Source of the DNA: Desulfosoma sp.
GTDB lineage: Bacteria; Desulfobacterota; Syntrophobacteria; Syntrophobacterales; DSM-9756
Direction of reading: 5' to 3'
DNA length: 64,000 bases
Assembly (NCBI GenBank): GCA_037481835.1
Contig: JBBFKW010000007.1
Location: forward strand, 1 to 64,000
The notes under the pieces were generated by a model. It was not told where the DNA came from and searched no databases. It saw only the letters and a list, made by a program, of their open reading frames with translations. Shown here in pieces: positions 1 through 64,000 of the stretch; positions within the stretch are counted from its first letter, which is position 1; every line of letters begins with the position of its first letter. The position numbers and the translations under genes were made by a program.

Positions 1-38
1 CCGGATGGCGAGACCCCGGTTGCCGACGAGGTTTCGCC

Positions 39-470
39 ATGACCCCGGAGGTCATCTCCCGAAAACTGGCCAGGATACAAGATGACGTGAGGGCATTGCG
101 GGAGGCGCACGACATCACCTGGGCCGTGTTTCAACAGGACATTCGGGCACGGGCTTTCGTGGAACGCTACCTGCACCTGGCCATCGAAGAAGTGTTGGAC
201 GTGGCCCAACACCTCATCGCCGAAAACAAGTGGCGTGAACCCGTAAGCTACCGGGATGTTTTCACCGTCTTGGCGGAAAACAATGCGCTCCCGCAGGAAG
301 ACTTCAGCCGATTTCAAGACATGGCGTCTTTACGGAACCTTCTGGTGCACGCCTATGAAAAAGTGGATTTGGAAGTCGTCTTCGGCATTTTCAAGGGGCG
401 GCTCGACGACTTTGATCGCTTCGACAGGCACGTTCGGCGCCGGCTGCATCAGTCCGGATCGAAGCGATAG
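39..470 (+). CDS. HEPN/DUF86 (HepT-like) ribonuclease toxin, probably of an MntA-HepT toxin-antitoxin pair
   Basis: 143 aa with RNLLVHAY (RX4HXY) and ERYLHLAIE. GAGG lies upstream, and the ATG overlaps the TGA (40-42) of an open frame entering from outside the window. Confidence 0.88.
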   Translation: MTPEVISRKLARIQDDVRALREAHDITWAVFQQDIRARAFVERYLHLAIEEVLDVAQHLIAENKWREPVSYRDVFTVLAENNALPQEDFSRFQDMASLRNLLVHAYEKVDLEVVFGIFKGRLDDFDRFDRHVRRRLHQSGSKR

Positions 471-1108
471 CCGAATAGTTCGATATCGCGCCGATAGTGG
501 CGCGCCACCCATTCGGCCGTTTCATCGGAGTAATAGGCGCGGTAATCCCGCCGATTCAAAGCCTTTCTCTTGTGCGGCAAGGCCGGGGGGCGGATGCCGA
601 TCCTTCGGCATGCTTCCTGGAAATCGTCTTCCAAATTTTCATATCGCCCGATGAAATCGACAAGAATGGTGCCGTCCAGGTCCATGAGGTAGTCCGCTTG
701 GCGTTCGATGGAAACATCGAAGTGGAAGACGTACGGCCGATGGGGGTCCAGCTTGTGCCTCAAAAACGCCTCGAACGAGTCCAGCCCCTTAAGCAAATGG
801 GGCCGTTCGCGGCGGATGTGGTGGTAGGAACTCACTTGCAGGTCCCAGGGGTTTCTCACGAAGGCGAATTTGAAAAGGCTTTCGAAAAAGTCCCGGGGAA
901 ACATTTCTTTCGCCGCAACGATCTTGGCATGCCGGGGGAGCTTGCACGCCAGGCGGTGCCCCGAAAGGGCGCTCAAACGGCTGCACACGAAAAGGGGGAT
1001 CCGCCACGGGTCCTTCCATTTGTAACCCCGAAGGGCGACGCGGATGCTGGTTCCCCCCGTCTTGGGAATGTGCACGAACAAGAAACGGTACTTGGGCGAA
1101 AAAAGCAT
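449..1108 (-). CDS. Sulfotransferase family 2 protein
   Basis: 5'-PSB motif FVHIPKTGGTSI, 3'-PB motif FVRNPWDLQVSSY, DFIGRYENL and C-terminal DIELFGY. Start placed at MLFSPKY. Confidence 0.88.
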   Translation of the reverse strand: MLFSPKYRFLFVHIPKTGGTSIRVALRGYKWKDPWRIPLFVCSRLSALSGHRLACKLPRHAKIVAAKEMFPRDFFESLFKFAFVRNPWDLQVSSYHHIRRERPHLLKGLDSFEAFLRHKLDPHRPYVFHFDVSIERQADYLMDLDGTILVDFIGRYENLEDDFQEACRRIGIRPPALPHKRKALNRRDYRAYYSDETAEWVARHYRRDIELFGYRFDPD

Positions 1109-1273
1109 GCGTGCGGATCCTCCTGTGCTCCATACCGTGGGGCAGCACATCCGATGGTTCCAGCCGGATCGTATGGATGCCTTTTTCGGCCCTCGGCGTC
1201 AAGCGGAGAACTCCGGGACTCCCGGGATGTTCTCTCTCGCCTTTTCCCGGCGTCTGGCGTTTTTTGAACATTG

Positions 1274-2407
1274 TCAATGAAAAATGCTTATGGGGGCCGG
1301 ACAACCGCCCAATAAGACGTGCAGATACCGCCGGGCGCTGTTTTCCACGGTGTAATCGGACACGGCCTCCCGCAGCCGCTCCGGGTCGGGCGGGTTTTCC
1401 AGCACCCGCAGGATGGCAGCCGCAATGGCCTCGGGATTTTTCATGGGGACCAGGGGAGCCACTTCGCCGCCCCGAAGGATTTCCCGAGGGCCGCTGGGAC
1501 AATCCGTGGCCACCACCGGAGTTCCCAAAGCCATGGCTTCCGTCAGCGCGTTGGGGGATCCCTCCCAGATGGACGACAGCACAAAGACGGACGCTCTTTT
1601 GAGGTACGGGTAGGGGTTGGGGACAAATCCCGTAAAGAAGACATCCTGGGCCACACCGAGACGGTGCGCCAAAGTCTCCAGGGCTCTTCGGTGCGATCCG
1701 TCTCCGATGAGGATCAGGCGGCACCGCAGCGCATCGTGCACCTTGCGGAAGGCCTGAAGCAGGGTGGGGAAATCCTTCTGAGTCGTCAAGCGGCCCATGC
1801 CCACGATGACGGGTGGGCTGGCGTGCCGAAACCAAGGGTGATCCACGGGATGTTCCGCGTGCTTGTAAAGCCGAGGAGTGATCACCGGGTTCGGGATGAC
1901 CACGAGGGAACGCAGGGGCCGTCCCAGAATCCGCTTGAGATCTTCCGCCACGCCCCGGGAGACGGCGACGACGGCATCTGCCCGAGGATAGAAAAGCCTG
2001 ATGGGCAGAAACCAGGCGGCCTTATGCAGTCGCGATTTATGGGCGATGGCGGCCGACGTGGTCGTCCCCAGCCGAAGGACGATCCGGGTCGGCGTTTTGG
2101 CCAGAGCCCGGGCCATGATCGCTGCCTGATTGGCTCGGTCTTTGGCCGCAAGAAGGGCCCCAGGGCGGACTTTTCTCAGGTAAAGAGCCAACCGTGGAAT
2201 GCTTTGCAGCGTGTGATCCACCCCCAGCGACCTCAGGGGAACAGGGGTTTGCAGGCTCCCGAGAAATCGGCTGCGGGTTTTTACGGCCAGGATCTCCACG
2301 GGCTTGTAAAGGCCGTAAAGGCCTTCCGCCAGATTCAGCAGCATGCGTTCCACGCCGCCTTGTCCGGAAAAGGAAAGAAAGAGGGTGATCGGCGGGTGGG
2401 GCGTCAT
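1274..2407 (-). CDS. Glycosyltransferase family 4
   Basis: GGVER, GRLTTQKDF, EGSPNALTEAMALG, TDCPSGPREIL. Confidence 0.92.
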   Translation of the reverse strand: MTPHPPITLFLSFSGQGGVERMLLNLAEGLYGLYKPVEILAVKTRSRFLGSLQTPVPLRSLGVDHTLQSIPRLALYLRKVRPGALLAAKDRANQAAIMARALAKTPTRIVLRLGTTTSAAIAHKSRLHKAAWFLPIRLFYPRADAVVAVSRGVAEDLKRILGRPLRSLVVIPNPVITPRLYKHAEHPVDHPWFRHASPPVIVGMGRLTTQKDFPTLLQAFRKVHDALRCRLILIGDGSHRRALETLAHRLGVAQDVFFTGFVPNPYPYLKRASVFVLSSIWEGSPNALTEAMALGTPVVATDCPSGPREILRGGEVAPLVPMKNPEAIAAAILRVLENPPDPERLREAVSDYTVENSARRYLHVLLGGCPAPISIFH

Positions 2408-3555
2408 GGAGCAGTTTTTCCTTCCGGGACCGCCTCGCCGGTGGAAAAGCCCAAGACCTTCAAGTAGGCGTCCGTTGCTTTTCGTACATCGTAGCGGGAG
2501 GCGGCGGTCATGAGGGCCTGCGGATTCAGGGGGGATGAGAGAACGCGAGCGATGGCCGCCGCCAGTTCATCGGGGGATTTTACGGGCACCAGCGGCCCCA
2601 GGGTTCCGTGATCCAGGATTTCCCGCGGCCCGCTGGGACAGTCCGTAGCGGCGACGGGAGTGCCCACCGCCATGGCTTCCATGAGGACCACGGGAAGCCC
2701 TTCGCACGTGGACGAAAGAACGAAAACGCCGGCTTTCGCCATGTAGGCATAAGGGTTTTCCACAAATCCCGGAAAGTCCACATGGGCCGCCACGCCCAGC
2801 TCATGGGCCAGTTTTTCCAAGGCGGCCCGTTTCTTCCCTTTGCCCAAGATCACCAATCGACACGGCCTGAGTTTCCGCACATTCGCAAAGGCTCGAAGCA
2901 GCGTTGCAAAATCCTTCCGTTCACACAGTTCGCCGGCTCCCAAAACGACCGGCGGTTCCCCGGGCTGGAACCACGGGTGGTCCACGGGTTCTCGAGCCAG
3001 ATCGAGGATGTTTTCCGAAACCACGGGGGAAGGCAGCACGTGGATGAATCCCTTGGGAAAGGAGCCGAGGGCGCTCAGGTCGTCGGCCGCGCCGCGGGAA
3101 GGCACCACCACGGCATGGGCTCGGGGGTAGAGGTGCCGGATGCTCCAGTATTGCAGCGTGCGATGCAGATAACCGCGCCCCTGCAGGTTTTGGGAAACCG
3201 TGGTCCCGACGCGCACCACAAGACGGCCCGTGTAGCCGGCCAAAGCGGCGGCCAGGATGGCCGTGCGGTTGACCCGGTCCTTATCGCAAAGTATGGCGTC
3301 GGGCTGAACCGTTTTGAGGTAATGCGCCAGCCGAAAAAGACTGGAATGGACGTGGTGCGTTCCCAGAGGGATGCGCCGCACGTTGTCCGGCACAGGGTGG
3401 ATGTGCGGGCCGTGGCCTTCCACCTGAAGAAGATCCACGGCAACGGGCCTTTTCCCCAGTTCGCCGAGAAAGTTTTTCATGATCCGGTCCACACCGCTAT
3501 GACCGGATGTGGCCAGAAAAAGGGCCAGCCGCCGGCGTCCTTGGGGCGAGCTCAT
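2404..3555 (-). CDS. Glycosyltransferase family 4
   Basis: C-terminal 383 aa of the 816-aa track ORF. SGVDR, EGLPVVLMEAMAVG, TDCPSGPREIL. ATG 3555 overlaps the upstream stop (ATGA). Confidence 0.9.
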   Translation of the reverse strand: MSSPQGRRRLALFLATSGHSGVDRIMKNFLGELGKRPVAVDLLQVEGHGPHIHPVPDNVRRIPLGTHHVHSSLFRLAHYLKTVQPDAILCDKDRVNRTAILAAALAGYTGRLVVRVGTTVSQNLQGRGYLHRTLQYWSIRHLYPRAHAVVVPSRGAADDLSALGSFPKGFIHVLPSPVVSENILDLAREPVDHPWFQPGEPPVVLGAGELCERKDFATLLRAFANVRKLRPCRLVILGKGKKRAALEKLAHELGVAAHVDFPGFVENPYAYMAKAGVFVLSSTCEGLPVVLMEAMAVGTPVAATDCPSGPREILDHGTLGPLVPVKSPDELAAAIARVLSSPLNPQALMTAASRYDVRKATDAYLKVLGFSTGEAVPEGKTAP

Positions 3556-4739
3556 GAAGCGGGCTCCTCTTGGGCTTTTTCTGCATAGATCCAAGACGGC
3601 GTCTCGAGGCAGGCGGCGCCGAGCATCCCGAAGGCCTTCAGGTGTTCGCGGGTGCTTGCAGAAAGCGTGTAACGGGCCACCGCCTGCTTCAAGAAAGACG
3701 GATCGGGGCGAGCGTCCAGGGTTTCCAGCATGGCCTGAGCCAGAGCCTGAGGGTCGCCGCACGGCACAAGGCGCCCGTAACGGCCGTCTTGAAGGATTTC
3801 CCGGGGACCGCTGGGGCAATCCGTCGCCACCACGGCGGTGCCCATGGCCAGGGCTTCCGTCAGCACGTTGGGGGATCCTTCCCACAGAGAAGACAGCACG
3901 AAGAGGTCGGCATGGGCGAGATACCCGTACGGGTTTTCCACAAAGCCGGGAAAATCCGTCCAGGGGTCGACGCCCAGGGATCGCGCCAGATCCAGGAGCT
4001 TTTCCTTGAGATGGCCTTTGCCGAGAATGAGCAGCCGAGCCGGTCTTTGGCGAATCATGATCGCGAAGGCTCGAAGGAGGGTCGGAAAATCCTTGGCTTT
4101 GCGAAGACCTCCCATCCCCAATACCACGGGCACGTCCCGGGGCGGCTCGTAGAAGGGATGGGCCGGAAGTGGGGGTGTGTGCGCCAGCATTTCCGGCGTC
4201 ACCACGGGGTTGGGCACCACGTGGATCCGCTCGCGAGGAACACCCAGGAGCCGTTCCACGTCGCGAGCAACGCCCTGGGAGACGGCGATCACGCCGTGGG
4301 CTTTTGGGAAGAGGCGGCGCAGCCGCCTCATGCGCCACCAGGTTTTGAGAATGGAGCGGTTTTCGTTTCGCGCCGAAAGGGTCGTCCCAACTCTCAAAAA
4401 GACCCGGGTTGGGGTGCGCGCGGAACGAACCGCGGCCAAGGCTTCGGCGTCGCTTCTTTTTCCCGAAAGGAGAACGTCCGGCTGGCATTCGGCCACGTAG
4501 CGGGTGAGGCGGCCGATGCGTTCCGCCTCGGAGTTTTCGTCGATAACACAGAGCTTTACGGAAGGCGGTAGGCTTCCCAGATAGGGGGCTTGGGCCGTCC
4601 GCGTCAAAAAGTCCACCGTACAGCCGTGCTCGCTCAGCCCCCGGGCGAGATGGACCAGCATCCGGTCGTTGCCGCCGTCGCCTGCGGAAAACGTGATCAA
4701 TCCCACACGAGGTGCCTGCACTGGGTGATTCCTGGTCAT
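3552..4739 (-). CDS. Glycosyltransferase family 4
   Basis: GGNDR, KAKDFPTLL, EGSPNVLTEALAMG, TDCPSGPREIL. Confidence 0.92.
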   Translation of the reverse strand: MTRNHPVQAPRVGLITFSAGDGGNDRMLVHLARGLSEHGCTVDFLTRTAQAPYLGSLPPSVKLCVIDENSEAERIGRLTRYVAECQPDVLLSGKRSDAEALAAVRSARTPTRVFLRVGTTLSARNENRSILKTWWRMRRLRRLFPKAHGVIAVSQGVARDVERLLGVPRERIHVVPNPVVTPEMLAHTPPLPAHPFYEPPRDVPVVLGMGGLRKAKDFPTLLRAFAIMIRQRPARLLILGKGHLKEKLLDLARSLGVDPWTDFPGFVENPYGYLAHADLFVLSSLWEGSPNVLTEALAMGTAVVATDCPSGPREILQDGRYGRLVPCGDPQALAQAMLETLDARPDPSFLKQAVARYTLSASTREHLKAFGMLGAACLETPSWIYAEKAQEEPAS

Positions 4740-6061
4740 GATTGGGGATCCTTGCCGGAGCGGGGCGTGCCCCGAAACAAAGGCCCCGAGGTGATAAGGC
4801 CGGCAAGAAAATTCCAGAAAAAACGCCAGTCGGGATGGAGGGCGCGAAAATCAAAAAGAGCCCAGAGAAAGAGATAGATCAGAAAAGCCAGGGAAAACAG
4901 CCACAGGGAAGTGCTCACGGTCCCTTCTTTCCACGCTCGCTGAACCCCGAGAAAAAGTGCCCCGTAGAGCCAAAGCCACAGGGCGGCTCCCACCGCCCCG
5001 TAATGAAAAAGGATCTCCAGCTGGGTGCTGTGCAGGTGATCCCACCACTGCAGTTCCCCTTTCCAGTTGGGCGATTTCAAGGTCTCGCGGCCGCTTTCCT
5101 GAATGAAGCGTTTGGATGAGGCCGGTCCGGCCCCCCACACGGGGCGCTCGAGGATGCCTTCGAAAGCGAATTTGTAGAGGTGGGCTCGATACCCGGTGGA
5201 GTCTTGAGCCGGCCGGTTGAAGTCGAAGGATTTCAGGTGGAGGAACGTGTCCTTTTCTTCGTTCCATCGCTTTTCCAGGAGGGGCCGGTTTAAGACCGTA
5301 ATCCCGATGAGGAGCGCCCAAAAGACGATGAGTCCGCGTTTGAGACTCACGGGAAGGGGCCGGGACCGATCGGTGGTCCGTGTCATGAAGACGATGACGG
5401 TGATGATGAGGGCCGTCGCTCCAAACCCCAGAAAAACACCTCGCGATTGGGTAAAGAACAGGGCCTGACCCAGGAGCGTGAGAAGCACGGCCCAAAGAGC
5501 GATCCAGAAAGGTTTGAAGCGGCGAGCCTGAAAGAATTCCGGTGTGAAACACACCAAAGCCCACAGGAACGTTCCGGCATACAATCCGAAGGCGACGATG
5601 CGCAGATGAAATCCCGTGCGCATCCCCTGCCACGCGCTTTCCAGCGTGTGGAGATCCACAGCCCGGGTCATGCCCAAAAGAAGGCCGGCAAGGGCCACCC
5701 CGAGAAGCCGCCGGCACCGGGTTTCGTCGCCTCCGCACCACCAAGCGACGACGGGGAAAAGGAGCAGGCGGGCCCATCCCCATAGCCCGTCCATGTGATA
5801 GGCGGCCCATTCCGGCCGCTGCAGCGATGCGGCGGCGGCCCTCAGAACCATGAAGCCGACAAGTGCGGCCCACGGCCAAAGAAGCCATCGCGCCGGGGGG
5901 AAACCCGTTTTTGGCACTTTCAAAAGGAACAGCCCGACCAGGATCCACAGGGCCGCCGTGGCCGTCGTGGTGCTCAGCAAGGCCGTAAAAGCGAACGTAT
6001 AGAGCGCCGCCAAACCGATTCTATCCAGATGCGGCAAATGGTGCGATGACAGTGGGTTCAT
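4736..6061 (-). CDS. O-antigen ligase (WaaL/Wzy_C) family membrane protein
   Basis: Many hydrophobic segments, TQSRG, RPVWGAG, HLHSTQLEILFHYGAVG. Start at 6061 chosen for the ATGA overlap; 6097 is an alternative. Confidence 0.85.
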   Translation of the reverse strand: MNPLSSHHLPHLDRIGLAALYTFAFTALLSTTTATAALWILVGLFLLKVPKTGFPPARWLLWPWAALVGFMVLRAAAASLQRPEWAAYHMDGLWGWARLLLFPVVAWWCGGDETRCRRLLGVALAGLLLGMTRAVDLHTLESAWQGMRTGFHLRIVAFGLYAGTFLWALVCFTPEFFQARRFKPFWIALWAVLLTLLGQALFFTQSRGVFLGFGATALIITVIVFMTRTTDRSRPLPVSLKRGLIVFWALLIGITVLNRPLLEKRWNEEKDTFLHLKSFDFNRPAQDSTGYRAHLYKFAFEGILERPVWGAGPASSKRFIQESGRETLKSPNWKGELQWWDHLHSTQLEILFHYGAVGAALWLWLYGALFLGVQRAWKEGTVSTSLWLFSLAFLIYLFLWALFDFRALHPDWRFFWNFLAGLITSGPLFRGTPRSGKDPQS

Positions 6062-6774
6062 TTTTTTCCAGATCCAGGACAGAGCTTCTTCCACCATCGC
6101 CCGGGAATTTTGAAGAGTCGGTGCACCCTGTTGGGCAAGGCACTATACCCGATACCCTCTTTGGGATGCCATAGCCTTTCGTCAAGAGCCGGCGACTGGG
6201 GAAAGCAACCCTGCCAGCGTCCGGGGTGCTTGGATCCCACGGCGAAGACGTAGACGGAACTCTTCCGATGACGGTTCCAGTTCATATACAGCACATGGAG
6301 GCCGTTCTCCTCGTAGAGGCGCTTTACGGCCATCGGGGAAAACCTCCAAAAGTCTCCATAGTCCGAGTGATACGGTTGCAAGAAAGGAACACAAACCATA
6401 ACGATATCCCGGGACAGGAGGGAAAGATTTTCGAACGCTTTGAAGACGTTGTAGACGTGTTCCAGCGTGGTGTGATTGAAAACCACATCGAATCGGCCGA
6501 TGAGTTCGGCGGGAAGTTCTTGTTCCAGGTCGAGAAAAATTTCGTTCGGGTAATTTTGAAAGCCGCGGGCTTCAGATCTCCAGTTCGTCAACCAATAGCT
6601 TGCGGCGTTGACGAAGTAGTCGCGATAACGGCGTCCTTCCTTGTCCTCGTCTTTCCAGGCGCTCACATTGACGATATCTCCATGAAAAAGATGGGCGATC
6701 TTTTCCAGTTCCCTGTTGGACCAGGCACGCGGCAATCGGAAGATGCGATCGACACCGAAACGTTTTTCAGCCAT
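6058..6774 (-). CDS. SAM-dependent methyltransferase-like protein
   Basis: FDVVFNHTTLEHV and VPFLQPYH..DFWRFS resemble polysaccharide-cluster methyltransferases. The glycine-rich motif I is not evident. Confidence 0.6.
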   Translation of the reverse strand: MAEKRFGVDRIFRLPRAWSNRELEKIAHLFHGDIVNVSAWKDEDKEGRRYRDYFVNAASYWLTNWRSEARGFQNYPNEIFLDLEQELPAELIGRFDVVFNHTTLEHVYNVFKAFENLSLLSRDIVMVCVPFLQPYHSDYGDFWRFSPMAVKRLYEENGLHVLYMNWNRHRKSSVYVFAVGSKHPGRWQGCFPQSPALDERLWHPKEGIGYSALPNRVHRLFKIPGRWWKKLCPGSGKK

Positions 6775-7891
6775 GGGCCTCGTCCGACTTTTCGGCCAAG
6801 AGCGCATCTCGGAGGGTGCGGGCCCGGTTTTCCCAGCTGTACCGGGCGGCGTCCCTTCGGGCGCAGGCCGCCAAATCCCGGGCGACCCCGGGATGCTCCT
6901 GAAGAAACCGGACCGCTTCCAGCCATGCTTCGTTGTCCTCGGGGTCCAGGCACAGCGCATTTCGGCCGTGCCGGGCGACTTCACGGATCGGTTCCAAGTC
7001 GCTCACCAGGATGGGCCGCCCCGCGGCCATGGCTTCGAAGAGCTTCATGGGGCTGATGGATCCCGCGTGAGGCAGATTCCTCTGGTAGGGCATCACGACA
7101 ATATCCGCCTGTTCCAGGCACCGGGGGATCTCGTGGTGCGGAACGAAAGGGACGAGCCGGATGCGGTCCGTTGCCGGGCTGTCTTCCAGGGATCCCACCA
7201 CCGTGACGCGAAAGGCATCCTGCTCGGCCAATTTTTCCAAGATACTCAGCCCTCGATGGCGACTGATCCGACCGACGTACATGATGTGAGGGCGTTCGAG
7301 CCCGGATGGGTCCCACGGAGCGATGTTTTGGAAAAGCCCGAGATCGGCGCCGCAGGGGCAGACATGAACGCCTTCCGGCGGTACCCCGAGATCCAGGAAA
7401 CCCCGGGCTGCAGCGTGGCTGATGGGGAAAAAGCGGCGGATCAAACCCTTTGTAAACCCCTCCGTGAGCCGTTGGAGGAAGCCCTGGCGCCGCAGGGCGT
7501 CCATGTCGTGCACTTCAAGGCTGTGCGGGATGTCGTGTTTCATGAGCGCCAGGCTGAGGACGGCGGAACGGGTGTACACCACGGGGGCCTGCCGTAGCCT
7601 TTTTTTGTGCCTCCAGAAAAACGGGGCGAACGCCATGGTTTTCCAAAAGGAACGCAAGCCGCTTTCCGTTCGGATGCACAATGGCACGCCGACCCCCAGG
7701 TCGTTCAGGATTTCCTCTATCCTTCGTCTTCCTTTCCAGGGCGGCACATAGAGTTCCACCGAGACGCCGATCCGTGCCAAACCTTCCGCGGTTTTTATCG
7801 TCTGGATGACGTTGGCTCGAGGCCGATGCAGACGAGCTCGGGACACATAGATGAACTGCGCGGTGTTTTCCAAGGGCTCGGATGGCGCCAT
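6767..7891 (-). CDS. Glycosyltransferase family 4
   Basis: ANVIQT, YVGRI, SPMKLFEAMAAGRPILVSDL. Confidence 0.9.
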   Translation of the reverse strand: MAPSEPLENTAQFIYVSRARLHRPRANVIQTIKTAEGLARIGVSVELYVPPWKGRRRIEEILNDLGVGVPLCIRTESGLRSFWKTMAFAPFFWRHKKRLRQAPVVYTRSAVLSLALMKHDIPHSLEVHDMDALRRQGFLQRLTEGFTKGLIRRFFPISHAAARGFLDLGVPPEGVHVCPCGADLGLFQNIAPWDPSGLERPHIMYVGRISRHRGLSILEKLAEQDAFRVTVVGSLEDSPATDRIRLVPFVPHHEIPRCLEQADIVVMPYQRNLPHAGSISPMKLFEAMAAGRPILVSDLEPIREVARHGRNALCLDPEDNEAWLEAVRFLQEHPGVARDLAACARRDAARYSWENRARTLRDALLAEKSDEAHG

Positions 7892-7893
7892 GT

Positions 7894-8979
7894 TCAGGCC
7901 TTTCCGAGGATTTCTTCATAGATGCGGAGATTTCCCCGCACCATGGCCTGAGGTGAAAAGCTGGCGCGCACAAGATCCCGGCCGTGATTCCCCATGCGAT
8001 GGGCCTCTTCAGGGTGATCCAGCATCCATAGCACGGCGGATTGGAGTTCTTCGGGACTTTGGGGATCCACCAGGAGGCCGTTCAGCCCGTGCCGGACGAC
8101 TTCGGGAATCCCTCCGGCCCTAGAGGCCACTATGGGGACTCCGGCCGCCGCCGCTTCCAAGAGGCACACCCCCAATCCTTCCAAACTTGCCGGATGGACG
8201 AGAAGATCCAGGCACGGGAAGATCCTGTCCATATCCGATCGAAACCCCGCAAAATGGATCTTATGGGATACCTTTCCATCTTCGGCGATCTGCTGCAGGC
8301 GTTCTCGAAGGGGACCCCGCCCGAAGAAGCACAAGTGCACATCAGGATGCCGGGCGCAAATGGCCGGGGCGACGGCGATGAGCCGTTCATGGCCTTTTCG
8401 GGCGATGAGCTGGGCAACCGTTCCGATGATGCGGCTGCCTTCGGGCAGGCCGAGATCCCGAAGAAGTTCCTTCTTAGCGTAGGGCGATCTAAAACGATCC
8501 TGTGCAACACAGCTGGGAACGCACCGGATCTTTTCTTCACGGATCCCTTCCGATTTCAGGACTTGGACGATGGCCGACGAAATGGCGATGACACGCCGAT
8601 AGAAGCCGTATTTCAGACGGGCGGCCAGAGGGTGTTCGGGGTTGTCCACCCGGCGGGTCACAACGGCGGGGGTTTGCGTCTCGGCGGCGACCAGTCCGCC
8701 CCACCAGTCGGCGCCGCGCCGGCTGTGCACATGGAGAACGTGAGGCTTCCAGCGGAGCACGGCGTGCCGCAATCCCATGGGCAACCTGGGGTCCAATTCC
8801 CCGGAAAAGGACAGCAGGCTGAGGGCTGCGTACGGGCCGGCTTGTCGGGCGATGGCGCTGTCTTCGGGGGCGCACAGGATGTTTTCCACGCCCAGGGCGG
8901 ACAGTCCTTTAATGAGCAGCAGCACTTGGTACGCTCCGCCGTAGAGATGCCTGCCCGTTTCCACGTGAAGAACCCGCAT
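7894..8979 (-). CDS. Glycosyltransferase family 4
   Basis: YGGAYQ, RKGH, EGLGVCLLEAAAAGVP. Confidence 0.92.
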   Translation of the reverse strand: MRVLHVETGRHLYGGAYQVLLLIKGLSALGVENILCAPEDSAIARQAGPYAALSLLSFSGELDPRLPMGLRHAVLRWKPHVLHVHSRRGADWWGGLVAAETQTPAVVTRRVDNPEHPLAARLKYGFYRRVIAISSAIVQVLKSEGIREEKIRCVPSCVAQDRFRSPYAKKELLRDLGLPEGSRIIGTVAQLIARKGHERLIAVAPAICARHPDVHLCFFGRGPLRERLQQIAEDGKVSHKIHFAGFRSDMDRIFPCLDLLVHPASLEGLGVCLLEAAAAGVPIVASRAGGIPEVVRHGLNGLLVDPQSPEELQSAVLWMLDHPEEAHRMGNHGRDLVRASFSPQAMVRGNLRIYEEILGKA

Positions 8980-8983
8980 GGCC

Positions 8984-10087
8984 TCAGCCCTCCGCCGATG
9001 CGGCCAAAACCCGCCGAGCGGCGCTCATGACCTCCTCTTCGTGGAGGGCCGCCATGCAGGGAAAGGAGCCTTTGCAGGTGGGCCGACGCCGGCAGGGGGA
9101 GCAGGGCAAAGGCGTGTACAGGACGAGAGCGCGATCCGAGCGGGTGTGGAGGTAAGGGCATGTGGCTCCGAAGAGGGCGACCGTCGGGCGTTTCAGGGCC
9201 ACGGCCATATGGGTCAGTCCCGTGTCTACGCCGATCACGAGCCGAGCGCCTTGGAGGACGGCGGCGCTTTCCAGAAGGGACGTTTGTCCGGTGAGATTGA
9301 CCATCCACGGCGACAGAGAGCAGAGACGTTCTGCGGTTTCCGCATCGCCGCCTCCCCCCAAAAGAACGACGGGCAAGTTGTGTTCCTCGGCGATCCTTTG
9401 GGCAAGCTTCGCCCATCGTTCGCCGATCCAGTGCTTTTGCGGCCTTGTCGTAAACGGGGCGAAGACGGCGTACGGCCGTGGACCGATCATTCCGATCAAG
9501 AGCCCTTCGGCCCGCTCGGCGGCCTCACGGGGGACGTTCACCCCCATGGGGAAGCCGTCTTTGCAAACCCCCAGGTACCGAACCATGTGTTCGTATTCAG
9601 TCCCGATGGTCCGTGTTCGGGGGCCTTTGGAGATGACTTCGGTCATGAGAAAGCGGCCCGGTTCTTTGGAGGCGAAGCCGACCCGACGCCGCGCGCCGCT
9701 CAGGGCGGCGAGGAGCCGGCTCCTCAGGAGTCCCTGGACGTCTAGAGCCACGTCGATGTGCTGACTCTTGAGCCTTTGACGGAAGGCCGAAACTTCCCGG
9801 GCCAACGCCGTGACGCGCCGCGCCTGCAGGAGTTCCTTCCAGCGGGATTTAGGCCACACCAGCACATCATCCACCCCGGGTTGGGCTCGAAGAAAATCTT
9901 CCACATAAGGTTCGGCAAGCCAGAGCACGGAAGCCTCGGGAAGGGCTTTTTTGATCACGGCCGCCATGGGAAGCGCCATGACCACATCGCCGATGGCGCT
10001 GGGCCGAATGATCAAAAAGCGCATGGCTTGAGTCCCGGTGCGGCGCTGGGAAGATGGTCCGGAGGCATGCCGTGAGGGTTCCGTCAT
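8984..10087 (-). CDS. Glycosyltransferase family 9 (LPS heptosyltransferase)
   Basis: RPSAIGDVV, DVQGLLRS, DTGLTHMAVAL, LFGAT, CSPC..C. Start is 10087 (ATGA overlap) or 10024. Confidence 0.92.
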   Translation of the reverse strand: MTEPSRHASGPSSQRRTGTQAMRFLIIRPSAIGDVVMALPMAAVIKKALPEASVLWLAEPYVEDFLRAQPGVDDVLVWPKSRWKELLQARRVTALAREVSAFRQRLKSQHIDVALDVQGLLRSRLLAALSGARRRVGFASKEPGRFLMTEVISKGPRTRTIGTEYEHMVRYLGVCKDGFPMGVNVPREAAERAEGLLIGMIGPRPYAVFAPFTTRPQKHWIGERWAKLAQRIAEEHNLPVVLLGGGGDAETAERLCSLSPWMVNLTGQTSLLESAAVLQGARLVIGVDTGLTHMAVALKRPTVALFGATCPYLHTRSDRALVLYTPLPCSPCRRRPTCKGSFPCMAALHEEEVMSAARRVLAASAEG

Positions 10088-11166
10088 GGGGTGCATGAGC
10101 CGACCAACTTTTTGTAAAGGTCCAGATATTGCCCGATCACTCGCTCTTGCGAATAGAGTTCGGTCACCATCTTGCGGCCCGCTTCCCCAAGTTCCCGTCG
10201 AAGGCCCTCATCTTCCAAAATGTTTTGGATCGCCCGGGCCATGGCGACGGGGTCCGACACGGGCGTGAGGATGCCGTTTTCGCCTGGGGTCACGAGTTCC
10301 ACCGCCCCCAGCGTTTCTGTGGACACAACCGGCACGCCGTGGCTCCAGGCTTCCAGGATGACGTTCCCGAGGGGTTCATGCCGCGACGGACAGACGAAAA
10401 CGTCGCTCAGGGCATAAAAAGGGGCCGGCTCGTCCTGCCAGCCCACAAAGCGCACATGGGGGCCGAGCCTCAAGGAATCGCTCTGCCTTTGGACATGGTC
10501 CCGATGGGGGCCGTCTCCCGCCACGACGAGGATCACGGGGCGCCCCTTGATGGATCGCGGGAGCCGGGCAAAAGCCGACAGCAGGTCTGTGAACCCCTTT
10601 TTGGGAACGAAGCGGCCCAGGGAAAAAACCACCCAGGCCTCTTGGGGGATCCGCCATGTGGAACGGAGAGTCATGAGGGTTTCTTCGGGGACGGGTGGGG
10701 GCGCGTCCACAAAATTGGGGATGTAAAAGACGCGCCTCGGGGGCAGACCGTTTCGGATCAGGTAGTCGCAGATGCCTTTGGTGTTTCCGATCCAGGCATG
10801 GGCGTGGGTGTAATAGCCTCGAATCTTGTAGTAGCCGCCCAAACGGGCGATGTGCACCGCTCCTGAATCCCGGGGAGTCCGGGTCAGGCGCGTGGCTCGG
10901 CCCATGTACGTTTGCACCACCGGGCATCCAATCCGGCGGATCAAAGCGCGAATCTTGAAAACGGACAACACATCCCAGCCGTTTCTCATGGGGACGGGAT
11001 GGACGGCGATACCCGGGTGAAGAAACCGAGTCACGGGGCTTTTCGGGCGCACAGCGACCCCGATGCCCTCCTGCCTTTCGGCCAAACCGTTCACCAGCCG
11101 GATGAAAAAACGTTCCGCGCCGCCCAGCCCCGGGCTTCCCAAGATATGGAGCGAGGGGCAGGTCAT
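10084..11166 (-). CDS. Glycosyltransferase family 4
   Basis: GGAERF, GRFVPKKGF, EPLGNVILEAW. Confidence 0.92.
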   Translation of the reverse strand: MTCPSLHILGSPGLGGAERFFIRLVNGLAERQEGIGVAVRPKSPVTRFLHPGIAVHPVPMRNGWDVLSVFKIRALIRRIGCPVVQTYMGRATRLTRTPRDSGAVHIARLGGYYKIRGYYTHAHAWIGNTKGICDYLIRNGLPPRRVFYIPNFVDAPPPVPEETLMTLRSTWRIPQEAWVVFSLGRFVPKKGFTDLLSAFARLPRSIKGRPVILVVAGDGPHRDHVQRQSDSLRLGPHVRFVGWQDEPAPFYALSDVFVCPSRHEPLGNVILEAWSHGVPVVSTETLGAVELVTPGENGILTPVSDPVAMARAIQNILEDEGLRRELGEAGRKMVTELYSQERVIGQYLDLYKKLVGSCTP

Positions 11167-12350
11167 GGGGTGACGAGTTTCCAGCCGCCCTGGACCACCT
11201 GGACGATGACCAAGGAGTCCATCCCCAGGCCGTTGTGGTCTTCCGCGGTGAGGTTGTAAATGCCGCTGATGCCCACATAGCCCCGGGTCTGCTCGAGGGT
11301 CGCCCGCAGGGCCTCGCGATCCGTTCCCACCTGGCGCATGGCGTTGGCGAGCATCATGATGGCGTCCCAGGCGTAGCCGCTATGCGTGTTGATGGGGTAT
11401 TGCCGGTCGAACTGGTAAACGTCCTTGTAGAGATGGATGAACTCCTGGATGACGGCCTTCTGAGGGTCACTGTCCGGGAGCTGGTCCGCCACCATGAGCT
11501 TGGTCGAAGGCATGTAGCTCCCCTCGGCGGCGGCTCCCGCCAGTTCCACGTACTTGGGATCGGGCTGCCCATGGCACTGAAACAAAGGCAGGGTCATGCC
11601 CAGCTGTTTCACATTCTTGGCCACACGGGCTCCCGCCGGGCCGATGGTCCAGCAGATGAGCGCTTTGGCGGGCGTGGCCTTGATTTTCACGAGCTGGGGG
11701 GTCATGTCGGTATCGTTCACGTCGAAAGCTTCGTTGGCGACGATCTCGATGCCGTATTCGGGGGCGAGCCGGGTGAGCCATTCCAGGCCGTCCTTGCCGA
11801 AGCCGTCCGTGGCGGTGAGCAGGGCCACCTTCGTCCATCCCTTGGCCTTGAGAAATTCATAGACCTTGGCTACGGCCGTGGACGTCCGCTGCGGCGTTTT
11901 GAAGGTCCAGGTGAAGGGGCCGAATTTGCCTCCGGCGATCACCGGATCTCCGCCGACGGTCATGATGATGGGGATGCGCTCCTTTTCCGTGTAAGCCTTG
12001 ACGGCCATGCCCGTTCCCGTTCGGGTCGGGCCGATGAGCGCCGTCACCTGGTCTTTTTCCACCAGTCGTTTGGCCACGAGCAGGGCTTTGGTGGGGTCGC
12101 CTTCCGTGTCGCCGATGACGAGTTCCAAGGGCCGCCCGTTGATGCCTCCTTCCTTGTTGATCTTGTTGACGACCATTTCGGCGACGAGCTTCGTCGGTGT
12201 GCCGATGGAAGCCGCAGGGCCCGAAAGGTCGAAAAAGGCTCCGATCTTAATGGGTTCGGACGCCCGGCCGGACCCATAACCGAAAAGCACGATCGTCATC
12301 ACAACCGTCATCGCGGCCATGGCCTTGGAAATGTTGCGACGTGCGTTCAT
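11163..12350 (-). CDS. ABC transporter substrate-binding protein, LivJ/LivK (Peripla_BP_6) family
   Basis: Signal peptide, IKIGAFFDLSGPAA, GGINGRPLEL, YAWDA. Confidence 0.92.
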   Translation of the reverse strand: MNARRNISKAMAAMTVVMTIVLFGYGSGRASEPIKIGAFFDLSGPAASIGTPTKLVAEMVVNKINKEGGINGRPLELVIGDTEGDPTKALLVAKRLVEKDQVTALIGPTRTGTGMAVKAYTEKERIPIIMTVGGDPVIAGGKFGPFTWTFKTPQRTSTAVAKVYEFLKAKGWTKVALLTATDGFGKDGLEWLTRLAPEYGIEIVANEAFDVNDTDMTPQLVKIKATPAKALICWTIGPAGARVAKNVKQLGMTLPLFQCHGQPDPKYVELAGAAAEGSYMPSTKLMVADQLPDSDPQKAVIQEFIHLYKDVYQFDRQYPINTHSGYAWDAIMMLANAMRQVGTDREALRATLEQTRGYVGISGIYNLTAEDHNGLGMDSLVIVQVVQGGWKLVTP

Positions 12351-12387
12351 GGCTCCCTCCTCCTTTAAGGTGTCTTGTCCTGCCGGC

Positions 12388-13704
12388 TCAATCTTCCTTG
12401 ATGCGGTGGTCGAAAACCCTTTTGCTCTTTCGATCCGTTCGGGGAAGCGTTCCGTAATCCAGAACTTCCACGGTGCAGCGGACCAGGATCTGTCGGCGGA
12501 TTTCCGAGGCGATGGTTTCTTTCAGCGCGTCATCCTTTTCCGCCGGGCGGCCTTGCGCCCGTTCCACTTTGAGGATCATCACGTCCCGGCCGTCTTCCCG
12601 GTGATGGAGGTGCACCTGGTATTCACTGCCCACGCCGGAAATTTGGGACAGCACATGGTCTATCTGGCCGGGGTAGATGTTGACGGCACGGAAGATGAAC
12701 ATGTCGTCCGAACGGCCCAGGAGATGGTCATGTCGGGGAAGGGGGTTCCCGCACGGACAGGGTTCGGGAATGAGCCGCGTGAGGTCCCGCGTTCGATACC
12801 GGATGAGGGGCGCGGCTTCTTTTCGCAGCGTGGTCACCACCATTTCGCCCAATTCTCCGGGCGGGACGGGTTCCAGGGTTTCGGGGCTGAGGATTTCCAG
12901 GATGTAATAGTCGGCCCAGTAATGGATGCCTTGGTGGGCGGTGCACTCCAAACCCGTGCCGGGTCCGTAGAGTTCCGTCAACCCGGGGATGTCGAACATG
13001 TGTTCCACGCCGGTTATCGCCTGGATGCGGCGGCGCATGCTGCGGCTGTGCCTTTCGGCCCCGAAGATGATCTTCTTGAGGGCGATTCGGTCCCGAAGTC
13101 CCCGCCGTTCGATTTCTTCGGCCATGAGCAGGGCCATGGACGCTGTGGCGCAAAAGACCGTGGACTGCAGGTCCACGAGCATCTGGCAATGGATTTCCGT
13201 GTTGGCCGGACCCACTGGAACGGCCATGGCCCCGAAGCGTTCGCATCCCAGCTGGAAGCCGACTCCGGCCGTCCACAGCCCGTAGCCCACGGCGATCTGC
13301 ACCCGGTCCTGGCGCGTCAAGCCGGCGATTTCAAAGCAGCGGGCGAACATCGTCGCCCAATCATCGATGTCTTTTTGGGTGTAGCACAAGACCTTCCGTT
13401 TGCCGGTGGTCCCCGACGAGGCGTGGATGCGGACGATCTTTTCGTACGGCACGGCCCGCAGCGGGAAAGGGTACCCTTCCTGAAGATCGTCCGCCGTGGT
13501 GAACGGAAGGCGCCGCAGATCGTCCAGGGTGCGGATCTTGTCGGGGGTGACGCCCGCGGCGTCCAGCCGCTGCCTGTAGAACGGCGAATTGTGATAGGCG
13601 TGCTGCACGGTCCACCGCAGCCCCTGGAGCTGCATCTTTTCCAAATCTTCCAGGCTGGAACGCACAGGCATGAAACTCACGGTCATGGGTTGAGCTCCTT
13701 TCAT
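12388..13704 (-). CDS. paaK: Phenylacetate-CoA ligase family protein
   Basis: HASSGTTGK, YGLWTAG, RYRTRD, GRSDDM, C-terminal KSKRV. Confidence 0.88.
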   Translation of the reverse strand: MKGAQPMTVSFMPVRSSLEDLEKMQLQGLRWTVQHAYHNSPFYRQRLDAAGVTPDKIRTLDDLRRLPFTTADDLQEGYPFPLRAVPYEKIVRIHASSGTTGKRKVLCYTQKDIDDWATMFARCFEIAGLTRQDRVQIAVGYGLWTAGVGFQLGCERFGAMAVPVGPANTEIHCQMLVDLQSTVFCATASMALLMAEEIERRGLRDRIALKKIIFGAERHSRSMRRRIQAITGVEHMFDIPGLTELYGPGTGLECTAHQGIHYWADYYILEILSPETLEPVPPGELGEMVVTTLRKEAAPLIRYRTRDLTRLIPEPCPCGNPLPRHDHLLGRSDDMFIFRAVNIYPGQIDHVLSQISGVGSEYQVHLHHREDGRDVMILKVERAQGRPAEKDDALKETIASEIRRQILVRCTVEVLDYGTLPRTDRKSKRVFDHRIKED

Positions 13705-15026
13705 GGCTCCTTTTTTTCGCGAAAGACGGTCTTGTATGTCAATCCTTCTTGCGGCAGCCGTTCAGGCGAAACATCCACAACACGAACGCCAAGGCCCAGT
13801 TCGCGCCGAAGGCGGCTGCGGATCCGTTCCAGGCGGCTGCTCTTGCTTTCCTCGATTAAGGTTCCCAGGCTGATCCACACTTCCAAGCTGTCTCCCAACC
13901 CGAAGCGCGTGCCCACCATGAGGCGGAAATCCTCGATGGCCGGATCCGTTTCCCGAAGGAGCCGTTCCACACGCTGCGGGCTTACGGGAATGCCCCGGAC
14001 GCTCAGACGATGGTCGGTGCGTCGCCGAACCGGGGAGAGGCGCATGGTGTTCAAGCCGCAGGGACACGGTGCCGCGTCCACGGCGACGACATCTCCCGTG
14101 CGGTAGCGGATGAGCGGGTAGGCCTCGGCGGAGAGTGTGGTGATCACCAGTTCGCCTTCCGATCCCGGCCCCATGGGATGCCCCGTCACGGGGTGCACCA
14201 CTTCCGCAAGGAAATGATCCTCAGCCACGTGGAATCCTCGAAAGGCCGGGCATTCTCCGGCAAGGCCCGGCTCCACCATTTCGGCAACCCCGTACAGGCC
14301 GAAGGCCGGGATGCCCAGTCGGGATCGGATGCGATCTCGAAGAGCTTCGGGGATGGGGTCCGGGCCGAGCACCATGAGCTTGAGGGACAGGTCGTGGAAT
14401 TCCCTTCCCCTTGCGCTTTCCTCGTCCAAGGTGTCCATGAGGTGCAGGGCGAAGGACGGAGTGGCGGCCAGCACCGTGGAACGAAAATCGCGCATGATCT
14501 GCAACTGCAGTTTGGCGGACACGGTAGCCGACGGCGCCAGGGTGGCGCCGAGGGCTTCGGCGGCCTGGTTGAAGGTAAAAGCCCCGGGAAACAGGCTGTA
14601 GTTGAAAGCGACCTGGACAATGTCGCGATCGTGAATCCCCAGGCGCTGGAAGAGGCGAACCACGAGGGATTGCCAAAGGTTTGTGTCCCTTTTGGTGAAA
14701 CCCACGACGATGGGCCGCCCGTCCCGGCTCGTTGCGATCTTCAGCCGGACCACGTTTTTCAGGGGCACCGCAAAAAGGCCGTAGGGGTAGTGGTCCGCCA
14801 AATCCTCGCTGGTGGTGAAAGGAAGGCCTCGAAAATCCTCGTCCGTTTTCACATCTTCCGGCACGACGCCCAAGGCGTCCAGGCGGGAGCGATAGAAATC
14901 CACATGGAAATAGGCGCGGTTCAACGTCATCTGCAGCCGTTCCAGCTGGAGGTGGCGGAGTTTTTCCCGACCGAATCGATCGCCCTCAGCCCCTTCCGTC
15001 ACGACTCGCTCTCCCGAAGTGGTCAT
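13701..15026 (-). CDS. Divergent phenylacetate-CoA ligase-like protein with degenerate catalytic motifs
   Basis: Colinear with PaaK (LPFTT, YPYGLFAVP, RYRTGD), but SSGTTG is replaced by IATSRDG. ATGA overlaps at both ends. Confidence 0.8.
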   Translation of the reverse strand: MTTSGERVVTEGAEGDRFGREKLRHLQLERLQMTLNRAYFHVDFYRSRLDALGVVPEDVKTDEDFRGLPFTTSEDLADHYPYGLFAVPLKNVVRLKIATSRDGRPIVVGFTKRDTNLWQSLVVRLFQRLGIHDRDIVQVAFNYSLFPGAFTFNQAAEALGATLAPSATVSAKLQLQIMRDFRSTVLAATPSFALHLMDTLDEESARGREFHDLSLKLMVLGPDPIPEALRDRIRSRLGIPAFGLYGVAEMVEPGLAGECPAFRGFHVAEDHFLAEVVHPVTGHPMGPGSEGELVITTLSAEAYPLIRYRTGDVVAVDAAPCPCGLNTMRLSPVRRRTDHRLSVRGIPVSPQRVERLLRETDPAIEDFRLMVGTRFGLGDSLEVWISLGTLIEESKSSRLERIRSRLRRELGLGVRVVDVSPERLPQEGLTYKTVFREKKEP

Positions 15027-15748
15027 CGTTCCCATTTGTGCCGGTAGTCCCGTCCCAAATACGCCCGCTGCACGTCCTCGTGTTCGGCCAGGTCGTCGGC
15101 CGATCCGGCCAGCACGATCCGGCCCGTTTCCATCACGTAGCCCCGCCGGCAAATATCCAAGGCCCCCATGGCGTTTTGTTCCACCAGGAGCACGGTGGTG
15201 CCGGAGGCGTGGAGTCTTTGCACTGTGGCATAAATTTCGTCCACAATCAAAGGGGCGAGTCCCAGGGACGGCTCATCCAGCATGAGCAGCTTGGGCCGGG
15301 CCATGAGGGCCCGGGCGATGGAAAGCATCTGCTGTTCCCCGCCGCTCAGCGTGCCGGCTTTCTGGCGGCGCCTCTCGGACAATATGGGAAAAAGCTCGAA
15401 GACTTCCGCCAGGCCGTGGGAAAGGCTCCGTCGACCGTGGATGTAGCCGCCCAGTTCCAGGTTTTCCATCACGGTGAGGTTGGGGAAGAGCTGGCGGGCT
15501 TCGGGCACGTGGACGAGCCCCCGCCGCACGATGCGTTCCGGCGCTTCCCCGTGGATCGGCACGCCGTCGAAGAAGATTTCTCCTTCGCTGGGTTTCATGA
15601 CCCCGCTGATGAGCTTCAAGAGCGTGCTTTTTCCCGCGCCATTGGCTCCCAGCAGGCAGACGATCTCCCCCGCGTCCACATGAAACGTGACCCGCCGAAG
15701 CACCGCGAGCGGCCCATAATGTGCCGAAACGTTCACGACTTTAAGCAT
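15023..15748 (-). CDS. livF: Branched-chain amino acid-type ABC transporter ATP-binding protein (LivF family)
   Basis: GANGAGKS, LSGGEQQM, LDEPSLGLAP, VEQNA. Confidence 0.93.
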   Translation of the reverse strand: MLKVVNVSAHYGPLAVLRRVTFHVDAGEIVCLLGANGAGKSTLLKLISGVMKPSEGEIFFDGVPIHGEAPERIVRRGLVHVPEARQLFPNLTVMENLELGGYIHGRRSLSHGLAEVFELFPILSERRRQKAGTLSGGEQQMLSIARALMARPKLLMLDEPSLGLAPLIVDEIYATVQRLHASGTTVLLVEQNAMGALDICRRGYVMETGRIVLAGSADDLAEHEDVQRAYLGRDYRHKWER

Positions 15749-15784
15749 TGCCGTGCACGTCCCGGATCCTTGAGCGTTCTTGAT

Positions 15785-17638
15785 TCATGTTTCCTCCCGC
15801 CGATCCCGGCCGGGGCGGGCCCGTCGCTTCGTTCCCAGGTAGGCTTCGATAACCCGGGGGTCCTTGCGGATGACAGCGGGCGGGCCTTGGGCGATGACGC
15901 GGCCGTGGTGGAGCACCACCACCCGGTCCGCATAGGCCATGACCACGTTCATGTCGTGTTCCACAAGGACCATGCCCATGTCGGCTCGCCGATGGGCGGC
16001 GATCCAGTCCATGAGGGCCCGGCTCTCGTTGGGCGTGCATCCCCCCACGGGCTCGTCCAGCAAAAGAACGGCCGGCCTTAGGGCCAGAGCCCTCAGGATT
16101 TCCAAGAGCTTTTGTTCGTAAAGGGAAAGGGTCGAGGTGGGCTCGTGGGCTTTGGGTTCCAGAACCGTGCCCTCCAGGAGCGCCGACGCACGGCGCCGGA
16201 GCGTCTCTTCTTCCCGGCGTTCTTGCGGCGTGTGGATCATGGCCCGGCAAAAGCCCGATCGGGCCGAAAGATGATAGCCCACCATCATGTTTTCTAACGG
16301 AGTCAAGTGCCCGAAAATTTGAACGGCTTGAAAAGTGCGCCCCACCCCTGCGGCGGCGGCTTCATGAGCCGACCGACCGGTCAAAGGGACGCCGCGCACC
16401 GTGACCGTTCCCTCCGTCGGGCGGACCAAGCAAGAGATGGCGTTCAGCACCGTAGTCTTGCCGGCTCCGTTGGGTCCGATCACGGCGAGGATTTCACCCG
16501 GCTGGACGTCGAAAGAAACGTGCGCAAGGGCCTGGAGGCCTCCGAAGCGGACGGAAAGGTTTTCGACGCGCAGCACAGGGGCCGAAGAGCTTCCGGGTTG
16601 CCCTTTTTCGTCGCGATGATGCGACCGGGCTTCACGGCCTTGGAGCGTTTTAACGATGGCGGCGCCGTGCCGGGAAGCGGGGGCGGCTTGCCCGAATTTC
16701 TTGAAAAGGCCGATCACGGCGGGGAGCAGCCCTTGAGGGAAGTAGATCAAGGACAGGGTCAAGAGCAGGCCGTAGGCCAGCACCTGGAAGTCTTCCACGG
16801 CATGGAGGAGTTCTCGAAGGCTCGTGAGAAAAACCGTTCCCGCCAAGCCGCCCCATAGACTTCCCGGGCCTCCCACCACAACCATGGTGATCACCTGGAC
16901 GGAATAAAAAATGTCGAACGTGCTCGGGCTGATGAAAGTCATGTAATGCGCGTAGCTGAACCCAGCAAATCCTGCAAGCACGGCGCTCAGGGTGAACACC
17001 TGGACCTTGTAGCGATGGGTCGGTACCCCCAGGGTCCGGGCGGTGAGTTCCTTGTCGTGAAGGGCTTTGAGGGCCCGGCCGATGCGGGAATCTTCCAGGT
17101 TGAGCATCCAGGCGAAGAGAATGAGAAAGCTCGCCCATGCAAAGGCGAAGAAACGGCGGTCGGAATCCACGGCCACGGGGCCCAGGTGCAAGGCCGGAAT
17201 GGCGGCGAGTCCGGACGGGCCGCCTGTGAGGGGTTCCATTTGGTTGAGGCAGATGCTCACAATGATGTTGAAACCCAAGGTGGCCATGACCAGGTAGTGA
17301 CCTTCCAGCCGAAGGGTGGGGACCGCCAGGCACACGCCGAAAAGTGCCGTTACCGCCAAGGCTAGAGCCAGTCCCGCCCAGAGAGGCCAGCCCAGCTGGG
17401 TTGTCACGATGGCGCTGCTGTAGGCGCCGAGTCCGAAAAAGGCCGCATGGCCCAAAGAAATCTGACCGGCGCAGCCGATGAGGAGATTCAGGCCCAGAAC
17501 CACCACGGCGTTCAAGGCCATGATGTTAAAAAGCACGAAAAAATAGTCGTTTCTCACAACAAGTGGGAGCAGGCAGACGACGGCGGCCAGGGCGCCCAGG
17601 GCCTTCCAGGCTTTGGGGATAAAGGGGATTCGGCCCAT
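15785..17638 (-). CDS. Fused ABC permease/ATP-binding protein (LivM-LivG fusion)
   Basis: N-terminal permease (GQISLGHAAFFGLGAY) and C-terminal ATPase (GPNGAGKT, LLDEP, VEHDM). Confidence 0.92.
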   Translation of the reverse strand: MGRIPFIPKAWKALGALAAVVCLLPLVVRNDYFFVLFNIMALNAVVVLGLNLLIGCAGQISLGHAAFFGLGAYSSAIVTTQLGWPLWAGLALALAVTALFGVCLAVPTLRLEGHYLVMATLGFNIIVSICLNQMEPLTGGPSGLAAIPALHLGPVAVDSDRRFFAFAWASFLILFAWMLNLEDSRIGRALKALHDKELTARTLGVPTHRYKVQVFTLSAVLAGFAGFSYAHYMTFISPSTFDIFYSVQVITMVVVGGPGSLWGGLAGTVFLTSLRELLHAVEDFQVLAYGLLLTLSLIYFPQGLLPAVIGLFKKFGQAAPASRHGAAIVKTLQGREARSHHRDEKGQPGSSSAPVLRVENLSVRFGGLQALAHVSFDVQPGEILAVIGPNGAGKTTVLNAISCLVRPTEGTVTVRGVPLTGRSAHEAAAAGVGRTFQAVQIFGHLTPLENMMVGYHLSARSGFCRAMIHTPQERREEETLRRRASALLEGTVLEPKAHEPTSTLSLYEQKLLEILRALALRPAVLLLDEPVGGCTPNESRALMDWIAAHRRADMGMVLVEHDMNVVMAYADRVVVLHHGRVIAQGPPAVIRKDPRVIEAYLGTKRRARPGRDRREET

Positions 17639-17644
17639 GGCGGC

Positions 17645-18535
17645 TCAGAGCCTCCGCACCCGTTCGCTGCCGAACAGGCCGGCGGGCCGAAGAAACAAGA
17701 CGGCCAACAGAATGATGAACGCGAAGGCGTCTTTGTAGGCGGAAGAAATGAAGCCCGCCCCCAAGGATTCCAAAAGCCCCAGCCCGTAACCCCCGAAAAC
17801 GGCTCCCACCGCACTGCCGTAGCCTCCCAGGATGGCGGCCGAAAAACCTTTCAAACCCAGCATGAGACCGCCACTGTAGCTCATGCTGGTGAGCGGCGTG
17901 ATGAGGATGCCGGCCAGGGCGCCGAGGGAACCGGCCATGGCGAAGGCGAGAGCCGTCACCCTTTTGACGGAAATGCCGACCAAGGCCGCCCCGTACGGAT
18001 TGTCGGCCGCTGCCCGCATGGCTTTACCCAGGAGGGTGTGCCGGTAGAAAAAAAAGAGCAGTCCCAGGATGCCGACAGACAACCCGATAATCCACAAAAC
18101 CTGGGGAACGATGGCTGCAGTGCCAAGGATCAAGGGGCTTTCACTGCCGAGGGGAGGGAGCGAATGGACATTTTTCCCCCACAGGAGCATCCCGGTTCCC
18201 CGAACGGCGATGGAGACACCAACGGTGATCATGACGAGCACCAGGACATCCCGATTCCGGGCGGCGCGCAGCGGGCCTCGTTCCAGGGCCAGGCCCGCTA
18301 AGGCCCCAAAGAGGACAGCACCGAAAAAGGCGGGGATCACGGGCACGGAAAGCTTCTGCATGAGGGTGACGGCCATGAGCGCGCCGAGCATGACGAAGTC
18401 GCCTTGGGCGAAATTGACGATCCCCGTAGCGTTTTGGACCATGCAAAAGCCCAGGGCGATCAACGCATAGATGCTGCCGTTGGTGAGACCCGCCACGAAA
18501 AACTGAGGGATCTGCTGCAGGAGCGTTCCGTCCAT
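17645..18535 (-). CDS. livH: Branched-chain amino acid-type ABC permease (LivH family)
   Basis: GSIYALIALG, NFAQG, GKAMRA, AILGG. Confidence 0.93.
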   Translation of the reverse strand: MDGTLLQQIPQFFVAGLTNGSIYALIALGFCMVQNATGIVNFAQGDFVMLGALMAVTLMQKLSVPVIPAFFGAVLFGALAGLALERGPLRAARNRDVLVLVMITVGVSIAVRGTGMLLWGKNVHSLPPLGSESPLILGTAAIVPQVLWIIGLSVGILGLLFFFYRHTLLGKAMRAAADNPYGAALVGISVKRVTALAFAMAGSLGALAGILITPLTSMSYSGGLMLGLKGFSAAILGGYGSAVGAVFGGYGLGLLESLGAGFISSAYKDAFAFIILLAVLFLRPAGLFGSERVRRL

Positions 18536-18689
18536 TATGTGCGGTCCTTGCCCGGGGCCTTTTTTCGGGAGCGGCTCCGGGGCTGCTCCGAGCCGGTTTC
18601 TTGGAGGAACCGGCTTGTATCAGGGATCTTACTCTTGGGCCATGAGCCTCATCCACACAGCGGGCTGCGGGCCCGTTGAAGAGTTCTCG

Positions 18690-19259
18690 TCAATTGGGCT
18701 CGCGCCGGCGGGCCGCACAGGCTCCAGCCTCCAAGGCCTTCATGCTGAGTTCCAATCGCGTCCCGGCCGATTGCCTGAGCGCCTCTTTCACATCGTCCAC
18801 GGTGCAAAAAAGAATCCCCGAAGCTGCCGCATGGCCCAAGAGAACAAGGTTTGCGGCGACCGCATCCCCCAGGTCCTTGGCGATTGAGACGGCGTCGAGG
18901 TCTCCGACCCCTTGGGGATCGGAGCGATTGCAAAAAACCGCACCGCCCGGCTTCAAAAGATAGCCGTGGGCGGCCAAACCTTCTTCATGGAGCGCCAACA
19001 GGACATCCGCTCGACCGGGGCGAATGAGCGGGCTCGTCAAAAAACGGGAACGCAGGGACGCGCCCTGGGAGGCGCATGGGGCATGGATTCGGGGAAAGAC
19101 CTTCAGGTGGCTGATGACATTTCCTCCCCGCTGGGCCATGCCATGGGTTTCGGAAACCAAAACGGACAGGTCCTTCTGGAGGGCCGCCTCCGCAAGGAGT
19201 TTGGTGACGTAAAGAACGCCCTGCCCTCCCAGACCGCTGACGGCGATTTGCTGTTGCAT
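18690..19259 (-). CDS. iorB: Indolepyruvate:ferredoxin oxidoreductase beta subunit
   Basis: GLGGQG, SETHGMAQRGG, NLVLLG. Start at MQQQIAV. Confidence 0.9.
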   Translation of the reverse strand: MQQQIAVSGLGGQGVLYVTKLLAEAALQKDLSVLVSETHGMAQRGGNVISHLKVFPRIHAPCASQGASLRSRFLTSPLIRPGRADVLLALHEEGLAAHGYLLKPGGAVFCNRSDPQGVGDLDAVSIAKDLGDAVAANLVLLGHAAASGILFCTVDDVKEALRQSAGTRLELSMKALEAGACAARRREPN

Positions 19260-19281
19260 GACGGCGATCCTTCTCTTTTCT

Positions 19282-21153
19282 TCATGCGGTGCGGCTCGAA
19301 GGCCGTTCGATGGCTTGATGAGGGCACACGTGAAGGCATACGCCGCACCCGGCGCAGAGGTTTTCGTCGATGGAGACGGCTTCCTTTTCCCCGTGGAAAA
19401 TAAGGGCGGGGCATTCAAAAGACTTAATGCAAAAGCCGCATCCCTCGCATTTTTCCGTGACAACGGGAGCCGGGGCACGGCTTTTCCGACCCTCGTGCCG
19501 AGCGCGCTCCATGAGGCACGGACGGCGTGCGATGACCACGGCCATGCCGCCGTTTTCCGCGTCCCGGCAATGGTCTTTGGCGGCCTTGAGCAATTGGATG
19601 AAACCCGGAACGTCGTATGGATCCCCCACCGACACGTGCCCGACGCCGCAGGCCGCCGCCAAAGCTTCGATGGTCACGGGTGGAACTCTTTGCCCGTCCG
19701 CCGTCATACCGGCGGCCGGCGTCGGCTGATGCCCCGTCATGGCCGTGGTGCCGTTATCCAAAACGATGACGGGAAACCGGCACCCTTGGGCCACGGCGTT
19801 GATGAGGGCCGGGATGCCCGCGTGATAGAAGGTGGAATCGCCGATGGTGGCGACGATGGGCCGGGTGTTGTGGCCCGAATCCCGATAGGCATGAAAGAAT
19901 CCTGCGGCCTGGCTGATGGAAGCTCCCATGCAAAGGACCGTGTCCACCGCCCCCAGGTTCAGTCCCAGAGTGTAACAGCCGATGTCGCTCGCATAAATGC
20001 CCTTGGGGAAAACCTTGCGCATGGCGAAAAAAGCCGCTCGATGGCCGCAGCCGGCGCACAGCGTCGGGCGACGTCCCGCAGCCGGGGAAACATTTTGTTC
20101 TGAAGGTGGAAGCCCGGCAAAACGGCGGACGATCTGTTCCACGATTTCCGGAAGCAGTTCCCCTTCCCGAGGCACAAAGCCGTTCAGCCGCCCCCGGACC
20201 TTGCCGCGGTCCCTGAGTTGTCCTTCGATCACCGGCTGGGTTTCTTCCAAGACCAAAATGTTCTGACAGTTTTCAAGGAGTTCGACGCTGAAGCTTTCGG
20301 ACAGGGGGAAGGGCATGGGCACCTGGTAGATGGGAATCCGGTGCCACAGATCCAAGTCCCGAAGCACTTCCACCGCATGAGCGCACGCGGCCCCCGAAGC
20401 CACAATGGCTTTGTCGAAGGTCGGCTCGACCGAACCGCTTTGCCCGCCAAGAGTTTCGGTCCGGTTCAAGAGTTCCGGCTGCCAGCGGGGGTCTTGCGCG
20501 ATTTGGTCTAGCTTTTCGTTAAGCTTTTTATGGAGAAGATAGCGAAATTTCGGGGTCGCCGCCCATCGGGCCGGATCTTTTTCGAAAACGGGCTGGGACG
20601 GGGCCGTCTGGAAGGCACGGACGGGCATGTCCTGGCGGGCATGGCATACCCGGGTTGTGGGCCGTAGAATGACCGGAATTTCGTAGTCTTCCGATAAGGC
20701 ATAAGCGTGGACGATCCATTCTCGGGCTTGGACAGGATCGGCCGGATCCAATACCGGCAGCTTGGCGAACATGGCAAATTGACGGGTGTCCTGTTCCGTT
20801 TGGGAACTGTGCGGGCCGGGATCGTCGGCCACGATCAGCACAAACCCCCCTTTGACCCCCGTATACGCGGCGCTCATCACCGGGTCGGCCGCCACGTTGA
20901 GCCCCACCTGTTTCATGGCCGCAGCGGAACGTCTTCCAGCGTAGCTGTTGGCCAGAGCCGTTTCCACGGCCACCTTCTCGTTGATGGACCACTCCAGATG
21001 GCACGGCACGGCATGACGACGCCTGAGCTGCATCAAGGCGGCCATGATCTCCGAAGCAGGGGTTCCGGGATAAGAGGCCGCCAGGGTGCAGCCGGCTTCC
21101 AGAAGCCCATGGGCGATGGCTTCATTGCCCAGAAGGATTTTTCTCTCCGTCAC
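19282..21153 (-). CDS. iorA: Indolepyruvate:ferredoxin oxidoreductase alpha subunit
   Basis: LGNEAIA, YPGTPASE, MKQVGLNVAAD, CAGCGH, DIGCY, GDSTF and two C-terminal CxxCxxCxxxCP motifs. Confidence 0.95.
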   Translation of the reverse strand: MTERKILLGNEAIAHGLLEAGCTLAASYPGTPASEIMAALMQLRRRHAVPCHLEWSINEKVAVETALANSYAGRRSAAAMKQVGLNVAADPVMSAAYTGVKGGFVLIVADDPGPHSSQTEQDTRQFAMFAKLPVLDPADPVQAREWIVHAYALSEDYEIPVILRPTTRVCHARQDMPVRAFQTAPSQPVFEKDPARWAATPKFRYLLHKKLNEKLDQIAQDPRWQPELLNRTETLGGQSGSVEPTFDKAIVASGAACAHAVEVLRDLDLWHRIPIYQVPMPFPLSESFSVELLENCQNILVLEETQPVIEGQLRDRGKVRGRLNGFVPREGELLPEIVEQIVRRFAGLPPSEQNVSPAAGRRPTLCAGCGHRAAFFAMRKVFPKGIYASDIGCYTLGLNLGAVDTVLCMGASISQAAGFFHAYRDSGHNTRPIVATIGDSTFYHAGIPALINAVAQGCRFPVIVLDNGTTAMTGHQPTPAAGMTADGQRVPPVTIEALAAACGVGHVSVGDPYDVPGFIQLLKAAKDHCRDAENGGMAVVIARRPCLMERARHEGRKSRAPAPVVTEKCEGCGFCIKSFECPALIFHGEKEAVSIDENLCAGCGVCLHVCPHQAIERPSSRTA

Positions 21154-21554
21154 GAAAAACTCCTGATTGCCTTTCCATTGGGTTCAAAAAATCGAAGGCC
21201 GCGGACGACCGAGCCGTCCACGGCCTCAAAGGGGTTCACGCACGGCCCCTGGGTGGACGGGCGGATCTTTTCGCTCCACACCACCACTTACCATGGCGCC
21301 ACAAGGAGGGCCCTGTTGTCATGATCCCGATCTCCCTGGAAAAGTGCCTTTTCAAAGCGCTCCGTTTGTAGCAAAAGAGTCCCGCGAGGGTCAAGCCGTG
21401 TTCCCATGCATGATCCATGTTGAAAATGTTTGGTCCAAGGGCTTCGACGGCGGATTTGGTGACGGCAAAACCGAGGAGAGAAAGTTCAAAGTGCATCGGC
21501 TCGGGGGGACCGGTCCCCGGCGGCCGTTGGAACTGTGCTGAAGGGAGGCACCCC

Positions 21555-21977
21555 ATGGATGAGAAGGTCAAAGAGTTCCTCACGGAAAAGGTGGCCGCCG
21601 AACCCTACGCGCGCCATTTGGGCATGCGCCTTCTGCGAGTGGATGTCGGCTATGCCCTTGTGGAAATGGATTTCGATGAAACCAAGCAGAACATCTTCGG
21701 CTTGGCCCATGGCGGTGCAGTCTTTTCCCTCATCGACGAAGCCTTCGAAGTGGCCTCCAATTCCCACGGTATCATGGCCGTAGCCCTCAACATGAACGTC
21801 ACCTACATGGCCGCCCCGAAACTTGGAACCACCCTGCGAGCCGAAGCCGTGGAAATCCATAGAACGGTGCGCACGGCCAGCTACCAGATCCGCGTCACCG
21901 ACGCCGACGGCACCCTCATCGCCCTGTGCCAGGCTCTTGTTTATCGCAAGAAAGACAAGGCCTTTGCCGCCACGTAA
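21555..21977 (+). CDS. paaI: PaaI-family hotdog-fold acyl-CoA thioesterase
   Basis: NIFGLAHGGAVFSLID with GGGAGG RBS. Divergent from iorA. Confidence 0.87.
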   Translation: MDEKVKEFLTEKVAAEPYARHLGMRLLRVDVGYALVEMDFDETKQNIFGLAHGGAVFSLIDEAFEVASNSHGIMAVALNMNVTYMAAPKLGTTLRAEAVEIHRTVRTASYQIRVTDADGTLIALCQALVYRKKDKAFAAT

Positions 21978-23143
21978 TCGCCGATGGCAAGAGAGGATGT
22001 GGCCGCCGGGGAGGGGGCGTTCAGCACATGAACCTGACCCGGCGCGGTGAGGATGGAAAAATCGTCCAAAAGCCGGCCGTCGGGACTCAGGGCTTGGGCG
22101 CGAAGCCCTGCGCCCCCAGGGGCCAGATCGTCGGCCGTCACCTCCGGCACTAGTTTTTGCAAGGCCTTGGCGAAGAGCGCCTTGGAAAAGGATCGAATCA
22201 TTTCCTGGAGGCCCGTTTTCCAGTACATCCGGGCGAGGCGCCAAAAACCGGCGTAGGTCAAAGTCTCCCAGGTTTCGTCGAGCCGCACGGACTTGTGCGT
22301 GTAGCCTTCCCGCGCCCAGGCCAGCACGGCGTTGGGACCCGCCTCCACCGAACCATCGATCCTGCGCGTAAAATGGACTCCGAGGAAGGGAAACCGCGGG
22401 TCGGGAACCGGGTAGATGAGGGAACGGACCAGATGGCGGCGGCTTTCCTTGAGGCTGTAGTATTCCCCTCGAAAGGGCACGATACGGCACGGCGGGTTCA
22501 TGCCGGCGAAGCGGGCGATGCGGTCCGCGTACAGCCCGCCGCAGTTCACGACAAGCCGCGCGGCATAGTGGGCATTCGGTGTGGAAATCGTCGTCCGGGT
22601 TTTTTCCACGCTCAGGGCTGTGACGGGCTGGGCGAAAAAAACCCGGCCGCCCCGGGCTTGAACGGATTGGGCGAGCTTTTTGGCTACCTCCCGAAAATCG
22701 ACGATGCCCGTGGTGGGGACCCACAGAGCCCGAACGCAGCGCACGTGGGGTTCCATGGATCGGGCTTCTTCGGCGGAAAGTACCCTCATGCCGGCAACGC
22801 CGTTGGCGGTTCCCCGCCGGAAAAGGTCCTCGAGCCTTTCCGTTTCCAGGGCATCCGTTGCAGCCACGATTTTTCCGCAGATTTCGAATGGGATGGAATG
22901 ATCCCGGCAGAAGTCGACTAGCGCTTGAGCGCCTTCCACACACAGCCTCGCCTTCAGGGATCCCGGCCGGTAGTAAATGCCGGAATGGATGACCCCGCTG
23001 TTGTGTCCCGTTTGGTGAGCGCCAGGGCTGGATTCCTTTTCCAAAACCACGAGGTCCAAAGACGGCTCGCGTTCCAACAGCCGATAAGCCGTGGCCAATC
23101 CCACGATGCCCGCGCCGATGACCACTGCATCACACGTTTTCAT
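21941..23143 (-). CDS. lhgO: L-2-hydroxyglutarate oxidase/dehydrogenase (FAD)
   Basis: GAGIVG, HQTGHNSGVIHSGIYY, PFLGVH, NAPSPAATSSL. Confidence 0.9.
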   Translation of the reverse strand: MKTCDAVVIGAGIVGLATAYRLLEREPSLDLVVLEKESSPGAHQTGHNSGVIHSGIYYRPGSLKARLCVEGAQALVDFCRDHSIPFEICGKIVAATDALETERLEDLFRRGTANGVAGMRVLSAEEARSMEPHVRCVRALWVPTTGIVDFREVAKKLAQSVQARGGRVFFAQPVTALSVEKTRTTISTPNAHYAARLVVNCGGLYADRIARFAGMNPPCRIVPFRGEYYSLKESRRHLVRSLIYPVPDPRFPFLGVHFTRRIDGSVEAGPNAVLAWAREGYTHKSVRLDETWETLTYAGFWRLARMYWKTGLQEMIRSFSKALFAKALQKLVPEVTADDLAPGGAGLRAQALSPDGRLLDDFSILTAPGQVHVLNAPSPAATSSLAIGDYVAAKALSFLR

Positions 23144-24449
23144 CTTCACCTCTTCCGTGGAGTTCTTGTTCGGGGTCGAGACACGGGTTGAAATAACCGA
23201 AGCGAATGTCGGGAAACCGATCCCGGATTCGCTCCATGAGCCGAAGAATTCCCAACGGCTTTCCTTTGCTCTGAAAGCCCAGGCGGGAGAGGATCCACTC
23301 GGGGTCCGCGCTCAGGTTGCGCATCTGAATTAGATCCACAGGTGCTTTTTCCAACAGAGTGCATAGCGCTTGGAATTCCTGCGGGTCGTCCGTAAAGCCG
23401 GGAAGGACGAAGTAGTTCAGGGACACGAAACGGCTGCGCGATTTCATGGCCTGGATGGAACGGACGACGTCGTCGAACCCGTAGCCTCGGGGACGGTAAT
23501 ACGCGTGGTAGAATTCAGGCCGGGCGGAATTGAGGCTCACCCGCAGACTGTCCAGCCCGGCGTCGGCCAGCCGGGCCGCCACGTCCGGGAGGCTGGCGTT
23601 GCTGTTGCAATTGATGGTTCCTCGGCTTGTCTCCCGGCGCATGATCCGGATGGCCACTTCCAGGGTTTTCCCCTGGAGGAGCGGTTCGCCTTCGCAGCCT
23701 TGGCCGAAACTCACCACGGCCCGCGGGGCTTTCAGCAGATGCGGCACGGCCGTTTCGGCGATTTCTTCCGGTGTGGGCACAAAGCCGATCCTATCTTGAG
23801 TGGCGCATAGGCCCGATTCTTCCTGCAAACTGATGCAGCCCAGACACCGGGCGTTGCAGACGGGCGATGTGGGCAAGGGCGCTTCCCAGCGGTTCATGAA
23901 AAGGTTTCGCGCCGCAGGGCACCCATAGGTCAAGGCGCACTTTCCCAGATGCTGAATGAGGCGGTTGGAAGATAAACGGCTCATGCGGCGGCGCGCGTTA
24001 CGGGCGATGGCCTCCCGGTCGAAATTCTTGAAATCCTGCCTCGGATCGGGATCGACCCGCACAGCGGTGGTGACGAAGCCCCCGTCGCACCAGCCCACGG
24101 CCGTGTAGGCGAAAAGGGGCAAAAGGGGCGCATCCGGCCGGGTCTTATAGGCGGCCGAATAGAGCTGGGTATGGGCCGGGGCGATGAAGGCGGCGACGGC
24201 TTCCACGGACCGGTGGGGGTTGTATGGGTCGCGGGTGAGGACGTGGTAGCGTTTCTTGTGGCGGTCGTATCCTATGGGATAGCGTCCGGGCAGGCGAAAG
24301 AGTTCGCTCCCCTCAGGCAAGGGGATGAGTTCCTTCGGGGAAGGCCGGGTGAGACGCCCCGCGCTGGATCCCGTCATTTCCAAGAAGGGATGCTCGAGGA
24401 TGCGACCGGACGCGTCAGCGTAAAGGAGAAGGGGGCGTGAGGCGGTCAT
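23130..24449 (-). CDS. Radical SAM protein of unknown function
   Basis: CNARCLGC motif and SFGQGCEGEP. Start is 24449 or GTG 24464. Confidence 0.88.
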   Translation of the reverse strand: MTASRPLLLYADASGRILEHPFLEMTGSSAGRLTRPSPKELIPLPEGSELFRLPGRYPIGYDRHKKRYHVLTRDPYNPHRSVEAVAAFIAPAHTQLYSAAYKTRPDAPLLPLFAYTAVGWCDGGFVTTAVRVDPDPRQDFKNFDREAIARNARRRMSRLSSNRLIQHLGKCALTYGCPAARNLFMNRWEAPLPTSPVCNARCLGCISLQEESGLCATQDRIGFVPTPEEIAETAVPHLLKAPRAVVSFGQGCEGEPLLQGKTLEVAIRIMRRETSRGTINCNSNASLPDVAARLADAGLDSLRVSLNSARPEFYHAYYRPRGYGFDDVVRSIQAMKSRSRFVSLNYFVLPGFTDDPQEFQALCTLLEKAPVDLIQMRNLSADPEWILSRLGFQSKGKPLGILRLMERIRDRFPDIRFGYFNPCLDPEQELHGRGEDENV

Positions 24450-24471
24450 GGCGGACGGGGGCACGGCTCCT

Positions 24472-25296
24472 TTAAGAACCTCGCAACAGATCGTCGAAGG
24501 ACACGATTTCGGCTCTATCGGAAGAGCGCAGTTGGCCCATCAGTTCGTCGAGGAATGCGAAGGCGAAAGGCGTCATCCTCTGGTGATGGATCATGATCCC
24601 GACAACGGCGTCTTTGGAAAAGGCGCTGGTCAATTCGTGCAGCAGCAGGTCGTAATCGGCAGCACCGTCATCATTTTTCCGAGTGTGAAGATCGATGGCG
24701 ATCCGAAAGTTTTTGAGACGATGGGTATTCTTTCCGGTTTTGGGCAGGGGATCCGTGGTCGAGACGGCCTTGAATCCCATCTGATCGAGCACTTCCAGGG
24801 TCATGGCGCTCAATCGGTTCCACGGTGGGGTGAAAACGGGAAGGAGCCGCTCCTGAAAGACCGTCATGAGTCTCGTGTGCCCTTGCCAGACGTCCTTCCA
24901 TTGCTTTTCCAGAGGGCGCTGGTCGCCGAATTCGCACTTTTTTCCGGTTTTTTGCCAGTTGACGTGGCGCCAGCCGTGCTGATGCCATCCCCAAAGACTT
25001 TCGTCGGGGGGAGCCGAGGCGAAAAGCTGGTCAATCCGCGCTTCCGTGAGCCACGCCGGGACGACGGCCAAAGCGAGCGGCACGCCGTGCTCGCGAAACA
25101 AGGCGCACAGGGCATGGAACCGGTGTCCGCCCGCACCGATATCGTCGGCGCGGAAAAAGACTCGAACCTTGTGTCGACCCGGAAGGCGCTGCACCGTCTC
25201 CACAAGGCGTTCCCGCCATGAGGGCGCCGGGTTGCTCCAAAGGGCGGAATAGGTTCTCGGCTTTTGAATGCGCATTTCATCCTTTATGACGGCCAT
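24472..25296 (-). CDS. Polysaccharide deacetylase (NodB/CE4-like) family protein
   Basis: FFRADD, HQHGWRH, FTPPWN, IMIHH. Confidence 0.8.
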   Translation of the reverse strand: MAVIKDEMRIQKPRTYSALWSNPAPSWRERLVETVQRLPGRHKVRVFFRADDIGAGGHRFHALCALFREHGVPLALAVVPAWLTEARIDQLFASAPPDESLWGWHQHGWRHVNWQKTGKKCEFGDQRPLEKQWKDVWQGHTRLMTVFQERLLPVFTPPWNRLSAMTLEVLDQMGFKAVSTTDPLPKTGKNTHRLKNFRIAIDLHTRKNDDGAADYDLLLHELTSAFSKDAVVGIMIHHQRMTPFAFAFLDELMGQLRSSDRAEIVSFDDLLRGS

Positions 25297-25668
25297 ACGA
25301 CAGCCTTTCTTGACGCCGACCCAAAAGATCGCTAGGACGCTCTCTGGCAAGGGCGTTTTGGACACCGTCCCGTCTAGCGCATCCGGGCGGCGAAGGCAAC
25401 GGTTTGCTTGGTCGATCCGGCGAAAAGGCAACTCATGAGGAACCCGAAGAAAAGCCGAGATTTAATGGTAAAAAACCGCCAATGATCCCCAATGGAGGCA
25501 CACGGGCTTTGGATTCATTGTCGGGGATGCCTTATTCGCGATTCCCATAGCCATGCCGGAAAGACTCTGGCCGCCCTCCGCCTCGGCGGCGTAACGGATC
25601 CTACTAAAGAGACAGGATTGTGGGACGGACGATCTTTTATGGTCCCGCGAGCGCATGAGCCACTACTG

Positions 25669-26862
25669 ATGTCGGAACGACGCATTCGGACGCACATTCG
25701 GGCCAAGGAACACCAATTCGCCGCAGTGGTTCCTCGCGAACTCTTGGGCGTGTGCCGCCGCGAAATGGAACAGCTGGGACTGGATATCCTGGAAGAATCC
25801 GAGGCGGGCGTGGAATTTCGGGGAAAGCTCGAAGCGTGCTACTTGGCGAACTTGTGGTTGCGCACGGCCGCCCGGGTGCTTTGCCGGTTTCCAGCCATGA
25901 AGGTCGGCGCGAGGGAAGAGCTGTTCTCCAAGACGGCACGCCTTCCGTGGGAGTTGTGGATTGATCCGCGAGTCGCCGTGCGCGTCGATGTTTACCTAAA
26001 CGCGTCACGGTTGACGCACACCGGCTGGGCTCGAAAGGCTTTCCAGGATGCCCTGCGAAAGCGTTTCGAAGGATTCGGCGCCGGAATTTCTTTCGTCGAC
26101 TCCGACCCTGCGGCCGGGCCCGCCGCGATGGAAGAAGAGGCTTTGGTCCAGCGCATTATGCTGCGCATCGAACACAACCGATGCCGGATCAGTTTGGACA
26201 CGTCCGGAGCGCATCTCCATCAGAGGGGCTATCGTTTGAAGCACGCCGGGGCGCCGCTTCGGGAAACCTTGGCGGCGGCCTTGGTGCTTCAGTCGGGCTG
26301 GAAGCCCCCCGAACCTTTCCTGGACGGCATGTGCGGCTCAGGCACGGCCGTGATTGAAGCGGCCCTTCTTGCCGGAAAGATTCCTCCGGGAAGGCGCCGG
26401 AGGTTTCTCTTTCAGAGATGGCCGTCGTTTCAGGAAAAGACGTGGCAATATCTATTGAGGAAAGCGGATGAGGGCGTCCGGGATGTCGCGCCGGCCCGGT
26501 TCATCGCGGTGGATCACGATCCCAAGGCCGTGGCCGTGGCTCGGGAAAACGCCGTTCGGGCCGGCATCGCGCCCTGGGTGGCATGGCACACCATGCCCTT
26601 CGAAAAACTGGATCCTCTGGACTTGGGGCTGGATCGGGGGCTGGTGTTCTTGAACCCGCCATACGGCGTGCGGCTTCAAGCGGACCGAGGCCTTTATGAA
26701 CGCCTGCTCAACCACCTGGGCCGGTGTTTCGCCGGCTGGAAGGCCGTCGTGTTGGCTCCGGAGCGCGACCTCTTGGTTTCGGGGTCGGTGCGGCCTCGGA
26801 AGATAAGACGGCTTCGCCACGGCGGTTTGCCCATCAGCGCCGGGTTTTACGATTTTCCCTGA
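25669..26862 (+). CDS. THUMP-domain RNA m2G methyltransferase (RlmL-like)
   Basis: NLWLRTA, SLDTSG.LHQRGYR, APLRETLAA, DGMCGSGT, NPPYG. Start uncertain; the ORF is open from 25492. Confidence 0.88.
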   Translation: MSERRIRTHIRAKEHQFAAVVPRELLGVCRREMEQLGLDILEESEAGVEFRGKLEACYLANLWLRTAARVLCRFPAMKVGAREELFSKTARLPWELWIDPRVAVRVDVYLNASRLTHTGWARKAFQDALRKRFEGFGAGISFVDSDPAAGPAAMEEEALVQRIMLRIEHNRCRISLDTSGAHLHQRGYRLKHAGAPLRETLAAALVLQSGWKPPEPFLDGMCGSGTAVIEAALLAGKIPPGRRRRFLFQRWPSFQEKTWQYLLRKADEGVRDVAPARFIAVDHDPKAVAVARENAVRAGIAPWVAWHTMPFEKLDPLDLGLDRGLVFLNPPYGVRLQADRGLYERLLNHLGRCFAGWKAVVLAPERDLLVSGSVRPRKIRRLRHGGLPISAGFYDFP

Positions 26863-27099
26863 AAGTGCGGAGGCATCGAGCGGGAGAACCGCTCGGCGTC
26901 AGCGCGCCGGACTTCTGTGCGCTTGTAACCGGACGCCTTCCGCCGTCAGGCTCCGCCCCGCCCCGGCCTTCAAACAGCGGAACTCGTAAGCCCGCGGCGC
27001 AGCCGTGGGTTCCGGGGCGATAGCGAACCAAACCAAACCCCGAAGGGCTGAAAAGCCCTGAGGCGAAACGCATAATGCTGCAACGTGAAGGACCCTCCA

Positions 27100-27975
27100 A
27101 TGCCCATTCTCATTGAAGAAACCGCCCCGCGCGACGGCCTTCAAAATGAAGCGCTCCTCTTGAGCGTCCCTCAAAAGATCCGACTTATCGAAGAGCTGGT
27201 CGCCTGCGGATTCCGCCGCATCCAGGTGGGCTCGTTCGTGAATCCCCGAGCTGTGCCCCAAATGGCCGATACGGAAGAAGTCTTGCGGCGGCTCCGTAAG
27301 GAGCCGGGCGTGATCTACCGGGCACTCGTCCTCAACGAAAAGGGATTGGAGCGGGCTCAAGGGTGCGGTGCAGCCCACGTGGGCGTTTTCGTTTCCGCGT
27401 CGGAAACCCATAGCCAGAAAAACAGCGGCTGTGATGTGGAAGAGGGACTCCGCAGAGCCTGCGCCGTGGTACGCAGGGCCAAAGCCGCCGGAATTTCGGT
27501 GCAGGCCGGGGTCATGAACGCCTTCGGCTGTCGCTTCGAAGGTCGTGTTCCCGAAGATCGGGTGCTTTCGCTGGCTGCTTCCCTTGCCGAGGCCGGCGCG
27601 GACGAACTGTGCCTTGCGGATACCTCCGGGTTGGCCAACCCCTTGCAAATGGAAAGGATCGTCGGTGAGGCGCTGCGGACTTTCGCGCTTCCTCTGGGAC
27701 TGCACCTGCACGACACCTTCGGCTTCGGGCTGGCCAACGTATATGCGGCCTGGAAGCTTGGCGTCACACGGTTTGACGGGGCCTGCGGCGGACTCGGCGG
27801 ATGCCCCTTCATTCCGGGAGCTCCAGGGAACATCCCTTCGGAAGATCTCGTGCACCTTTTTCACGCCATGGACGTTCCTACGGGTATCGACCTGGAAAAG
27901 CTGATCGCCGTGCGCCGCTCTCTAGAATCTACTTTCCAGCGTTCCTTACCCGGCCGCTACGGCCGCTCTTTTTAA
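27100..27975 (+). CDS. hmgL: Hydroxymethylglutaryl-CoA lyase
   Basis: PRDGLQNE, SFVNPRAVPQMAD, HLHDT, GGLGGCPF.PGAPGN. Confidence 0.9.
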   Translation: MPILIEETAPRDGLQNEALLLSVPQKIRLIEELVACGFRRIQVGSFVNPRAVPQMADTEEVLRRLRKEPGVIYRALVLNEKGLERAQGCGAAHVGVFVSASETHSQKNSGCDVEEGLRRACAVVRRAKAAGISVQAGVMNAFGCRFEGRVPEDRVLSLAASLAEAGADELCLADTSGLANPLQMERIVGEALRTFALPLGLHLHDTFGFGLANVYAAWKLGVTRFDGACGGLGGCPFIPGAPGNIPSEDLVHLFHAMDVPTGIDLEKLIAVRRSLESTFQRSLPGRYGRSF

Positions 27976-28202
27976 GGCCTTACCTGCGGCGTAAGGATCT
28001 TCGCCGGCCCGGGTGCCTTCCCCCCCATGGCCTCCTTCGAGCCGGGTGTTTTGCCCTCTCGGCATCGTTTCTTCCAATCGCCCTTGAAAAACGACCTCTA
28101 TGAAAGGCCGCTTCATCCAACATCTCCCGGCACGAAAACCCGTCCGGAGAAGAGAGGCGCCCCTGGGGTGCCTCTGCCGGTGACTATGTGAAAAAATTTT
28201 TC

Positions 28203-28233
28203 TTGACGAGCGGAGAATCTGGTTTTGTATTTA
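28203..28233 (+). promoter_or_regulatory. Possible sigma70-type promoter of the giant oxidoreductase operon
   Basis: TTGACG at 28203, preceded by an A/T tract and followed by TGTATTTA. Spacing is imperfect. Confidence 0.3.
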
Positions 28234-28342
28234 GCGTTACCGCCGAGCGACGGTCCCCCATTGCCTACCCTCGATGGACGGCCCGCCGCGTTTTTTCCAA
28301 GTACCCATCGATGTGAGCCGCTGACGGCCAGTGCCTGGTATC

Positions 28343-28427
28343 TCCCGTGAAGCGGGCGCAGTCGCCCTGCGAAGCGGATTTCTCTTCTCCCGCGACGGTT
28401 CCTCATCCTCCCTTTTCCCGTGAAGCG
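28343..28427 (+). repeat. 12-bp direct repeat TCCCGTGAAGCG in the operon leader
   Basis: Exact copies at 28343-28354 and 28416-28427. Confidence 0.6.
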
Positions 28428-28463
28428 CCAGCGGCCGAAAGGACATGAAGGAGGATCAACGTC

Positions 28464-31400
28464 ATGGGTGAGACTCTTTTCCCTTGGATGCCCCACTTTC
28501 CCCTGTCTTTCCAAGTTCCAGACCGTCGCCTTCCCTTGGGGGGAGCGGCTTGGCCTGTACGCATAAGCGGCGACGGCATCGGGGCCTGGATGGAGACCTC
28601 TCGAGGTCGATATCGGATCGTTTCCGAAGAATGGCTTGCGGCCGGAATGCGCCTGGGATTGCTGGGCGCCCGTTTCGCCCAGGACGGGTTTGATCAAGAA
28701 GCCGTGCCGCCGGAGGCGGCATCTCTATGGCGGGAGCACCTCACGGACGGCCGGTTCTATGCCCTGATCGTCCATCCACCCCAGGAACCCGAAGCCGCTT
28801 TCGCCGCCGCAGTTTTTCTTCAGGATCCCGGTGGCGATTACACCCTCATGGAGACGCCTCTCCAAGGCGCGGATCTTTTTCCTTATCTTCTCGCCTTCGC
28901 ACAGGTTGTGGGCCTGCGCGTCCAGGATCCGGCACGATTCGACGATTACGGGGATTTTATGGTCCTCGGCGGCCACAACATCGTGGAACGGCACAGCACG
29001 GACAAGCGGGTGCGGTATTTATCCCGCAAGGTGCGCGTGGATGATGCCCAATGCACCCAGTGCCTTCACTGCGTGGGTTTGTGCCATGAGATGCGAACCG
29101 CCGTTACCCCTGCGGGCGTGGAGCTCCTCGGACCGGCGGAAGACCACTGCACCCATTGCGGATTGTGCCGCATGCGTTGCCCGTATCTCCTTTCCGTGCC
29201 GCACACGGAAGCCGCAGGGAGGGACGGATCGCGCCGAGCCCTGCTGGAACTAGGCGCCGGCGTCAAGCTTTACAGCAAACATGCCGCCGACTGGGCTGAA
29301 TGGTTGGAATTCCTGGAGGATTCACCCCCCCGGGGCTGGCCTTACACCGTGCATCCCGTCTTTTCCAGGGATGAGGCCGACGGCGGCATGCCCAGCCCTG
29401 GAACCCGACAAAAAATCCTGACGCCTCAAAGGCCGGAAGGGTTTCCCGGGGCGCTACCGGAAAAGGGCTTGGTCGTCACCTTGTTTTCTCACGCGGATGC
29501 GCTTCAGTGCCTCATCCGGCCGCGAGTCGTGGCCGGGCTGTTGTGTTCGACGGAACACGGCCGGGTGGAGCGGGACATCTTTGAAGCGGCTTTGGCGGCG
29601 GGGTTGGAAATCCGAGGGGCCGGGCTTTTCGAAACGTCCATCGTGGACGAAGAGGCTGGAGGCGGTCTTGCCGCTCAATCCGTCCGCGTTCGGGTTCCGG
29701 CAAACGATTTTACACGTTTTCTCAAAAAACTCGGGCTGTGGGACGGTCGCTCCATCGCCCGGTTATGGCGGGAAAACACCGTCGATCTCATCCTTGCCCC
29801 TCGGCAGGACGATGTGCCTGTAAGCGTCCAAAGGGAGGTGCTACGCGAAATCGGCCGGGAAGCCCTCATTCTGGCCCCCCATGTGCCCCAAAAACAGCCT
29901 GTGACCAAAAGCCCGCTTTTGAACGACGTGGTACGGCGCCTCCAAGACATCTTCCATCGGCATCCCGAGCTGTTACAGGCTGAATCGGAGACTGCCCGCA
30001 GACTTCTCGACGGTCTTCCTCGATCCGCCGCGCAGCTCCACGCCCGGTACGGCCCCATGGCGTTCGCCGGCGGGCATTCGGCGTGCCCCTCGTGTGCCGA
30101 AGCGCAAGTTTTGGCCGTTCCCGTGGCCATGGCCACGGCCATGAGTCTGGCGCGGGGCGAGGTGCCTCAAGTGGCCTTCACGTGCGAAACGGGATGCATG
30201 AGCGAAACCCTGAACAAGATGACGGAGACGGCCCAAAAAGTCCCCGGAGGTCGCACCGTTTTCGGAGGCGGGTTTGCCTTCGGCGAGGCCATGACCCAGG
30301 TGTTCGACCGAGCGGTGCGCATGGGATTGCTCAGGAAGGGCCGCCGTTACGTGGTGAGTCAAGGGGGCGACGGCGGGGCCGTGATCGGCCTTCCCGCATG
30401 GCTGAACGCATTGCGTCAGCAGGCTTTCCTCATTCGACAGCGATGGGCCAACGCGCTGCACTTCATCACCATTACCGACACCCAGGTCTATTCCAACACG
30501 GGCGGCGAAAGTTCCGCGACGTCCCTCCTGGGCATGGGGACCCTCACCACGCCCATTGGTAAGTTCCTCATGGGCAACCAGAAAATTCAGTGGGCGCTCA
30601 TCAATTTGGCCGCCGAATTCCCCGGTGTTCTGGTAGGGATGGGACACAGCGCCGATCGGGCGTCCATCCAGGAATTCTGGCTGCTCGCCGACCGGTTGGG
30701 ACAATCGGCCATCCGCTGGGATGTGACGCCGTGCCCGGAAACGGGCAAATTTTTCGGGCAGGATCCCGACGACTACGCCCGGATCATGGCCCATGCGGGC
30801 ATGCTGCCTCAGGTGGTCTTCTACGGCCGATATCGAAAACGGGTCGCCCCCTATCATCCGCAAGACCGAGGGAAACCTTTCGACGAATGGCGCAAGGATC
30901 CCAAACCCTTGCTCTATTGGGTGTCCCGGGATCAGCGCTACAAGGCCATGCTCGTCAAGGATCCGACCACCGGTGAATGGGTCCCTCGGAACGCCGCGGC
31001 CCGGTTTCTCATCATGCAGTTGGAAACCTACCGGGATCAGATGAACTGGCAGATCGACTTGGAAACCCGGCTGATTCTTCAGGCGGAAAAACGGGTCCAG
31101 GAGTTCCTCGGCGCCTTGCGGACCCGATGGGAATCGTCCCGGCACAGCGGGGCGGCGTTTCCCTACGCCGTGCTTTTCGACGAGCAGGGGCATCTCAAGC
31201 CGCACTTCGCCTACAGTTTGGAACGGGAGATGGTCCTGCGGCTCTTGGGCCAGGAAGCGGGGGTGCGGTACGCTGATCTTCGCGATGCCTTCCAGGACGA
31301 AGAGGAAAAGCGATGGCAGGCGGTCCTTCGGGCTTTGGAAACTCTGGAAGCGTTTGAAGCCGGCCTGGAACCCTTCGGCGACGATGAAGAGCGACTCATC

Positions 31401-34400
31401 CGGTTGCGCACGGAGGCCCGCGAGGCCTTGGATCAGGTGCAAAAAGCCTACGGCAGGCTGCGGGATGCGGTCACGGCCCTTTGGGCATCCGATCCCGTCG
31501 GTAAAGAACTGCTGGGAACCGGAGACGACTCCAACGCCGGTGCCGACGAGGCCTCCGCGGGGCCGCTCTTCGGCATCCTCGATCGCATCCTGGAAGAAAG
31601 GACCCTGGCCGCATGGACGGAACTTCAGCAGTATCGACTTTCCCAGCGCCTCAGAAGGGATTTTCTCCAAACCGGCGGCCTTATCCGCGTGCACCACGTG
31701 CAGGCCGAATTCCGGGAACGGGAAGCGCTCCGGCAATCCGTGTCCCGGCTTGGACCGTTTTCCATCGCCGTGGCGAGCTTGGCCGGCGATAGAGGGATTG
31801 CCATCAACCGGGTTTTCGCGCAGTTTCTCACCGCCAAGGGCTGTTGGGCCGGCATGGCCTGGCAGTTCGGCTCCTCCAAAAGAGGCACCCCCGTCCTGTC
31901 GGCGACTTTCGTGGACAGCCGCCCGCTGGAACGCAAAGATGCCATGTTTTCCTTTTCGACTCTTGTGGTGGCGGTGACCAACTTCGAAGAGATGAAAAGA
32001 GACCCGGATTTGCTTTTCGGGTCCCTGAGGGTCGGCGGCACCGTCATCGTCAATCATTGGGAGGATCCGGAACGGCTCTGGCGGGATGTGGTGCGTTTCT
32101 GCCCGGAAAACATCCGGCCCGTCGTCACCGTGGTGCGCGATCGGGCCTATAAGGACGGCGGCTGGACGCCGGAGCGGCTGGAACGGGAACTGGATGAAGC
32201 TTTGGAATCCCTGGGTGTTCGCCCTGGATCCCGAGAAAGTGATCGAATCCGAACCTTGTGCCGGGCTTTGATTTCGTGCCGGATGGTCACGGTGGATATG
32301 GACGGCATCATGGAGCGGGTTTCCGGCCGGCCGGGAATGGTGTCCAACCTTGTGGCCGTTTCCCCCATCTTGGACGCCTTGAGCGCAGCCGGCCTCCCCT
32401 TCGACTGGGCACAGGACAAAGATGCGCTCGTCCAAGGCTTTCCCGATGCGGTTCTGAAAAATCCCAAGCTCCTCGGCCTCTATCGGGAAGCCATGGAAAG
32501 GGCTCGTCGCGAACGCCGCGAGTGGCCGTCCCCCGTTGCAGGAAATGGTGCCGGCAAAAGCGATTTCGGGGAAGCATCCGCGGGAGCCACACCGGCCTTT
32601 CCCGCTGGGCAAAGCCGGGGGTGCGCGGAAGATCCCGGGGATGCGCTCATGATCATGGGTGGCACATTGGCGGGGATGGTTCTCTCCCAGATCGCCCTGC
32701 CGGAACACCCGCTTTTTTACGTGGGATTCCCCATCACGCCCGCGGGCAATCCCTTCTATGCCATGGCGGAAGCTTTTGCCAACGGGCACCCTTATATCGT
32801 GGTCGATGAGCTGAACCCGTCGGAAAAAGTGGCCGCGGAAAAGCTCTTGGGAGTGGCCCGAACGGGACTGTTTCTCCCCGTGACGTTTACGGCTTCCCAG
32901 GGCTGGCGGCTTTTTACTGAAATCATCCCGCAGTTCGTCGGCGCTCGCTTGGAAGGTCTCTTTCTTTTGACAAAGAGGGCCCTTGCGGCGCCTAACCTCA
33001 ACATCGAGGAAAGCCATACCGATTTCATGACCTTTAGGGACGACGGCGGGATCATGCTGGCCCCCAAGAGCATTCAGGAATACGTCCCCTGTTTGTACCT
33101 GGCTCGGCTGCTCACTCACTTCGCCAAGCTCCCCGTCGTTCTTTCCATCGGCGGCATCACGGACACGCACAAGATCGGCCTGACCCGGGTGCCGCCCGAC
33201 ATCGTGGTGCGCCGCTGGCTTACGGAGACGCTGCAGGGATTCGATTTCTTGGAAGGGCGGATCGTCAATCCATCCGGCCACCGGGTGGTGCACGGTCCCA
33301 GCTGCACCGCCGCCACGTACCAGGAAACCCAAAGCGAAGTGGAAAAAGCCCACGCCATGGTGTGCCGGGTGTGGCCCTATGCGGTGGAAGCCGTGCGCCG
33401 GCTGACCGGGGTGGCTTTGAACCCGCTGGAAGTGCGGGTGGCCGGAACGGCCATGGAAGAAGCCGTCCCAGAGAGCGCTTCCTCCGTCGAAACTCTGCTC
33501 ATGCTCCAAGGCTCTCTCTTCCCCAACGCCGTGGAAGCTTTGCAGGAATTGGAAGAAGAAGGCTGGCGGGCAATGGGCTGCGTGTCCGTGCGGCTCATGA
33601 ACCCCTTCCCCGAAGAAGAGATCCAACATTGGATCGGCGGTCTCAGGGCTTTGGCGGTTTTGGATCGATCCAACAGTTTCGGGTCCGTCCCGCCGCTGGC
33701 TTCCCGCATTTTCAACGCGTGCGCCCGTCGCCGAAAGGATGGATCCAGAGCCGGGCCGATCGTTTTGAGAACTCTTGTGGGAGGTTTGGGCGGCCGGGAA
33801 ATCACCGTGCCGGAAATGAAAGCTCTGATCCTTTCCACCCATCTTCTTTTCAGTCCATGGGAACCCTGGGAAGGTGAAGCCCTGGGACGATGGGTAGAGG
33901 AAGACGGCGCGCTTCGGGATTGGATCGAAGAATTGGCTGCTTTGGAGATGCGAGCTCTGGAACGGCATACACGGGTACCGAAGCCTGTCAAGGCCCAGGG
34001 GCCGGATGGAGATCTGTTCTTCAAAGAGCGGATCCGCCGCCAGATTGTCCAACGGGACTATGTGGGCCTGCTCGCCCACTACAACCAGGTGGAATTCGTG
34101 GCGCCGAGAGAAGTTTACGGAGAGACGGCCCTGAGGCAGCAGCTGGTCATCGAGCTGGAAAAGCGCCTCGCTCGGCTGGCCGCCGAAAGCGGCCGCCGTG
34201 ACTGGCGCCGTGCCTTGGTGCTCCTGCACTACGGGACTTCGGAGGAGGATCGCGAAAGAGCGCGAATCTTGCTTTCGGGATTGACCGAGGCCCCCTTTGC
34301 AGGGCGACTGCTGCGTCGCTACGGCCTGGACGGTGATGAGAGAGGAGGGCCCGTCGCGGCCCAAGCCCGCCCAATGGACCTTTCCTCGGGTGCGCCCGCC

Positions 34401-34952
34401 GTCCCGTGGACGTGCCTCCTTGAAGAGGAAGAAAGAAAGGCCGAAGCGCTTCCCGCCGTGGCCTACGAGGCGGAAGAAGCCGAGCGCATCGAAAGAGCGA
34501 TTCGGAACCTTGTGGATCTTTCGAGCAGGCGGCCGCTGTTCCTCAACCCCGAAGACTACGATCGTCTCCTCCTGGAAGCCCTGGCTCACGAGGCGGATTC
34601 CCAGTGGGCCCGGATCGTGACGGCCTCGGGGGAACCCTCGGCTTCCCAGCAGGAAGGATACCTGTGGACCTATCGGGATGTGATCGATCGATGCCTGCAC
34701 CGCGAAGTTCTGGGGAAATTTTACGCTCCGGAAATTGAAGAGCTTTTCGACGGGCAGGGCCGGGATGGGCTTAGAAAACTTTTCGAAAGCCTCGAACCGT
34801 CCCTGGCCTTGGAAGAAAAGAAAAGGATCGTGGAAGAGCATTTGCGGCGCCGCATGTCCACTGAATGGACCAAGTCCCATGATTTTTATCTGGAAGTTTT
34901 CCGAACTTGGGTGTGGCCCGAAATCAGCGGACAGGGCGCAATGGGCACATAG
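28464..34952 (+). CDS. Giant single-chain 2-oxoacid:ferredoxin oxidoreductase (PFOR/OFOR family), domain order ferredoxin-beta-gamma-alpha, with unknown extra domains
   Basis: AAGGAGG RBS. Ferredoxin CTQCLHCVGLC and CTHCGLCRMRCP (~29052-29185). Beta HSACPSC, TGC, GGDGG, DTQVYSNTGG, TPCP (~30070-30740). Gamma SLAGDRG, FGSSKRG (~31780-31890). Alpha FPITP, SE, TASQG, RALAAP..HTD, DRS, GGLGGR (~32720-33800). Confidence 0.88.
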   Translation: MGETLFPWMPHFPLSFQVPDRRLPLGGAAWPVRISGDGIGAWMETSRGRYRIVSEEWLAAGMRLGLLGARFAQDGFDQEAVPPEAASLWREHLTDGRFYALIVHPPQEPEAAFAAAVFLQDPGGDYTLMETPLQGADLFPYLLAFAQVVGLRVQDPARFDDYGDFMVLGGHNIVERHSTDKRVRYLSRKVRVDDAQCTQCLHCVGLCHEMRTAVTPAGVELLGPAEDHCTHCGLCRMRCPYLLSVPHTEAAGRDGSRRALLELGAGVKLYSKHAADWAEWLEFLEDSPPRGWPYTVHPVFSRDEADGGMPSPGTRQKILTPQRPEGFPGALPEKGLVVTLFSHADALQCLIRPRVVAGLLCSTEHGRVERDIFEAALAAGLEIRGAGLFETSIVDEEAGGGLAAQSVRVRVPANDFTRFLKKLGLWDGRSIARLWRENTVDLILAPRQDDVPVSVQREVLREIGREALILAPHVPQKQPVTKSPLLNDVVRRLQDIFHRHPELLQAESETARRLLDGLPRSAAQLHARYGPMAFAGGHSACPSCAEAQVLAVPVAMATAMSLARGEVPQVAFTCETGCMSETLNKMTETAQKVPGGRTVFGGGFAFGEAMTQVFDRAVRMGLLRKGRRYVVSQGGDGGAVIGLPAWLNALRQQAFLIRQRWANALHFITITDTQVYSNTGGESSATSLLGMGTLTTPIGKFLMGNQKIQWALINLAAEFPGVLVGMGHSADRASIQEFWLLADRLGQSAIRWDVTPCPETGKFFGQDPDDYARIMAHAGMLPQVVFYGRYRKRVAPYHPQDRGKPFDEWRKDPKPLLYWVSRDQRYKAMLVKDPTTGEWVPRNAAARFLIMQLETYRDQMNWQIDLETRLILQAEKRVQEFLGALRTRWESSRHSGAAFPYAVLFDEQGHLKPHFAYSLEREMVLRLLGQEAGVRYADLRDAFQDEEEKRWQAVLRALETLEAFEAGLEPFGDDEERLIRLRTEAREALDQVQKAYGRLRDAVTALWASDPVGKELLGTGDDSNAGADEASAGPLFGILDRILEERTLAAWTELQQYRLSQRLRRDFLQTGGLIRVHHVQAEFREREALRQSVSRLGPFSIAVASLAGDRGIAINRVFAQFLTAKGCWAGMAWQFGSSKRGTPVLSATFVDSRPLERKDAMFSFSTLVVAVTNFEEMKRDPDLLFGSLRVGGTVIVNHWEDPERLWRDVVRFCPENIRPVVTVVRDRAYKDGGWTPERLERELDEALESLGVRPGSRESDRIRTLCRALISCRMVTVDMDGIMERVSGRPGMVSNLVAVSPILDALSAAGLPFDWAQDKDALVQGFPDAVLKNPKLLGLYREAMERARRERREWPSPVAGNGAGKSDFGEASAGATPAFPAGQSRGCAEDPGDALMIMGGTLAGMVLSQIALPEHPLFYVGFPITPAGNPFYAMAEAFANGHPYIVVDELNPSEKVAAEKLLGVARTGLFLPVTFTASQGWRLFTEIIPQFVGARLEGLFLLTKRALAAPNLNIEESHTDFMTFRDDGGIMLAPKSIQEYVPCLYLARLLTHFAKLPVVLSIGGITDTHKIGLTRVPPDIVVRRWLTETLQGFDFLEGRIVNPSGHRVVHGPSCTAATYQETQSEVEKAHAMVCRVWPYAVEAVRRLTGVALNPLEVRVAGTAMEEAVPESASSVETLLMLQGSLFPNAVEALQELEEEGWRAMGCVSVRLMNPFPEEEIQHWIGGLRALAVLDRSNSFGSVPPLASRIFNACARRRKDGSRAGPIVLRTLVGGLGGREITVPEMKALILSTHLLFSPWEPWEGEALGRWVEEDGALRDWIEELAALEMRALERHTRVPKPVKAQGPDGDLFFKERIRRQIVQRDYVGLLAHYNQVEFVAPREVYGETALRQQLVIELEKRLARLAAESGRRDWRRALVLLHYGTSEEDRERARILLSGLTEAPFAGRLLRRYGLDGDERGGPVAAQARPMDLSSGAPAVPWTCLLEEEERKAEALPAVAYEAEEAERIERAIRNLVDLSSRRPLFLNPEDYDRLLLEALAHEADSQWARIVTASGEPSASQQEGYLWTYRDVIDRCLHREVLGKFYAPEIEELFDGQGRDGLRKLFESLEPSLALEEKKRIVEEHLRRRMSTEWTKSHDFYLEVFRTWVWPEISGQGAMGT

Positions 34953-34966
34953 GACGGGGGGCGACC

Positions 34967-37900
34967 ATGGGCATGGAAGGACTCAGCTCGCAGTATTCCC
35001 TGGAACAATTCTATGCGGAGCTTTCCACAGACCAGGAACGAGCCTTTCACAAGACGGCGCGAGACGTCACCGCGGCTTTGGCCGAACGCTTCCGGTTCCG
35101 GGATGCCGTTCGGGACGTGCACAACGCTGTGGAACAAGCTCTCGTCGCCCTGCGAAAAATCGACATGGCTTGGGACAGCGCCCCCGAAGGGGCGTGCCTG
35201 CGGGTTTTTCGCAGGAAATGGTTCGAGGCGGCGCCTCTTGTGGAACATGTCCGACGTGTGGGTTTTTTTTCAACACACCCCGTGGATCTTCTCCCCTGGG
35301 TCCGATGGTTCCTCCTTGTGGAAAACTACCATCGGACGGACCCTGTCCACCACGACCGCCGGTTGGACCGCCTGCGCTTCCTCAAGACCGAAAATCCCCA
35401 CGCCCCGTGCATCAGCCACGAAGATGTGCTTCTGTGGCTCGAACACCAGCTTCTTGTCCACGAACGCGAGCCCTTGTCCGCGATCGCTGAAAAATGCGCC
35501 GAGCAGCTCCGAAACCGGTTGGATGAAACCCTCAGGCCCCACACGGCCCTCGATGCTTTCTTTTTCGTCCTGTTGCGATGCCACCAGTTTTGTCTGGCTG
35601 AAACCATGACCGAAGACGATGCGAGGCGTCTTCAAACCGTCCTGGGATGGCGCCGGTTCCTCTCTCTGACGGATCTCATGCTCGTGGTCATCCATCGGGT
35701 CCTCGATCGGGAACCTTTGCCGGACGCCGTGACGGTTCTCGATGAGCTGATGGCGGATGGGTTCCAGATTCGCCATGCGAGCTTCAAAGACCCGTACGAA
35801 GCGGATGTGGTGGCCGCGGAAGATACGGCCCGCTTCGATGAGACGACGATCCGGCTGTTCGCATCGGTGGATAAGCTTCACGGCATTTTGGAAAGAGATT
35901 GCGCGGCGGTCTTCCAAGAATGGCAGGCTCGGCGGGGAAAGGTTTTGGACGAGCTTGAGGAGGAGATTTGCGAGCTGAGGGAGATGATCGCCAACCCGCT
36001 GCCTCGAAAACACCTCATCGGCCGAACCATTCGATTGCTAACGTCCTGGTGCTTGGCTCACGGGAAGCCGGGTGACGAGGCCTGGGAAAACATGTCGTCC
36101 GAAGAAGGCCTTAGAGCGCTCGTCGATCGGGTTCGGGCGTCTTTTCCCGAAGGGGTTCTCAAGGCTTTGGTGCGCCAGCGGCGCGGGTATGAATTGACCA
36201 CTCGAAAAGAGCTGGCCCTTCGGATCGAAAGGGAATGCCGCCTGCAGTGGGAAAGTTTTCGAAAAGAGCCGGGTTCTCGAGCCTACGGGGAGGTTGATTT
36301 CCGGATTGCTGAGCGCGTTCGGGCCTTGGCTTCGGGGCCGGTCCCACCGGAAAAGGGTGATGCGGACGCACTCAAGGTCGAAACCCTTGCCGGCTTGGCC
36401 GACCTAATCCGGCGGCGCAAGATTTCCGATGAGGCGGTTTCGTCGTCGTTATGCTTGGGATTGGACGTGTTTTTCCCCACCATGGGAACGCCTTTGGAAT
36501 TTGTGGAAAGCCTAAGAGACTTGGTACCTTACGAAGAATTGTGCAACCGCGCTCCGTCGGCGCAAAAGGGCGGACCGGAGGAGGCTGTGGCCTTGTACGA
36601 GAGAACCCTGGCCCGTTTTGCCGGGGCGTTCTACCGATTCGTTGTTGCCCAGGGCAAGAAGGAGGCCGGCCTGCCGCTTGAGCTTTCTTTAAGCGAAATT
36701 CCTGAACTGGCGGCGGTGATGGTCCCTCCGTGGGGTGCCCTGACCGAGGGGTTGCTGCGCAGTGCCGTCCGTAAATTTCAGCATCAATCGGCGCCTCTTT
36801 ACCGCCGCCGGAAGAATCCCATCTGCTTGGATGAAGAAGAATTCGGCGTGCACCTGGCTCATTTCGTCATGTGCGAGCTCAAGGCCGATGTGAAGCACTC
36901 CGCCGAAACGGGGACCCTGGCTGCGGTGCGAAAAGCCGTGACGGAGGAAGCTCTTCGGGTCGTCGTTCCGGACCGCGTCCGAACCCTCACGAGCCCGGAA
37001 AGATTCCTACTTCAATGGGCGGGGATCTTGGACTCCCGGCAGGGCGCCGAAGAGCTGCAGAGAGCCGTGGCGGGGGCTCTTCCCGGCTTGGACTGCGGTG
37101 CGTGTGGGGAAAGCCGATGCGCCTCCTTTGCCCAGGGACTCCTCCAAGGGCGGCGTCGCATCCGCGAGTGCGTACATCTCAGCCCCGCGGGGCAGCGGCA
37201 CATCGAGGCCATGGTGCAGGAACATCTCTCCAAAGTCTCGCGAGGAAACGGTGTCGGATCGGCCTACGAACTTTTCCGGAATCCGGCCCTGTGGAGGCGT
37301 CTGCCGAAAGCGGACCCATTGAGGCGTTCGGTAGTCAAGGTGGTAGATGTGGGCCGACAAGAGGAGCGGCGTCGGGTCATGGATCACGCTTTCCGGAGCT
37401 GGCAGGGGCTCGATTCCAAGCCGGACGTTTACAAGAGGCCGGACCCGGAGGCTTTTTATCAAGCTCTTGTGGAAACCATCGGGTATGAGGCCACCGAAAG
37501 GATTCGCCCCGAGGAACGCCGGTGGTTGGCCGAGCACGGCCGAATCCGCCTGGAGAAGGAACTGGAAAAGCTGGAGAAGCGCACGGATTGGCTCACGCTG
37601 GAGCGGCTCCTCATTTCCGGCGGGCCTTCGAGCCTTGAGGCGGATCCCGAAACCCAAGCCCTGCGCGCCTATGAGGCGATGGCCTACCTGCATCAGCTGC
37701 ACGAGGACGACCGACGGCGCCTTTTGGTCCATCGCCTGGAAAGCTTCGAAGAGGGGTTTTCCCAGTGGTGGAATCAAGATCTCCTCACCATGAACCACCC
37801 CCGCTACCGGATCGATAACTGGGAAGAATTTTCCAAGGTCATCAAGAACGCCTTTTGGCATCAGGAAAATTTCCCGCCGCCCCGGCGTGTGGCGGAAGAG

Positions 37901-39832
37901 CTCTTGGAGCACATGGAGCAGAGCGGCGAAAAGGAAGTCTTTTTCCGGGATGTGCTGTCTTCATGGGTCCAGGACTTTCGGGGGGCGGGGGATCTTTTCC
38001 CGCAAGGGCGGAGGGACGAGGCGGGAACCGACCGCCGGGAAATCGAAAACTTGTCCGATCTGCGCCGGATTTTGGCTCGGTTGTGCCGGGATACGAGGCC
38101 TGCCGCCGAAAAGGCGGACTTTTCCGCATCGGTGCCGGGTTCAACCCGCCGTCGCATCGACGCCGTTTGGAAGGCCTTTCAAAAGTCGCCCGTGACTTTC
38201 GCGGCGACCTTTTCCCTGTCCGACGGGGATTTCACCGACCTGGAAAAACAGCATGTGAGGGATCGCCTCGGGGGGCAGCTCCCGGCGGATCTTTCCCTGG
38301 TGCCGTCCATGGCCGGAGGCCTTGAAGCTCTCGTGCTGGGATTGATCGGCGCCCTGCTGGAACAACAGGATCATCAAAGGCGGTTGGCTGCCCTGACGGA
38401 AGAAGCCGTGCGCTGCGAACAGGCCGAAAAGCTTCCGCAGGAAGCTGTGCGGGCGTGGATTTTCGAGGCCCTGGAGGCAGGCCATGAACCTCGGCAGATT
38501 CTGGAAAAAGTGCTGGGGTGGTTTCACCAGTTTCCCCTGTGGAAAGACCGGATCCTCGTGGATGCGCTCCAGAAGATGGTGAGCCTGACCCGCTGGCGAA
38601 ACCTCCTGGAAACTTTCCCGGGGGTGGTTCTGGAAGGGATTCCTGCGGAAGTCAGGGAAAGCTACGCGCGAACGTTTTCTCGATGGATGGAAAGGGTCGC
38701 AGAGGCCGTAGGGCGATTAGGGGATTTTGATCGAGAACGGCTGCTTTACTACCTATTTGTTCTGGCCAAGAGGGAAGGCGATTTGGACGTCATCACGGCC
38801 CTTTTGCGGGAAATCCGGGAGACGTCGGATGTCATCGAGGCGGCGTGGCTGCAGTTCACCAACGATCGGCTGACGGAAGTTCTGCCCGCCCCTCCGACCA
38901 AGGGCCTGGAAGCTCGCTACAGCCTGCTGATCAACCGCCTCAAGGACCTGGAACCCGTGTGTCGAGGTCTGATGCAAGGCCTGTCTCGAAGCGAAAAACC
39001 TGATGTGGCGGCGGCGGTGCGCGAACTGCAGCTCTACATGCGATTTCACATGGTTCGCGATGAGGCCGAAGCCATGGATGCGGACGCCTGTTTCGAAACT
39101 TTTTGGGAGGAAGGCTACAACCTGGAAGGGTTGGACAAGGAAACGCTCCGTCAGGCTTTCCTGGCGGAATGGAAAAACCGGGAACGATGGCGAAAAGACC
39201 GGGTGTGGCTCATGACCATGGCCGTCGCCCGAAGGCTTGCATCCCAGAGCCATGAGCTCTACGAGGCGGACAAGGCTTTTGCCAAAATGCGCCAGGGCCT
39301 TCTCAAGGAGGATGGACCTGAAGAAGGCCGGGATGTGTGCCGGCGCCGGGGAATCGCCCTGGGCACGGTCAAGGAAGCCATGTACCGCGAGTTGTCCGAA
39401 CTCTTGGAAAGGGAACGGATGGATTCCTTCAGGACGCGTATTCGCCAGATCGTGCATCAGTTGGACCGCAAAAGATTGCGGATCGTGCAGGCCTGGTTTT
39501 CGGGATCCATCGACCGCTACAGCGTTTTCCACGTGCTCAGGCAGTATCAGAAGCGGGCTGAGCCGCCGAGCGACGACGATTTTCGAGAGTTTTTCATGGA
39601 ACAGTGGTTTCGGCGTGTGGACCGGCTGCGGGAATCGGATCGCGCGGACCGCGACGATCGGATTCGAGAAGTGGATGAAGGATTTCACGCCCTCTTGGGG
39701 GTGTCTCCTCTGGCGCTGGAAAAAGAAGCGGCAAAGGAGGCAGCCGAGGCCTGGAAGTCCTGGATCCGAGAGACCGAAGAAGAGATCCGTCGTAGGCTGA
39801 TTGCGGACGAGGTGCCTACGGCGCCCTTATGA
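34967..39832 (+). CDS. Very large protein (~1620 aa) with one central Fe-S domain (RnfB/AcsC N-terminal type); otherwise unassigned
   Basis: LPGLDCGACGESRC...ECVHL at ~37080-37175. Starts 14 bp after the OFOR stop. The rest is charged and helical-looking, with no other motif recognised. Confidence 0.8.
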   Translation: MGMEGLSSQYSLEQFYAELSTDQERAFHKTARDVTAALAERFRFRDAVRDVHNAVEQALVALRKIDMAWDSAPEGACLRVFRRKWFEAAPLVEHVRRVGFFSTHPVDLLPWVRWFLLVENYHRTDPVHHDRRLDRLRFLKTENPHAPCISHEDVLLWLEHQLLVHEREPLSAIAEKCAEQLRNRLDETLRPHTALDAFFFVLLRCHQFCLAETMTEDDARRLQTVLGWRRFLSLTDLMLVVIHRVLDREPLPDAVTVLDELMADGFQIRHASFKDPYEADVVAAEDTARFDETTIRLFASVDKLHGILERDCAAVFQEWQARRGKVLDELEEEICELREMIANPLPRKHLIGRTIRLLTSWCLAHGKPGDEAWENMSSEEGLRALVDRVRASFPEGVLKALVRQRRGYELTTRKELALRIERECRLQWESFRKEPGSRAYGEVDFRIAERVRALASGPVPPEKGDADALKVETLAGLADLIRRRKISDEAVSSSLCLGLDVFFPTMGTPLEFVESLRDLVPYEELCNRAPSAQKGGPEEAVALYERTLARFAGAFYRFVVAQGKKEAGLPLELSLSEIPELAAVMVPPWGALTEGLLRSAVRKFQHQSAPLYRRRKNPICLDEEEFGVHLAHFVMCELKADVKHSAETGTLAAVRKAVTEEALRVVVPDRVRTLTSPERFLLQWAGILDSRQGAEELQRAVAGALPGLDCGACGESRCASFAQGLLQGRRRIRECVHLSPAGQRHIEAMVQEHLSKVSRGNGVGSAYELFRNPALWRRLPKADPLRRSVVKVVDVGRQEERRRVMDHAFRSWQGLDSKPDVYKRPDPEAFYQALVETIGYEATERIRPEERRWLAEHGRIRLEKELEKLEKRTDWLTLERLLISGGPSSLEADPETQALRAYEAMAYLHQLHEDDRRRLLVHRLESFEEGFSQWWNQDLLTMNHPRYRIDNWEEFSKVIKNAFWHQENFPPPRRVAEELLEHMEQSGEKEVFFRDVLSSWVQDFRGAGDLFPQGRRDEAGTDRREIENLSDLRRILARLCRDTRPAAEKADFSASVPGSTRRRIDAVWKAFQKSPVTFAATFSLSDGDFTDLEKQHVRDRLGGQLPADLSLVPSMAGGLEALVLGLIGALLEQQDHQRRLAALTEEAVRCEQAEKLPQEAVRAWIFEALEAGHEPRQILEKVLGWFHQFPLWKDRILVDALQKMVSLTRWRNLLETFPGVVLEGIPAEVRESYARTFSRWMERVAEAVGRLGDFDRERLLYYLFVLAKREGDLDVITALLREIRETSDVIEAAWLQFTNDRLTEVLPAPPTKGLEARYSLLINRLKDLEPVCRGLMQGLSRSEKPDVAAAVRELQLYMRFHMVRDEAEAMDADACFETFWEEGYNLEGLDKETLRQAFLAEWKNRERWRKDRVWLMTMAVARRLASQSHELYEADKAFAKMRQGLLKEDGPEEGRDVCRRRGIALGTVKEAMYRELSELLERERMDSFRTRIRQIVHQLDRKRLRIVQAWFSGSIDRYSVFHVLRQYQKRAEPPSDDDFREFFMEQWFRRVDRLRESDRADRDDRIREVDEGFHALLGVSPLALEKEAAKEAAEAWKSWIRETEEEIRRRLIADEVPTAPL

Positions 39833-39941
39833 AAAAGGCCGCACCCTTATTTTCCGCCCTTTTCGACCTCGGCGGGTCGTCACGGCGTGATGAACGCCGC
39901 GGCCGGCCACGGAAAAGAAGAATATTCAAGGAGTCGTCGCC

Positions 39942-42900
39942 ATGAGCGCCTATCAACCTTTGGACCCGAACATGACATGTCGTCCCTCGTGGTGGGTGGA
40001 ACGTCTTCGGTGCGTTTCGGGCCGCCCAGTTCCAGTTCGGGACACGCGCATCCCGAAAGACGGGAAACCTCTGGCGGCGGTCGTCGGTGCCCTTCGGGCA
40101 GGATTGGACGAGCTGCGGTTGCTTGTAGGGGCGGATTCGGAGGCTTTCCGGGGTTTTGTCGAAGGGCTGCGCGCCGAGGCCTTGGGACCGTGGGGAGAGG
40201 ATCCTGAGCGCCGTTTGGTCGGGCTGGTTAAAGAGGCTTTGGGGCGAAGGGATTGGCGCGAAAAAGACATCATCGACATGATTCTCGCCTATCTCACGGC
40301 GCTGGGTCCTTCGCTGCCCGAAGATGTGAGAATGTCTTGGGAAAGGTTGGAAAGGGCGGCGAAGGCGCGCAACGGTGCCGAGCGCACGCTCATGGAAGGC
40401 CTCATCAGCGAAGCGCGGGGGCGTCTTGGCGGCTTGGCGTGGGCCCGGGAGCATGCCTTGGAAAAAGGACCCCGTGAGGGCGCCTTCGGCCTTTCTTCCC
40501 TTCGATGGCTTCGAGAAACACTGGCCGCCATGACGGGATGCGCCGGCGATCTCGCCGACCGTTCCGATGAGGAGTTGGCGCGCCTGAGTCCGGCCGAGAT
40601 ATGGCAGGATTTGGACGAGGCTTTGACGAAAGCCTGGGGGAAAACGGGCCGGAGCTTTCCCGTCAAAGATTTGGAAAAAGCTTCCTTGTATCTCATGGAG
40701 GACATGGGAGCGAGGAGTCCCAACCATCGGTTCTTCATCCGTTTTCTCATTGAAGACGAAGCGGCCTATCGGCGCCTCTTGAGAACCTGTTACGCCGACG
40801 AAACGGTGCAGAGGGCCTGTTTGGATCAGGAATGCGAGCGGTTCAACCGTCTTCCGGAACATGCGGCCCACCGGGTGTTCTACGACGCCGACGAAAAAAC
40901 GTGGTGGCTTAAAGCGTTTTTCCTCAGGCCGGACGTGGTGCACTGTTTCGTGGAACGGGAAAGAGCCAAGGATATTTACCATGTCCTCGCGGGACTGGAA
41001 CCTAAAGCCTATCTGCCTCGGGTGCTCCATGAAGTTCAAGGGCTTTTCGGGTATGTGACACCGGAGGCGTGCCGCCACATCGTCCAGCGCCTCGGCTTGG
41101 ATCCCGAAGACGTTCTTCGGGTGATCGCCTCCTACAAGCAGTACAGCGCCGATCCCTCGGGGGACATCATCATCTACGTGTGCAAGGGAACAGCGTGTTT
41201 TCTCCGCGGCCAGCCTGAACTGTCGCGTCGGCTCACTGAGGAAATCGGGGCGGAAGTGGACGCCGTGGGCCGCTACGGGGTGCAGTATGTGGAGATGGAT
41301 TGTTTCGGGGTGTGCCATCTGGCTCCCGTGGTGCGCGCCGGAAATCGTTTCTATGGAAAGCAAAAGGCGGAAGATATTCCCCGGCTGGTGAATAGCCTCA
41401 TCCAGGGCCCCGACTACGAAAACCGGCAACGGTTCGTGTCGCGCCTTTTGGAAAAGATGCGTGCCGACAGCGTCAGCGAGCCCGTGGATGCTTTGAGGGT
41501 CGAATCCGTGGGAAAATTTTCCAAAGTCGACCGCTTGGGAGTGCGGGAAGAGGGCGCGTGGGACGATTCTTTGGAGGGATGTTCGGTAATTTTGGACGAC
41601 AAGGGCGCTGTTTCCATACTCCTACCGGACGGTTTCGCGCACGGCGTAGGCCGACTGGTCCCTCGGGTTCTTCCTTTCATCATGCGGGATGCGGACGGTT
41701 TCAATCGTTTCGGCGCCGTCGTTCTCGATGATCATCGTCGGGCGGCACGGGTGTTGGGCGTGCCCGACCTGACGGACGAGGAGGTGATCCGGGGCGCGCT
41801 TCGTCCGACGGCTCGAGTCGTGGACGGCCGCGTGGTGCTCTCTTCCCATGAAAAGACCGTGGTGCTGGGCCCTTATACGGATCGGGTGCTCATCGCCGAC
41901 GCCCCTGATGCCTACGTCGCCGTTGTTTTGGCGGAAGGAGGTGCTTCAGGTCCTTTCGTCGAAACCGAAGCAAGAGGCCCTGACAGGGTTGCGTCCGAAG
42001 AGGCCTCTTTCCGGGCGGGCCAAGACCGGGTTGTTTTGGATTTCGCCGCTGCAGGGCGTCCGTCCTGCATGGCGTCCTATCGAGCGGCGGGGGGCTATGA
42101 GTCGGTCTACCGGGTGCTGGGATTTCGCGGGGAGCCCCCGTGGGATCCGGAACGGATCATCGCGGAAGTGCGGGACGCGAAGCTTCGGGGACGGGGCGGG
42201 GCGGGCTTTCCCACGGGACGCAAGTGGGAAGCCATGTTACGGGCCGTGTGTCGGATCGATCCCGAAGACGGCAACCAAGACCCGGTGAAACTCATCGTGG
42301 CCAACGGCGACGAAGGAGACCCGGGGGCCTTCATGGACCGCACGCTCATCGAGGAAAAACCCCATCAGGTTCTGGAAGGAATGATCTTGGCCGCCGTTGC
42401 CGTGGGCGCCCGCTACGGGGTGATCTATGTGCGAAAAGAGTATGAAGACGCCGTGAGAAGCCTGGAGGACGCGCTTTTCGAGGCACGGCGCTGCGGGTTT
42501 CTCGGGCGGGATATTTTTGGAGTGTCCGGATTGCACTTTGACGTGGAAATCCGATTGGGGGCCGGGGCGTTCGTGGCCGGAGAGAAGCGGGCCATCATGC
42601 GGGCCATTGAAGGAAAGCCTGCAGAACCCACCATCAAGGCCCCGTCCAACACCGTGCGCGGGCTTTGGGGAAAGCCCACACTGCTCAACAACGTGGAAAC
42701 CTTTGCCAATGTCCCCGTCATTCTTCACCGAGGGAGCGCCTGGTATGCCCGGCTGGGCACGTCCCGAAGCGGCGGGACCAAAATCTTTTCCGTCGCCGGC
42801 ATTGTCAAGAAAACCGGGCTCGTGGAAGTCCGCTTCGGCAAGACCCTTGGGGATGTCATCGAAATCTGCGGCGGAATCCAGGACGGAAAGAAACTCTCCG

Positions 42901-43607
42901 GAGTCCAGATCGGGGGGCCGTCCGGAGCCATCCTGTCCTTGACCGGCGCTCGGGCTTACCTGCTCCAGACGCCTTTGGATTTCGACACGTTCAACGATGC
43001 CGGCGCCATGTTGGGTTCCGGCGGGTTGGTCTTTATCGGAGAAGACGACGACGTCGTCCGGCTGGCTCGCCATTTTACGGATTGGCTTTCGGAAGAATCC
43101 TGCGGTCAATGCCCGTCGTGTTTTCGAGGCACCCGGGCCTTGGGGCGTGTCCTGGACAAGATCCTGGCCGGTCAGGGCACAGCGGGCGATATTCACGAAT
43201 TGTGGGCTTTGAGCGATGTGGTGCGGGCCGGAAGTCAGTGCGGCCTAGGAACAACCGCCGCCAACCCCGTGACCAGCGCCTTGCGGTTTTTCCCCGCGTC
43301 CTTTTTCCACTACCTGCTCGGCAACCCGGAGATGCAACCTCGCGATGTCTTTGAGGCCCTGGAGGCCCTGAGGCTCCTGACACGACAGGAAATCGTTCGT
43401 GTTGCGGGAGTGCGCCGACACGTGGAAGGGGCGGCTTTCACGCTGAAACGGCATCTGGTGCGGTTCCTGGTGGAAGAAATCGAAAAAATCGATCGCTACC
43501 GGCCGTTGCCTTCCCGAATGACCGATCGGTTGCTCCGGTTGCTGGGCCTGCCGCGCTACGAAGTGGGCCAAAGAGAAGTCGTCATGGAATGGCGCGATGT
43601 GGCATAA
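39942..43607 (+). CDS. Fused NuoE-NuoF (HydC/HydB-like) NAD(P)H-flavin/Fe-S module with N-terminal extension
   Basis: AAGGAG RBS. NuoE [2Fe-2S] CKGTAC...CFGVC. NuoF LRGRGGAGFPTG.KW, NGDEGDPGAFMDR, NNVETF, GGPSG, and [4Fe-4S] CGQCPSC...CGLG. Confidence 0.9.
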   Translation: MSAYQPLDPNMTCRPSWWVERLRCVSGRPVPVRDTRIPKDGKPLAAVVGALRAGLDELRLLVGADSEAFRGFVEGLRAEALGPWGEDPERRLVGLVKEALGRRDWREKDIIDMILAYLTALGPSLPEDVRMSWERLERAAKARNGAERTLMEGLISEARGRLGGLAWAREHALEKGPREGAFGLSSLRWLRETLAAMTGCAGDLADRSDEELARLSPAEIWQDLDEALTKAWGKTGRSFPVKDLEKASLYLMEDMGARSPNHRFFIRFLIEDEAAYRRLLRTCYADETVQRACLDQECERFNRLPEHAAHRVFYDADEKTWWLKAFFLRPDVVHCFVERERAKDIYHVLAGLEPKAYLPRVLHEVQGLFGYVTPEACRHIVQRLGLDPEDVLRVIASYKQYSADPSGDIIIYVCKGTACFLRGQPELSRRLTEEIGAEVDAVGRYGVQYVEMDCFGVCHLAPVVRAGNRFYGKQKAEDIPRLVNSLIQGPDYENRQRFVSRLLEKMRADSVSEPVDALRVESVGKFSKVDRLGVREEGAWDDSLEGCSVILDDKGAVSILLPDGFAHGVGRLVPRVLPFIMRDADGFNRFGAVVLDDHRRAARVLGVPDLTDEEVIRGALRPTARVVDGRVVLSSHEKTVVLGPYTDRVLIADAPDAYVAVVLAEGGASGPFVETEARGPDRVASEEASFRAGQDRVVLDFAAAGRPSCMASYRAAGGYESVYRVLGFRGEPPWDPERIIAEVRDAKLRGRGGAGFPTGRKWEAMLRAVCRIDPEDGNQDPVKLIVANGDEGDPGAFMDRTLIEEKPHQVLEGMILAAVAVGARYGVIYVRKEYEDAVRSLEDALFEARRCGFLGRDIFGVSGLHFDVEIRLGAGAFVAGEKRAIMRAIEGKPAEPTIKAPSNTVRGLWGKPTLLNNVETFANVPVILHRGSAWYARLGTSRSGGTKIFSVAGIVKKTGLVEVRFGKTLGDVIEICGGIQDGKKLSGVQIGGPSGAILSLTGARAYLLQTPLDFDTFNDAGAMLGSGGLVFIGEDDDVVRLARHFTDWLSEESCGQCPSCFRGTRALGRVLDKILAGQGTAGDIHELWALSDVVRAGSQCGLGTTAANPVTSALRFFPASFFHYLLGNPEMQPRDVFEALEALRLLTRQEIVRVAGVRRHVEGAAFTLKRHLVRFLVEEIEKIDRYRPLPSRMTDRLLRLLGLPRYEVGQREVVMEWRDVA

Positions 43608-43665
43608 AGGCAAAAGTGAAGAGGGAAATCCAGCTGTCAGGAAAACGTTGCCCTGGAGGGGGACC

Positions 43666-44235
43666 ATGATGACCAAAGAGAGAACGTACTTCCAAGCCTT
43701 TCGAGAAATGGTGCAGGTGGTGAGCGGCACCTTGGATGTGCAGGTGGTGCTGCAGGCCATGGTGAGCACGATTCCCCAGGTCTTGGGGGCCAAGGCCTGT
43801 GCCGTCCGCCTCCTGGACCCCAAAGGCCGCACTCTGGAATTGGCCGCCAGTCACGGACTCAGTGACGCCTACATCCACAAGGGGCCTGTCGATGCGGACC
43901 AAAGCCTTGCCGAAACGCTTCAAGGAAAGACCGTCGTCATCCACGATGCATCGACGGACCCTCGAGCCCAGTACGGCGAAGCGGCCCGCAAGGAGGGGAT
44001 CGTGGGCATCTGTTCCGTTCCCCTTAAGGTCAAAGGGAGGGTGATCGGGGTCCTGAGAATTTACACCGAGGAGCCCAAGGAGTATGTCCCCGACGAGCTG
44101 GCCTTTGTGGAGGCTTTGGGAGAATTGGGAGGCATTGCCATTGAAAACGCCCGTATGTACGAGCGGCTGAAAAAGGATTACGAAGAGGTCATGAGCGATG
44201 TCTTTCGCTTTGTGGGGTATCGGCGCAGCCTGTGA
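43666..44235 (+). CDS. Stand-alone GAF domain protein
   Basis: LELAASHGLS..Y, SVPLKVKGRVIGVL, AIENARMY, with GGAGG RBS. Confidence 0.87.
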   Translation: MMTKERTYFQAFREMVQVVSGTLDVQVVLQAMVSTIPQVLGAKACAVRLLDPKGRTLELAASHGLSDAYIHKGPVDADQSLAETLQGKTVVIHDASTDPRAQYGEAARKEGIVGICSVPLKVKGRVIGVLRIYTEEPKEYVPDELAFVEALGELGGIAIENARMYERLKKDYEEVMSDVFRFVGYRRSL

Positions 44236-44315
44236 TCCGGACTGCACGGGGGGGAGCGGCTGGGGAAATCCTACGAAAACGGTCGTGTAAGATATCAGGA
44301 AAGTTAAGAAATTTT

Positions 44316-44342
44316 TAAAGTTTCCCGCCGATTCGCCGATAG
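44316..44342 (+). promoter_or_regulatory. Sigma28 (FliA)-type promoter upstream of the HD-GYP gene
   Basis: TAAAGTTT-N11-GCCGATAG, matching the consensus TAAAGTTT-N11-GCCGATAA at 15 of 16 positions with exact spacing. Confidence 0.8.
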
Positions 44343-44420
44343 TTTTTTTAGATGGCGGCGAACGCCCGCTCAAGGGGAGAGCGTGCGGGCTTGAATCCGG
44401 TCAGAGTGAGGGCGGCGGAA

Positions 44421-45476
44421 ATGGCGGTCGGGGCGGTTGCAGCGGTTGCGGAGAAGGACTACGGCGCTCTGGATTTTCGAAAAGCGAAGAAACAGTCCCT
44501 GGACGGGCCGGTCAAAATCGAAGATCTGGGCTACGTGCCTTTTCCGGTGAAATTTTTGGTTCCGGATTTCATGATCCCGTGCGATCTCTTTGTTCCCGTG
44601 CTGGCCAAAGGGGAAGAGCTTCCCACCTTCGTCAAGGTCTTGGACCGAGGGCAGTTTTTTTCCGAGGAGTGGAGGTTCGCGCTCAAGGAACAGCGTGTGG
44701 ACATGCTCTATGCGGAAGAAGACGCCGCGATGGGCCTCGACGACTATTTCGCCGAAGTCCTCCATGCCTTCACCGAAGACGAGGTGACCCCCACGTGGCA
44801 AAAGGCCCTGGTTTTGTACAATTACGGGGAATTTCTCGCCCGGCGCCTCTTTCAGGATGTGCATGACGGGGATCTCTTCGAAAAAACGATCCATTGGGCA
44901 GACTCCGTCGTTGGGCTCGTCCAGGGGCAGCAGGCGAAGGTTTCCGTGATCTATCGGCTGTTTTCCCGAGATTACGAAACTTTCAACCACAGTGTCCAGG
45001 TGGCGATGCTGGCCGCGGCTTTTTGCGGCTTTTGCGGCTGGCGCTCCGAGGACGCGACTCGTGTCGGTGTCGCCGGGCTTTACCACGATATCGGAAAAAT
45101 CTGGGTAGACCAGAGGATCCTTCTCAAGCCCTCATCCCTCACCCGTGAAGAATTCGGCCAGATCCGTCGGCATCCGCAGGCCGCTTACGACCATTTGGCG
45201 GCCTTAGACTGGATGAACGCCGATCAGTTATCCGCCGTTCGCGAACATCACGAATCCATGGACGGCACGGGCTATCCTCAGGGGCTCAAAGGAGCGGACA
45301 TCCATCCATACGCTCGGGTTTTGCACATCTGTGATTGTTTTGACGCCTTGACCACCCACCGGCCCTACAAAAAAGCCGTCACCCCTTACAAGGCCTTGAA
45401 GCTCATGCAAAGTGAGATGAGGCTTTCTTTCGATCGACACCTCCTGTATAAATTCATTCAATTTCTCGGTTCTTGA
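44421..45476 (+). CDS. HD-GYP domain protein (putative c-di-GMP phosphodiesterase)
   Basis: [31 protein letters not shown]. Start uncertain (44352 or 44421). Confidence 0.88.
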
Positions 45477-45534
45477 GCCGTACCGGCCGAGAAAGCCGAA
45501 AAATTCGAAACTGGAGACAGTATTGAGGTGCGCG

Positions 45535-47136
45535 ATGCCTGAAAGACAGGTCTATCTTTACGACACCACTTTGCGTGACGGGACGCAGGCCGAGGACTTC
45601 AACCTTTCCTTGGCCGATAAGATCCGGGTGGCTCTGAAATTGGATGATCTTGGGATTCATTACATCGAAGGGGGATGGCCGGGATCCAATCCCAAGGACG
45701 AGGAATTTTTTGCGGAGATCCGAAATTACGAACTGAAACGGGCCAAGATCGCCGCCTTCGGATCCACGCATCACCCGAGTAATCGGGCCGATCAGGACGC
45801 CAATCTGCGCGCCTTGGTGGACGCCAAGACTCCCGTGGTTACCATTTTCGGCAAGAGTTGGACGGTGCACGTCAAGGATGCCTTGAAAACCACGTTGAAC
45901 AAGAACCTGGAAATCATCCGAGACAGCTTGGCTTTCCTCCGGCCGCAGGTGGAGACGCTCTTCTATGATGCCGAACACTTTTTCGACGGTTTCCGGGACA
46001 ATCCTGAATACGCTCTGGCCACCTTGGCCAAAGCCGTGGAAGGCGGGGCGGAATGCCTCATTTTGTGTGACACCAACGGCGGGAATCTGCCGTCGACCAT
46101 TCAGGAAGCCATCAAAGCCGTGCAGGCCCGTTTTCCCAACGTTCCCTTAGGGATTCACGCCCATAACGATTCGGACTTGGCTGTGGCCAATTCACTGGCG
46201 GCGGTGGAAATGGGCGTCGTCCAGGTTCAAGGGACCTTCAACGGTGTGGGGGAGCGCTGCGGTAACGCAAACCTGTGTTCCATCATCCCCACGCTGTGCC
46301 TGAAGATGAACATCCCGTGTTTGGCTCCGGAAGATCTGAAAAAACTCAGGCGAGTCAGCCGATTCATCCTGGAAATTGCCAATGTGCCGCCCAACCGTTA
46401 CCAACCTTACGTGGGCCGAAGCGCCTTCGCCCACAAAGGCGGGGTCCATATCAGCGCCGTGGAACGCAGCCCCCGCACCTACGAACACATTGATCCGGAA
46501 CTGGTGGGCAACAAGCGCCGATTTCTCATCTCCGACCTGTCTGGCAGGGCGGCTGTTCAGAGAAAAGCCGTGGAATTCGGCATCCCCCTTACTTCCAAGG
46601 ACCCTGTGGCCTTGCAGGTGCTCAATCAAATCAAGGAACTGGAACATCAAGGCTATCAGTTTGAAGCCGCCGAGGCCAGCTTTGAACTGCTCATCAACAA
46701 GGCCATGGGCCGGTTCAAGAAATACTTCGAACTCATCGGATACCGCGTGGTGGACCAAAAGCTCAGCGAAAACGGGGAGCCGGTGTCGGAAGCCACCATC
46801 CGCGTCCGCGTCGGGGGGCAGGAAGAGCATACGGCGGCCCTGGGGCAGGGGCCGGTGAACGCCCTGGACAACGCGCTGCGCAAGGCTCTGGAAAAGTTCT
46901 ATCCCGAACTCAAAGGCATGGAGCTCACGGACTACAGGGTTCGCGTTCTTCCCGGCAAGGAAGGGACGGCGGCCAAGGTGCGCGTGCTCATCGAATCCCA
47001 CGACGGCAAGGAACACTGGGGGACCGTGGGCGTTTCCCACGACATCTTGGAAGCCAGCTGGCAGGCCCTCGTGGACAGCATCAACTACAAAATGTACATG
47101 GGGGAAAAGGCCCAAGAAACCAAGACGGCCAAATAA
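45535..47136 (+). CDS. cimA: Citramalate synthase
   Basis: [39 protein letters not shown], and a LeuA-type regulatory C-terminus. Confidence 0.92.
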
Positions 47137-47478
47137 TCTTAATGGGCCTGGCGAGGGCGAACGGCAGCGTGACGGAATAATGGGGATTGCCGACGGCATG
47201 TTGTCGCCAGTCCCGAACGATCATGGGTGCCCTTGCCTCACCCGGCATGGGTGAAAAAGCGGGCCGGGCAGGCACTCTTTGTGGAAGCGCCGAGAGGGGC
47301 GACCGTCCCTCATCGCGCTTTTCGCCTCTCCCACTGTAGACCAAAGCCGAAGTTTTTTCACAACAAGGTGTCCCGCTCCCTCGTTTCCGCTCACGATGCT
47401 TTCTTTGCGCCTGGGCGCGAGACCTTTTTTACCTCGCGCCAAGGGGAGTCGTCTCGGTCGCTCCGGTTCGTCGCCTTT

Positions 47479-48852
47479 CTAGTTGTTGAGGCTTTGGACG
47501 GGTGCGGGGATGCGGCCGCCGAGCCGAATGAATTCCGTGGAGAGATCCCCATTGGGTATGGGAATGATGGTCGCCTCTCCCAGTAGGCCCCCGAAGTAGG
47601 CTTTTTCTCCCGCTTTTTTTCCGGGGACTGGGATGAGCCGGGCTGCGGTGGTTTTTCGGTTGATAACACCGATGGCCATTTCGTCAGCGATGATGGCGGC
47701 GAGGGTTTCGGCGGACGTATCGCCCGGCAGAGCCACCATATCGAGCCCGACGGAGCAGACGCTGGTCATGGCTTCGAGCTTTTCCAGGCTGAGATGCCCC
47801 TTTCGGGCCGCCTCGGAAATGTTCAGATCTTCGCTCACGGGGATGAACGCGCCGCTCAAGCCGCCCACATAGCTGCTGGCAAAGGCGCCGCCTTTCTTGA
47901 CTGCATCGTTGAGCAAGGCCAAGACCGCCGTCGATCCCGGGGCGCCGATGCTTCCCAGGCCCAGGCTCTGGAAGATTTCCCCCACACTATCCCCCACGTT
48001 GGGTGTGGGCGCCAGGCTGAGGTCCACGACACCGAAGGGGATTTCGAGGCGGCGGGCCACTTCCCGGCCGATGAGTTCCCCGACGCTCGTGACTTTGAAG
48101 GCCGTCCGTTTGATGACTTCGGCCAGCCGGCCCAAATCCAGCGCGGGATTGGTCCGTCGCGCCCGATCGATGGCTTTTCGCACCACTCCGGGACCGCTCA
48201 CCCCCACGTTGATGACGCATTCCGGTTCGCCGACACCCAGGTAGGCTCCCGCCATAAACGGAATATCTTGGGGAATGTTTGCAAAGACGCACAGCTTGGC
48301 GCACCCGATGCCGTCCGCGTGGGCGGTAGCCGAGGCGGTGCGTTTGATGACATGGCCCATCATGAGAACGGCATCCATGTTAATGCCCGCCTTGGTGGCG
48401 GCCACGTTGACCGAAGCACAGACCCGCTCGGTTTGAGCAAGGGCTTCCGGAATGGCGTCGATGAGGCTCACATCTCCGTTGGTGAACCCTTTTTCCACCA
48501 AGGCGCTGAAGCCGCCGATGAAGTCCACGTGAACCTCTTGGGCGGCCTCGTCCAGCGTTCGGGCGACCTTGATGAGATCGTCCCGAGCGAAAGCGGCGCC
48601 CACCACGGCGATGGGGCTGACGGCAACGCGTTTGTTCACCACCGGGATGCCGTACTTGTCTCCCACGTCATCGCACACGGCAACGAGATTTTGGGCAAGG
48701 CGGACGATTTTTCGTCGCACCTTGTCGCAGAACCTGTCCACGTCCGGGTCGGCGCAGTCGAAAAGACTCACGCCTAGGGTGACCGTGCGGACATCCAGAT
48801 GTTCGCTGCGAAGCATTTCCAGAGTGGAGAGAATTTCCCGATCCGAGAGCAT
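47479..48852 (-). CDS. PFL-like DUF711/UPF0210 family protein
   Basis: LDVRTVTLG, GVSGPGVV, DLSLAPTP, VCSVGLDM. Confidence 0.9.
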   Translation of the reverse strand: MLSDREILSTLEMLRSEHLDVRTVTLGVSLFDCADPDVDRFCDKVRRKIVRLAQNLVAVCDDVGDKYGIPVVNKRVAVSPIAVVGAAFARDDLIKVARTLDEAAQEVHVDFIGGFSALVEKGFTNGDVSLIDAIPEALAQTERVCASVNVAATKAGINMDAVLMMGHVIKRTASATAHADGIGCAKLCVFANIPQDIPFMAGAYLGVGEPECVINVGVSGPGVVRKAIDRARRTNPALDLGRLAEVIKRTAFKVTSVGELIGREVARRLEIPFGVVDLSLAPTPNVGDSVGEIFQSLGLGSIGAPGSTAVLALLNDAVKKGGAFASSYVGGLSGAFIPVSEDLNISEAARKGHLSLEKLEAMTSVCSVGLDMVALPGDTSAETLAAIIADEMAIGVINRKTTAARLIPVPGKKAGEKAYFGGLLGEATIIPIPNGDLSTEFIRLGGRIPAPVQSLNN

Positions 48853-48898
48853 GGTGCGTCCTGACTCCTAAAGGAATGTGGCCCTTGAAAGGATGGGA

Positions 48899-49456
48899 TC
48901 AAATGCGGTGGATCGCCTCGAAAATGTCCCTGTGTTGAAGACTCAAATCCAAGCCCAGGTCTTCCGCCCTTTGGCGAAGAGCCTTGCGAAACGCCTGCTG
49001 GTCGATATGCAAGGGAATATCCACTTCGTAGATCATGATGTTTCGCCGGGGGTCGGCCCCTCCGCGGAAGGCGGCCCGAAGATTTGTGATGTTCACCCCG
49101 AACCGGGCCATCACGTCCGTAATGCCGGCCACAAGCCCCAGGCGGTCCGGACCGATAGTGGTGACGACGAAAGGTTCGCTGGGTGGTGCCTCATACCGGC
49201 CGGCTTCTTGCGTGGGCTTGAGGAGCACGGCCAGGCCCATGGGCTTGAGGTGCTCCTGCAGTTTCTTTTCCAAGTCCTCCATGGAGAGGTCCTCGGGCAA
49301 GGAAGCGATAAAGATGCCGGCGAATTCCGACTGCAAAATGGTTTGACTCACATCTTCGATATTGCATCGGTTTTCCGAAAGGACTCGGGAAACCGCGGCA
49401 ACAATCCCGGGCCTGTCGGACCCGAGGACGGAAATGACAACCTTAGCCGCAGGCAT
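48899..49456 (-). CDS. Tandem ACT-domain protein (GcvR-like)
   Basis: Two ACT repeats, GSDRPGIVA and GPDRLGLVA, with C-terminal IFEAIHRI. Upstream of DUF711. Confidence 0.85.
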   Translation of the reverse strand: MPAAKVVISVLGSDRPGIVAAVSRVLSENRCNIEDVSQTILQSEFAGIFIASLPEDLSMEDLEKKLQEHLKPMGLAVLLKPTQEAGRYEAPPSEPFVVTTIGPDRLGLVAGITDVMARFGVNITNLRAAFRGGADPRRNIMIYEVDIPLHIDQQAFRKALRQRAEDLGLDLSLQHRDIFEAIHRI

Positions 49457-49938
49457 GGCCGAAACCTCCGTGTGCAGGGACAAACTCATCGAGAGGCCCG
49501 CACGCTAGCGTGAGCACGAAAAGAAGTCAATGATCCGAAAAGGAAGCTTCAAGGTTTGCTCGACGGGACTGAAAAGACATGCCGGTATCAGCATGCCACC
49601 GATGATCCTTGTGGCGCCGGCGCCCTATCGATACGAGATTCAATCGAGCGGCCCCTTTCGTCATGGCCGTTAAAAACCCTCGGCACCGCGTTCCGCTGGA
49701 AAGGGCGGCCTCCAAGCCCGATCGGGCGTCCCGGCGGGTTTCCAATGAGGCGCTCGGCGTGCTTTTGTGGAAACCCGATAGGGTCTTGGTCGCACGGGAG
49801 CTCCGACACGAAAATGTCGCTCGACTTTGAGCGCCCCTCTTGTTAAAAGTTTCAGTAAGCGTGTCCCTGAAGAGCAGGTTTTATGCGTCCGTATGTTTCC
49901 GACGTGACGTGACCGTCACGTTCTCGAGGAGCGTTCCC

Positions 49939-51456
49939 ATGAAAGTCCTTTTGGTTTATCCGGAAGTTGCTGAAACGTTTTGGAGTTTCAAGCATGCGCT
50001 GCGCATTGTGCGCCGCAAGGCGGCGTTCCCGCCGCTGGGTCTTCTCACCGTGGCCGCCCTCCTGCCTGACCATTGGCAGAAAAAGGTCGTGGACATGAAC
50101 ACGCGACCGCTGGAAGACAGAGACCTACTGTGGGCGGACTATGTGTTTGTGAGCGCCATGATCGCCCAACGGCGTTCCACCAGAGAAGTGGTCCAGCGGT
50201 GCGCTCGCCTGGGTGTGCCCGTGGTGGGGGGAGGGCCGTTGTTTTACGGCTACGCTGAAGATTTTCCAGAGGTCTCCCACCTGGTCATCGGGGAGGGTGA
50301 GGCCCTTGTTCCGGAATTGGCGAAGGATTTGGAGGGAGGGCGCGCTCGGCCATTGTATCGAACGGACGAGCATCCCGACTTGGATCAGACGCCGCTGCCC
50401 CTTTGGGACCTCATTCGGTTGAAAGATTATGCCAGCATGAGTGTCCAGTATTCCCGGGGATGCCCGTTCAACTGCGAGTTCTGTGACATAATCGTCTTGA
50501 ACGGCAGGAAGCCGCGCACCAAGTCTCCGGAACAAATGATCGCCGAACTGGAGGCCCTTTACAGCAGAAAATGGAGGGGGTCGGTCTTCATCGTGGACGA
50601 CAACTTCATCGGCAACAAACACCGTGTGAAGGGAGTACTGGAAGCCATAATCCGCTGGCAGGAACGGCGCGGGTGGAAGTTCAGCTTTTACACCGAGGCG
50701 TCCGTGGATTTGGCCGAAGACAAGGAACTCATGGATCTCATGGTGCGTGCCGGTTTCAACAAAGTTTTCTTGGGATTGGAAACCCCGGCGACGGAAAGCC
50801 TCAAAGAATGCGGCAAGGGTCAAAACCTTCGCCGCCCCTTGGATGAGTCGGTCCGAATCATTCAGAACAGTGGCCTTGCGGTCATGGGCGGCTTTATCAT
50901 CGGCTTTGACAACGATCCACCCGACATCTTTCAAAAGCAGGTCCATTTCGTCCAGTCCACGGGCGTCGTGACGGCCATGATCGGCCTGCTGACCGCCGTG
51001 CCCGAAACGCGACTTTACAAGAGGCTGGAAAGGGAGGGTCGACTATTGTTCAAGCCCAGCGGCGACAATACGAGCCTCGAAGGGACCTTGAACTTCATTC
51101 CGAAAATGGATCGGCAAAAGATCATGGAAGGCTACCGGTGGGTGATGGATACCATCTATTCCCCCACCATGTATTACGAGCGGATCAAAGCTTTCTTGGA
51201 AACATATCGGCCGCGGGCCAAAGCCGCCTTGGAAAAAAACGATCTTGTCACTTTCGTGCGTTCCCTGTGGTATCTTGGGGTGCGTGACACCAAGGCGTCT
51301 CGATCCTGTTTCTGGAAACTCCTCAAGGAAACCCTCGTGCACTATCGTTCAAGCCTTACCGATGTGGTGACCGTGCTCGTCTACGGCTATCACTTCCGGA
51401 AGCTCTTTCACTCGGGCATGTTCCACGGCCATGAGGTTACCGACGGGCGTTCCTGA
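49939..51456 (+). CDS. B12-binding radical SAM protein with DUF4070-type C-terminus
   Basis: FPPLGLLTVA, RGCPFNCEFC, VDDNFIGN, GGFIIGFD. Confidence 0.9.
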   Translation: MKVLLVYPEVAETFWSFKHALRIVRRKAAFPPLGLLTVAALLPDHWQKKVVDMNTRPLEDRDLLWADYVFVSAMIAQRRSTREVVQRCARLGVPVVGGGPLFYGYAEDFPEVSHLVIGEGEALVPELAKDLEGGRARPLYRTDEHPDLDQTPLPLWDLIRLKDYASMSVQYSRGCPFNCEFCDIIVLNGRKPRTKSPEQMIAELEALYSRKWRGSVFIVDDNFIGNKHRVKGVLEAIIRWQERRGWKFSFYTEASVDLAEDKELMDLMVRAGFNKVFLGLETPATESLKECGKGQNLRRPLDESVRIIQNSGLAVMGGFIIGFDNDPPDIFQKQVHFVQSTGVVTAMIGLLTAVPETRLYKRLEREGRLLFKPSGDNTSLEGTLNFIPKMDRQKIMEGYRWVMDTIYSPTMYYERIKAFLETYRPRAKAALEKNDLVTFVRSLWYLGVRDTKASRSCFWKLLKETLVHYRSSLTDVVTVLVYGYHFRKLFHSGMFHGHEVTDGRS

Positions 51457-51500
51457 CCCGGAAAGGGAAAAAACGCGCGCCACACTTTCCCGTTTTTCGT

Positions 51501-52001
51501 CTAGGTGGGGTTGATTTCGGCCGCCGCCTCAAGGCGGCCGAAATGGGCGAACCGGCGGCGAAGGTCGCCTGTGTGAGGAACAAAACGCAGCCGACGCGTC
51601 GTCGGGCCGAGGATTTCCAAGAAAATATCCAGCCTTGCCGAAGGGAGGAAGGGCCCGAGCCGTTCGGGCCATTCCACCACGGCGACGCCGTCCCCGAAAA
51701 GAGCTTCCCTCCAGGGGAGGGTTTCCAACTCGTCGGGATCGCCCAGGCGGTAGCCGTCCATGTGGTAGAGGCGAAGCCGCCCTTCGTATTCGTTGATGAT
51801 GGTGAAGGTCGGGCTCGTGACGGCCGTTCCCGCGGGGACTCCCAAGCCTCGAGCGATCCCTTTGGTAAGGAGGGTCTTGCCCGCTCCCAGTTCTCCCCAC
51901 AAGGCCACCACATCGCCCGCGACCAAGCGTTTTCCCACGGCTTCCCCCAAGGCCAAGGACGCCTCGGGTGACGCGGATTCCACGCACAGGCTTTCCGTCA
52001 T
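51501..52001 (-). CDS. tsaE: tRNA threonylcarbamoyladenosine biosynthesis ATPase
   Basis: GELGAGKT, VTSPTF, YHMDGYRL, VEW. Confidence 0.93.
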   Translation of the reverse strand: MTESLCVESASPEASLALGEAVGKRLVAGDVVALWGELGAGKTLLTKGIARGLGVPAGTAVTSPTFTIINEYEGRLRLYHMDGYRLGDPDELETLPWREALFGDGVAVVEWPERLGPFLPSARLDIFLEILGPTTRRLRFVPHTGDLRRRFAHFGRLEAAAEINPT

Positions 52002-53551
52002 GCTTTTTCCAACGCTCCGATCACGAAGGGGATGTGTTCCAAGAGATCCCCCGCCAAAAGACCGCGCGTCGTCAGTCCTCGGCACACCTTTTCGGCCGCG
52101 GCGCCGTGGACGTACACCCCGAGGCACGCCGCATGGAACGGATCCAGTCCCTGGGCGATGAATCCCGCTATCATACCGGTCAAGACATCCCCCATGCCGC
52201 CCGAGGCCATGGCTGGTGTCCCGGAGCCGTTGACGGCCAGCCGCCCGTCCGGGGCGGCGATGACGGTGCGATGGCCTTTGAGAACGACGATGACACCGTG
52301 CGTGCGGCTGAATTCCTGAGCGGCCCGGAGCCGATCGGCCTGGACGTCCGGGACGGAGCAGCGGAGCAATCGCGCCATTTCCCCCGGATGGGGCGTCAGG
52401 ATCACGGGAACGGCCGCCTTGTGCAGGGTTTGGGGAGCATCAGCCAGGAGGGTCAAGGCGTCCGCATCCAGCACCAAGGGGCAGGGCGAGCGGGCGATGA
52501 GATCCTCGACCAGGCGGCGGGTTTCTTCATGGAGTGAAATACCCGGCCCGAGGGCGAAAGCCTCTTTGTCTTCCAGGAAGGCAAGGATTTCCGGTCCCGC
52601 CGCCTCCGCGGCGCTCTGCTCCGACGTTTCCGCAATGGGCAGGGTCATGGCTTCGGTGAGCTTGACTTCCAGGATGGGGTTCAGGGAACGGGGAATGAAA
52701 AGGGTCACAAGCCCCGCCCCCACCCGCGCCGCGCCCAAGCAGGCCAGCGTCGCGGCACCGGTTTTTCCCGGGGAGCCGGAAAGGACGCACACGTGCCCCG
52801 CCCGTCCTTTGTGGGTTTCGGCCGGCCGCGGCCGCAGCCACTGGCGGCAGGTGTCCTCGTCCAGCCACCATCGCGGGATGCCCGCGGAGGCCACCACGGC
52901 GGGAGGAATGCCGATATCCACCACATGGAGCGTCCCGACCAGGGCATCTCCCTGGGCGATTCTCTGGCCGACTTTGGGCAGTCCGAAAGTGGCCGTCGCC
53001 GTCGCGCGAACGGCCGCCCCCAGAATCTTTCCCGTGGAGGCATCCAGACCCGACGGCACATCTACGGCGAGCACCGGTTTTTCCAAGGCGTTGAGCGCTT
53101 CGATGACGTCGCGGTACAGCCCTTGGACGGGACTGGACAGACCCGTGCCGAGAATGGCATCGACGATGACGTCCGCTTCGCGGATGAGGGCGAATTGAGA
53201 TGAAAAATCGGAACTTTCATCCCAGTGGCAGGGCCTGAGTCCGATGTTTTCCAAGATCCGGTAATTGATCAAAGCGTCGCCCCGGAGCCGTTCCGCCGGT
53301 CGCAGGCAGACGACGCGCACCGAGGCGCCGCGAGTGTGCAAGAGGCGCGCGATGACGAAACCGTCTCCCGCGTTGTTGCCTGTGCCGGCAACAACCACGA
53401 CGCGGCGTTGGGCCAGGTCGGGAAGAATCCGTTCAAAAAAGGCCAAGGCCCCCCGAGCCGCGTTTTCCATGAGCACGACCCCGGGAATGCCGATTTCTTC
53501 GATGGTCCGTCGGTCCAGTTCGGCCATTTCTTGAGCGGTGACGAGAATCAT
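51998..53551 (-). CDS. nnr: Bifunctional NAD(P)H-hydrate epimerase/dehydratase
   Basis: LMENAA, GNNAGDG, DVPSG, HKG, LDADAL, TPHPGE, GMGDVL. Confidence 0.94.
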   Translation of the reverse strand: MILVTAQEMAELDRRTIEEIGIPGVVLMENAARGALAFFERILPDLAQRRVVVVAGTGNNAGDGFVIARLLHTRGASVRVVCLRPAERLRGDALINYRILENIGLRPCHWDESSDFSSQFALIREADVIVDAILGTGLSSPVQGLYRDVIEALNALEKPVLAVDVPSGLDASTGKILGAAVRATATATFGLPKVGQRIAQGDALVGTLHVVDIGIPPAVVASAGIPRWWLDEDTCRQWLRPRPAETHKGRAGHVCVLSGSPGKTGAATLACLGAARVGAGLVTLFIPRSLNPILEVKLTEAMTLPIAETSEQSAAEAAGPEILAFLEDKEAFALGPGISLHEETRRLVEDLIARSPCPLVLDADALTLLADAPQTLHKAAVPVILTPHPGEMARLLRCSVPDVQADRLRAAQEFSRTHGVIVVLKGHRTVIAAPDGRLAVNGSGTPAMASGGMGDVLTGMIAGFIAQGLDPFHAACLGVYVHGAAAEKVCRGLTTRGLLAGDLLEHIPFVIGALEKA

Positions 53552-53569
53552 TGGCGTTCCCTCTGAAAT

Positions 53570-53974
53570 TCAGGCGAACGGAGTGGGAGGATCGTGGGTT
53601 TCCAGGAGTGCGACCGCTGCGCCGTAGAGGCCGTCGTCGGTCAGGCTGATGTGCCAGGCATGCACGCCCAGAGCGTGGACGAAGGCTCGAGCCCTTTCGG
53701 AAAGCATGAGAAGTGGTTTTCCAGAAGGGTCATTGCGGATTTCCATGTCTTTCCAATGAAGCGGGGCGCGCACGCCCGTTCCCACCGCTTTGGCGAAAGC
53801 CTCTTTGGCGGCGAAACGCAGAGCGAAGCACGCCGCTCTATTTTTTTTGGCCCCGCAGGCCTGCTTTTCAAACGCGGTAAAAACCTTTTCCAGGAATCGG
53901 TCGCCCCACCGGACCAGGCCCGCCTCCACGCGGTCGATGCGCACCATATCGATCCCGATGCCGTAGACGCCCAT
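53570..53974 (-). CDS. acpS: Holo-[acyl-carrier-protein] synthase
   Basis: GIGIDMV, RFAAKEAFAKA, HISLT. Confidence 0.94.
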   Translation of the reverse strand: MGVYGIGIDMVRIDRVEAGLVRWGDRFLEKVFTAFEKQACGAKKNRAACFALRFAAKEAFAKAVGTGVRAPLHWKDMEIRNDPSGKPLLMLSERARAFVHALGVHAWHISLTDDGLYGAAVALLETHDPPTPFA

Positions 53975-54690
53975 CAGCCGTTCACCAAATCGATCATTTC
54001 CCTCACGGCCCGCTCCATTCCCACAAGAACGGCCCGGGCGATGACAGCGTGGCCGATGCTGAATTCTTCGATTTCCTTGATCACGCGGAGCCAGAGCACA
54101 TTGCGGTAGTCCACGCCGTGGCCCGCATGGACGATGAGGCCGATTTTGGCCGCCAGCTTGGCCGCCTCTTGGACCCGGTCGAATTCTTCCTGGCGTTGGG
54201 CGTAGGATTTTGCTTCGGCGAAGGATCCCGTATGGATTTCCACGCAATCGGCGTCGATTTTGGCCGCCGTCTTGACATGTTTGGGATCGGGATTGACGAA
54301 AAGGCTGACAAAAATGCCCCCCTCATGCAATCGCTTGATGGCTTCGGCCAGGGGCTCTTCATACAGGACCACGTCCAGGCCGCCTTCGGTGGTCAGTTCC
54401 TGGCGTTTTTCCGGGACCAGGGTCACCAAATCCGGCTTGATCCTGAGCGCCGTCTCGATCATTTCCGCCGTGGCCGCCATTTCCAGATTCAGCCGCGTCT
54501 TGACCGTGCGGCGAAGGATTTCCACATCCCGATCCTGAATATGACGACGATCTTCCCGAAGATGAACCACGATGCCTTGGGCTCCGGCCAATTCCGCCAG
54601 GGCGGCGGCCACAACCGGGTCCGGTTCCGAGGCGAGCCGGGCTTGGCGTACCGTTGCCACGTGGTCCACATTGATGGCTACCCGTGCCAC
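53974..54690 (-). CDS. pdxJ: Pyridoxine 5'-phosphate synthase
   Basis: NVDHVATVRQAR, HLREDRRHI, TTEGG, HAGHG, IGH. GTG start after GGAGG. Confidence 0.95.
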   Translation of the reverse strand: MARVAINVDHVATVRQARLASEPDPVVAAALAELAGAQGIVVHLREDRRHIQDRDVEILRRTVKTRLNLEMAATAEMIETALRIKPDLVTLVPEKRQELTTEGGLDVVLYEEPLAEAIKRLHEGGIFVSLFVNPDPKHVKTAAKIDADCVEIHTGSFAEAKSYAQRQEEFDRVQEAAKLAAKIGLIVHAGHGVDYRNVLWLRVIKEIEEFSIGHAVIARAVLVGMERAVREMIDLVNG

Positions 54691-54703
54691 GTTTTTATCC
54701 CTC

Positions 54704-55189
54704 CTAGGCTTCCTGCGAAAAATCCGTCCGATACCACGCAAAACGGGCAGGTTCGCGCCCAAGTTGATCCAAGAGGTTCAATGTGAGAGCGTCCATGGTG
54801 GCTGCTTCGGCGGGGTCGGCGTGATCGTAGCCGAGCAGGTGAAGGATGCCGTGGACCAAGAGGAGGTCCAGGATTTCGTCCAGGGAGCAGGCCGCCTTCT
54901 CGGCCATGGCCTGGGCCGTTTCCACCCCGATGACCACATCGCCCAGCATCTGGGGCGCGATCTCGGCGAAGTCCCCCTCTCGCATGGGAAAAGACAACAC
55001 ATCGGTCGGCTCGGCGATGCCGCGGAACCGTGCGTTCAAATCGGCCATTTCTTCATCATCCGTCAAGACAAGGCTCAATTCCCCGTCACTGCAGTCCAAG
55101 GCGTTTAAGATCCGTTCGGCTGTTTGCACCAGCCGCCCCAGGTCGATCTTTATCCGGTCGCAATTCACGCTGATTTGAATCTGGGCCAT
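54704..55189 (-). CDS. ybeY: rRNA maturation endoribonuclease
   Basis: TDVLSF, LGDVVI, HGILHLLGYDH. Confidence 0.94.
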   Translation of the reverse strand: MAQIQISVNCDRIKIDLGRLVQTAERILNALDCSDGELSLVLTDDEEMADLNARFRGIAEPTDVLSFPMREGDFAEIAPQMLGDVVIGVETAQAMAEKAACSLDEILDLLLVHGILHLLGYDHADPAEAATMDALTLNLLDQLGREPARFAWYRTDFSQEA

Positions 55190-57578
55190 GGGGTTTCCCC
55201 TTCGCGGAACACGGCTGTGCCGGGTATTCGATGCGCTTGTGATGCACGGTGGCCAGGATCTGGTGGAAATGCTTGGCGATTTGATGGAGGTCCTTGAGGG
55301 TCAGCTCGCATTCATCCAGTTGCCCGTCGGTGAAGGCATTGTTGATGAGGCGGCTCACCATGCCCTGAATGCGGGCCGGAGTGGGTTCACTCAAGGAACG
55401 GCACGCGGCTTCCACCATATCCGCCAGCATGACCAGACCGGCTTCCTTGGTCTGCGGCTTGGGGCCGGGATAACGATAGTCGTCGATGTTGATGGGGGGC
55501 AACTCGGCCCCCTTGGACGTTATCGCCTTTTCCCGTGCTTCCAAGGCCTTCTGATAGAAATAGGAAATCAGGCTCTTGCCGTGATGCTGGTTGATGATGT
55601 CGATGATGGGCTTTCCGAGGCGATGTTTTTTCGCCAATTCCACCCCGTCTTTGACGTGGGAAGTGAGGATGAGGCTGCTCATGGATGGGGCGAGCTTTTC
55701 GTGCCGGTTTTCCGCGTCGAACTGATTTTCGATGAAGTACAAAGGCTTCTTGATCTTTCCGATGTCGTGGTAGTAGCCGGCCACCTTGGCGAGCAGGGAA
55801 TTGGCCCCGATGGACTTGGCGGCCGCTTCCGTCATGTTGCCCACGATGAGGCTGTGATGATAGGTCCCCGGGGCTTGAATCATGAGTTCCTGAAGAAGGG
55901 GCTGATCCATGCTGGCCAGTTCCAAGAGTCGGATGTCCGTGGTGTAGCCGAACAAGAGTTCCGCTAGGGGGGTAAACCCTGTGGCCAGGACCCCTGAGAC
56001 GATCCCGCCCATGAAGCCCAGGAAGGCGTTGGTCAGAAGGGCGACCGAGGTCGAATCTTCGTGGAAGAGAGCCAGGAGGACGACGCAGGCGGCGTTGCCC
56101 GCCCCGGTGAGCAACCCGGCGCGGATGGGAACCAGCCGGTTGCGGCAAGGATTGACCCCGTAACTGCCGATGAGCGACCCCAGGAGGACGAAAGCGAACA
56201 CCTGGAAGTCGTTGCCGCATACCAAGGCGACGAACACACTGACCGCCACGGAAAAAAAGACGGCGACCGTCAACCCGAAGAAAATGCTCGCCAGCATGGC
56301 GCCGGCGGCCACGGGCACGGCGAAAAGGAAGCTGCGGTGGTCGAAGTAGCCGGGGTTGTTGCCGACCGAGGCGCTGATCCACTCGGCGGTGCGGCATAGG
56401 ATCAAGAGAACGAGTAGGAGGCTAGCCAGGAAGACATAGTCGCTGCGTTGAAGACGCACGGACGGGATCCGCAGCGAAAGCATGTGCCAGAGCACGGCCA
56501 GGAAAAGGCAGGAGAACAGGAAAACACCCGTGAAGGCCGAAACTCCGTGCCCTTTGGGCAGCATGGCGGCGTAGGCGCCGAGCCTATGAACGTCTTCGTC
56601 TGTGAGCCGCTGGCCGTCCCGGATAATCATCTCGTTTTTCTTGATTTGGATGTAGACCGGTTTGACGGCTTCTGCAGCGGCGCTTTCAGCCTGTTGGGTT
56701 TCAAAGCGATTGAAGAAAAGGTTGGGTTCCAGAAGCTGGGCACAGAGGAAGGCGACGGCCCTGGCCAGATAGATGTCGCCCTCTTGCTGGAGAATCATCG
56801 TCACGGCCTTTTCACGGGCTCGACGAATGTCGGGAAATTCGCTGAGGGACCCGAAGGTTTCTTCTCGAAGCGAAGGGATCATTCGGACCACAATGGGCCG
56901 GGCTTCCATTCGAAGGTGCTGAAAGGCGGCCAGGTCCGGATCGTCGGCTCCGGGCAGAATCCCGTGGTCGAAAAAGGTCTGAAGCCATGTGCCGACACGG
57001 TTTTCCAAGGATTCCGAAAAGCCATCGGCAGTCAGGATCAGGTAGATGTTGTCCGGGACGGAAAAGCCCAAGGCCCCTTCGAAGGTGGGCCGATGGGGTC
57101 CGAACCGGCTCTCCCGGGACACCCCGTCACGGTGCGGGAAGCGCCTGAGGAGCTCCACCCGGCGATCGGGCATGAGTCCCAGGGTTTCCTGAAGCAGGAG
57201 ATCATGGAGGACTCCCCGCATGGTTTTAAAGGCTTTGGCCAATCGAAGCGCCGCGGTCTGAGCGGCCTTTTCATGAAGGTCAAAGATGAGCGGCGCTTCG
57301 CGGCGCGCCGCGTCTCGCTTCCGGGTCGTCGCCTCGTTGTCCAGGAGCAAAAAATCCCGGTCCGCCTTGATGTTTTGGGTGGCCACGTCCCCCACCCGAT
57401 AAACGGGAGGGCGTTTGACAAAAGACGGGGTGATGATGAGGGCGGCTGCCAGAGAGAAGGCCAAAACCAAGATGACCTTGGCGTGTTCGGGATGGTTCCA
57501 CCACTCAAGGATCCGGGCGCGGCCGTCGGGGGTTTCAGGGGACAACCGCCGGTTTTCCGGTTTCTTGTCTTTGTCCAT
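55086..57578 (-). CDS. 7TM-HD (PgpH-like) membrane phosphohydrolase
   Basis: Extracellular domain and 7TM region, APGTYHHS, YHDIGK, HHG, YRYPGPKPQTKE. Confidence 0.9.
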   Translation of the reverse strand: MDKDKKPENRRLSPETPDGRARILEWWNHPEHAKVILVLAFSLAAALIITPSFVKRPPVYRVGDVATQNIKADRDFLLLDNEATTRKRDAARREAPLIFDLHEKAAQTAALRLAKAFKTMRGVLHDLLLQETLGLMPDRRVELLRRFPHRDGVSRESRFGPHRPTFEGALGFSVPDNIYLILTADGFSESLENRVGTWLQTFFDHGILPGADDPDLAAFQHLRMEARPIVVRMIPSLREETFGSLSEFPDIRRAREKAVTMILQQEGDIYLARAVAFLCAQLLEPNLFFNRFETQQAESAAAEAVKPVYIQIKKNEMIIRDGQRLTDEDVHRLGAYAAMLPKGHGVSAFTGVFLFSCLFLAVLWHMLSLRIPSVRLQRSDYVFLASLLLVLLILCRTAEWISASVGNNPGYFDHRSFLFAVPVAAGAMLASIFFGLTVAVFFSVAVSVFVALVCGNDFQVFAFVLLGSLIGSYGVNPCRNRLVPIRAGLLTGAGNAACVVLLALFHEDSTSVALLTNAFLGFMGGIVSGVLATGFTPLAELLFGYTTDIRLLELASMDQPLLQELMIQAPGTYHHSLIVGNMTEAAAKSIGANSLLAKVAGYYHDIGKIKKPLYFIENQFDAENRHEKLAPSMSSLILTSHVKDGVELAKKHRLGKPIIDIINQHHGKSLISYFYQKALEAREKAITSKGAELPPINIDDYRYPGPKPQTKEAGLVMLADMVEAACRSLSEPTPARIQGMVSRLINNAFTDGQLDECELTLKDLHQIAKHFHQILATVHHKRIEYPAQPCSAKGKPHGPDSNQRELRPDKDRPGAAGANSRTDLKRLGLQ

Positions 57579-57586
57579 AGGGCCGC

Positions 57587-58585
57587 CTATCGAGGATCCG
57601 TGGGTTTTCTCGGCGGTATCCTGCGCTCGGCATTTTCGTAGGCTTCGATGATATCTTGGACGAGGCGGTGGCGGACCACATCCACATGGGAGAAGAAGAT
57701 GAACCGGAGTCCCCGAATGCCCTGCAGGAGCTCCATGGCTTCAATCAGGCCGGACGGTTTGTTGTCGGGCAAGTCGATTTGGGTCACGTCCCCTGTGATG
57801 ACCGCCTTGGAGCCCAAGCCGAGGCGGGTCAAGAACATTTTCATCTGTTCGCTGGTGGTGTTCTGCGCCTCATCCAAAATGACGAAAGCCTCGTTCAGCG
57901 TGCGCCCCCTCATAAAGGCCAGCGGGGCCACTTCGATGGCACCGCGCGCCAGGAGCTTGGACGCCTTCTCGAAATCCATCATGTCGTGAAGGGCGTCGTA
58001 GAGGGGTCTCAGGTAGGGGTTGACTTTTTCGGCCAGGTCCCCCGGGAGGAACCCCAGTTTTTCTCCGGCTTCCACGGCCGGCCTGACCAAAATGATCCGC
58101 CGCACCTGATCGGCCGTGAGCGCCGACACGGCCATGGCCATGGCGAGGTACGTCTTTCCCGTACCGGCGGGACCGATGCCGAACACGATGTCGTGGGATC
58201 GAATGGCCTCGATGTATTCCTTCTGCTTGAGGCTCTTGGGCGTGATGACGCGCTTGCTCGACGTCACGAAGACCTTGTCGAGGAAGATGTCTTCCAGGCG
58301 GCTCCGGGGATTGTCGCTGAGGATCCTGACGGCGTACAGGACATCGGATGCATAGAGAGGGTAGCCCTTGTGCAGGAGGGCTTCCAGTTCGTCCAGAACG
58401 CGTTCCGCTAGGGTCACATGCGCTTTCTCTCCCGTGATGGTCACTTGAGTGCCGCGCACATGGAGGCGCACATCCAGCTGTTTTTCGATGATCTTGAGAT
58501 GGGTGTTGCGTTCCCCGGCGAGGTCCTGGAGCACGGACGGGTCGTCGAAGACCTTGTTTTGAGAGCAGGCGACGGAATCGGGCAT
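57587..58585 (-). CDS. phoH: PhoH family ATPase
   Basis: GPAGTGKT, RPAVEAGEKLGFLPG, MRGRTL, DEAQN. Start uncertain. Confidence 0.93.
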   Translation of the reverse strand: MPDSVACSQNKVFDDPSVLQDLAGERNTHLKIIEKQLDVRLHVRGTQVTITGEKAHVTLAERVLDELEALLHKGYPLYASDVLYAVRILSDNPRSRLEDIFLDKVFVTSSKRVITPKSLKQKEYIEAIRSHDIVFGIGPAGTGKTYLAMAMAVSALTADQVRRIILVRPAVEAGEKLGFLPGDLAEKVNPYLRPLYDALHDMMDFEKASKLLARGAIEVAPLAFMRGRTLNEAFVILDEAQNTTSEQMKMFLTRLGLGSKAVITGDVTQIDLPDNKPSGLIEAMELLQGIRGLRFIFFSHVDVVRHRLVQDIIEAYENAERRIPPRKPTDPR

Positions 58586-58837
58586 GCGAGACGCCAACAA
58601 AGGGTTTTCCTTTCTTGCGGAATCGTGCGGGATCGTCCCAACACAGCTGTGAAATATCATCCGCCGCACCGTCTGACAATGACTTCTTGAAAACCGAACC
58701 GGATGGGTGCCCCGGCATCCCTCCCCAAAATGGGAAAATCCGTTGAACCGCCCTGGGCAAATATTTTATGGTTCATTTCGAGATGCGGGCGGTCAAAGCG
58801 GTTTCGGTGAAAAAAGCTGCTGCGGGAGAAAAGGGCG

Positions 58838-59437
58838 GTGAACGTTCTGGATTGGATGCTCATCATCGTGGGCGCCTTATCCCTGGTGCGTGGGCTCTGG
58901 CGCGGCGCCGTTTCTCAGATTTTCGGCCTTCTCGGCTTTGCGGGCGGCTTTTTCCTGGCTTACCGTCACGGGGAGGCTCTCGGCGCTCGCCTGGCGATGC
59001 ATTTTCCGTCTCTTCCCCAGCCCGTGCTCTTCAGCGATGTTCTGCTGTTCGTTCTCACCTGGTTTTTGGTCGCCCTTGCCGGGGCGTGGATCGCTCGGAG
59101 CCTGCACAGCGGAGGCCTGGGAGGGCCGGATCGGCTCATGGGCGGGTCCTTGGGCCTGCTTAAAGGGGCATTGGTGGTGATCGTCCTGGTGTGGGGGCTG
59201 AGCTTCATGGTGCCTCCGGATCATGCGCTCTGGAAGCAGTCTCGGCTTGTCCCTTATGTGCAGCAGGCGACCCAGCTCTTGGTGGAGGCGGCTCCTGAGA
59301 GTTTTCGCCAAAAACTGCACGATCCCACGAGGAAATCACCCGCTCTACCGCGCGGAAAGAACGGACAGCCGCCGGGTTCGGAAAGGGAGAGCAATGCCAG
59401 TTCCGGAAAAAATGAAAGCGGAAAACGAGCCCTGTGA
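58838..59437 (+). CDS. cvpA: CvpA (colicin V production) family membrane protein
   Basis: N-terminal (V)NVLD..RG, DRLMGGSLGLLKG, S.LVP. Confidence 0.85.
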   Translation: MNVLDWMLIIVGALSLVRGLWRGAVSQIFGLLGFAGGFFLAYRHGEALGARLAMHFPSLPQPVLFSDVLLFVLTWFLVALAGAWIARSLHSGGLGGPDRLMGGSLGLLKGALVVIVLVWGLSFMVPPDHALWKQSRLVPYVQQATQLLVEAAPESFRQKLHDPTRKSPALPRGKNGQPPGSERESNASSGKNESGKRAL

Positions 59438-60194
59438 GAAAAATGATCGATGGGGCAAGGTGGCGCGGCTTTGGGAGATCATCGATCGCCTGCGGGGTGA
59501 AAACGGCTGTCCCTGGGACCGGCAACAAACCCCCGAAAGCGTTCAAACCTACCTGGTCGAAGAGGCTCATGAAGCGGCCGCCGCCGTCCGAGCCGGAGCC
59601 GTGGAAGAGGCCTCCGAAGAATTGGGGGATGTCCTGTTCATGGTTCTCTTCCTGATCCACCTCTATGAAGAGGCGGGTCGGTGCACCTTGGAGGCGGTGT
59701 GCGACCGCATCGCGGACAAGATGATTCGCCGGCACCCCCATGTTTTCGGGACAACGACCGTGGATTCCGCGGCGGATGTTCGGATCAACTGGGAAAAGAT
59801 CAAGGAAAAAGAAAAGAAGGACCGTCCCTTGGCGGAATTGGGTGTCCCTGATACGCTCCCGGCCCTCATTCGGGCCTACCGCGTGCTTAGCCGGGCGAAA
59901 AGCGTCGAAGTTTTCGGCCTGCCCGCCGAAGACGAAGAATCGGCGCTTCTCGAGTCCTTGTCGCGCCTGGGGCGGACTCAGGAAATGGAAAAAGAACAAG
60001 CGTCGCACGAGATCGCTCGTGCCCTGTTGGCATTGGTGGCCCTGGCTCGACGCCACGGGCTCCGCCCGGAAGATTGCCTCCACGCCTACTTGAACCGCGC
60101 GGAACAACAAGCACGGGACCGGGACCCTGCCACGGCGTCCGCCCCGAGCGATCAGAGCGGGTCGTCCCAGCGCAGGGCATCCATGACCGCATGA
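59394..60194 (+). CDS. mazG: MazG family nucleoside triphosphate pyrophosphohydrolase
   Basis: GCPWDRQQT, EEAHE, EELGD, KMIRRHPHVF. The second domain looks degenerate. Confidence 0.88.
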   Translation: MPVPEKMKAENEPCEKNDRWGKVARLWEIIDRLRGENGCPWDRQQTPESVQTYLVEEAHEAAAAVRAGAVEEASEELGDVLFMVLFLIHLYEEAGRCTLEAVCDRIADKMIRRHPHVFGTTTVDSAADVRINWEKIKEKEKKDRPLAELGVPDTLPALIRAYRVLSRAKSVEVFGLPAEDEESALLESLSRLGRTQEMEKEQASHEIARALLALVALARRHGLRPEDCLHAYLNRAEQQARDRDPATASAPSDQSGSSQRRASMTA

Positions 60195-60871
60195 CACGAA
60201 CAGCTGGTGGCCACCAGGTAGGCGCCGGGGGACCGGAGGATCACAGACAGGGCCTCCTTAAGCTGTTCTCCCGTGTATCCACCGACTCCCGGCGCCAACT
60301 GCCGGCTCTGGATGACGACCGTGCCGTAGTCGGCGATGGCCATCTTTTGGAGGGTTTGATAGAGTTTTTCAGGGCGCGGCTTTTTGGTGATGGTGCAGAA
60401 ATCTTCAGGCTCCGGGCAATCGTCCGGGCAGCGGAAAGCGGCGTGGCTGGCGTAAAGGGTGCCGGACGGCGTGCGGATCGGATGGGGCACCAAAGCGTCC
60501 ACATCGTGGGGGACCGGCATACGGTGGACCGTGCCCCGCTTCCCCAGTTCCATGACGATCCAGCCGAGGGCCACATGAACGGGGACGGCAGGGATGATCC
60601 ACTGGTTGTCGAAAAGGACATGGTTCGACAGGAACACGAAAACATCCCCGCGGACCATGATCAATCCTTCTTTTTTCGGAATCTCGCGAAGCCGATGGGG
60701 ATCGGCGTCCACGATCACGCCCTGGGTCGGCTCATCGCCTTTGAAAAGCCGCTCCACTGCGAGGCGCCCGAAACGGCCCGCACCCAAGATCCACACCGTG
60801 GCTTCAAGGCCCATGGGGTGCGGAAAGGGTTCTTCCGCGGGCCACATCCACACTTGGCTCGTCTGCGCCAT
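60152..60871 (-). CDS. Hypothetical protein with Rossmann-like N-terminus and Cys-rich C-terminus
   Basis: ILGAGRFG, CPDDCPEP..FC, SRQLAPGVGGY, ATSCSCH. Confidence 0.65.
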   Translation of the reverse strand: MAQTSQVWMWPAEEPFPHPMGLEATVWILGAGRFGRLAVERLFKGDEPTQGVIVDADPHRLREIPKKEGLIMVRGDVFVFLSNHVLFDNQWIIPAVPVHVALGWIVMELGKRGTVHRMPVPHDVDALVPHPIRTPSGTLYASHAAFRCPDDCPEPEDFCTITKKPRPEKLYQTLQKMAIADYGTVVIQSRQLAPGVGGYTGEQLKEALSVILRSPGAYLVATSCSCHAVMDALRWDDPL

Positions 60872-60921
60872 CCCGTTCCACCTCCGTCGTGGAAAAAATC
60901 GTTGCCGAAAAGGGGCACGCC

Positions 60922-61323
60922 ATGAGCAATCTGTTTACCATTTTTGAGAAGATCGCGGAACAGAGGATACAAGAAGCGATGGAACGGGGGGAATTCGACA
61001 ATCTTCCGGGCGCCGGAAAGCCGCTGACCCTGGAGGACGACAGCCATTTGCCTGCCGACCTGAGGATCGCCTACAAAATCCTGAAAAACGCGGATTGCCT
61101 CCCGCCCGAATTGGAACTGCGCAAAGAAATTCGCACCACCGAAGAGCTCCTCTCGGGGATCCAAGACACCCAGGAAAAATATCGCCAGATGAAGAGGCTC
61201 AATTATCTCATCCTCAAGCTCAATACCATGCGCCGGATATCCCCCCTCCTGGAGGAGCACCAAGTCTACTATCCCAAGGTTTTGGACCGCCTGGCCAAGG
61301 ATAAGGAGAAGAAGGACGCGTGA
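60922..61323 (+). CDS. DUF1992 (DnaJ-associated domain) protein
   Basis: IAEQRIQEAMERGEFDNLPGAGKPL, KILKNA..LPPE. Confidence 0.88.
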   Translation: MSNLFTIFEKIAEQRIQEAMERGEFDNLPGAGKPLTLEDDSHLPADLRIAYKILKNADCLPPELELRKEIRTTEELLSGIQDTQEKYRQMKRLNYLILKLNTMRRISPLLEEHQVYYPKVLDRLAKDKEKKDA

Positions 61324-62531
61324 CGAGCATTCCTGCGGCCTCCCCAACGTGTCGATTCGGATGTGATGTCTTTCTCGAGGATCCTCCCAGCTGGCTTTTC
61401 CAAAAGCGCATCGGCGTCTTGGCCAATCAGGCGTCGGTGTGTGCCGACTTTACCCACGTCATCGACGCCCTGGCGGCGCGTGGGGCGCGGCTGAGCGCCG
61501 TTTTTTCGCCGCAGCACGGCTTTTACGCGGAAAAACAAGCCAACATGATCGAATCCGATCATGGCCGCCACAAGGACTATGATGTGCCCATCTTCAGCCT
61601 TTACGGCGAGACGCGGCAACCCACGGAGGCCATGCTGGACCTCATCGACGTCCTCCTCGTGGACCTCCAAGACGTTGGCACCCGTGTCTATACCTACGGG
61701 ACCACGGTCGGGTTGTGTGTGGAAGCTCTGTCGAAACGTTCCATCCCAATGGTGGTTTTGGATCGGCCCAATCCCATCGGAGGCTGTCGAGTGGAAGGCA
61801 ATGTGGTTCGGGAAGGGTACCGATCCTTTGTGGGCCGTTATGCCCTGCCCATGCGCCACGGGCTGACCATCGGGGAACTGGCCTCGTGGGTGGCCCGGCA
61901 GGAAGGCTGTGAAGGGCTTGTGAGCGTCGTCCGAGTTCAAGGCTGGAGGCGAAATAATCTGTGGCCCGCCACCAAGCGGCCGTGGATTTTCCCGTCGCCC
62001 AATATGCCGACGTGGGAAACGGCGCTCCTTTATCCCGGGATGGTCTTGCTGGAAGGGACCAACCTGAGTGAAGGGCGGGGAACGACCTTGCCGTTCCAGT
62101 TAGTGGGCGCACCGTACCTGGACCCCGATGCCGTGCGGGACCGCATGGATGCCTCGGCTCTCCAAGGCCTTGTGCTCCGAACCGTGGAATTCGAACCCAC
62201 CTTCGACAAATGGGCGGGAAGGCGATGCCGCGGCTTTCAACTCCACATCACGGACCCCGAAATTTTCCGGCCGTATCGGTTCGGTTTGGCCTTTCTTCAG
62301 GCGGTCCTTCGGGTGCATCGGAAATCGTTTCGATGGCTCCCGCCCCCCTACGAATACGAAGAGCGGCACCTGCCCATCGATATTCTCACAGGAGACCCCG
62401 TGATCCGCACAAAATTGGAGGACGGTCAAGCGGTGACGGATTTGGAGCGGGGGTGGGAAGAAGATTTGGAAGCTTATGAGGCCGGGCGCCGTGGGATCCT
62501 TCTTTACGACGGTGAGCCCGAGGACCCGTAA
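61320..62531 (+). CDS. Exo-beta-N-acetylmuramidase NamZ (DUF1343) family protein
   Basis: FSPQHG, DLQDVGTRVYTY, DRPNP, RHGLTIGE, PSPNMP, SEGRGT. Confidence 0.88.
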   Translation: MTSIPAASPTCRFGCDVFLEDPPSWLFQKRIGVLANQASVCADFTHVIDALAARGARLSAVFSPQHGFYAEKQANMIESDHGRHKDYDVPIFSLYGETRQPTEAMLDLIDVLLVDLQDVGTRVYTYGTTVGLCVEALSKRSIPMVVLDRPNPIGGCRVEGNVVREGYRSFVGRYALPMRHGLTIGELASWVARQEGCEGLVSVVRVQGWRRNNLWPATKRPWIFPSPNMPTWETALLYPGMVLLEGTNLSEGRGTTLPFQLVGAPYLDPDAVRDRMDASALQGLVLRTVEFEPTFDKWAGRRCRGFQLHITDPEIFRPYRFGLAFLQAVLRVHRKSFRWLPPPYEYEERHLPIDILTGDPVIRTKLEDGQAVTDLERGWEEDLEAYEAGRRGILLYDGEPEDP

Positions 62532-62543
62532 CGGCGCAAGGAC

Positions 62544-63998
62544 TTAACCTTCCAGAGTGAGCAAGACCGCCTCGGCCACGTGCCTCATGGACTTGCGGGT
62601 GTCCATGCTCTTTTTCTGCAACCAGCGGTAGGCTTCCTCGCCGGTGAGGTTGAGCCTGGAGATGAGGACATCTTTGGCCTTTTCGATGATCTTCCTCTTT
62701 TCCAGTTCTTCTTGAATGATCGTGGTCTTCACCATGAGTTCGGTGTTTTCGATGGCCACAGCGGCTTGATTGGCCACGGCGGTCAGCACGTTCATCTCCA
62801 GCTCGGTGAACCGATGGGGCCGGGACGTGTAGCAGTTGATGACGCCGATGACGCGGTCCTTGACGCGCATGGGGATACTGAGCATGGAGACGAGGCCGAG
62901 GCGCTTGGCCAGTTCTTTTTCCTTGTAATAGGGGTCCTCCAGGACGTTGAGGGAAATGTGCGGTTTGTTTTCAACGACGACCTTGCCGACGACGCCTTCC
63001 CCGACCTTGAGCACCCGATCTTTGACGTAATCGGGATTGATGGCTTGCGTCGCCCGCAGGCGCAGCACGCGTTCTTGCTCATCGAGGAGCCATAAGGAAC
63101 ACACGCTGGAATTCATCACTTCCGCGGTGACCATCACGATGAGCCGCAAAATATCTTCCAGGTATTGGTCCGAAGTGATGGCCTTGCTGATCACGGTGAG
63201 AGCTTCAACACTCTTGTCCGCGGGGCTGGGTTCCATCGATCTTTGCGCCGCCTGAGCGAATTCGTCCAGATACCCTTCAGCGAACCGTAGCGGCGGGCGG
63301 CGCTTGTGGAGCGTTCGGGACCGGAGCTCTTCAATGCGTTTTCGAACCGCTTGGGGCACCGCCGCCTGGCGGCCGCTCAAAAAGCTATCCAGGTGCTTGT
63401 AGGTGAAGCCCATTTCCCCTTCGTCGGTCTGACCGGCCCACAACCCCGCCGAAGGGGGTTTCGTGATGATGGAATGGGGAAGTTTCAGCGCTCGGGCCAG
63501 CTTCTGAACGTCTTTTTTCAGCAGGTGAATAATGGGTTGGATGTCCGCCGCGCCGTCTCCATGCTTCGTGAAGTACCCGATTTCCCATTCGCTGCGATTG
63601 CTGGTGCCCATGACCAAGAAGCCGAGTTCGGCGGCCTTGTGGTAGAGGACGGCCATGCGCACTCTGGCCTTGAGGTTTCCCAGGAGACGGGGATCGTTGC
63701 AGGAGAGGGTTTCCGCGAGCCGATCCACGACAGGCCCCAGATCGATTTCTTCGCAGGAAATGCCCACGTGCCGACAGACCAATCGCGCATCGGCCAGATC
63801 GTCCGGAGCATTGTGACATGGCAGGATGAGCCCGAGGACGTGCTCCCCCAGGGCCTTTTTCGCCAAAGCGGCACAGACGGCGGAGTCGATGCCTCCGCTG
63901 ATGCCGACGACCACGCCCCGGGCTCCGGCGCCCCGGACGCTCTCCGCAATCCATTGCACCAGACGCGCGATGTCTTCGGAGTGCTTTCGGCCGGCCAT
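62544..63998 (-). CDS. nadE: NH3-dependent NAD+ synthetase fused to GAF and ANTAR domains
   Basis: SGGIDS, NLKARVRM, GTSNRSE..GYFTKHGDG, PSAGLW.GQTDE; then GAF (SIPMRVKDRVIGVI..AIEN); then ANTAR (RKIIEKAK..EEAY..LQKKSMD). The start is at the window edge and may lie further upstream. Confidence 0.88.
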   Translation of the reverse strand: MAGRKHSEDIARLVQWIAESVRGAGARGVVVGISGGIDSAVCAALAKKALGEHVLGLILPCHNAPDDLADARLVCRHVGISCEEIDLGPVVDRLAETLSCNDPRLLGNLKARVRMAVLYHKAAELGFLVMGTSNRSEWEIGYFTKHGDGAADIQPIIHLLKKDVQKLARALKLPHSIITKPPSAGLWAGQTDEGEMGFTYKHLDSFLSGRQAAVPQAVRKRIEELRSRTLHKRRPPLRFAEGYLDEFAQAAQRSMEPSPADKSVEALTVISKAITSDQYLEDILRLIVMVTAEVMNSSVCSLWLLDEQERVLRLRATQAINPDYVKDRVLKVGEGVVGKVVVENKPHISLNVLEDPYYKEKELAKRLGLVSMLSIPMRVKDRVIGVINCYTSRPHRFTELEMNVLTAVANQAAVAIENTELMVKTTIIQEELEKRKIIEKAKDVLISRLNLTGEEAYRWLQKKSMDTRKSMRHVAEAVLLTLEG

Positions 63999-64000
63999 GC

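Follow-up and report, generated by a model that had tools for sequence, protein, structure and literature searches.

The permuted single-chain OFOR of Desulfosoma sp. and its conserved gene module with a predicted NAD(P)H flavoprotein

Anaerobic carbon and energy metabolism depends centrally on 2-oxoacid:ferredoxin oxidoreductases (OFORs), and the contig JBBFKW010000007.1 of Desulfosoma sp. raises the question of whether such an enzyme can be assembled on a single chain in a different domain order and, if so, which proteins it works with. The window, that is, the whole stretch of 64,000 nucleotides analysed, contains a frame (gene A) that the initial annotation had described as a single-chain OFOR with the order delta-beta-gamma-alpha. 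The frame runs from ATG to stop without internal stop codons, and a Shine-Dalgarno sequence (AAGGAGGA) lies 8 nt upstream of the ATG. About 70 homologous clusters have similar lengths (2,066-2,246 aa) at 43-87% identity. Contigs of four other metagenome runs tile gene A with the order of its parts unbroken; the indels in them inside gene A are 3 or 15 nt long, with the exception of one 4-nt insertion in a contig of depth 3. The distribution of the gene is narrow (13 of the 41 genomes of the order), and full-length orthologues are present in 10 other genomes of the order. Since independent contigs tile the gene and full-length orthologues exist, misassembly is excluded, and gene A is a real gene.

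Table 1 Positions of gene A, its parts and the neighbouring genes in the window (aa numbering refers to the respective protein)
Feature	Position	Strand	Description or basis
Gene A (P0001)	28464..34952	+	Permuted single-chain OFOR, 2,162 aa
Gene A, N-terminal beta-rich domain, aa 30-150	28551..28913	+	Fold unassigned; AF2 block pLDDT 78-93
Gene A, delta-type 2x[4Fe-4S] ferredoxin domain (OFOR domain V), aa 188-247	29025..29204	+	Fer4_21, PorD_KorD, 8 invariant Cys
Gene A, alpha/beta insert, aa 267-470	29262..29873	+	Generic Rossmann-like; AF2 pLDDT mostly >85
Gene A, beta/TPP domain with proximal [4Fe-4S] (domain VI), aa 533-783	30060..30812	+	PorB, 9bt4_C, invariant motifs
Gene A, post-beta extension and poorly conserved linker, aa 784-1096	30813..31751	+	Conservation profile
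Gene A, gamma region (CoA-binding, domain III), aa ~1097-1350	31752..32513	+	Weak Pfam POR match
Gene A, alpha domains I (POR_N, aa 1418-1631) and II (PFOR_II, aa 1676-1784)	32715..33815	+	Pfam, PDB
Gene A, C-terminal all-helical tail, aa 1785-2162	33816..34949	+	AF2 pLDDT 84.6, pTM 0.60
Gene B	34973..39832	+	Helical giant with one [4Fe-4S] 'FeS' motif (PF04060), 1,619 aa from recorded start
Gene C	39942..43607	+	NuoE/BfuC-like and NuoF/BfuB-like fusion with three further unassigned parts, 1,221 aa; Pfam, PDB
Small GAF-domain protein	43597..44235	+	GAF_2 3e-19; start overlaps gene C stop by 11 nt

As had been proposed, HMM mapping of gene A gave the order delta (V), beta (VI), gamma (III), alpha (I-II) and not the canonical one, with boundaries within about 25 residues of the first estimates. 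The delta-type domain matches Fer4_21 (aa 191-240, E 5.7e-5) and the NCBIfam model PorD_KorD (aa 191-241, E 3.9e-4); its best fold match is PorD 9bt4_H (Z 8.7, rmsd 3.1, 76 aligned), and the OOR delta chain 5c4i_B reaches Z 8.3 in the fold search. For the beta domain, NCBIfam PorB matches aa 533-720 (E 1.8e-11), and residues 11-236 of the PDB PorB 9bt4_C align with aa 535-783 (E 1.9e-6). The alpha region is recognized by POR_N (PF01855, E 6.6e-24, 85.4 bits, cut-off 27) and PFOR_II (PF17147, E 3.1e-10, 40.8 bits, cut-off 27) and aligns with residues 26-349 of the PDB PFOR 6cin_A; an alignment to PDB PFOR residues 26-373 was also obtained. The gamma region gave a weak match to Pfam POR (PF01558, aa 1112-1289, E 0.013, 16.1 bits vs. 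cut-off 27.4), which is also precomputed in 35 of 70 clusters of the family. Of the Pfam domains that the initial annotation proposed to map, POR_N and PFOR_II score above their cut-offs, POR scores below its cut-off, and TPP_enzyme_C has no match anywhere in gene A; the Fer4_21 match also lies below the Pfam cut-off.

Positions 1431-1752, 186-228 and 657-676 of the gene A family profile match residues 67-384, 690-734 and 1010-1029 of the canonical PFOR P0073, showing that the order of gene A is the reverse of that in the canonical single-chain enzyme. The single-chain PFORs (NifJ/PFOR; Moorella 6cin, Desulfovibrio africanus 1b0p; TIGR02176) also carry domains I, II, V and VI, together with a domain III of which gene A has a probable counterpart, on one polypeptide, and their TPP motif, proximal-cluster cysteines, 2x[4Fe-4S] domain and substrate and TPP residues align with gene A. 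However, their order is I-II-III-IV-V-VI, whereas that of gene A is V-VI-III-I-II; for domain IV (PF10371/EKR) the Pfam search found no match in gene A. In this family, five functional OFOR parts (the gamma part a probable one) are reassembled on one chain in another linear order. The review of PFOR architectures from November 2026 (PMC13768988) describes one-, two-, four- and five-subunit forms, with alpha-gamma-delta-beta in the one-subunit enzymes and domain III before domain I in the two-subunit ones. The order of gene A is absent from section 3 of that review and, on this basis, appears not to have been reported before.

The motifs initially described as retained (PITP, the Glu of SE, the Arg of RALAAP, GDG, NTGG and the beta-domain cysteines) are invariant in an alignment of 33 gene A sequences: F1422-P1426 (FPITP), S1453/E1454, R1505, G635-D636-G637, N678-G681 (NTGG in YSNTGG), C541, C544, C578 and C757. 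The eight cysteines of the ferredoxin domain are invariant as well. The invariant positions include the counterparts of the PFOR residues that activate TPP (Glu) and bind the substrate carboxylate (Arg and Thr, the latter T1425), and of the Mg/TPP motif. Judged by domains I, II and VI, with the TPP/Mg motif and the four proximal-cluster cysteines, gene A is a member of the OFOR superfamily, and the invariance of its cofactor and substrate residues indicates that it is probably catalytically active.

With gene A, all curated OFOR models score far under their cut-offs (79 bits vs. 550 for the top one). The single-chain PFOR model TIGR02176 gives 70.5 bits against a cut-off of 911.35, with the order reversed. 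The NADH-dependent phenylglyoxylate dehydrogenase PadEFGHI is an OFOR-type enzyme that reduces NAD+ via additional Fe-S/flavin subunits. It differs from the gene A module in having separate subunits and other partner proteins, and gene A scores 34.5 vs. 700 for PadG and 12.7 vs. 700 for PadI (NCBIfam NF04576x). Part by part, the top HMM and fold matches are the four-subunit Por/Vor OFORs (PorABCD; M. acetivorans 9bt4), namely PorA_Arch, PorB and PorD, but in gene A these parts are fused on one chain, are about 30% identical and are set apart by a stem about 3 changes per site long.

The initial annotation had suggested an independent fusion or permutation, and the alpha-domain tree fits this suggestion. 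The gene A family forms a clade of its own (support 100/100, stem 2.8-3.4 changes per site) on the Por/Vor/PFOR side and outside the single-chain PFORs. These are its sister group (99/97), a placement that the tool flags as possible long-branch attraction; when the PFORs are left out, the alpha domain of gene A is placed among the Por/Vor alpha subunits of the same genome (86/92). The alpha chains of two-subunit OFOR/OGOR enzymes (KorA/OAFO_sf, TIGR03710) resemble the second half of gene A in that gamma directly precedes alpha (PMC13768988), but TIGR03710 scores gene A at only 14.5 bits. Since Kor-type alphas are separated from the gene A clade by a 100/100 branch and at least 3 changes per site, the gamma-alpha adjacency probably arose separately in gene A.

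Gene A is about 900 residues longer than a single-chain PFOR, and this family-specific protein lies in segments that had been left unassigned from the start: Pfam, NCBIfam and PDB sequence and profile searches found no match in aa 1-190, 245-530, ~790-1100 and 1785-2162. Two of the inserts have a confidently predicted fold and no specific match. The domain at aa 30-150 has no family or PDB sequence match, with the fold searches barely probing it, and among 1.84 billion representatives it is restricted to the gene A family. For the insert at aa 267-470, Foldseek found nothing at E<=1e-3, and the matches obtained are generic, e.g., the MurD N-domain 3lk7_A (Z 7.3, rmsd 3.7, 124 aligned). Across aa 784-1096, conservation drops to 0.26 from a level of about 0.7 before increasing again, and this stretch has no match in Pfam, NCBIfam, PDB or Atlas. 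For the C-terminal tail, the best Foldseek E was 0.29 and the best VIA Z was 6.3.

Gene A is also one part of a fixed four-gene module, a point that the initial annotation had missed, and dedicated giant partner proteins are a further difference from single-chain PFORs. The module comprises about 5,000 residues, about two thirds of which resemble nothing described. The frame of gene B opens at 34907, and the database record starts at residue 23. PF04060 (aa 725-756, nt 37079-37174) is present in 17 of 17 members, C730/C733/C738/C755 are invariant, and there is exactly one cluster motif. Gene C matches PF01257 (aa 357-485, 87 bits) and, between aa 743 and 1121, PF01512 (136.8 bits), SLBB (25.7 vs. 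27) and NADH_4Fe-4S (PF10589, 79.6 bits), all except SLBB above their cut-offs; TIGR01959 gives 369 bits, under its cut-off of 558.65. By this domain content, gene C is a NuoE/NuoF-type NAD(P)H flavoprotein module with a conserved NuoF core. A GAF gene immediately follows gene C in all six other genomes examined. Neither gene A, B nor C has a NuoG/BfuA-type domain (Fer2_4, NADH-G, molybdopterin-type) at E<=0.1, so that the gene B cluster is the sole candidate bridge between the OFOR and the flavoprotein. The gene A family appears to be coupled, via a partner without known relatives, to an NAD(P)H flavoprotein.

We consider it fairly probable that gene A is a competent OFOR and forms one subunit of an NAD(P)-linked 2-oxoacid oxidoreductase megacomplex with B, C and the GAF protein. 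A 2-oxoacid would be decarboxylated on TPP at the alpha/beta interface of gene A, and CoA at the gamma domain would take over the acyl group. Both electrons would exit via the proximal cluster and then the two delta-domain clusters, reaching the NuoF [4Fe-4S] cluster of gene C probably through the single cluster of gene B, and would finally reduce NAD(P)+ via FMN.

The flavoprotein core also bears on another reading, in which the module is a radically rebuilt 'Por-Bfu', a bifurcating or confurcating enzyme that can oxidize a 2-oxoacid only by reducing NAD+ and free ferredoxin at the same time, or that works in reverse for 2-oxoacid synthesis. The NuoF part of gene C is nearest to HydB/NfnB chains (7p5h_B, 2.1e-116; also 7q4v_B and 9n5u_B), with complex I NuoF at ~1e-84, and the NuoE part scores best against NfnC (9n5u_C, 1.7e-18) and HydC. 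Schut et al. 2022 (PMC9304861) predicted Por-linked Bfu enzymes in syntrophic Proteobacteria, composed of BfuABC and four separate Por subunits, and a 'Type 4' without BfuA; the family is defined there by a BfuB with FMN and five Fe-S clusters and a BfuC with one cluster. The module shares with these enzymes the genetic coupling of an OFOR to a HydB/HydC-like NAD(H) flavoprotein. However, the alignment of gene C to HydB (626 residues) covers only residues 137-558, and gene C has only two invariant cysteine sets ([2Fe-2S] C414/419/454/458 and [4Fe-4S] C1054/1057/1060/1100); three of the five BfuB clusters are therefore missing. Moreover, BfuA is lacking in A, B and C, the BfuB- and BfuC-like parts are fused with inserts in gene C, and the 1,619-aa one-cluster gene B is additional. 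With neither a complete BfuBC core nor the BfuA/Type 4 features found, we did not assign the module to the Bfu family. In addition, according to Table 1 of PMC9304861, 2-oxoacid oxidation with NAD+ does not thermodynamically require bifurcation. We thus regard this reading as unlikely.

A bolder proposal is equally doubtful. With the usual OFOR dimerization, the three large proteins, which together make up a protomer of about 5,000 residues, would form a complex of about 1 MDa, a third independent coupling of 2-oxoacid oxidation to pyridine nucleotides. The mostly helical, non-NuoG gene B protein would replace BfuA as the wire, and the pared-down BfuB-like core together with the delta domain would still divide electrons between NAD(P) and ferredoxin or combine them, with the GAF protein exerting control. 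If true, sulfate reducers and syntrophs would use a new architecture for flavin-based energy coupling.

The long stem of the gene A family, measured from all other alpha subunits, the gamma domain that is barely recognizable in this protein, and the curated family scores, all far under cut-off, could instead reflect another TPP/Fe-S reaction. Such a reaction might be CoA-independent, like that of oxalate oxidoreductase, or might use an uncommon 2-oxoacid or acyl donor, with the partners serving another acceptor. This is quite improbable given the invariance of the residues aligned with the substrate- and TPP-binding positions of PFOR; furthermore, the gamma core (aa 1121-1160, conservation 0.88) is among the best-conserved blocks of the family, which argues that the gamma domain is used.

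Participation of B and C in the proposed NAD(P)-linked complex agrees with their linkage to gene A. The genes A, B and C are consecutive and share one strand in 12 of the 13 genomes with gene A, across several genera and down to 52% identity; the thirteenth (G004, 380 contigs) has fragments at contig ends only, and A is followed by B in a genome outside the order (G379). Gene B was seen only in genomes bearing gene A and always adjoins it, and gene C always follows gene B, with spacings of 20 nt (A-B) and 109 nt (B-C); the GAF gene overlaps C by 11 nt. As a proxy for linkage, 23 of 67 other C-family and 6 of 17 other B-family clusters have a longest contig as long as that of an A-family cluster. 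Although gene A has all the cofactors of an OFOR, with a two-cluster ferredoxin domain of its own, this conserved arrangement makes it very improbable that gene A is a self-sufficient ferredoxin-dependent OFOR and that B and C are merely co-located, with a separate function.

In a genome-wide scan, gene A ranked ninth of 11 POR_N matches (90.8 bits), and the same genome encodes canonical Por/Vor, Kor and Ior enzymes, so that gene A is an extra, specialized paralogue. Judged by source names, the module is present in cultured isolates that are not pathogenic, namely Desulfosoma caldarium, Desulfacinum infernum DSM 9756 and Desulfacinum hydrothermale DSM 13146, so that a ferredoxin-independent versus a bifurcating 2-oxoacid:NAD(P) oxidoreductase in sulfate reducers is directly testable. 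The neighbouring genes that might indicate the substrate vary from genus to genus; in two genomes of one genus (G005 and G007), an ADP-forming acyl-CoA synthetase gene is transcribed divergently upstream, which might hint at an acyl-CoA product.

Gene A, the giant 2-oxoacid oxidoreductase of the TPP/[4Fe-4S] type (OFOR), is a single unbroken frame of 2,162 codons, with a strong Shine-Dalgarno sequence, AAGGAGGA, 8 nt 5' of its ATG and a terminator-like hairpin at the end of the gene upstream. Its parts were placed by Pfam, NCBIfam and PDB sequence searches. The gamma domain is weak in gene A itself, and PF01558 is recorded for 35 of the 70 clusters of the family. When the family profile was compared with a canonical 1,217-aa PFOR, the pyruvate form of the enzyme, profile positions 1431-1752 matched PFOR residues 67-384, positions 186-228 matched 690-734 and positions 657-676 matched 1010-1029. 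These alignments directly show a permuted domain order in the predicted protein, and the domain coordinates and the order delta-beta-gamma-alpha proposed in the initial annotation were correct. A stop-free antisense frame of 1,635 aa runs across most of gene A; all homology lies on the + strand, and the GC-rich codon usage of the coding strand probably accounts for this frame.

Features of gene A and its surroundings (nt positions in the window; aa positions in gene A)
Feature	Position	Strand	Remark
Ior pair	18690-21153	-	7 kb upstream of gene A
Terminator-like hairpin	27951-27965
Gene A	28464..34952	+	single-chain OFOR
Two-cluster ferredoxin, PorD kind	aa 191-241	+
PorB-like TPP domain	aa 533-720	+	to 783 against M. 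acetivorans PorB
POR (gamma)	aa 1112-1289	+	weak match
POR_N	aa 1418-1631	+
PFOR_II	aa 1676-1784	+
Antisense ORF	29973..34880	-	probable by-product
Gene B	frame from 34907	+	on record from residue 23 (nt 34973), 20 nt past the gene A stop
Gene C	39942..43607	+	1,221 aa; NuoE-like [2Fe-2S] domain 357-485; NuoF core about 686-1127
Small GAF protein	43597..44235	+	start overlaps the gene C stop
HD-GYP-type (HD_5) protein and citramalate synthase	44352-47136	+	after the GAF gene; synthase TIGR00977, 784 bits

In an alignment of 33 gene A sequences, with columns averaging 54% identity, the best-conserved blocks (0.76-0.92) were the OFOR cores; the inserts were less conserved yet nearly gap-free. 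Every motif from which the initial annotation had derived a probably active enzyme was invariant in all 33 sequences: the FPITP loop, S1453-E1454, which HMMER aligns with PFOR 'SE', R1505 in KRALAAP, which pairs with the Arg of 'ARAL', G635-D636-G637, Y676-S-N-T-G-G681 and the beta-domain cysteines C541, C544, C578 and C757. The same holds for the two CxxCxxCxxxC motifs in the ferredoxin domain. By analogy with the PFOR literature, the roles of the invariant residues would be TPP activation, carboxylate binding and Mg/TPP binding.

Among 5.8 billion proteins, a word-indexed search recovered a gene A family of 70 clusters including the window's own (1,322-2,246 aa), 67 of which are nearly full length (2,066-2,246 aa; identity 43-87%). 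Where a source is named, it is Desulfosoma, Desulfacinum or Syntrophobacteraceae, and the annotation reads 'hypothetical protein' or 'pyruvate:ferredoxin oxidoreductase'. Desulfosoma caldarium, Desulfacinum hydrothermale and D. infernum are carriers available in culture. Gene A was present in 13 of the 41 genomes of the window's order: ten besides the window's own carry it at full length in one frame, one holds a contig-end fragment only and one has it in pieces over two alternating frames. Of 401 genomes sampled evenly across the phylum, 7 gave matches to aa 1-530, and one of these matches is a complete copy of 2,091 aa in a genome outside the order. Furthermore, four other public metagenome runs (three studies; three runs labelled hot spring) have contigs that tile 28000-35400 in identical order; in one run, two contig pieces (17,844 and 10,864 nt, with a 25-nt overlap) cover the stretch. 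Indels inside gene A in the tiling contigs were of 3 or 15 nt, except for one of 4 nt in a single depth-3 contig. On the evidence of the family clusters, the full-length copies in other genomes and the contigs of independent runs, we regard gene A as real and consider the misassembly that the initial annotation had allowed for to be excluded.

A free-standing 225-aa protein from a genome of another family (G220:C95, L021 9830-10507, - strand; 30% identity to gene A aa 158-347) is the counterpart of the ferredoxin domain and the start of the adjoining insert. We considered it as a split form or an ancestral subunit; its neighbours are housekeeping genes and the remnant of an IS1595-type transposase, and it is probably a gene remnant, the relic of a lost copy.

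Of the large inserts, for which structure prediction and Foldseek had been proposed, those in aa 1-530 and aa 1785-2162 were modelled with AlphaFold2 from a 67-row alignment, and both models were confident. That of aa 1-530 (pLDDT 81.5, pTM 0.87) has a beta-rich N-domain (30-150), followed by the ferredoxin domain, then by an alpha/beta domain (267-470) and last by a helical stalk (484-530); that of aa 1785-2162 was all helical (pLDDT 84.6, pTM 0.60). Foldseek against the PDB gave no match for either model at E<=1e-3. In an independent VIA fold search, the best match of model 161-247 was PorD of the M. acetivorans PFOR (Z 8.7, rmsd 3.1, 76 aligned), followed by the delta subunit of oxalate oxidoreductase (Z 8.3), and the predicted structure thus confirmed the ferredoxin region as an OFOR-type delta domain. 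Matches to the alpha/beta insert were no more than generically Rossmann-like (MurD N-domain, Z 7.3), and the best Z of the helical tail, 6.3, is without meaning for helices. A search of the ESM Atlas yielded no usable match to gene A aa 790-1100 or to gene B. HMMER with aa 1-530 against 1.84 billion representatives found 11 proteins, two of them full-length members of the gene A family; we read the other nine (76-870 aa) as fragments of the same family. Because the fold searches were generic or empty and the HMMER matches were confined to this family, these inserts appear to be family-specific.

The window's genome contains 11 POR_N matches: eight canonical alphas (170-254 bits; three Por/Vor-type and five Kor-type), the giant (90.8 bits) and two IorA proteins (51 and 40 bits). 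We built two ML trees of the alpha domain, both without Ior alphas. The first comprised 11 of the 33 aligned family members together with 8 non-Ior paralogues and 5 canonical PFORs, the second 6 family members, 7 paralogues and no PFOR. In the first, the giant family formed a 100/100 clade whose stem measures 2.8 changes per site; a 100/100 split sets the Kor-type alphas apart from the Por/Vor/PFOR side, where this clade lies. The clade paired with the single-chain PFORs at 99/97, a possible long-branch artefact; after removal of the PFORs and a long KorGA row, it adjoined a Por/Vor alpha (86/92; stem 3.4). One can view the chain as two halves, delta-beta and then gamma-alpha: according to section 3 of the review PMC13768988, delta stands directly before beta in single-chain PFOR and gamma before alpha in two-subunit OFOR/OGOR. 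The alpha-domain trees, together with a score of only 14.5 bits for the Kor-type gamma-alpha model against gene A, indicate that the gamma-alpha adjacency arose separately from the Kor-type one, which supports the independent fusion suggested initially. Neither the order nor the gene module that follows was found described in the literature covered, which included the architecture section of that 2026 review; the supplements of PMC9304861, outside this scope, may list relatives of gene C.

Other OFORs of this genome also have divergent layouts. The Ior pair, an indolepyruvate:ferredoxin oxidoreductase, has the order alpha-TPP-ferredoxin; its IorA (623 aa) reaches 641.8 bits with TIGR03336, slightly below the cut-off of 650.9, and the adjacent 262-aa ORF resembles IorB (best model score 201 bits, cut-off 267). 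Outside the window, a 659-aa PorA-type alpha with an extra N-terminal segment of about 270 residues (G000:C7:112005-113984, - strand, L023) is another non-standard OFOR fusion.

Gene A is followed by gene B (1,619 aa, helical), gene C (a NuoE-NuoF fusion) and a small GAF protein. The sole recognisable feature of gene B is a 33-residue 'FeS' [4Fe-4S] motif, PF04060; all 17 of 17 members have it, and its four cysteines are invariant. In the PDB, gene B matches nothing but the cluster domain of the corrinoid/iron-sulfur protein. Twelve of the 41 genomes have gene B. Gene A is present in every one of these, and A, B and C are consecutive on one strand (gene C of G018 continues onto a second contig at its end). 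A GAF gene lies downstream of C in six of six other genomes examined. As a proxy for shared contigs, the longest contig was as long as that of an A-family cluster for 23 of 67 other C-family and 6 of 17 other B-family clusters. Co-prediction of C 686-1221 (the NuoF part) with B 600-1000, from single sequences without alignments, scored 0.00 and gives no verdict. One genome of the order (G029:C35:174747-190100) has the module in fragments: A and B are in pieces, gene A in two alternating frames, and C is in two pieces with an in-frame TGA. Either decay of the copy or assembly indel errors could explain these features. Two gene C relatives (P0137 and P0142, 724-725 aa, contigs of 229-291 kb) have the NuoE domain only, and gene C seems to be split ahead of the NuoF part in some organisms.

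The NuoF part of gene C scored best against B subunits of electron-bifurcating enzymes, T. maritima HydB (2.1e-116) and NfnB (9.4e-110), compared with about 1e-84 for complex I NuoF, and the NuoE part scored best against NfnC and HydC. Supplementary tables of PMC9304861 list Por-linked BfuB clades in syntrophic Proteobacteria. A rebuilt bifurcating enzyme would be in line with such kinship and is nevertheless unlikely: gene C aligns to residues 137-558 only of the 626 of HydB, the invariant cysteines of 42 family members make up one [2Fe-2S] and one [4Fe-4S] set only, and no NuoG-like domain was found in A, B or C. The module also differs from 'Por-Bfu' as defined by Schut et al. (PMC9304861), BfuABC with four separate Por subunits. 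Different TPP chemistry in a chain with the PFOR-type residues invariant is improbable; least probable is a stand-alone ferredoxin-dependent OFOR, a role for which gene A has its own ferredoxin domain. We favour, with rather better than even confidence, an NAD(P)+-reducing 2-oxoacid oxidoreductase complex as the best-supported reading of the module. The sequence data show the parts, their order, the invariant residues and the gene linkage; activity, assembly, the role of B, the acceptor and the substrate are predictions built on these. In such a complex, A would provide the catalytic site and a cluster chain, B would supply a one-cluster bridge, and electrons would exit via the NuoF cluster and FMN of C.

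The flanks beyond the module vary by genus. HMG-CoA lyase lies upstream in the window's genus only, the HD-GYP and citramalate synthase genes lie downstream in two genera, and a divergent ADP-forming acyl-CoA synthetase is found in one. We rejected the neighbours as a guide to the substrate, since the lyase and the citramalate synthase are kept in some genera only and the synthetase in one. Within the window's genus, the HD_5 and citramalate synthase pair follows the GAF gene in each of the three genomes checked, as it does in G005; in G007 the synthase follows the GAF gene. The GAF and HD-GYP neighbours hint at c-di-GMP-linked control.

Follow-up and report, generated by a model that had tools for sequence, protein, structure and literature searches.

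Genes A, B and C of this Desulfosoma sp. contig on balance appear, judging from their sequences, to encode a single soluble 2-oxoacid:NAD(P)+ oxidoreductase that is of the pyruvate type, does not bifurcate and carries its own Fe-S shuttle. We infer the assembly of the three proteins, the order of the electron wire, the substrate, the acceptor and the direction. The window, i.e. the whole 64,000-nucleotide stretch that was analysed, contains the following features, with domain boundaries given in residues:

28187..28231, + strand: conserved promoter block, TGTGAAA half-site abutting a -35 TTGACG (28203-28208)
28464..34952, + strand: gene A, 2162 aa, single-chain 2-oxoacid oxidoreductase (OFOR); Fer4 190-241, PorB-like beta from 533, POR gamma 1112-1289, POR_N 1418-1631, PFOR_II 1676-1784
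34967..39832, + strand: gene B, ATG start, 1621 aa, all-helical protein
39942..43607, + strand: gene C, 1221 aa, NuoE-NuoF fusion; NuoE 357-485, NuoF FMN domain 743-925, SLBB 949-990, 4Fe-4S region 1041-1121
43666..44235, + strand: gene D, ATG start, 189 aa, stand-alone GAF domain
44316..44341, + strand: sigma28-type promoter serving the HD-domain gene that follows, TAAA-N15-GCCGATA; downstream boundary

Gene set and promoter region

The four co-directional genes described in the original prediction are real in their sizes, gaps (14, 109 and 58 bp for A/B, B/C and C/D, respectively) and cofactor motifs, according to the ORF list and a domain search. The longest ORF of gene B opens further upstream, at a TTG at 34907. 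A long antisense ORF at 29973-34880 was taken to be a shadow of gene A. The predicted downstream boundary also held up: the sigma28-type site had one match in the window and none in 100 shuffles. As had been claimed, no hydrogenase, formate dehydrogenase (Fdh) or complex I subunit was found among 32 other ORFs, picked out of the 208 in the window and scanned against NCBIfam (E ≤ 1e-15). Together, A, B and C comprise 5004 residues, of which ≈3400, as estimated from the domain bounds, have no family match.

The gap 5' of gene A (27976-28463) includes the conserved promoter block, which has a weak -10 candidate 17 nt beyond the -35 element and a half-site that we take to be Rex-box-like. The pattern TGTGAAA-N8/9-CTTGAC is present upstream of A in 18 of the 28 genome loci (L041-L068); the window's own spacer is 8 nt, and the 9-nt version had no match in it. 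The genome encodes a Rex N-terminal domain. The sigma70 scan did not call the block, and a genome-wide search with the pattern gave no matches, so that a regulon was not established. The leader of A had no Rfam match and no structure above the usual level (z 0.19).

A permuted 2-oxoacid oxidoreductase

The original prediction of a permuted OFOR is borne out by gene A: the 2-oxoacid oxidoreductase that it encodes is intact, with its parts arranged as delta-beta-gamma-alpha. Unmatched N- and C-domains flank these parts, a further unmatched stretch separates delta from beta, and a helical linker separates beta from gamma. Everything that marks an OFOR is present: the two [4Fe-4S] clusters of the delta domain (eight Cys, C197-C239), the proximal cluster of beta (C541, C544, C578 and C757), the TPP/Mg motif (GDG 635-637 and N678), the alpha residues T1425, E1454 (the catalytic Glu) and R1505, and the gamma (CoA) domain. 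The catalytic residues include the equivalents of Thr31, Arg114 and Asn996 in solved PFOR, and the cofactor and catalytic residues are invariant in every homologue that covers them (69 or 70 of 70). The gamma domain gave a weak PF01558 match in the window protein (E 0.013) and is annotated as such in many homologues; its G-[DE]-RG and SKRG motifs are found in 70/70. We considered the possibility that the ferredoxin domain of A was a remnant of BfuA/NuoG and found it unsupported, as polyferredoxin and PorD-type matches outranked those to Fdh/HydA and no 2Fe-2S domain precedes it; the best fit was to PorD-type spacing.

A complex I-type flavoprotein without the bifurcating clusters

Gene C consists of an unmatched N-domain (≈350 aa), NuoE, an unmatched insert (≈200 aa), a NuoF/BfuB core and an unmatched tail. 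The [2Fe-2S] ligands of NuoE (C414, C419, C454 and C458) and the [4Fe-4S] ligands of NuoF (C1054, C1057, C1060 and C1100) are all present, giving C the FMN domain, SLBB domain and B1 cluster of a BfuB and the C1 cluster of a BfuC. Its NuoF part is nearest to the bifurcating BfuB structures, with E ≈ 1e-110 compared to 1e-85 for Nqo1/NuoF. Conservation was counted in 28 distinct C sequences. At the B2 ligand positions (Cys, Cys/Thr, His, Cys, Cys), C has D/N1037, L1049 and mostly Y1124, with no conserved distal Cys. A C-terminal CxxCxxC, as expected for B3/B4 (2x[4Fe-4S]), occurs in 0/28. The only thioredoxin-like 2Fe-2S domain is that of NuoE, with no invariant Cys in the insert that could stand for B5, and none of the four gene products gave a BfuA/NuoG domain match. 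The canonical BfuB that this genome also encodes carries the B2-ligand and C-terminal cluster features that C lacks. In the Bfu family, the B2 ligands, B5, B3/B4 and BfuA are given as absolutely conserved or defining, BfuA being absent solely in type 4. Thus, C is not a canonical BfuB, and the canonical bifurcating complex that had originally been entertained as an option is not supported; the same losses make operation in the carboxylation direction, also raised at that time, unlikely. Counting against a non-bifurcating reading, C retains all of the bifurcating beta-subunit signatures of Losey et al. (A232, M234, F367 and GGPSG), as A796, M798, F949 and G991-G995, in 28/28 sequences.

The nucleotide pocket of C is altered. 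The GEET motif is replaced by GEKR, in which the Lys-Arg pair (K882, R883) is invariant (28/28), and PPFP is replaced by APSN. In NfnB, E274 is the Glu that binds the adenine ribose of NAD and F294 is the stacking Phe (PMC11829005); by spacing, these map to K882 and S902 of C, each 28/28. The Glu is likewise missing from the NADP-using HydB of T. kivui, where Arg340 takes the position of the Phe. Replacement of the NAD-ribose Glu by an invariant Lys-Arg suggests NADP, and from these residues NADP+ is the more likely acceptor, with NAD+ having a lesser but appreciable chance and some other acceptor a small one. WorB (9MQX), however, has GESS, yet was solved with NADH, so loss of the Glu alone is no proof of NADP use, and the invariant E895 is an alternative possible partner for K882/R883.

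A helical Fe-S protein

The sole domain match in B was PF04060 (FeS, residues 705-736; cluster ligands C710, C713, C718 and C735), a central [4Fe-4S] domain of the RnfB/AcsC type (4djd_C, E 9e-6). Two AF2 models of B had pLDDT values of 80.0 and 81.7, and their only fold match was to RnfB (9eri_B; Z 6.0-6.3, rmsd ≈2 Å over 59 residues). For the rest of B, neither Foldseek (E ≤ 0.001) nor VIA (Z ≥ 8) gave a match when searched with the whole models of ≈980 residues. The ESM Atlas had no usable match for B or for residues 1-350 of C, and profile comparison gave no internal homology (0.1% probability for the N-terminal part of B with C, 0.4% for B with A). Domains of the PF04060 type are mobile in Rnf and CFeSP, and we propose that B is a scaffold with a tethered electron shuttle.

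Conserved gene order and natural fusions

Wherever a related locus has enough DNA, the A-B-C order is kept. Of the 28 genome loci, 20 have B after A, with the remaining 8 ending inside A; 17 of the 20 continue into C, and the last 3 stop within B. A search with B as the query yielded 19 metagenome loci, with A upstream in 15 (4 have no upstream DNA) and C downstream in 14 (5 end inside or just after B). Among 60 relatives, 14 had A and C in their family forms, and B was present in 13; in the one with A and C but no B (G004), the contig breaks inside A and C. D follows C in 12/15 genome loci that reach past C, with a double-GAF form in L085 and L086, and appears to be a frequent, optional fourth gene, possibly a ligand sensor. 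No pathway genes are conserved near the loci. Cultured hosts among the matches, Desulfacinum infernum DSM 9756, D. hydrothermale DSM 13146 and Desulfosoma caldarium, make purification feasible.

The strongest evidence for one machine comes from natural fusions. P0103 (2980 aa) joins B to C, its C part being 49% identical over 1191 columns; P0114 (2242 aa) joins the C-terminal half of B to C (36%), lacking both the N-terminal half and the Fe-S domain of B; and P0117 (7473 aa) runs from A (E 5e-110) through B (profile E 1e-26) to C (E 2e-51), including the family-specific extra domains of A and C. Such fusions are rare, with one member each in the clusters of P0103 and P0117 and two at full length in that of P0114. 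P0117 starts with a signal-peptide-like segment and ≈1100 unrelated residues; its N-terminal 545 residues had no Pfam match over the cut-off. It may be a multi-enzyme giant that took up the operon, and this extra part makes it weaker evidence than a clean fusion. No longer forms of A were found in the size range searched, 3785-5000 aa. Synteny and the fusions together support the earlier proposal that the OFOR and the NuoEF module are partners.

Proposed machine and alternatives

OFORs are dimeric, and the proposed machine, with ≈5000 residues per protomer, would probably be so as well. A small 2-oxoacid, most likely pyruvate, would be decarboxylated on the TPP of A to yield acyl-CoA, and the electrons would pass from the beta cluster of A to its two delta clusters. 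The RnfB/AcsC-type [4Fe-4S] domain, carried on the helical scaffold of B, would then hand them to the B1/N3 cluster of C, standing in for both free ferredoxin and the missing BfuA/NuoG, and the FMN of C would reduce the pyridine nucleotide. Transfer from pyruvate (-500 mV) to NAD(P) (-320 mV) is downhill (PMC9304861, Table 1).

The same machine might act on another 2-oxoacid (2-oxobutyrate, or a branched-chain, aryl or polar one), with the GAF protein as a substrate sensor, which we consider unlikely. The best score of A to any named OFOR family, 79 of 550 bits, is far under the cut-offs and so does not fix the substrate; A is only ≈30% identical to ordinary OFOR alpha subunits; and pyruvate already has its enzyme, as POR_N matches 10 further times in the genome, among them a canonical gamma-delta-alpha-beta set. 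In the beta loop, GCMSE stands in place of the GCMEI, GCLEV or GCMYV found elsewhere. However, the GCMEI motif in the genome's own PorB weakens E581 as the mark of a new substrate, and E581 may be the ordinary PorB glutamate displaced by one position. The best family matches of A are to PorA/PFOR types, L1512 and I1514 are retained as the equivalents of Leu121 and Ile123 of D. africanus PFOR, and the loci lack a conserved neighbouring pathway. We regard as improbable a looser arrangement, in which the three enzymes are co-regulated but loosely coupled: A would be an OFOR that relies on ferredoxin, C would reduce NAD(P) in dependence on ferredoxin or B, and the role of B would lie in structure, anchoring or maturation. 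The delta domain that A carries would suffice for a normal OFOR, and B has no recognisable catalytic fold, but gene order is invariant, the genes co-occur in all informative loci, and three separate fusion proteins exist, one of which keeps the large family-specific domains of A and C.

Slightly less probable still is a non-canonical bifurcating or confurcating enzyme, with either the delta clusters of A or the Fe-S arm of B taking over from B2-B5 as the port for ferredoxin. Reductive carboxylation of acetyl-CoA would then be driven by NAD(P)H together with reduced ferredoxin, or pyruvate would reduce the two acceptors at once. The closeness of C to BfuB, its retained signature residues and its C1 cluster all point that way, and Por-Bfu has been proposed to make pyruvate by this route (PMC9304861). 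The Rex-like element would mean expression at high NADH, as Rex-controlled genes are expressed when NADH is high, but it is just a half-site. Furthermore, signature residues can be inherited without function, and B2 ligands, B5, B3/B4 and BfuA are missing; for those of them that were counted, this holds in all 28 C sequences. A new type of flavin-based confurcation, in which a BfuB-derived FMN core without B2-B5 is gated by a swinging Fe-S arm on a scaffold of ≈1600 residues and of no familiar fold, is a long shot; NADPH, with or without ferredoxin, would drive the fixation of CO2 onto acetyl-CoA, and the particle, of megadalton size, would be a single polypeptide in some lineages.

If the preferred reading, a single non-bifurcating oxidoreductase, is true, it would be a ferredoxin-independent pyruvate:NAD(P)+ oxidoreductase built on a complex I FMN module, by which some sulfate reducers could go straight from pyruvate to NADPH or NADH. 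For the Bfu mechanism, C amounts to a deletion experiment made by nature, with the signatures and the C1/B1/FMN core kept and B2-B5 gone, and tests which parts bifurcation requires. In complex I-type flavoproteins, the GEKR pocket is a candidate for an NADP switch. About two thirds of A-B-C is unlike known proteins, and B is modelled with confidence but, in the searches with whole models, had no PDB match outside its Fe-S domain.

Comparison with known systems

The architecture had originally not been recognised from characterised enzymes. Coupling of an OFOR to NuoEF had in fact been predicted in 2022 as Por-Bfu, i.e. PorDEFG plus BfuABC (Schut et al. 2022, PMC9304861), making A-B-C a variant of a known concept; the architecture itself is not described in the literature searched, and related loci are possible among the 12 Por-Bfu sequences of that paper. 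Por-Bfu has seven subunits, including BfuA and a full BfuB with B2-B5, whereas A-B-C has three giant chains and none of these, C lacking the ferredoxin domain required for the Por-Bfu set; A-B-C has instead a permuted single-chain OFOR, a novel, putative Fe-S scaffold and an altered nucleotide pocket.

Compared to PFOR (6CIN of M. thermoacetica, 1B0P of D. africanus and the four-subunit 9BT4), A shares the TPP, CoA-domain and three-cluster motifs and the equivalents of Thr31, Glu64, Arg114 and Asn996. However, its order is delta-beta-gamma-alpha rather than alpha-gamma-delta-beta, it has ≈1200 extra residues, and it is probably linked to a flavoprotein, whereas PFOR uses free ferredoxin. C matches the BfuBC parts of HydABC, NfnABC and StnAB (7P5H, 8A6T, 9BOV and 8OH5) with E of about 1e-105 to 1e-116 and shares their FMN domain, SLBB GGPSG and B1 and C1 clusters, but its BfuC- and BfuB-type parts are fused, with a 200-aa insert, and B2, B3, B4 and B5 are lost. 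The Fe-S domain of B has the same four-Cys motif and fold as the N-terminal PF04060 domain of RnfB and AcsC (CFeSP), but lies midway in a helical protein of ≈1600 aa with no membrane anchor and no corrinoid domain. PadEFGHI, the NAD-dependent phenylglyoxylate dehydrogenase, and the eukaryotic pyruvate:NADP+ oxidoreductase PNO oxidise a 2-oxoacid and, as A-B-C would, pass the electrons to a pyridine nucleotide without free ferredoxin. The match of A to PadG is weak (34.5 of 700 bits), and where those enzymes use a GltD-like or P450-reductase-like FAD module, A-B-C has a complex I-type FMN module.

Gene Cluster and Its Borders

The cluster consists of four consecutive genes, separated by 14 (A/B), 109 (B/C) and 58 bp (C/D), and the ORF coordinates reproduced the sizes and gaps of the original prediction:

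28464–34952, + strand: gene A, ORF of 2162 aa (single-chain OFOR)
34967–39832, + strand: gene B, ORF of 1621 aa (helical Fe-S protein)
39942–43607, + strand: gene C, ORF of 1221 aa (NuoE–NuoF fusion)
43666–44235, + strand: gene D, ORF of 189 aa (lone GAF domain)

A sigma28-type site at 44316–44341 was the only match in the window, compared to none in 100 shuffles, bearing out the separate downstream promoter proposed previously. Its −10 element ends ≈10 nt 5′ of the ATG at 44352, and the true start of the HD-domain gene is therefore probably a later codon. As had also been noted, no hydrogenase, formate dehydrogenase or complex I subunit was recognized among 32 other window ORFs scanned. An antisense open frame of 1635 aa (29973–34880, − strand) lies under gene A; relatives also show long antisense frames, and it was treated as a codon-bias shadow. 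An aryl-acid cluster ≈7 kb upstream of A (12388–21153, − strand), encoding indolepyruvate oxidoreductase alpha/beta, a Liv-type ABC transporter and two PaaK-like CoA ligases, is not among the conserved neighbors of A.

Upstream of A, TGTGAAA abutting a TTGAC hexamer was found in 18 of the 28 genome loci, in two families; the other loci lack upstream DNA or are more distant forms. The element resembles half a Rex box, and Rex is encoded in the source genome; putative Rex control of A is a lead only. In L042–L045, L050, L053, L055, L066 and L067, the opposite strand upstream of A encodes a response regulator and a histidine kinase; each was present in 10/28 loci, and the pair is absent from the window.

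Conservation and Natural Fusions

Families A and C occurred in 14 of 60 relatives and B in 13, the exception having contig breaks at that place. In the following counts, which are not independent, the loci being related and partly redundant, B came next in all 20 of the 28 genome loci with A that had downstream DNA, C came next in 17/17 loci reaching past B, and of the 19 metagenome loci that B retrieved, 15 had A upstream and 14 had C downstream, the remaining cases being contig ends. The synteny on which the predicted operon was to be judged was thus present in all informative loci. D followed C in 12/15 genome loci; more distant forms have a tandem double-GAF version (L085:16530–17612, L086:16403–17467 and L068:5048–6112, the last upstream on the opposite strand). 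Named hosts were Syntrophobacterales, Desulfobacca, Desulfobacterales and unassigned Deltaproteobacteria. Of 401 genomes drawn from across the phylum, 7 had B, the source genome among them, and neither A nor B was found in two closed relatives. In G029, L056 and L057, A, B and C are each split over several frames, probably through assembly errors, although these may be pseudogenes.

A profile of the C-terminal half of B, searched against 1.84 billion representatives, gave 34 matches, of which three were fusions; such fusions are rare. P0103 joins B and C, P0114 joins the C-terminal half of B to C, and P0117 (7473 aa) contains A, B and C in order, with the GCMSE beta loop of A and the GEKR motif of C kept. 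The contigs of P0103 and of an A homologue, P0043, are both 17,676 in length, which suggests that the two sit on one contig. The N-terminal region of P0117 is unrelated to A–B–C and resembles a multi-enzyme giant, a kind of protein described in Omnitrophota. Large unassigned flanks (residues 1–1100 and 6830–7473) surround the A–B–C block, with a signal-peptide-like start, and residues 1–545 had no Pfam match over the cut-off.

Genes A and B

Pfam, NCBIfam and PDB alignments placed a domain for two [4Fe-4S] clusters at residues 190–241 of A, beta/TPP from 533, gamma at ≈1100–1300 and alpha at 1410–1790, a delta–beta–gamma–alpha order. All 12 cluster cysteines, GDG, N678, T1425, E1454 and R1505 are kept wherever covered (69 or 70 of 70 homologues). 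In the alignment, T1425, R1505 and N678 match catalytic residues of D. africanus PFOR (Thr31, Arg114 and Asn996, respectively). The family is tight (51–100% identity over residues 525–1800, most members ≈2100 aa), whereas identity to ordinary OFOR subunits is ≈30%. A therefore has the look of an OFOR that is active but divergent. Its predicted default substrate is pyruvate, though unproven, since scores against named OFOR families are all far under cut-off and the source genome has 10 other POR_N matches.

The sole family match of B was PF04060, with four invariant cysteines; the domain is similar to those carrying the N-terminal cluster in AcsC and RnfB. Overlapping AF2 models (residues 20–1000, pLDDT 80.0; 640–1621, pLDDT 81.7) were nearly all helix. 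Searched as whole models, they had no Foldseek match at E ≤ 0.001; a wide VIA search found RnfB alone, over the Fe-S domain only (Z 6.0–6.3), and nothing at Z of at least 8, making B at most a candidate for a new fold.

Gene C and Its Nucleotide Pocket

C comprises a 350-residue N-domain, NuoE (357–485), a 200-residue insert, NuoF (≈690–1125) and a 100-residue tail. The nearest structures to the NuoF part are bifurcating HydB/NfnB. According to Schut et al. (PMC9304861), BfuB, a bifurcating-family subunit, is defined by Fe-S clusters B2–B5, with a required ferredoxin domain. The 42 loci with a match (39 of them covering NuoF) yielded 28 distinct C sequences, none of which had a C-terminal CxxCxxC; their B2-ligand positions were occupied by D/N, L and mostly Y. 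The canonical BfuB of the source genome, in contrast, has all the defining features. Against this, C retains all the signatures of bifurcating enzymes given by Losey et al. (PMC7311640).

In NfnB (PMC11829005), a Glu binds the adenine ribose and there is a second stacking Phe. By spacing, these correspond to K882 and S902 in C, with R883 added, each in 28/28 sequences; judged from these residues, the pocket is remodeled. NADP is favored as the predicted acceptor because Glu and Phe are likewise replaced (by Ser and Arg340) in the NADP-using HydB of T. kivui (PMC10021017). Against this, WorB also lacks the Glu, yet its structure was solved with NADH, and P0114 and P0117 keep GEKR but not S902. 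The source genome encodes another NuoE–NuoF fusion (L098, G000:C14:37248–40763), upstream of nuoB, with GEET and B2-like ligands and no ferredoxin tail. It also has a canonical BfuC–BfuB pair (L101, G000:C1:136000–146500) with a GEST motif, adjoining complex I membrane genes and resembling Nuo-Bfu type 4; BfuA was not seen among its ORFs of at least 180 aa.

Proposed Mechanism and Alternatives

The predicted cofactors of A–B–C are TPP, five [4Fe-4S], one [2Fe-2S] and FMN. As BfuA/NuoG is absent, cluster B1 needs another electron source, and the Fe-S domain of B is the only other carrier encoded to feed it. In the simplest path, electrons would pass from TPP via the beta cluster, the delta clusters, the B cluster and B1 to FMN and NAD(P)+. 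The drop would be downhill, from −500 to −320 mV (PMC9304861), and oxidation is therefore the likely working direction. We infer the wire order, assembly and acceptor.

On balance, we lean towards A–B–C being one putative 2-oxoacid:NAD(P)+ oxidoreductase with an internal path via B. The original prediction of an OFOR as the partner of a NuoEF module is strengthened by the conserved gene order and the fusions, which also make a loose coupling of A, B and C improbable, rare as such fusions are. Its bifurcating option fared worse: C retains the bifurcation signatures, but lacks CxxCxxC and the B2 ligands, placing it outside Bfu, and non-canonical bifurcation appears slightly less probable than loose coupling. 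A 2-oxoacid other than pyruvate is a somewhat stronger contender, though still unlikely.

Comparison with Known Systems

The proposed oxidoreductase would work like Pad or PNO, but unlike either it has the FMN module of complex I. Another candidate for an NAD(P)-linked OFOR in the source genome (L088, G000:C7:110976–114635) has a Pad-like layout: the gene immediately before its alpha and beta genes joins a GltD-like FAD/NAD domain to a ferredoxin domain. The predicted Por-Bfu, an OFOR with a Bfu system, is a parallel, although A–B–C falls outside Bfu. No description of the A–B–C architecture was found in the literature searched. The system is real and conserved and, as far as searched, an undescribed variant of the already predicted coupling between OFOR and NuoEF.

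Follow-up and report, generated by a model that had tools for sequence, protein, structure and literature searches.

A NuoE-NuoF fusion encoded beside a giant 2-oxoacid oxidoreductase

The window, a 64,000-nucleotide stretch of a Desulfosoma sp. contig, carries on its forward strand a gene for a NuoE-NuoF fusion of 1221 aa (P0001, here NuoEF; 39942..43607, stop codon counted in). The open reading frame is real and intact, and direct reading of the sequence places a Shine-Dalgarno-like AAGGAG (39928..39933, +) 8 nt 5' of its ATG. Two large genes lie upstream on the same strand. The first (28464..34952) encodes a single-chain 2-oxoacid oxidoreductase (OFOR) of 2162 aa with a ferredoxin domain, a TPP/beta part and alpha parts, to which the NCBIfam PadG model gives a weak match; the second (34907..39832) encodes a scaffold of ~1620-1641 aa in which the Fe-S domain PF04060 (residues 725-756) is the sole family matched. 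Downstream follows a GAF-domain gene (43597..44235, +), the true start of which is probably later and which adjoins the NuoEF gene in eight of the nine loci with downstream sequence.

Inspection of related loci reveals a conserved gene order. Giant OFOR, FeS scaffold and NuoEF follow one another in 4/4 genomes with upstream sequence, and among the named loci the scaffold precedes NuoEF in 11/12 and the OFOR is found in 7/7 with 10 kb upstream, where both sets come from one species-genome collection and probably overlap. Natural fusions are also observed: six protein clusters of 2980-3020 aa join scaffold and NuoEF, and a single 7473-aa protein joins OFOR, scaffold and NuoEF in the same order. 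Because of this conserved synteny and these fusions, a link of the three proteins as one machine is strongly backed at the sequence level, and the involvement of OFOR and scaffold proposed in the sequence-only reading is upheld. In this rare machine of three proteins, with a giant 2-oxoacid oxidoreductase at its centre, NuoEF would form the flavin-carrying end that binds NAD(P). The family is hosted by anaerobic Desulfobacterota, and cultured hosts include Desulfacinum infernum DSM 9756, D. hydrothermale DSM 13146 and Desulfosoma caldarium.

Domain layout of NuoEF

Pfam and NCBIfam searches return NuoE and NuoF families only, with matches to Complex1_51K (PF01512, 7e-40), 2Fe-2S_thioredx (PF01257, 1e-24) and NADH_4Fe-4S (2e-22) and a score of 369 bits against TIGR01959, under the model cut-off of 559 bits. 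The motifs from which the fusion was originally recognized (GDPGAFMDR, NNVETF, GGPSG, CGQCPSC and CGLG) each occur once, and their position inside strong domain matches shows them not to be chance occurrences; the assignment is confirmed. The N-terminal domain (residues 1-345; 39942..40976, +) is all-alpha in the model, holds many invariant charged residues (D34, R36, R102, D104-E107, D109 and others) and is restricted to the NuoEF family. It matches no family, as anticipated, and is somewhat longer than the ~330 aa first estimated. A NuoE/HydC-like thioredoxin-fold [2Fe-2S] domain follows at residues 357-485 (41010..41396, +), with C414, C419, C454 and C458 as ligands.

The stretch initially taken for a ~200-aa linker (residues 486-705; 41397..42056, +) does lack a cluster motif, but it is not loose: a Cys-free all-beta domain (~519-663), predicted with confidence, makes up most of it and is followed by a disordered stretch. 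This segment occupies the place of the HydB N-terminal [2Fe-2S]/Zn (B5) domain. The NuoF/HydB-like core (residues 706-1121; 42057..43304, +) comprises an FMN domain (743-925), an SLBB domain (949-990) and a [4Fe-4S] helical domain (1041-1121). Beyond it lies a tail (residues 1122-1221; 43305..43604, +) that is Cys-free as previously described, although the part outside the NuoF domain measures ~100 rather than ~120 aa and is predicted to fold as a helix, a beta-hairpin, helices and a strand. It replaces the H-x-C-x-C and 2x[4Fe-4S] domain of homologues with a ferredoxin tail. The all-alpha domain, the beta domain and the alpha/beta tail are without clear relatives, and these family-specific, cofactor-free domains are most likely docking surfaces.

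Cofactor sites kept and accessory sites lost

Across the 33 family members, only eight Cys are invariant (C414, C419, C454, C458, C1054, C1057, C1060 and C1100), with no further Cys column at 24/33 or above. These eight account for a single [2Fe-2S] site, C1/N1a, and a single [4Fe-4S] site, B1/N3, such that the predicted inventory is FMN plus these two clusters and no other metal site. The B1/N3 ligands, kept in 33/33 members, span 43101..43250 (+), where CGQCPSC (residues 1054-1060; 43101-43121) supplies three and CGLG (residues 1100-1103; 43239-43250) the fourth.

We compared NuoEF with the core features of bifurcating (Bfu) enzymes as given in the BfuBC definitions of Schut 2022 and Li 2025. 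Three are present, namely the NuoF-fold FMN/NAD(P) domain with its invariant Gly-rich GRGGAGFPTG, the B1 [4Fe-4S] cluster beside FMN (CxxCxxC...C), and C1 [2Fe-2S] on a HydC/NuoE-like thioredoxin fold, for which the best PDB matches are NfnC/HydC. The remaining features are missing. The C-terminal 2x[4Fe-4S] domain (B3/B4, the ferredoxin site) is absent, as the sequence-only reading had claimed: no Cys occurs in the 121 residues beyond C1100, Pfam returns no Fer4-type family in NuoEF, and CxxCxxCxxxC follows the core in 0/10 family rows. That reading had missed that the Zn/B2 ligands and the B5 domain are gone as well. At the Zn/B2 site, D1037 (within EDDDVVRLAR, 43041..43070, +) takes the place of the pre-B1 Cys and no H..C..C follows the core in 10/10 family rows, whereas ferredoxin-tail representatives have the Cys in 47/49 and H..C..C in 48/49; H1123 is off register by one residue relative to the B2-site His. 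The segment before the core is a Cys-poor all-beta region (C547 in 3/33, C709 in 2/33) with no PF01257 match in the place of B5. No BfuA (NuoG/HydA-like) subunit was found among the three operon proteins or 16 neighbouring ORFs of the one operon examined. NuoEF resembles an electron-bifurcating enzyme reduced to its core, with all parts known to carry the low-potential branch gone.

By the field's current criteria, as set out in the relevant passages of PMC9304861 and PMC11829005, loss of B2/Zn, B3, B4 and B5 favours the non-bifurcating branch. Those passages describe homologues without B2-B5 as non-bifurcating (PMC9304861), class homologues with FMN, B1 and C1 alone in the same way, and report that deletion of B3/B4 from T. 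kivui HydABC abolished bifurcation (both PMC11829005).

NuoEF could also act independently of the OFOR, as a stand-alone NAD(P)H:acceptor diaphorase, or be a decaying relic, and modelling yields no evidence of binding. We regard this as highly improbable given the fusions with scaffold and with OFOR plus scaffold, the conserved synteny, the intact frame, and cofactor ligands that are unchanged across 33 members with identity down to 44%.

Bifurcating-type residues in the flavin and nucleotide sites

Losey et al. 2020 (PMC7311640) list, for bifurcating HydB, A/E at Tm232, M at Tm234, F for the FMN-site Tyr, and GGPSG, and for non-bifurcating homologues T/S-x-K/S/A, the FMN-site Tyr and no GGPSG. 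NuoEF departs from the non-bifurcating set throughout: A796 and M798 lie in GDPGAFMDR (residues 792-800; 42315..42341, +), F877 (GAGAF) in GAGAFVAGEKRA (42558..42593, +), and GGPSG (residues 991-995; 42912..42926, +) in the SLBB region, all of them invariant in 33/33 family members. E. coli NuoF and the 654-aa paralogue from the same genome instead present T-Y/F-K, Y and GGAGT/GGASF. The earlier attribution of A-F-M and GGPSG to bifurcating HydB is consistent with these published states. Assignment of the F site is approximate, as 'position 367' in the text of Losey et al. fits neither the GAGA[F/Y] nor the NNVET-F site in 7p5h_B numbering.

The F after NNVET, which had been put forward as a further bifurcation marker, fails to discriminate among the representatives sampled. 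NNVETF lies at residues 916-921 (42687..42704, +), and its final F recurs in 17/49 ferredoxin-tail and 16/89 tail-less representatives and varies within the family itself (F 6, L 3, T 1; n=10). The discriminating switch is that at GAGA[F/Y], which tracks the ferredoxin tail (F in 43/49 ferredoxin-tail versus 17/89 tail-less representatives). All three states are found together in 39 representatives outside the family, where 32/39 have a ferredoxin tail and 7/39 no canonical one.

A separate change is specific to the family. AGEKR replaces the canonical CGEET in 10/10 family rows and in 0/138 other representatives, with K882 aligned to E183 of E. coli NuoF. The invariant K882-R883 pair (GEKR for GEET) suggests a preference for NADP(H). 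This assignment leans on what a mutagenesis study reportedly found, a study that a literature search did not retrieve.

Phylogenetic placement

The core scores 348-384 bits against HydB/NfnB-type PDB chains, several of them from bifurcating enzymes, compared with 290-293 bits against FdsB, NuoF and Nqo1; the NuoE part scores best against NfnC/HydC. The family is split from complex-I NuoF and from the non-ferredoxin paralogue of its own genome by branches with support of 100/94 and 100/95. Its position relative to FdsB-like rows is not settled in LG+G4 trees, the site-heterogeneous C20 tree joins it to Bfu rows (SH-aLRT 89), and the AU test does not reject the family plus Bfu core (p 0.84). The trees recover the family, with moderate support, as a clade on a long stem next to the Bfu radiation. 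Judged by its sequence, the NuoEF core probably belongs beside HydBC/Bfu, keeping the flavin- and nucleotide-site residues minus the Bfu-specific accessory sites.

A proposed role in electron transfer from 2-oxoacids to NAD(P)+

We lean, at somewhat better than even confidence, towards NuoEF being a non-bifurcating diaphorase that hands OFOR electrons to NAD(P)+ within an OFOR-scaffold-NuoEF complex. The wiring and direction that we infer would begin with oxidation of a 2-oxoacid at the OFOR TPP site, from which the OFOR [4Fe-4S] clusters would carry electrons to the single Fe-S domain of the scaffold and on to B1. Transfer from B1 to FMN would be followed by exit as hydride to NAD(P)+, such that the complex as a whole would be a 2-oxoacid:NAD(P)+ oxidoreductase working directly, exergonically and without bifurcation. 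With 2-oxoacid/acyl-CoA at about -500 mV and NAD(P)+ at -320 mV, coupling is not needed.

Several observations count against this reading: the three Losey states are all kept and invariant, and go with a ferredoxin tail in 32/39 representatives outside the family; the core scores higher against HydB/NfnB-type chains; the [B1-FMN-C1] flavobicluster is wholly kept; and electrons from C1 could be accepted by the scaffold cluster or by the ferredoxin domain of the OFOR. Wor-Bfu, as described in PMC9304861, has a low-potential donor yet is obligately coupled to both NAD and ferredoxin. The same observations, together with the top scores of the NuoE part against NfnC/HydC, the C20 grouping and the AU result, speak for an alternative in which NuoEF has kept bifurcation or confurcation and its low-potential branch lies in trans, from C1 (NuoE) to the scaffold cluster or the OFOR ferredoxin domain. 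Here [B1-FMN-C1] would split electron pairs, a mobile C1 domain would stand in for the B3/B4 route, the third substrate would be free ferredoxin bound by the OFOR, and 2-oxoacid oxidation would be obligately coupled to reduction of both NAD(P)+ and ferredoxin, or the reverse for oxoacid synthesis. The flavobicluster has been proposed as the minimal bifurcation site (PMC11829005), Por-Bfu and Wor-Bfu are given as precedents for low-potential donors (PMC9304861), and the fusions indicate a tight physical link to two other Fe-S proteins. We nevertheless consider this alternative unlikely. All known Bfu low-potential exits (B2/Zn, B3 and B4) are missing, as is B5, which Schut et al. include in the conserved Bfu core (PMC9304861); the B3/B4 deletion in HydABC was sufficient to lose bifurcation (PMC11829005); a third substrate site is not evident; the operon has no BfuA/NuoG-like subunit; and the 7/39 representatives with all three states and no canonical ferredoxin tail indicate that these states are not sufficient markers. 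The sequence-only reading had offered the two options, secondary loss of bifurcation or a branch in trans, as a choice; both survive, with the losses favouring the former.

A specific form of the latter, in which NuoEF is a natural minimal flavobicluster whose [B1-FMN-C1] unit bifurcates or confurcates without B2-B5 while the OFOR ferredoxin domain or scaffold [4Fe-4S] accepts electrons from a swinging C1, seems rather unlikely to us. If true, it would be a new architecture in which a TPP enzyme, and not soluble ferredoxin, is hard-wired to the low-potential branch, and would offer a direct test of the flavobicluster alone as the bifurcation site.

Operation mainly in the reductive direction was also considered, where the complex would be an anabolic, NAD(P)H-driven 2-oxoacid synthase (acyl-CoA + CO2 -> 2-oxoacid) and NuoEF its point of electron entry. 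Schut et al. propose a similar role for Por-Bfu in syntrophs (PMC9304861), the hosts are anaerobic Desulfobacterota, and the neighbours of close relatives include citramalate synthase (TIGR00977, 784 bits), a user of pyruvate and acetyl-CoA. This neighbour is, however, limited to Desulfosoma and Desulfacinum loci (4/12), no energy-coupling part is seen, and NAD(P)H at -320 to -380 mV could not readily drive a -500 mV couple if not aided by bifurcation, which leaves a mainly reductive role decidedly doubtful.

The site and minimal requirements of bifurcation in HydABC/Bfu enzymes are debated, and the NuoEF family is a natural experiment in that debate: a Bfu-type flavin pocket with B1 and C1, stripped of accessory sites and connected to a 2-oxoacid oxidoreductase of low potential. 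Should NuoEF be non-bifurcating, the signatures used for genome-based prediction of bifurcation are insufficient; should it bifurcate, such enzymes can do without the accessory clusters, whose role can be filled in trans. Because cultured hosts exist, the question is testable.

Comparison with known systems

NuoEF shares with the BfuBC core of HydABC/NfnABC/Stn (7p5h, 7q4v, 8a6t, 9n5u, 8oh5, 7t2r) the NuoF-fold FMN/NAD(P) site, B1 and a HydC-like C1, along with A-x-M, GAGAF, GGPSG, the top PDB scores and the C20 grouping. It differs in lacking the Zn/B2 ligands, the B3/B4 ferredoxin domain, the B5 domain and a BfuA/NuoG-like partner, in having NuoE fused N-terminally behind a novel 345-aa domain, and in carrying AGEKR, insertions of 10 aa and 5 aa, and a novel tail. 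Its cofactor set (FMN + [4Fe-4S] + [2Fe-2S]) is that of complex I NuoEF/Nqo1-2, FdsBG and Syntrophus aciditrophicus HydB, the last of which, like the 654-aa paralogue, is also a NuoE-NuoF fusion with no ferredoxin tail. Compared with these non-bifurcating diaphorases, NuoEF has the 'bifurcating' residue states, and its electron partner would be an OFOR via a scaffold rather than a NuoG-like subunit.

The predicted Por-Bfu, described by Schut et al. 2022 (PMC9304861) from syntrophic Proteobacteria and Dehalococcoidia, likewise joins a HydBC-like NAD module to a 2-oxoacid oxidoreductase of the pyruvate type; as presented there, it has four separate POR subunits and an entire BfuABC in which none of the six core clusters is missing. 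The operon studied here does not have that layout of four POR genes beside a complete bfuABC; it encodes instead an OFOR of 2162 aa in one chain, a scaffold of 1600 aa, and a BfuBC-like fusion whose only clusters are B1 and C1.

An OFOR is hard-wired to a pyridine-nucleotide-reducing flavoprotein in the pyruvate:NADP+ oxidoreductase (PNO) of Euglena and Cryptosporidium, and likewise in the NADH-dependent phenylglyoxylate dehydrogenase (Pad) of Azoarcus. In PNO that flavoprotein is a P450-reductase-like FMN/FAD module; Pad has a different FAD subunit. Both share the overall chemistry proposed for the NuoEF complex, while their flavoproteins are unrelated to NuoEF, making them functional analogues only. 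If NuoEF is non-bifurcating, the complex would be a bacterial counterpart, assembled from other components, of the eukaryotic pyruvate:NADP+ oxidoreductase.

Cofactor sites and domain organization of NuoEF

The NuoE-NuoF fusion (P0001, here NuoEF) is encoded by 1221 codons at 39942-43607 on the forward strand, with an AAGGAG sequence 8 nt 5' of its ATG. Pfam identifies four families in the protein: the 2Fe-2S_thioredx domain of NuoE (residues 357-485, 1e-24), Complex1_51K (743-925, 7e-40), SLBB (949-990) and NADH_4Fe-4S (1041-1121, 2e-22). The NCBIfam models for NuoF and NuoE also match, both under their equivalog cut-offs. Each motif quoted in the sequence-only reading occurs once, where that reading had placed it, and the C-terminus, where it saw no cysteine motifs, has no Cys at all in its last 121 residues.

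An alignment of 33 members of the family (full-length relatives of NuoEF, here down to 44% identity) was inspected for conserved Cys columns. Only eight are invariant, and the best remaining column holds Cys in 23 of the 33 members. C414, C419, C454 and C458 in the NuoE part correspond to the ligands of the C1 (N1a) [2Fe-2S] cluster, while C1054, C1057, C1060 and C1100 correspond to those of the B1 (N3) [4Fe-4S] cluster. The FMN loop, GRGGAGFPTG, is likewise invariant. Given these eight Cys residues and the conserved loop, the predicted cofactors of P0001 are FMN and two clusters, with no sign of a third.

An AlphaFold2 model of residues 22-1221, built from a 68-row alignment (mean pLDDT 82.6, pTM 0.83), places an N-terminal domain that is all-alpha ahead of the NuoE fold, and an all-beta domain (~519-663) between that fold and the NuoF core, which is followed by a tail predicted to form a helix, a beta-hairpin, further helices and a strand. 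The N-terminal domain contains numerous invariant charged residues and matches no Pfam or NCBIfam family. BLASTP detects no similarity between this domain and the products of the two upstream genes, the Fe-S protein termed the scaffold (P0002; best E 1.4) and the 2-oxoacid oxidoreductase (OFOR; best E 0.19). With 8000 candidates scored, no shorter protein carrying it came up at E <= 0.001, and a search of the ESM Atlas with it returned no usable match. VIA-align searches with the full-length model recovered only NuoF, NuoE, thioredoxin-like and generic helical structures, which barely cover the N-terminal domain or the tail.

The beta domain was also folded separately (pLDDT 81.8). Its top VIA match is 2vld_B (Z 6.0, rmsd 3.8, 95 residues aligned), followed by PH/PTB/EVH1-like structures at Z 3-4, and Foldseek against its 'pdb' set returned no match at E <= 0.001. 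Because the best Z is 6.0 and the Foldseek result is empty at that threshold, the modeled domain is one with no clear solved relative, which falls short of proving a new fold.

Residue states kept and cluster sites lost

The P0001 core was aligned with two paralogues from its own genome, E. coli NuoF and two fused BfuCB-type proteins, where Bfu denotes the HydABC/NfnABC/Stn electron-bifurcating family. P0001 has A796-F-M798, F877 in GAGAF, and GGPSG. In Losey et al. 2020, A-x-M, a GAGAF-type F and GGPSG are the states given for bifurcating beta subunits. The further Bfu cluster sites are lost. An Asp (in EDDDVVRLAR) replaces the Cys that precedes B1, and both Cys of the H-x-C-x-C motif after the core are gone, leaving one His that is off register by one residue. 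Where the ferredoxin domain would carry B3/B4 there is a tail of ~100 aa without Cys, in agreement with the sequence-only reading that this domain is missing. Preceding the NuoF core, the Cys-poor beta domain occupies the place of the thioredoxin-like B5 domain of HydB.

To score these states more widely, 159 core sequences were assembled: nine family proteins, 145 representatives (P0126-P0270, one of which, P0161, belongs to the family), the two paralogues, E. coli NuoF and the two fused BfuCB types. Eleven incomplete cores were left out (P0127, P0159, P0170, P0174, P0200, P0207, P0209, P0222, P0230, P0259 and P0260), so that 148 were scored, comprising 10 family and 138 non-family rows, of which 49 have a ferredoxin tail and 89 lack it. 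Among the non-family rows, H..C..C after the core is present in 48/49 with the tail and 29/89 without; the Cys before B1 in 47/49 and 38/89; F at GAGA[F/Y] in 43/49 and 17/89; GGPSG in 42/49 and 20/89; and A/E-x-M in 40/49 and 15/89. The F after NNVET, which had been counted among the marks of bifurcation, does not discriminate (17/49 with the tail versus 16/89 without) and varies within the family itself. All three Losey states (A/E-x-M, the GAGAF-type F and GGPSG) occur together in 39 non-family rows, 32 with a ferredoxin tail. The other 7 of the 39 rows have no such tail, so the three states are good but insufficient markers.

One further difference is confined to the family: AGEKR replaces CGEET/CGEST in all 10 family rows and in none of the 138 others. 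In P0001 the place of the Glu-Thr pair in GEET is taken by K882-R883, with K882 aligned to E183 of E. coli NuoF. Glu at this position reportedly disfavours NADPH in the E. coli protein. P0001 might prefer NADP(H), which we put forward as a hypothesis only.

The genome encoding P0001 contains three PF01512 genes, none of them of complex-I type by length. Of the two paralogues of P0001, one (654 aa) fuses NuoE to NuoF, has no tail and shows non-bifurcating residue states. The other (617 aa) is a canonical HydB/BfuB-type protein that has a 2Fe-2S domain at its N-terminus and ends in a 2x[4Fe-4S] tail. The NuoF-type paralogue loci are G000:C14:37248-40763 (L001) and G000:C1:142647-146162 (L002).

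Affinity to the bifurcating family

A PDB sequence search with the P0001 core gave nine best chains at 348-384 bits, namely HydB of T. maritima, A. woodii and T. kivui, NfnB, a Stn subunit, NiFe-HydB and the generically named 9mqx_B and 9bov_B. FdsB (293 bits), a NuoF (291) and Nqo1 (290) follow. For the NuoE part, NfnC/HydC score highest (68-57 bits) versus 54 for Nqo2.

Trees were computed with FastTree on all 148 rows and with IQ-TREE on subsets of 67 and 43 rows that were hand-picked after the FastTree tree had been seen. FastTree recovers the family as a single, long-stemmed clade (99). All ferredoxin-tail rows fall in a 75-row clade (96) that excludes the family, and family and tail rows alike belong to a larger clade of 104 rows (99). 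On the 67 hand-picked rows, a careful LG+G4 search also renders the family monophyletic (100/100). Its sister there is P0167 (99/93), a gene call of 458 aa that has no tail and starts partway through a NuoE domain. The family and P0167 share an unresolved polytomy with FdsB-like rows, titled formate dehydrogenase iron-sulfur subunit by their sources, and with the main Bfu clade (97/98). Branches at 100/94 and 100/95 part this polytomy from complex-I-type NuoF and from the tail-less paralogue of the same genome.

A quick LG+G4 tree had set the family beside the FdsB-like rows. It was dropped as a poor search; a tree constrained to unite the family with 15 Bfu rows was 29.5 log-likelihood units better, and the AU test does not reject that constraint (p-AU 0.84). 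Under LG+C20+F+G4 on the 43 hand-picked rows, the family and P0167 group with the Bfu rows, and the FdsB-like rows fall outside this group (SH-aLRT 89, not starred). We read these trees as placing the family next to the Bfu radiation or at its base, where secondary loss of B2-B5 would be the more economical history.

Linkage to OFOR and scaffold genes

Upstream of NuoEF lie the OFOR gene, whose single 2162-aa chain combines a TPP/beta part with a ferredoxin domain and with alpha domains, and the scaffold gene, encoding ~1640 aa with a PF04060 Fe-S domain (CGACGESRC...C) as its sole family match. The order OFOR-scaffold-NuoEF is found in all four genomes with upstream sequence. Among the named loci, which come from the same species-genome collection and probably overlap those four genomes, the scaffold gene is upstream of NuoEF in 11 of 12, the twelfth having just 514 nt of upstream sequence, and OFOR is upstream in all seven with 10 kb.

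The same components also occur as fusions. Scaffold and NuoEF are joined in six protein clusters (2980-3020 aa, several sources); in one 2242-aa protein it is the C-terminal half of the scaffold that is joined to NuoEF. P0161, a metagenome-derived predicted protein of 7473 aa, contains OFOR, scaffold and NuoEF in order, plus extra ends; BLASTP maps ~1090 unassigned N-terminal residues, OFOR at 1094-3335, the scaffold Fe-S region at 4336-4650, NuoEF at 5397-6812 and ~660 further residues. If the gene call is right, it would be among the largest redox enzymes known. Physical coupling of NuoEF, scaffold and OFOR is implied by these scaffold/NuoEF and OFOR/scaffold/NuoEF fusions.

Two clusters of 724-725 aa (P0073 and P0075, whose contigs measure 229 and 290 kb) comprise the N-terminal domain, NuoE and the beta domain without NuoF, and look like split forms. 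A metagenome pattern scan with P0073 gave 22 matches, none confirmed, and a partner NuoF gene was not found.

Directly downstream of NuoEF is a GAF-domain gene (43597-44235, forward strand; Pfam GAF_2, 3e-19), a position it holds in eight of nine loci with downstream sequence. Homologues align only from residue ~22 onward, so translation probably begins at the ATGATG near 43667 and not at the ATG overlapping the NuoEF stop. The product may act in regulation or form a fourth subunit. An HD-GYP-like gene (HD_5, 44352-45476, forward) and a citramalate synthase gene (45523-47136, forward; TIGR00977, 784 bits, above cut-off) adjoin the operon only in the Desulfosoma and Desulfacinum loci (4/12).

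Elsewhere in the window are an HMG-CoA-lyase-like gene (27085-27975, forward; NF004283, 305 bits), a DUF711 gene (47479-48852, reverse), a gene for a B12-binding radical SAM protein with DUF4070 (49840-51456, forward) and one for a bifunctional NAD(P)H-hydrate repair enzyme (51998-53551, reverse; YjeF_N and Carb_kinase). Very long antisense ORFs on the reverse strand lie opposite OFOR (29973-34880, 1635 aa) and NuoEF (39816-41429, 537 aa); most likely these are not genes but frames with few stops in DNA of 60% G+C.

Family size and distribution

A word-index search scored 8000 candidates and gave 5740 matches at E <= 0.001. Among the 120 matches listed, at least 66 are full-length relatives of P0001 (P0004-P0069; 1039-1327 aa, 45-90% identity, 82-100% query coverage), named, where a name is given, as Desulfosoma, Desulfacinum, Syntrophobacteraceae, Desulforhabdus or 'Deltaproteobacteria'. 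An exhaustive search at 50% clustering separates the family representatives (729-447 bits) from the next protein (380 bits) by a clear gap.

The family is rare. In a sample of 401 genomes from the phylum, six have it, counting its own, and a pattern scan of 185,579 species genomes, which may miss distant members, gave 79 matches and 12 confirmed loci, all titled as Desulfobacterota. Over half of the sampled words of the NuoEF gene also occur in contigs of hot-spring metagenome runs (X3-X5, two studies), and this occurrence fits a thermophilic host; no RNA run was listed among those containing them.

Proposed electron transfer and comparison with known systems

In the proposed mechanism, oxidation of a 2-oxoacid would deliver electrons to the OFOR clusters, from which they would pass through the scaffold cluster to B1 and then via FMN to NAD(P)+. 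PMC9304861 and PMC11829005 regard homologues with FMN, B1 and C1 alone as non-bifurcating and B3/B4 as needed in HydABC; the [B1-FMN-C1] flavobicluster is nonetheless proposed there as the true site of bifurcation, and P0001 retains exactly this site. On these grounds we lean toward P0001 being a non-bifurcating diaphorase, and keep as a live if rather unlikely rival a low-potential branch supplied in trans.

Among the features that define Bfu membership, P0001 lacks B2, B3/B4, B5 and BfuA, and its residue states are not those of an ordinary non-bifurcating protein. A literature search for an OFOR-scaffold-NuoEF system found no paper and turned up the Por-Bfu prediction alone. That predicted system is the nearest described idea and differs in combining separate POR subunits with a complete BfuABC.

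Follow-up and report, generated by a model that had tools for sequence, protein, structure and literature searches.

Flavoproteins of the complex-I type form a module that is widespread in anaerobic energy metabolism, where it serves hydrogenases, formate dehydrogenases, transhydrogenases and complex I. The 2011 work of Morina is said to have found that the second Glu of the G-E-E-T motif touches the adenosine ribose of NADH, and in the same work variants of E183 in E. coli NuoF reportedly use NADP(H). In the Aquifex protein, Tyr205, Pro206 and Val207 touch the adenine and Lys202 touches the pyrophosphate, while Glu185 is water-bridged to the pyrophosphate (PMC9299107). According to two reviews (PMC10127272, PMC11563201), the HoxF variant E341A/S342R takes NADP+, its Km of 0.6 mM being near that of the wild type for NAD+, and in the NADP+-dependent HydB of T. 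kivui, Arg340 is named as a contact of NADP+ (PMC10021017). Mutagenesis has been called for to find the determinants of NADH and NADPH use (PMC9431212). In the related Bfu enzymes, AFM and GGPSG are named as motifs of BfuB (bioRxiv 10.64898/2026.06.25.734504).

The locus described here lies in a window of Desulfosoma sp. DNA, by which we mean the whole stretch of 64,000 nucleotides that was analysed. Its central gene (39942..43607, plus strand) encodes, by translation of the open reading frame, a flavoprotein of 1221 residues, P0001, in which a NuoE-like and a NuoF-like part are fused. P0001 is a member of the NuoF/Complex1_51K flavoprotein family, as both PF01512 (Complex1_51K; residues 743-925, 136.8 bits, cut-off 31.2) and PF10589 (residues 1041-1121, 79.6 bits, cut-off 23.5) score above their curated cut-offs; PF10531 (residues 949-990), at 25.7 bits, misses its cut-off of 27. 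The NuoF part is preceded by a NuoE/HydC-like thioredoxin-fold [2Fe-2S] domain (residues 357-485; 41010..41396, plus strand), recognised by PF01257 with 87 bits and showing the Cys pattern CKGTAC...CFGVC in the translation. The N-terminal ~350 residues and a linker at ~490-690, about 550 residues in all, are without a Pfam family, no Fer4 match was obtained in P0001 with Pfam and no Cys occurs beyond residue 1100.

The best solved relative of P0001 was HydB of T. maritima (7p5h_B, E 1e-114). The Gly-rich FMN/nucleotide loop GRGGAGFPTG (residues 750-759; 42189..42218, plus strand) is intact, with G750, R751 and G753 falling in columns of alignment A1 that never vary. As for the N3-type [4Fe-4S] cluster, its four Cys ligands (C1054, C1057, C1060 and C1100, within PF10589; 43101..43241, plus strand) are invariant in all 28 aligned sequences (A1 columns C365, C368, C371 and C411). 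Other conserved site motifs, namely GDEGDPGAFMDR, NNVET and GGPSG, are also present, so that with the Gly-rich loop the site is fully conserved on its nicotinamide and FMN side. The Bfu motifs are found in the translation as GAFMDR and QIGGPSGA. A further loop, GDEGDPG as opposed to ADEGDPG, has been proposed as a rule for telling NADP from NAD users (PMC9431212); P0001 has NGDEGDPG, but we rejected this rule as the NADH-dependent HydB of T. maritima shares GDEGDPG.

The site under study, GAGAFVAGEKRAI, comprises residues 873-885 inside the Complex1_51K domain (42558..42596, plus strand) and is encoded by GGG GCC GGG GCG TTC GTG GCC GGA GAG AAG CGG GCC ATC. The preliminary description had read this stretch as a change from CGEETAL to AGEKRAI, and both the DNA and its translation bear this out. 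The codons AAG CGG (42585..42590, plus strand) specify Lys882 (42585-42587) and Arg883 (42588-42590), and Ala879 (42576..42578, plus strand) stands where the canonical CGEE has its Cys. Among the 51 next-nearest relatives, 45 have CGEETAL and the other six CGE[EGS][TS][AS]L. The Lys had also been taken as the counterpart of E183 and E185, which holds: in BLASTP against NuoF of E. coli K-12, K882 is opposite E183 and R883 opposite T184 in an ungapped block, and the published numbering offsets place E. coli E183 at the position of Aquifex E185 (PMC9299107). Ungapped alignments further equate K882 with E341 and R883 with S342 of C. necator HoxF, and K882 with S320 of T. kivui HydB.

An AF2 model of the NuoF-type domain of P0001 (mean pLDDT 88.8) matched the HydB, NfnB and WorB chains in Foldseek with TM scores of 0.88-0.90 and the Aquifex NuoF with 0.84. 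In this model GAGAFVAGEKRAI runs from the end of a strand (domain residues 177-184) across a loop into the first turn of the helix that follows (193-200), K882 and R883 being the first two residues of that helix. The model is weakest at the pocket, where pLDDT is <50 at residues 878-880 and ~70 over 870-899. We infer that K882 and R883 face the 2'-position of the adenosine.

Conservation of the pair in orthologues was then checked and proved complete. AGEKRAI occurs in 69/69 sequences of a set formed by the window protein and 68 orthologue cluster representatives, which are 66-97% identical in the NuoF part, and in 24/24 loci of named genomes and MAGs. The column of A879 follows the same division, being Ala in all 69 clade sequences and Cys in all 51 outgroup sequences. 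Over the window and the 24 loci, the codons for Lys882 were AAG (13) and AAA (12), and those for Arg883 came from two codon families (CGG 12, CGA 3, CGC 4, AGA 4 and AGG 2). As the two residues are invariant and their synonymous codons varied, selection keeps the residues as they are while the silent sites drift. In the tree of 145 representatives all seven sequences with the pair fall in one clade with a support of 1.0, and the K-R pair had a single origin. None of the 144 other sequences among the 151 compared has Lys at the position equivalent to E183, and 120 of the 151 have Glu at this second-Glu position, where P0001 has Lys. The clade-specific substitutions are concentrated near the pair, 8 of the 43 lying in a stretch of 25 residues (879-903), with 455 positions aligned in all (hypergeometric P = 0.001). 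The K-R change is ancient and fixed in the clade.

Apart from this pair, the whole adenosine half of the dinucleotide pocket is rebuilt in P0001, which the preliminary description had overlooked. In alignments to solved HydB and NuoF chains, the adenine loop K899-A-P-S902-N903-T904 (42636..42653, plus strand) replaces the canonical (K/R)-P-P-(F/Y)-P-x. The aromatic residue that stacks on the adenine, Tyr205 in Aquifex, is Ser902 in P0001 and is followed by Asn903, and across all 24 loci the loop reads x-A-(P/V/I)-S-N. Position 899, the equivalent of Aquifex Lys202, is K, N, G or Q among the 24 loci, whereas nearly all other representatives have K/R there. The family survey gave three types of pocket: Glu with a Phe/Tyr stack, Ser/Ala/Gly/Asp with an Arg/His stack, and Lys-Arg with a Ser stack. 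The clade has in addition two acidic residues of its own, E835 and D836 (42444..42449, plus strand), at the start of the helix that follows the neighbouring strand (model helix 146-161). Position 835 is E in 68/69 clade sequences and Pro in 51/51 outgroup sequences, and position 836 is D in 69/69 and Leu, Ile or Arg in 51/51, respectively.

P0001 is encoded together with two other giant proteins. P0004 (28464..34952, plus strand) is a rearranged 2-oxoacid:ferredoxin-oxidoreductase-like protein of 2162 residues with Pfam matches to Fer4 (190-257), POR_N (1418-1631) and PFOR_II (1676-1784), and its PDB matches are PFOR (6cin_A) and the alpha and beta subunits of PFOR (9bt4_B/C). The gene of P0002 (34907..39832, plus strand) sits between those of PFOR-like P0004 and P0001, and in its 1641 residues the sole recognised domain is a 32-residue Fe-S motif (PF04060, residues 725-756). 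A gene of the P0002 type was syntenic in 15/15 loci with a full upstream flank, and the K-R clade is always encoded beside, or fused to, giant PFOR-like and giant Fe-S proteins. Among the fused forms, P0128 (2980 residues) joins a P0002-like to a P0001-like protein, and P0167 is a single chain of 7473 residues joining P0004-like, P0002-like and P0001-like parts. These fusions and the synteny tie P0001 to the PFOR-like enzyme, and P0004 is presumed to be the electron source or sink for P0001. No NuoG-like BfuA gene was detected with Pfam among the neighbours P0002 to P0007.

The wider genome was also considered as a gauge of the need for NADPH. No PntB was found in it, while PF14691, the NfnB/GltD-type domain, is matched 11 times and POR_N likewise 11 times. 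With 11 PF14691 matches there is no evident scarcity of NADPH-linked enzymes, and this gauge was dropped as it did not discriminate.

From the above, the reading that we favour, with a probability of roughly 0.55, is that P0001 prefers NADP(H) or at least uses it efficiently. P0001 would serve a 2-oxoacid oxidoreductase complex of three proteins (P0004, P0002 and P0001), found in Syntrophobacterales-type sulfate reducers, as its module for FMN and pyridine nucleotide; in P0001 the FMN site, the N3 [4Fe-4S] and the NuoE-type [2Fe-2S] are intact and the adenosine half is rebuilt. The Glu that lies in the first turn of the helix in NADH-specific relatives is replaced by Lys882; the loss of its carboxylate would end the repulsion of the 2'-phosphate, and the Lys, Arg, Ser and Asn of the rebuilt site, which are typical ligands for a 2'-phosphate, could then hold it. 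The predicted reaction is 2-oxoacid + CoA + NADP+ <-> acyl-CoA + CO2 + NADPH, with P0002 possibly adding a further coupling site. By the potentials given in PMC9304861, the PFOR couple lies at ~-500 mV and is able to reduce NADP+.

The NADP(H) reading is supported by HoxF, which was engineered at the same two positions and in which the introduced Arg falls at the position of the natural Arg883. In the HydB of T. kivui the motif is CGESTAL, and its Arg340 is at the adenine-stack position, aligned with Ser902. A preference for NADP(H) had been predicted in the preliminary description; it gains from the equivalence of the Lys, from its conservation and from the precedents of HoxF and T. kivui HydB, but the structure of WorB from A. 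mobile weighs on the other side. WorB is without the Glu, yet it has been solved with NADH, and loss of the Glu is thus no predictor of NADP by itself. The low pLDDT of the model at this very place also counts against the reading, as does the water bridge of Aquifex Glu185, which goes to the pyrophosphate and not to the ribose.

The behaviour of WorB, which binds NADH without the Glu, also lends something to the idea that P0001 still uses NAD(H) and that K882 and R883 are compensatory, either replacing the Lys that binds the pyrophosphate or pairing with E835/D836, with the specificity the same or loosened. We consider this unlikely, although several observations are consistent with it. As the Lys202 equivalent is unconserved in the clade, varying at position 899 as described, K882 and R883 may simply restore that charge, and because Aquifex Glu185 is water-bridged to the pyrophosphate, a base at its place could bind the pyrophosphate directly (PMC9299107). 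Asp836 might neutralise or salt-bridge the charges of K882 and R883, and it is present in 7/7 of the K-R representatives. However, ED at 835/836 was found in three representatives without K-R as well, two of them with the normal Glu, so K-R is not required by the acidic pair, and the pair is not strictly kept either, since position 835 is R in P0130. Besides, two basic residues by the ribose are unlikely to exclude a 2'-phosphate, and in HoxF, according to the two reviews, removal of the Glu with an adjacent Arg sufficed to admit NADP+ (PMC10127272, PMC11563201).

Another reading would be a pocket that no longer takes NAD(P)H as a substrate and is either empty or occupied by another ADP-containing ligand, such as a regulatory nucleotide or CoA with its 3'-phospho-ADP end, the FMN then acting only as a one-/two-electron relay between the PFOR-like module and a partner, e.g. 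ferredoxin. We regard this as improbable. No member of the NuoF family is known to us to take a non-nicotinamide ligand at the nucleotide site. Both the stacking aromatic (now Ser902) and the PP(F/Y)P loop are gone, and as Phe/Tyr stands at the stack position in 112 of the 120 representatives with the Glu, to lose both Glu and aromatic is a large step; moreover, the partner enzyme family uses CoA as a substrate, and nowhere is the model less confident than at the pocket. Against these points stand the nicotinamide/FMN side, which is fully conserved from the Gly-rich loop and GDEGDPGAFMDR to NNVET and GGPSG, and the K-R pair, which is invariant as a ligand contact should be. Finally, although giant partners are always fused to, or encoded beside, the proteins of the K-R clade and ~550 residues of P0001 are without a family assignment, it is very improbable that K882 and R883 are interface residues toward the N-terminal or linker regions of P0001 or toward P0002 with no nucleotide contact, as in every solved relative this position lies where the nucleotide pocket opens and an interface would obstruct the substrate, and as the three large fused forms P0128, P0130 and P0167 keep K-R with very different linkers.

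Returning to the preference for NADP(H), a broader proposal can be built on it, which we put forward tentatively and hold to be somewhat doubtful. The K-R clade may represent a naturally evolved NADP(H)-specific module of the complex-I type that took a route unlike that of T. kivui HydB, and with the giant PFOR-like and 1641-residue Fe-S proteins it might constitute a new class of bacterial 2-oxoacid:NADP+ oxidoreductase or, alternatively, an NADPH-linked, energy-coupled 2-oxoacid synthase. A literature search, with the supplements of the HydABC and Bfu papers (which may contain alignments) outside its scope, returned nothing relevant on a natural Lys/Arg variant or on this operon. The clade provides a natural change, fixed long ago, at exactly both of the positions engineered in HoxF, and the three types of pocket are usable as a candidate specificity code. 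If the reading is true, an unstudied giant 2-oxoacid oxidoreductase from sulfate reducers would gain its cofactor assignment, and hydrogenases or formate dehydrogenases meant to recycle NADPH could be modelled on this pocket.

Among the known systems, the HydB/BfuB flavoprotein subunits of electron-bifurcating enzymes are the closest to P0001 (T. maritima 7p5h_B, A. woodii 7q4v_B and C. saccharolyticus NfnB 9bov_B; E 1e-108 to 1e-114, 44-46% identity). They have the FMN loop, GAFMDR, GGPSG and the N3 ligands in common with it, and the TM scores of 0.88-0.90 agree with this. However, HydB/BfuB have CGEETAL and PPFP and use NAD(H), and P0001 differs in both motifs; they also have a C-terminal 2x[4Fe-4S] domain and a NuoG-like BfuA partner, neither of which goes with P0001. 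The HydB of T. kivui resembles P0001 in that the second Glu is replaced and the adenine-stack position changed, but the arrangement is a mirror image: in T. kivui the Glu site is Ser and the stack position Arg340, whereas in P0001 Lys-Arg at the Glu site goes with Ser at the stack. The engineered HoxF E341A/S342R and the E183 variants of E. coli NuoF were altered at the same two positions as K882/R883, but these laboratory mutants have canonical pockets and keep the stacking aromatic, while in P0001 the whole adenosine subsite differs. WorB of A. mobile (9mqx_B; CGESSAL, KYIHAT) has lost the second Glu and the stacking Phe like P0001, and a paralogue in the genome that encodes P0001 (L004; CGESTAL, KHIHT) belongs with WorB in the Ser/His class of pockets. 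In WorB, which was solved with NADH, neither the Glu nor the Glu+1 position carries a basic residue, unlike in P0001.

The pyruvate:NADP+ oxidoreductase (PNO) of Euglena and Cryptosporidium carries out the same overall reaction as that proposed for the P0001 complex, in which electrons go from a PFOR-type module to a flavoprotein that reduces NADP+. In PNO a cytochrome-P450-reductase-type FMN/FAD domain is fused to a canonical PFOR, whereas here the reductase is of the NuoE/NuoF type and the PFOR-like part is rearranged. The analogy with PNO drawn in the preliminary description is therefore reasonable as a statement of function, but it does not extend to family membership, as flavodoxin or FNR-type domains gave no Pfam match in P0001, P0002 or P0004. 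For Chloroflexi and syntrophic Proteobacteria a Por-Bfu has been predicted (Schut et al. 2022, PMC9304861), in which a PFOR-type enzyme is genetically linked to a NuoF-family flavoprotein, as it is here. Por-Bfu has seven ordinary subunits, BfuABC and four Por, and its predicted partners are NADH and ferredoxin (PMC9304861), whereas the P0001 complex is made of three giant proteins, is without BfuA and carries the K-R pocket.

P0001, the 1221-residue NuoE-NuoF fusion flavoprotein of the window, is encoded at 39942-43607 (+) and carries the motif GAGAFVAGEKRAI at residues 873-885. The motif was read from the DNA at 42558-42596 (+; GGG GCC GGG GCG TTC GTG GCC GGA GAG AAG CGG GCC ATC) and from the ORF translation, so the change from CGEETAL to AGEKRAI in the preliminary description is borne out as written. 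Pfam placed a NuoE-type [2Fe-2S] domain at residues 357-485, the Nuo51 FMN domain at 743-925, SLBB at 949-990 (25.7 bits, slightly under the cut-off of 27) and the NuoF [4Fe-4S] domain at 1041-1121. The FMN loop, NNVET, GGPSG and all four N3 cysteines are intact, and the closest solved relatives are the HydB/BfuB subunits of T. maritima (7p5h_B, E 1e-114), A. mobile (WorB, 9mqx_B) and T. kivui (HydB, 8a6t_B).

By BLASTP, GAGAFVAGEKRAI forms a gap-free block with GAGRYICGEETAL of E. coli K-12 NuoF (sequence from NC_000913.3), in which K882 corresponds to E183 and R883 to T184. Residue E183 of the E. coli protein was reportedly the subject of work by Morina in 2011. The alignment with C. necator HoxF (sequence from pHG1) likewise places E341 opposite K882 and S342 opposite R883. 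Aquifex Lys202, Tyr205, Pro206 and Val207 are given in PMC9299107, and since E. coli K200 and F203 correspond to Lys202 and Tyr205 with an offset of two, E. coli E183 is Aquifex E185; the claimed equivalence of the Lys to these glutamates therefore holds in the ungapped NuoF match and the HoxF match.

A word-indexed search recovered orthologues of P0001 in 68 clusters, 66-97% identical in the NuoF part, from Desulfosoma, Desulfacinum, Desulforhabdus and Syntrophobacteraceae. AGEKRAI is present in 69/69 sequences (the window protein and the 68 cluster representatives), and C-G-E-[E/G/S]-[T/S]-[A/S]-L in all 51 of the next relatives (<=49% identity). When one genome per species was scanned, three cultured strains included, GAGAFVAGEKRAI was encoded at 24/24 loci; together with the window these use AAG 13 times and AAA 12 times for the Lys, and five codons from both codon families for the Arg. 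Conservation of the pair in orthologues, named in the preliminary description as a check, is thus evident in proteins and loci alike. Searched exhaustively with phmmer, 1.84 billion representatives yielded 16,431 members of the family (E <=0.001), and among the best 150 of these plus P0001 (n=151) the second-Glu position is occupied by K-R in 7, by Glu in 120 and by S/A/T/G/Q/D in 24. The 7 K-R sequences group as a single clade, supported at 1.0 (FastTree LG+gamma; 145 domain sequences, six fragments <330 residues being omitted), and no K-R occurs outside it among the 151 compared sequences or the 51 outgroup proteins.

The change extends to the residues that surround the nucleotide. In Aquifex the adenine of NADH is contacted by Phe71, Phe79, Tyr205, Pro206 and Val207 and the ribose by Lys76, while the pyrophosphate is held by Lys202 and, through water, by Glu185 and Gly394 (PMC9299107). 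Alignment to solved relatives puts K899-A-P-S902-N903 of P0001 in place of the canonical loop (K/R)PP(F/Y)P; at the 24 loci this loop has the form x-A-(P/V/I)-S-N, and x (position 899) is K, N, G or Q. Further clade-fixed changes against the outgroup are C879A, L885I, S888A, G894A and P900A, and 8 of the 43 residues fixed differently fall within residues 879-903, which make up 25 of the 455 aligned positions (P = 0.001). On these alignments the entire adenosine subsite is rebuilt, beyond the Glu-to-Lys change noted in the preliminary description. An AF2 model of residues 690-1135 (mean pLDDT 88.8) matches the fold of HydB-type chains with TM 0.88-0.90 and has the helix after strand 177-184 begin with K882 and R883; its confidence is lowest at the motif region, with pLDDT <50 at residues 878-880. 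The clade also lacks five outgroup cysteines: at P0001 positions 787, 879, 997, 1037 and 1075, Cys occurs in 51, 51, 49, 49 and 44 of the 51 outgroup proteins, and A, A, I, D and L in 68-69/69 clade members.

Within the 151-sequence set (best 150 of 16,431 plus P0001), the residue at the second-Glu position and the one at the adenine-stack position vary together: Phe or Tyr stands at the stack position in 112/120 Glu-bearing sequences, and Arg or His in 23/24 of those with a small residue or Asp. K-R with Ser902 is a third combination, and all three pocket types are present in the genome of the window, namely a canonical NuoE-NuoF fusion on contig C14 (L003; CGEETAL and KPPFP), a HydB-like paralogue at G000:C1:142647-146162 (L004; CGESTAL and KHIHT, the Ser/His class of A. 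mobile WorB) and P0001 itself (AGEKRAI and KAPSN). Enzymes with a documented nucleotide can be placed among these types. The Glu and Phe pocket is found in A. woodii HydB, reported as NAD+-dependent, in T. maritima HydB, which represents the NAD-specific HydABC type, and in C. saccharolyticus NfnB, solved with NAD. T. kivui HydB, with Ser and Arg340 (a contact according to a figure legend), uses NADP+, and A. mobile WorB, with Ser and His, was solved with NADH. Loss of the Glu therefore looks necessary for NADP use and is not sufficient for it. The co-variation may amount to a specificity code for HydB/NuoF enzymes.

We predict, with a probability of roughly 55%, that the P0001 site is NADP(H)-preferring or NADP(H)-competent. 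The strongest point for this comes from engineering: according to two reviews (PMC10127272 and PMC11563201), the C. necator soluble hydrogenase gains use of NADP+ through HoxF E341A/S342R, its Km of 0.6 mM being near that of the wild type for NAD+ and its turnover about fourfold lower. The altered positions are those of K882/R883, and the engineered Arg is the natural Arg883 of P0001. The NADP(H) reading in the preliminary description is partly supported, by residue equivalence, conservation and this precedent, and several points speak against stating it firmly. WorB, in which the Glu is lost and NADH is bound, is a counter-example, and judging from the alignment K882/R883 might merely substitute for the unconserved Lys202 equivalent. 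Asp836, kept in 7/7 K-R representatives and opening the helix that follows the adjacent strand (alignment and AF2 model), could also form a pair with the added charges. That NAD(H) use is retained, with the K882/R883 charges compensatory, is unlikely; ED at 835/836 is shared by three sequences without K-R, two of them with the usual Glu, and P0130, a large fused relative with K-R, has Arg at position 835, so such acidic/K-R pairing is not obligatory. It is still less probable that the rebuilt pocket takes another ligand or none, and an interface role of K882/R883, or something else, is left with the small remainder. The literature searches made here returned no published description of this pocket type or operon.

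The gene for P0001 closes a conserved three-gene set. Upstream of it lie P0004 (28464-34952; 2162 residues), with a Fer4 dicluster, a TPP-type segment and PFOR domains I and II in rearranged order, and P0002 (34907-39832 (+); 1641 residues), whose sole recognisable feature is a 32-residue PF04060 Fe-S motif at residues 725-756. The order P0004-like, P0002-like, P0001-like on the same strand was found at 15/15 loci for which the complete 10 kb upstream is available. The parts are also fused: P0128 (2980 residues) joins a P0002-like to a P0001-like part, and P0167 (7473 residues) holds all three in operon order in a single chain (PFOR-like 1094-3335, P0002-like 4336-4650, NuoEF-like 5397-6812, with ~1000 unassigned residues before and ~660 after) and retains AGEKRAI. 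With P0002 as query, the system was detected in 6/401 sampled genomes of the phylum. In a sister species of the same genus, the P0002 homologue (G238:C1:147882-152678) matches in two pieces with an in-frame TGA reported in the first; a frameshift, a recoded stop and an error of sequencing are possible causes.

Directly 3' of the operon are a stand-alone GAF protein (43597-44235 (+)) and an HD_5 (HD-GYP-type) protein (44352-45476 (+)); the GAF gene follows the operon in 16/22 related loci whose downstream sequence extends for 1 kb or more, and these neighbours hint at control by small molecules or cyclic nucleotides. At 51998-53551 (-), 8 kb downstream of the operon, lies a bifunctional NAD(P)H-hydrate epimerase/dehydratase (YjeF_N and Carb_kinase), and at 62544-63998 (-) NAD synthase is joined in a single protein to GAF and ANTAR RNA-binding domains, an unusual pairing of enzyme and antitermination regulator. 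The cluster at 11163-21153 (-), with an IorA-like TPP/POR_N/Fer4 protein (19282-21153), two phenylacetate-CoA-ligase-like AMP-binding proteins and parts of a branched-chain amino-acid ABC transporter, looks like a separate conventional 2-oxoacid/amino-acid catabolic unit.

With the PFOR couple at ~-500 mV and NADP+ reducible at a physiological potential of ~-380 mV (Table 1, PMC9304861), a 2-oxoacid:NADP+ oxidoreductase is thermodynamically reasonable, and its reverse direction would require extra coupling. The system differs from the predicted Por-Bfu, which combines BfuABC with four Por subunits and works with NADH and ferredoxin (Schut et al., PMC9304861). There is no HydB-type C-terminal ferredoxin domain in P0001 (Pfam and translation) and no NuoG-like gene beside it (Pfam on neighbouring proteins).
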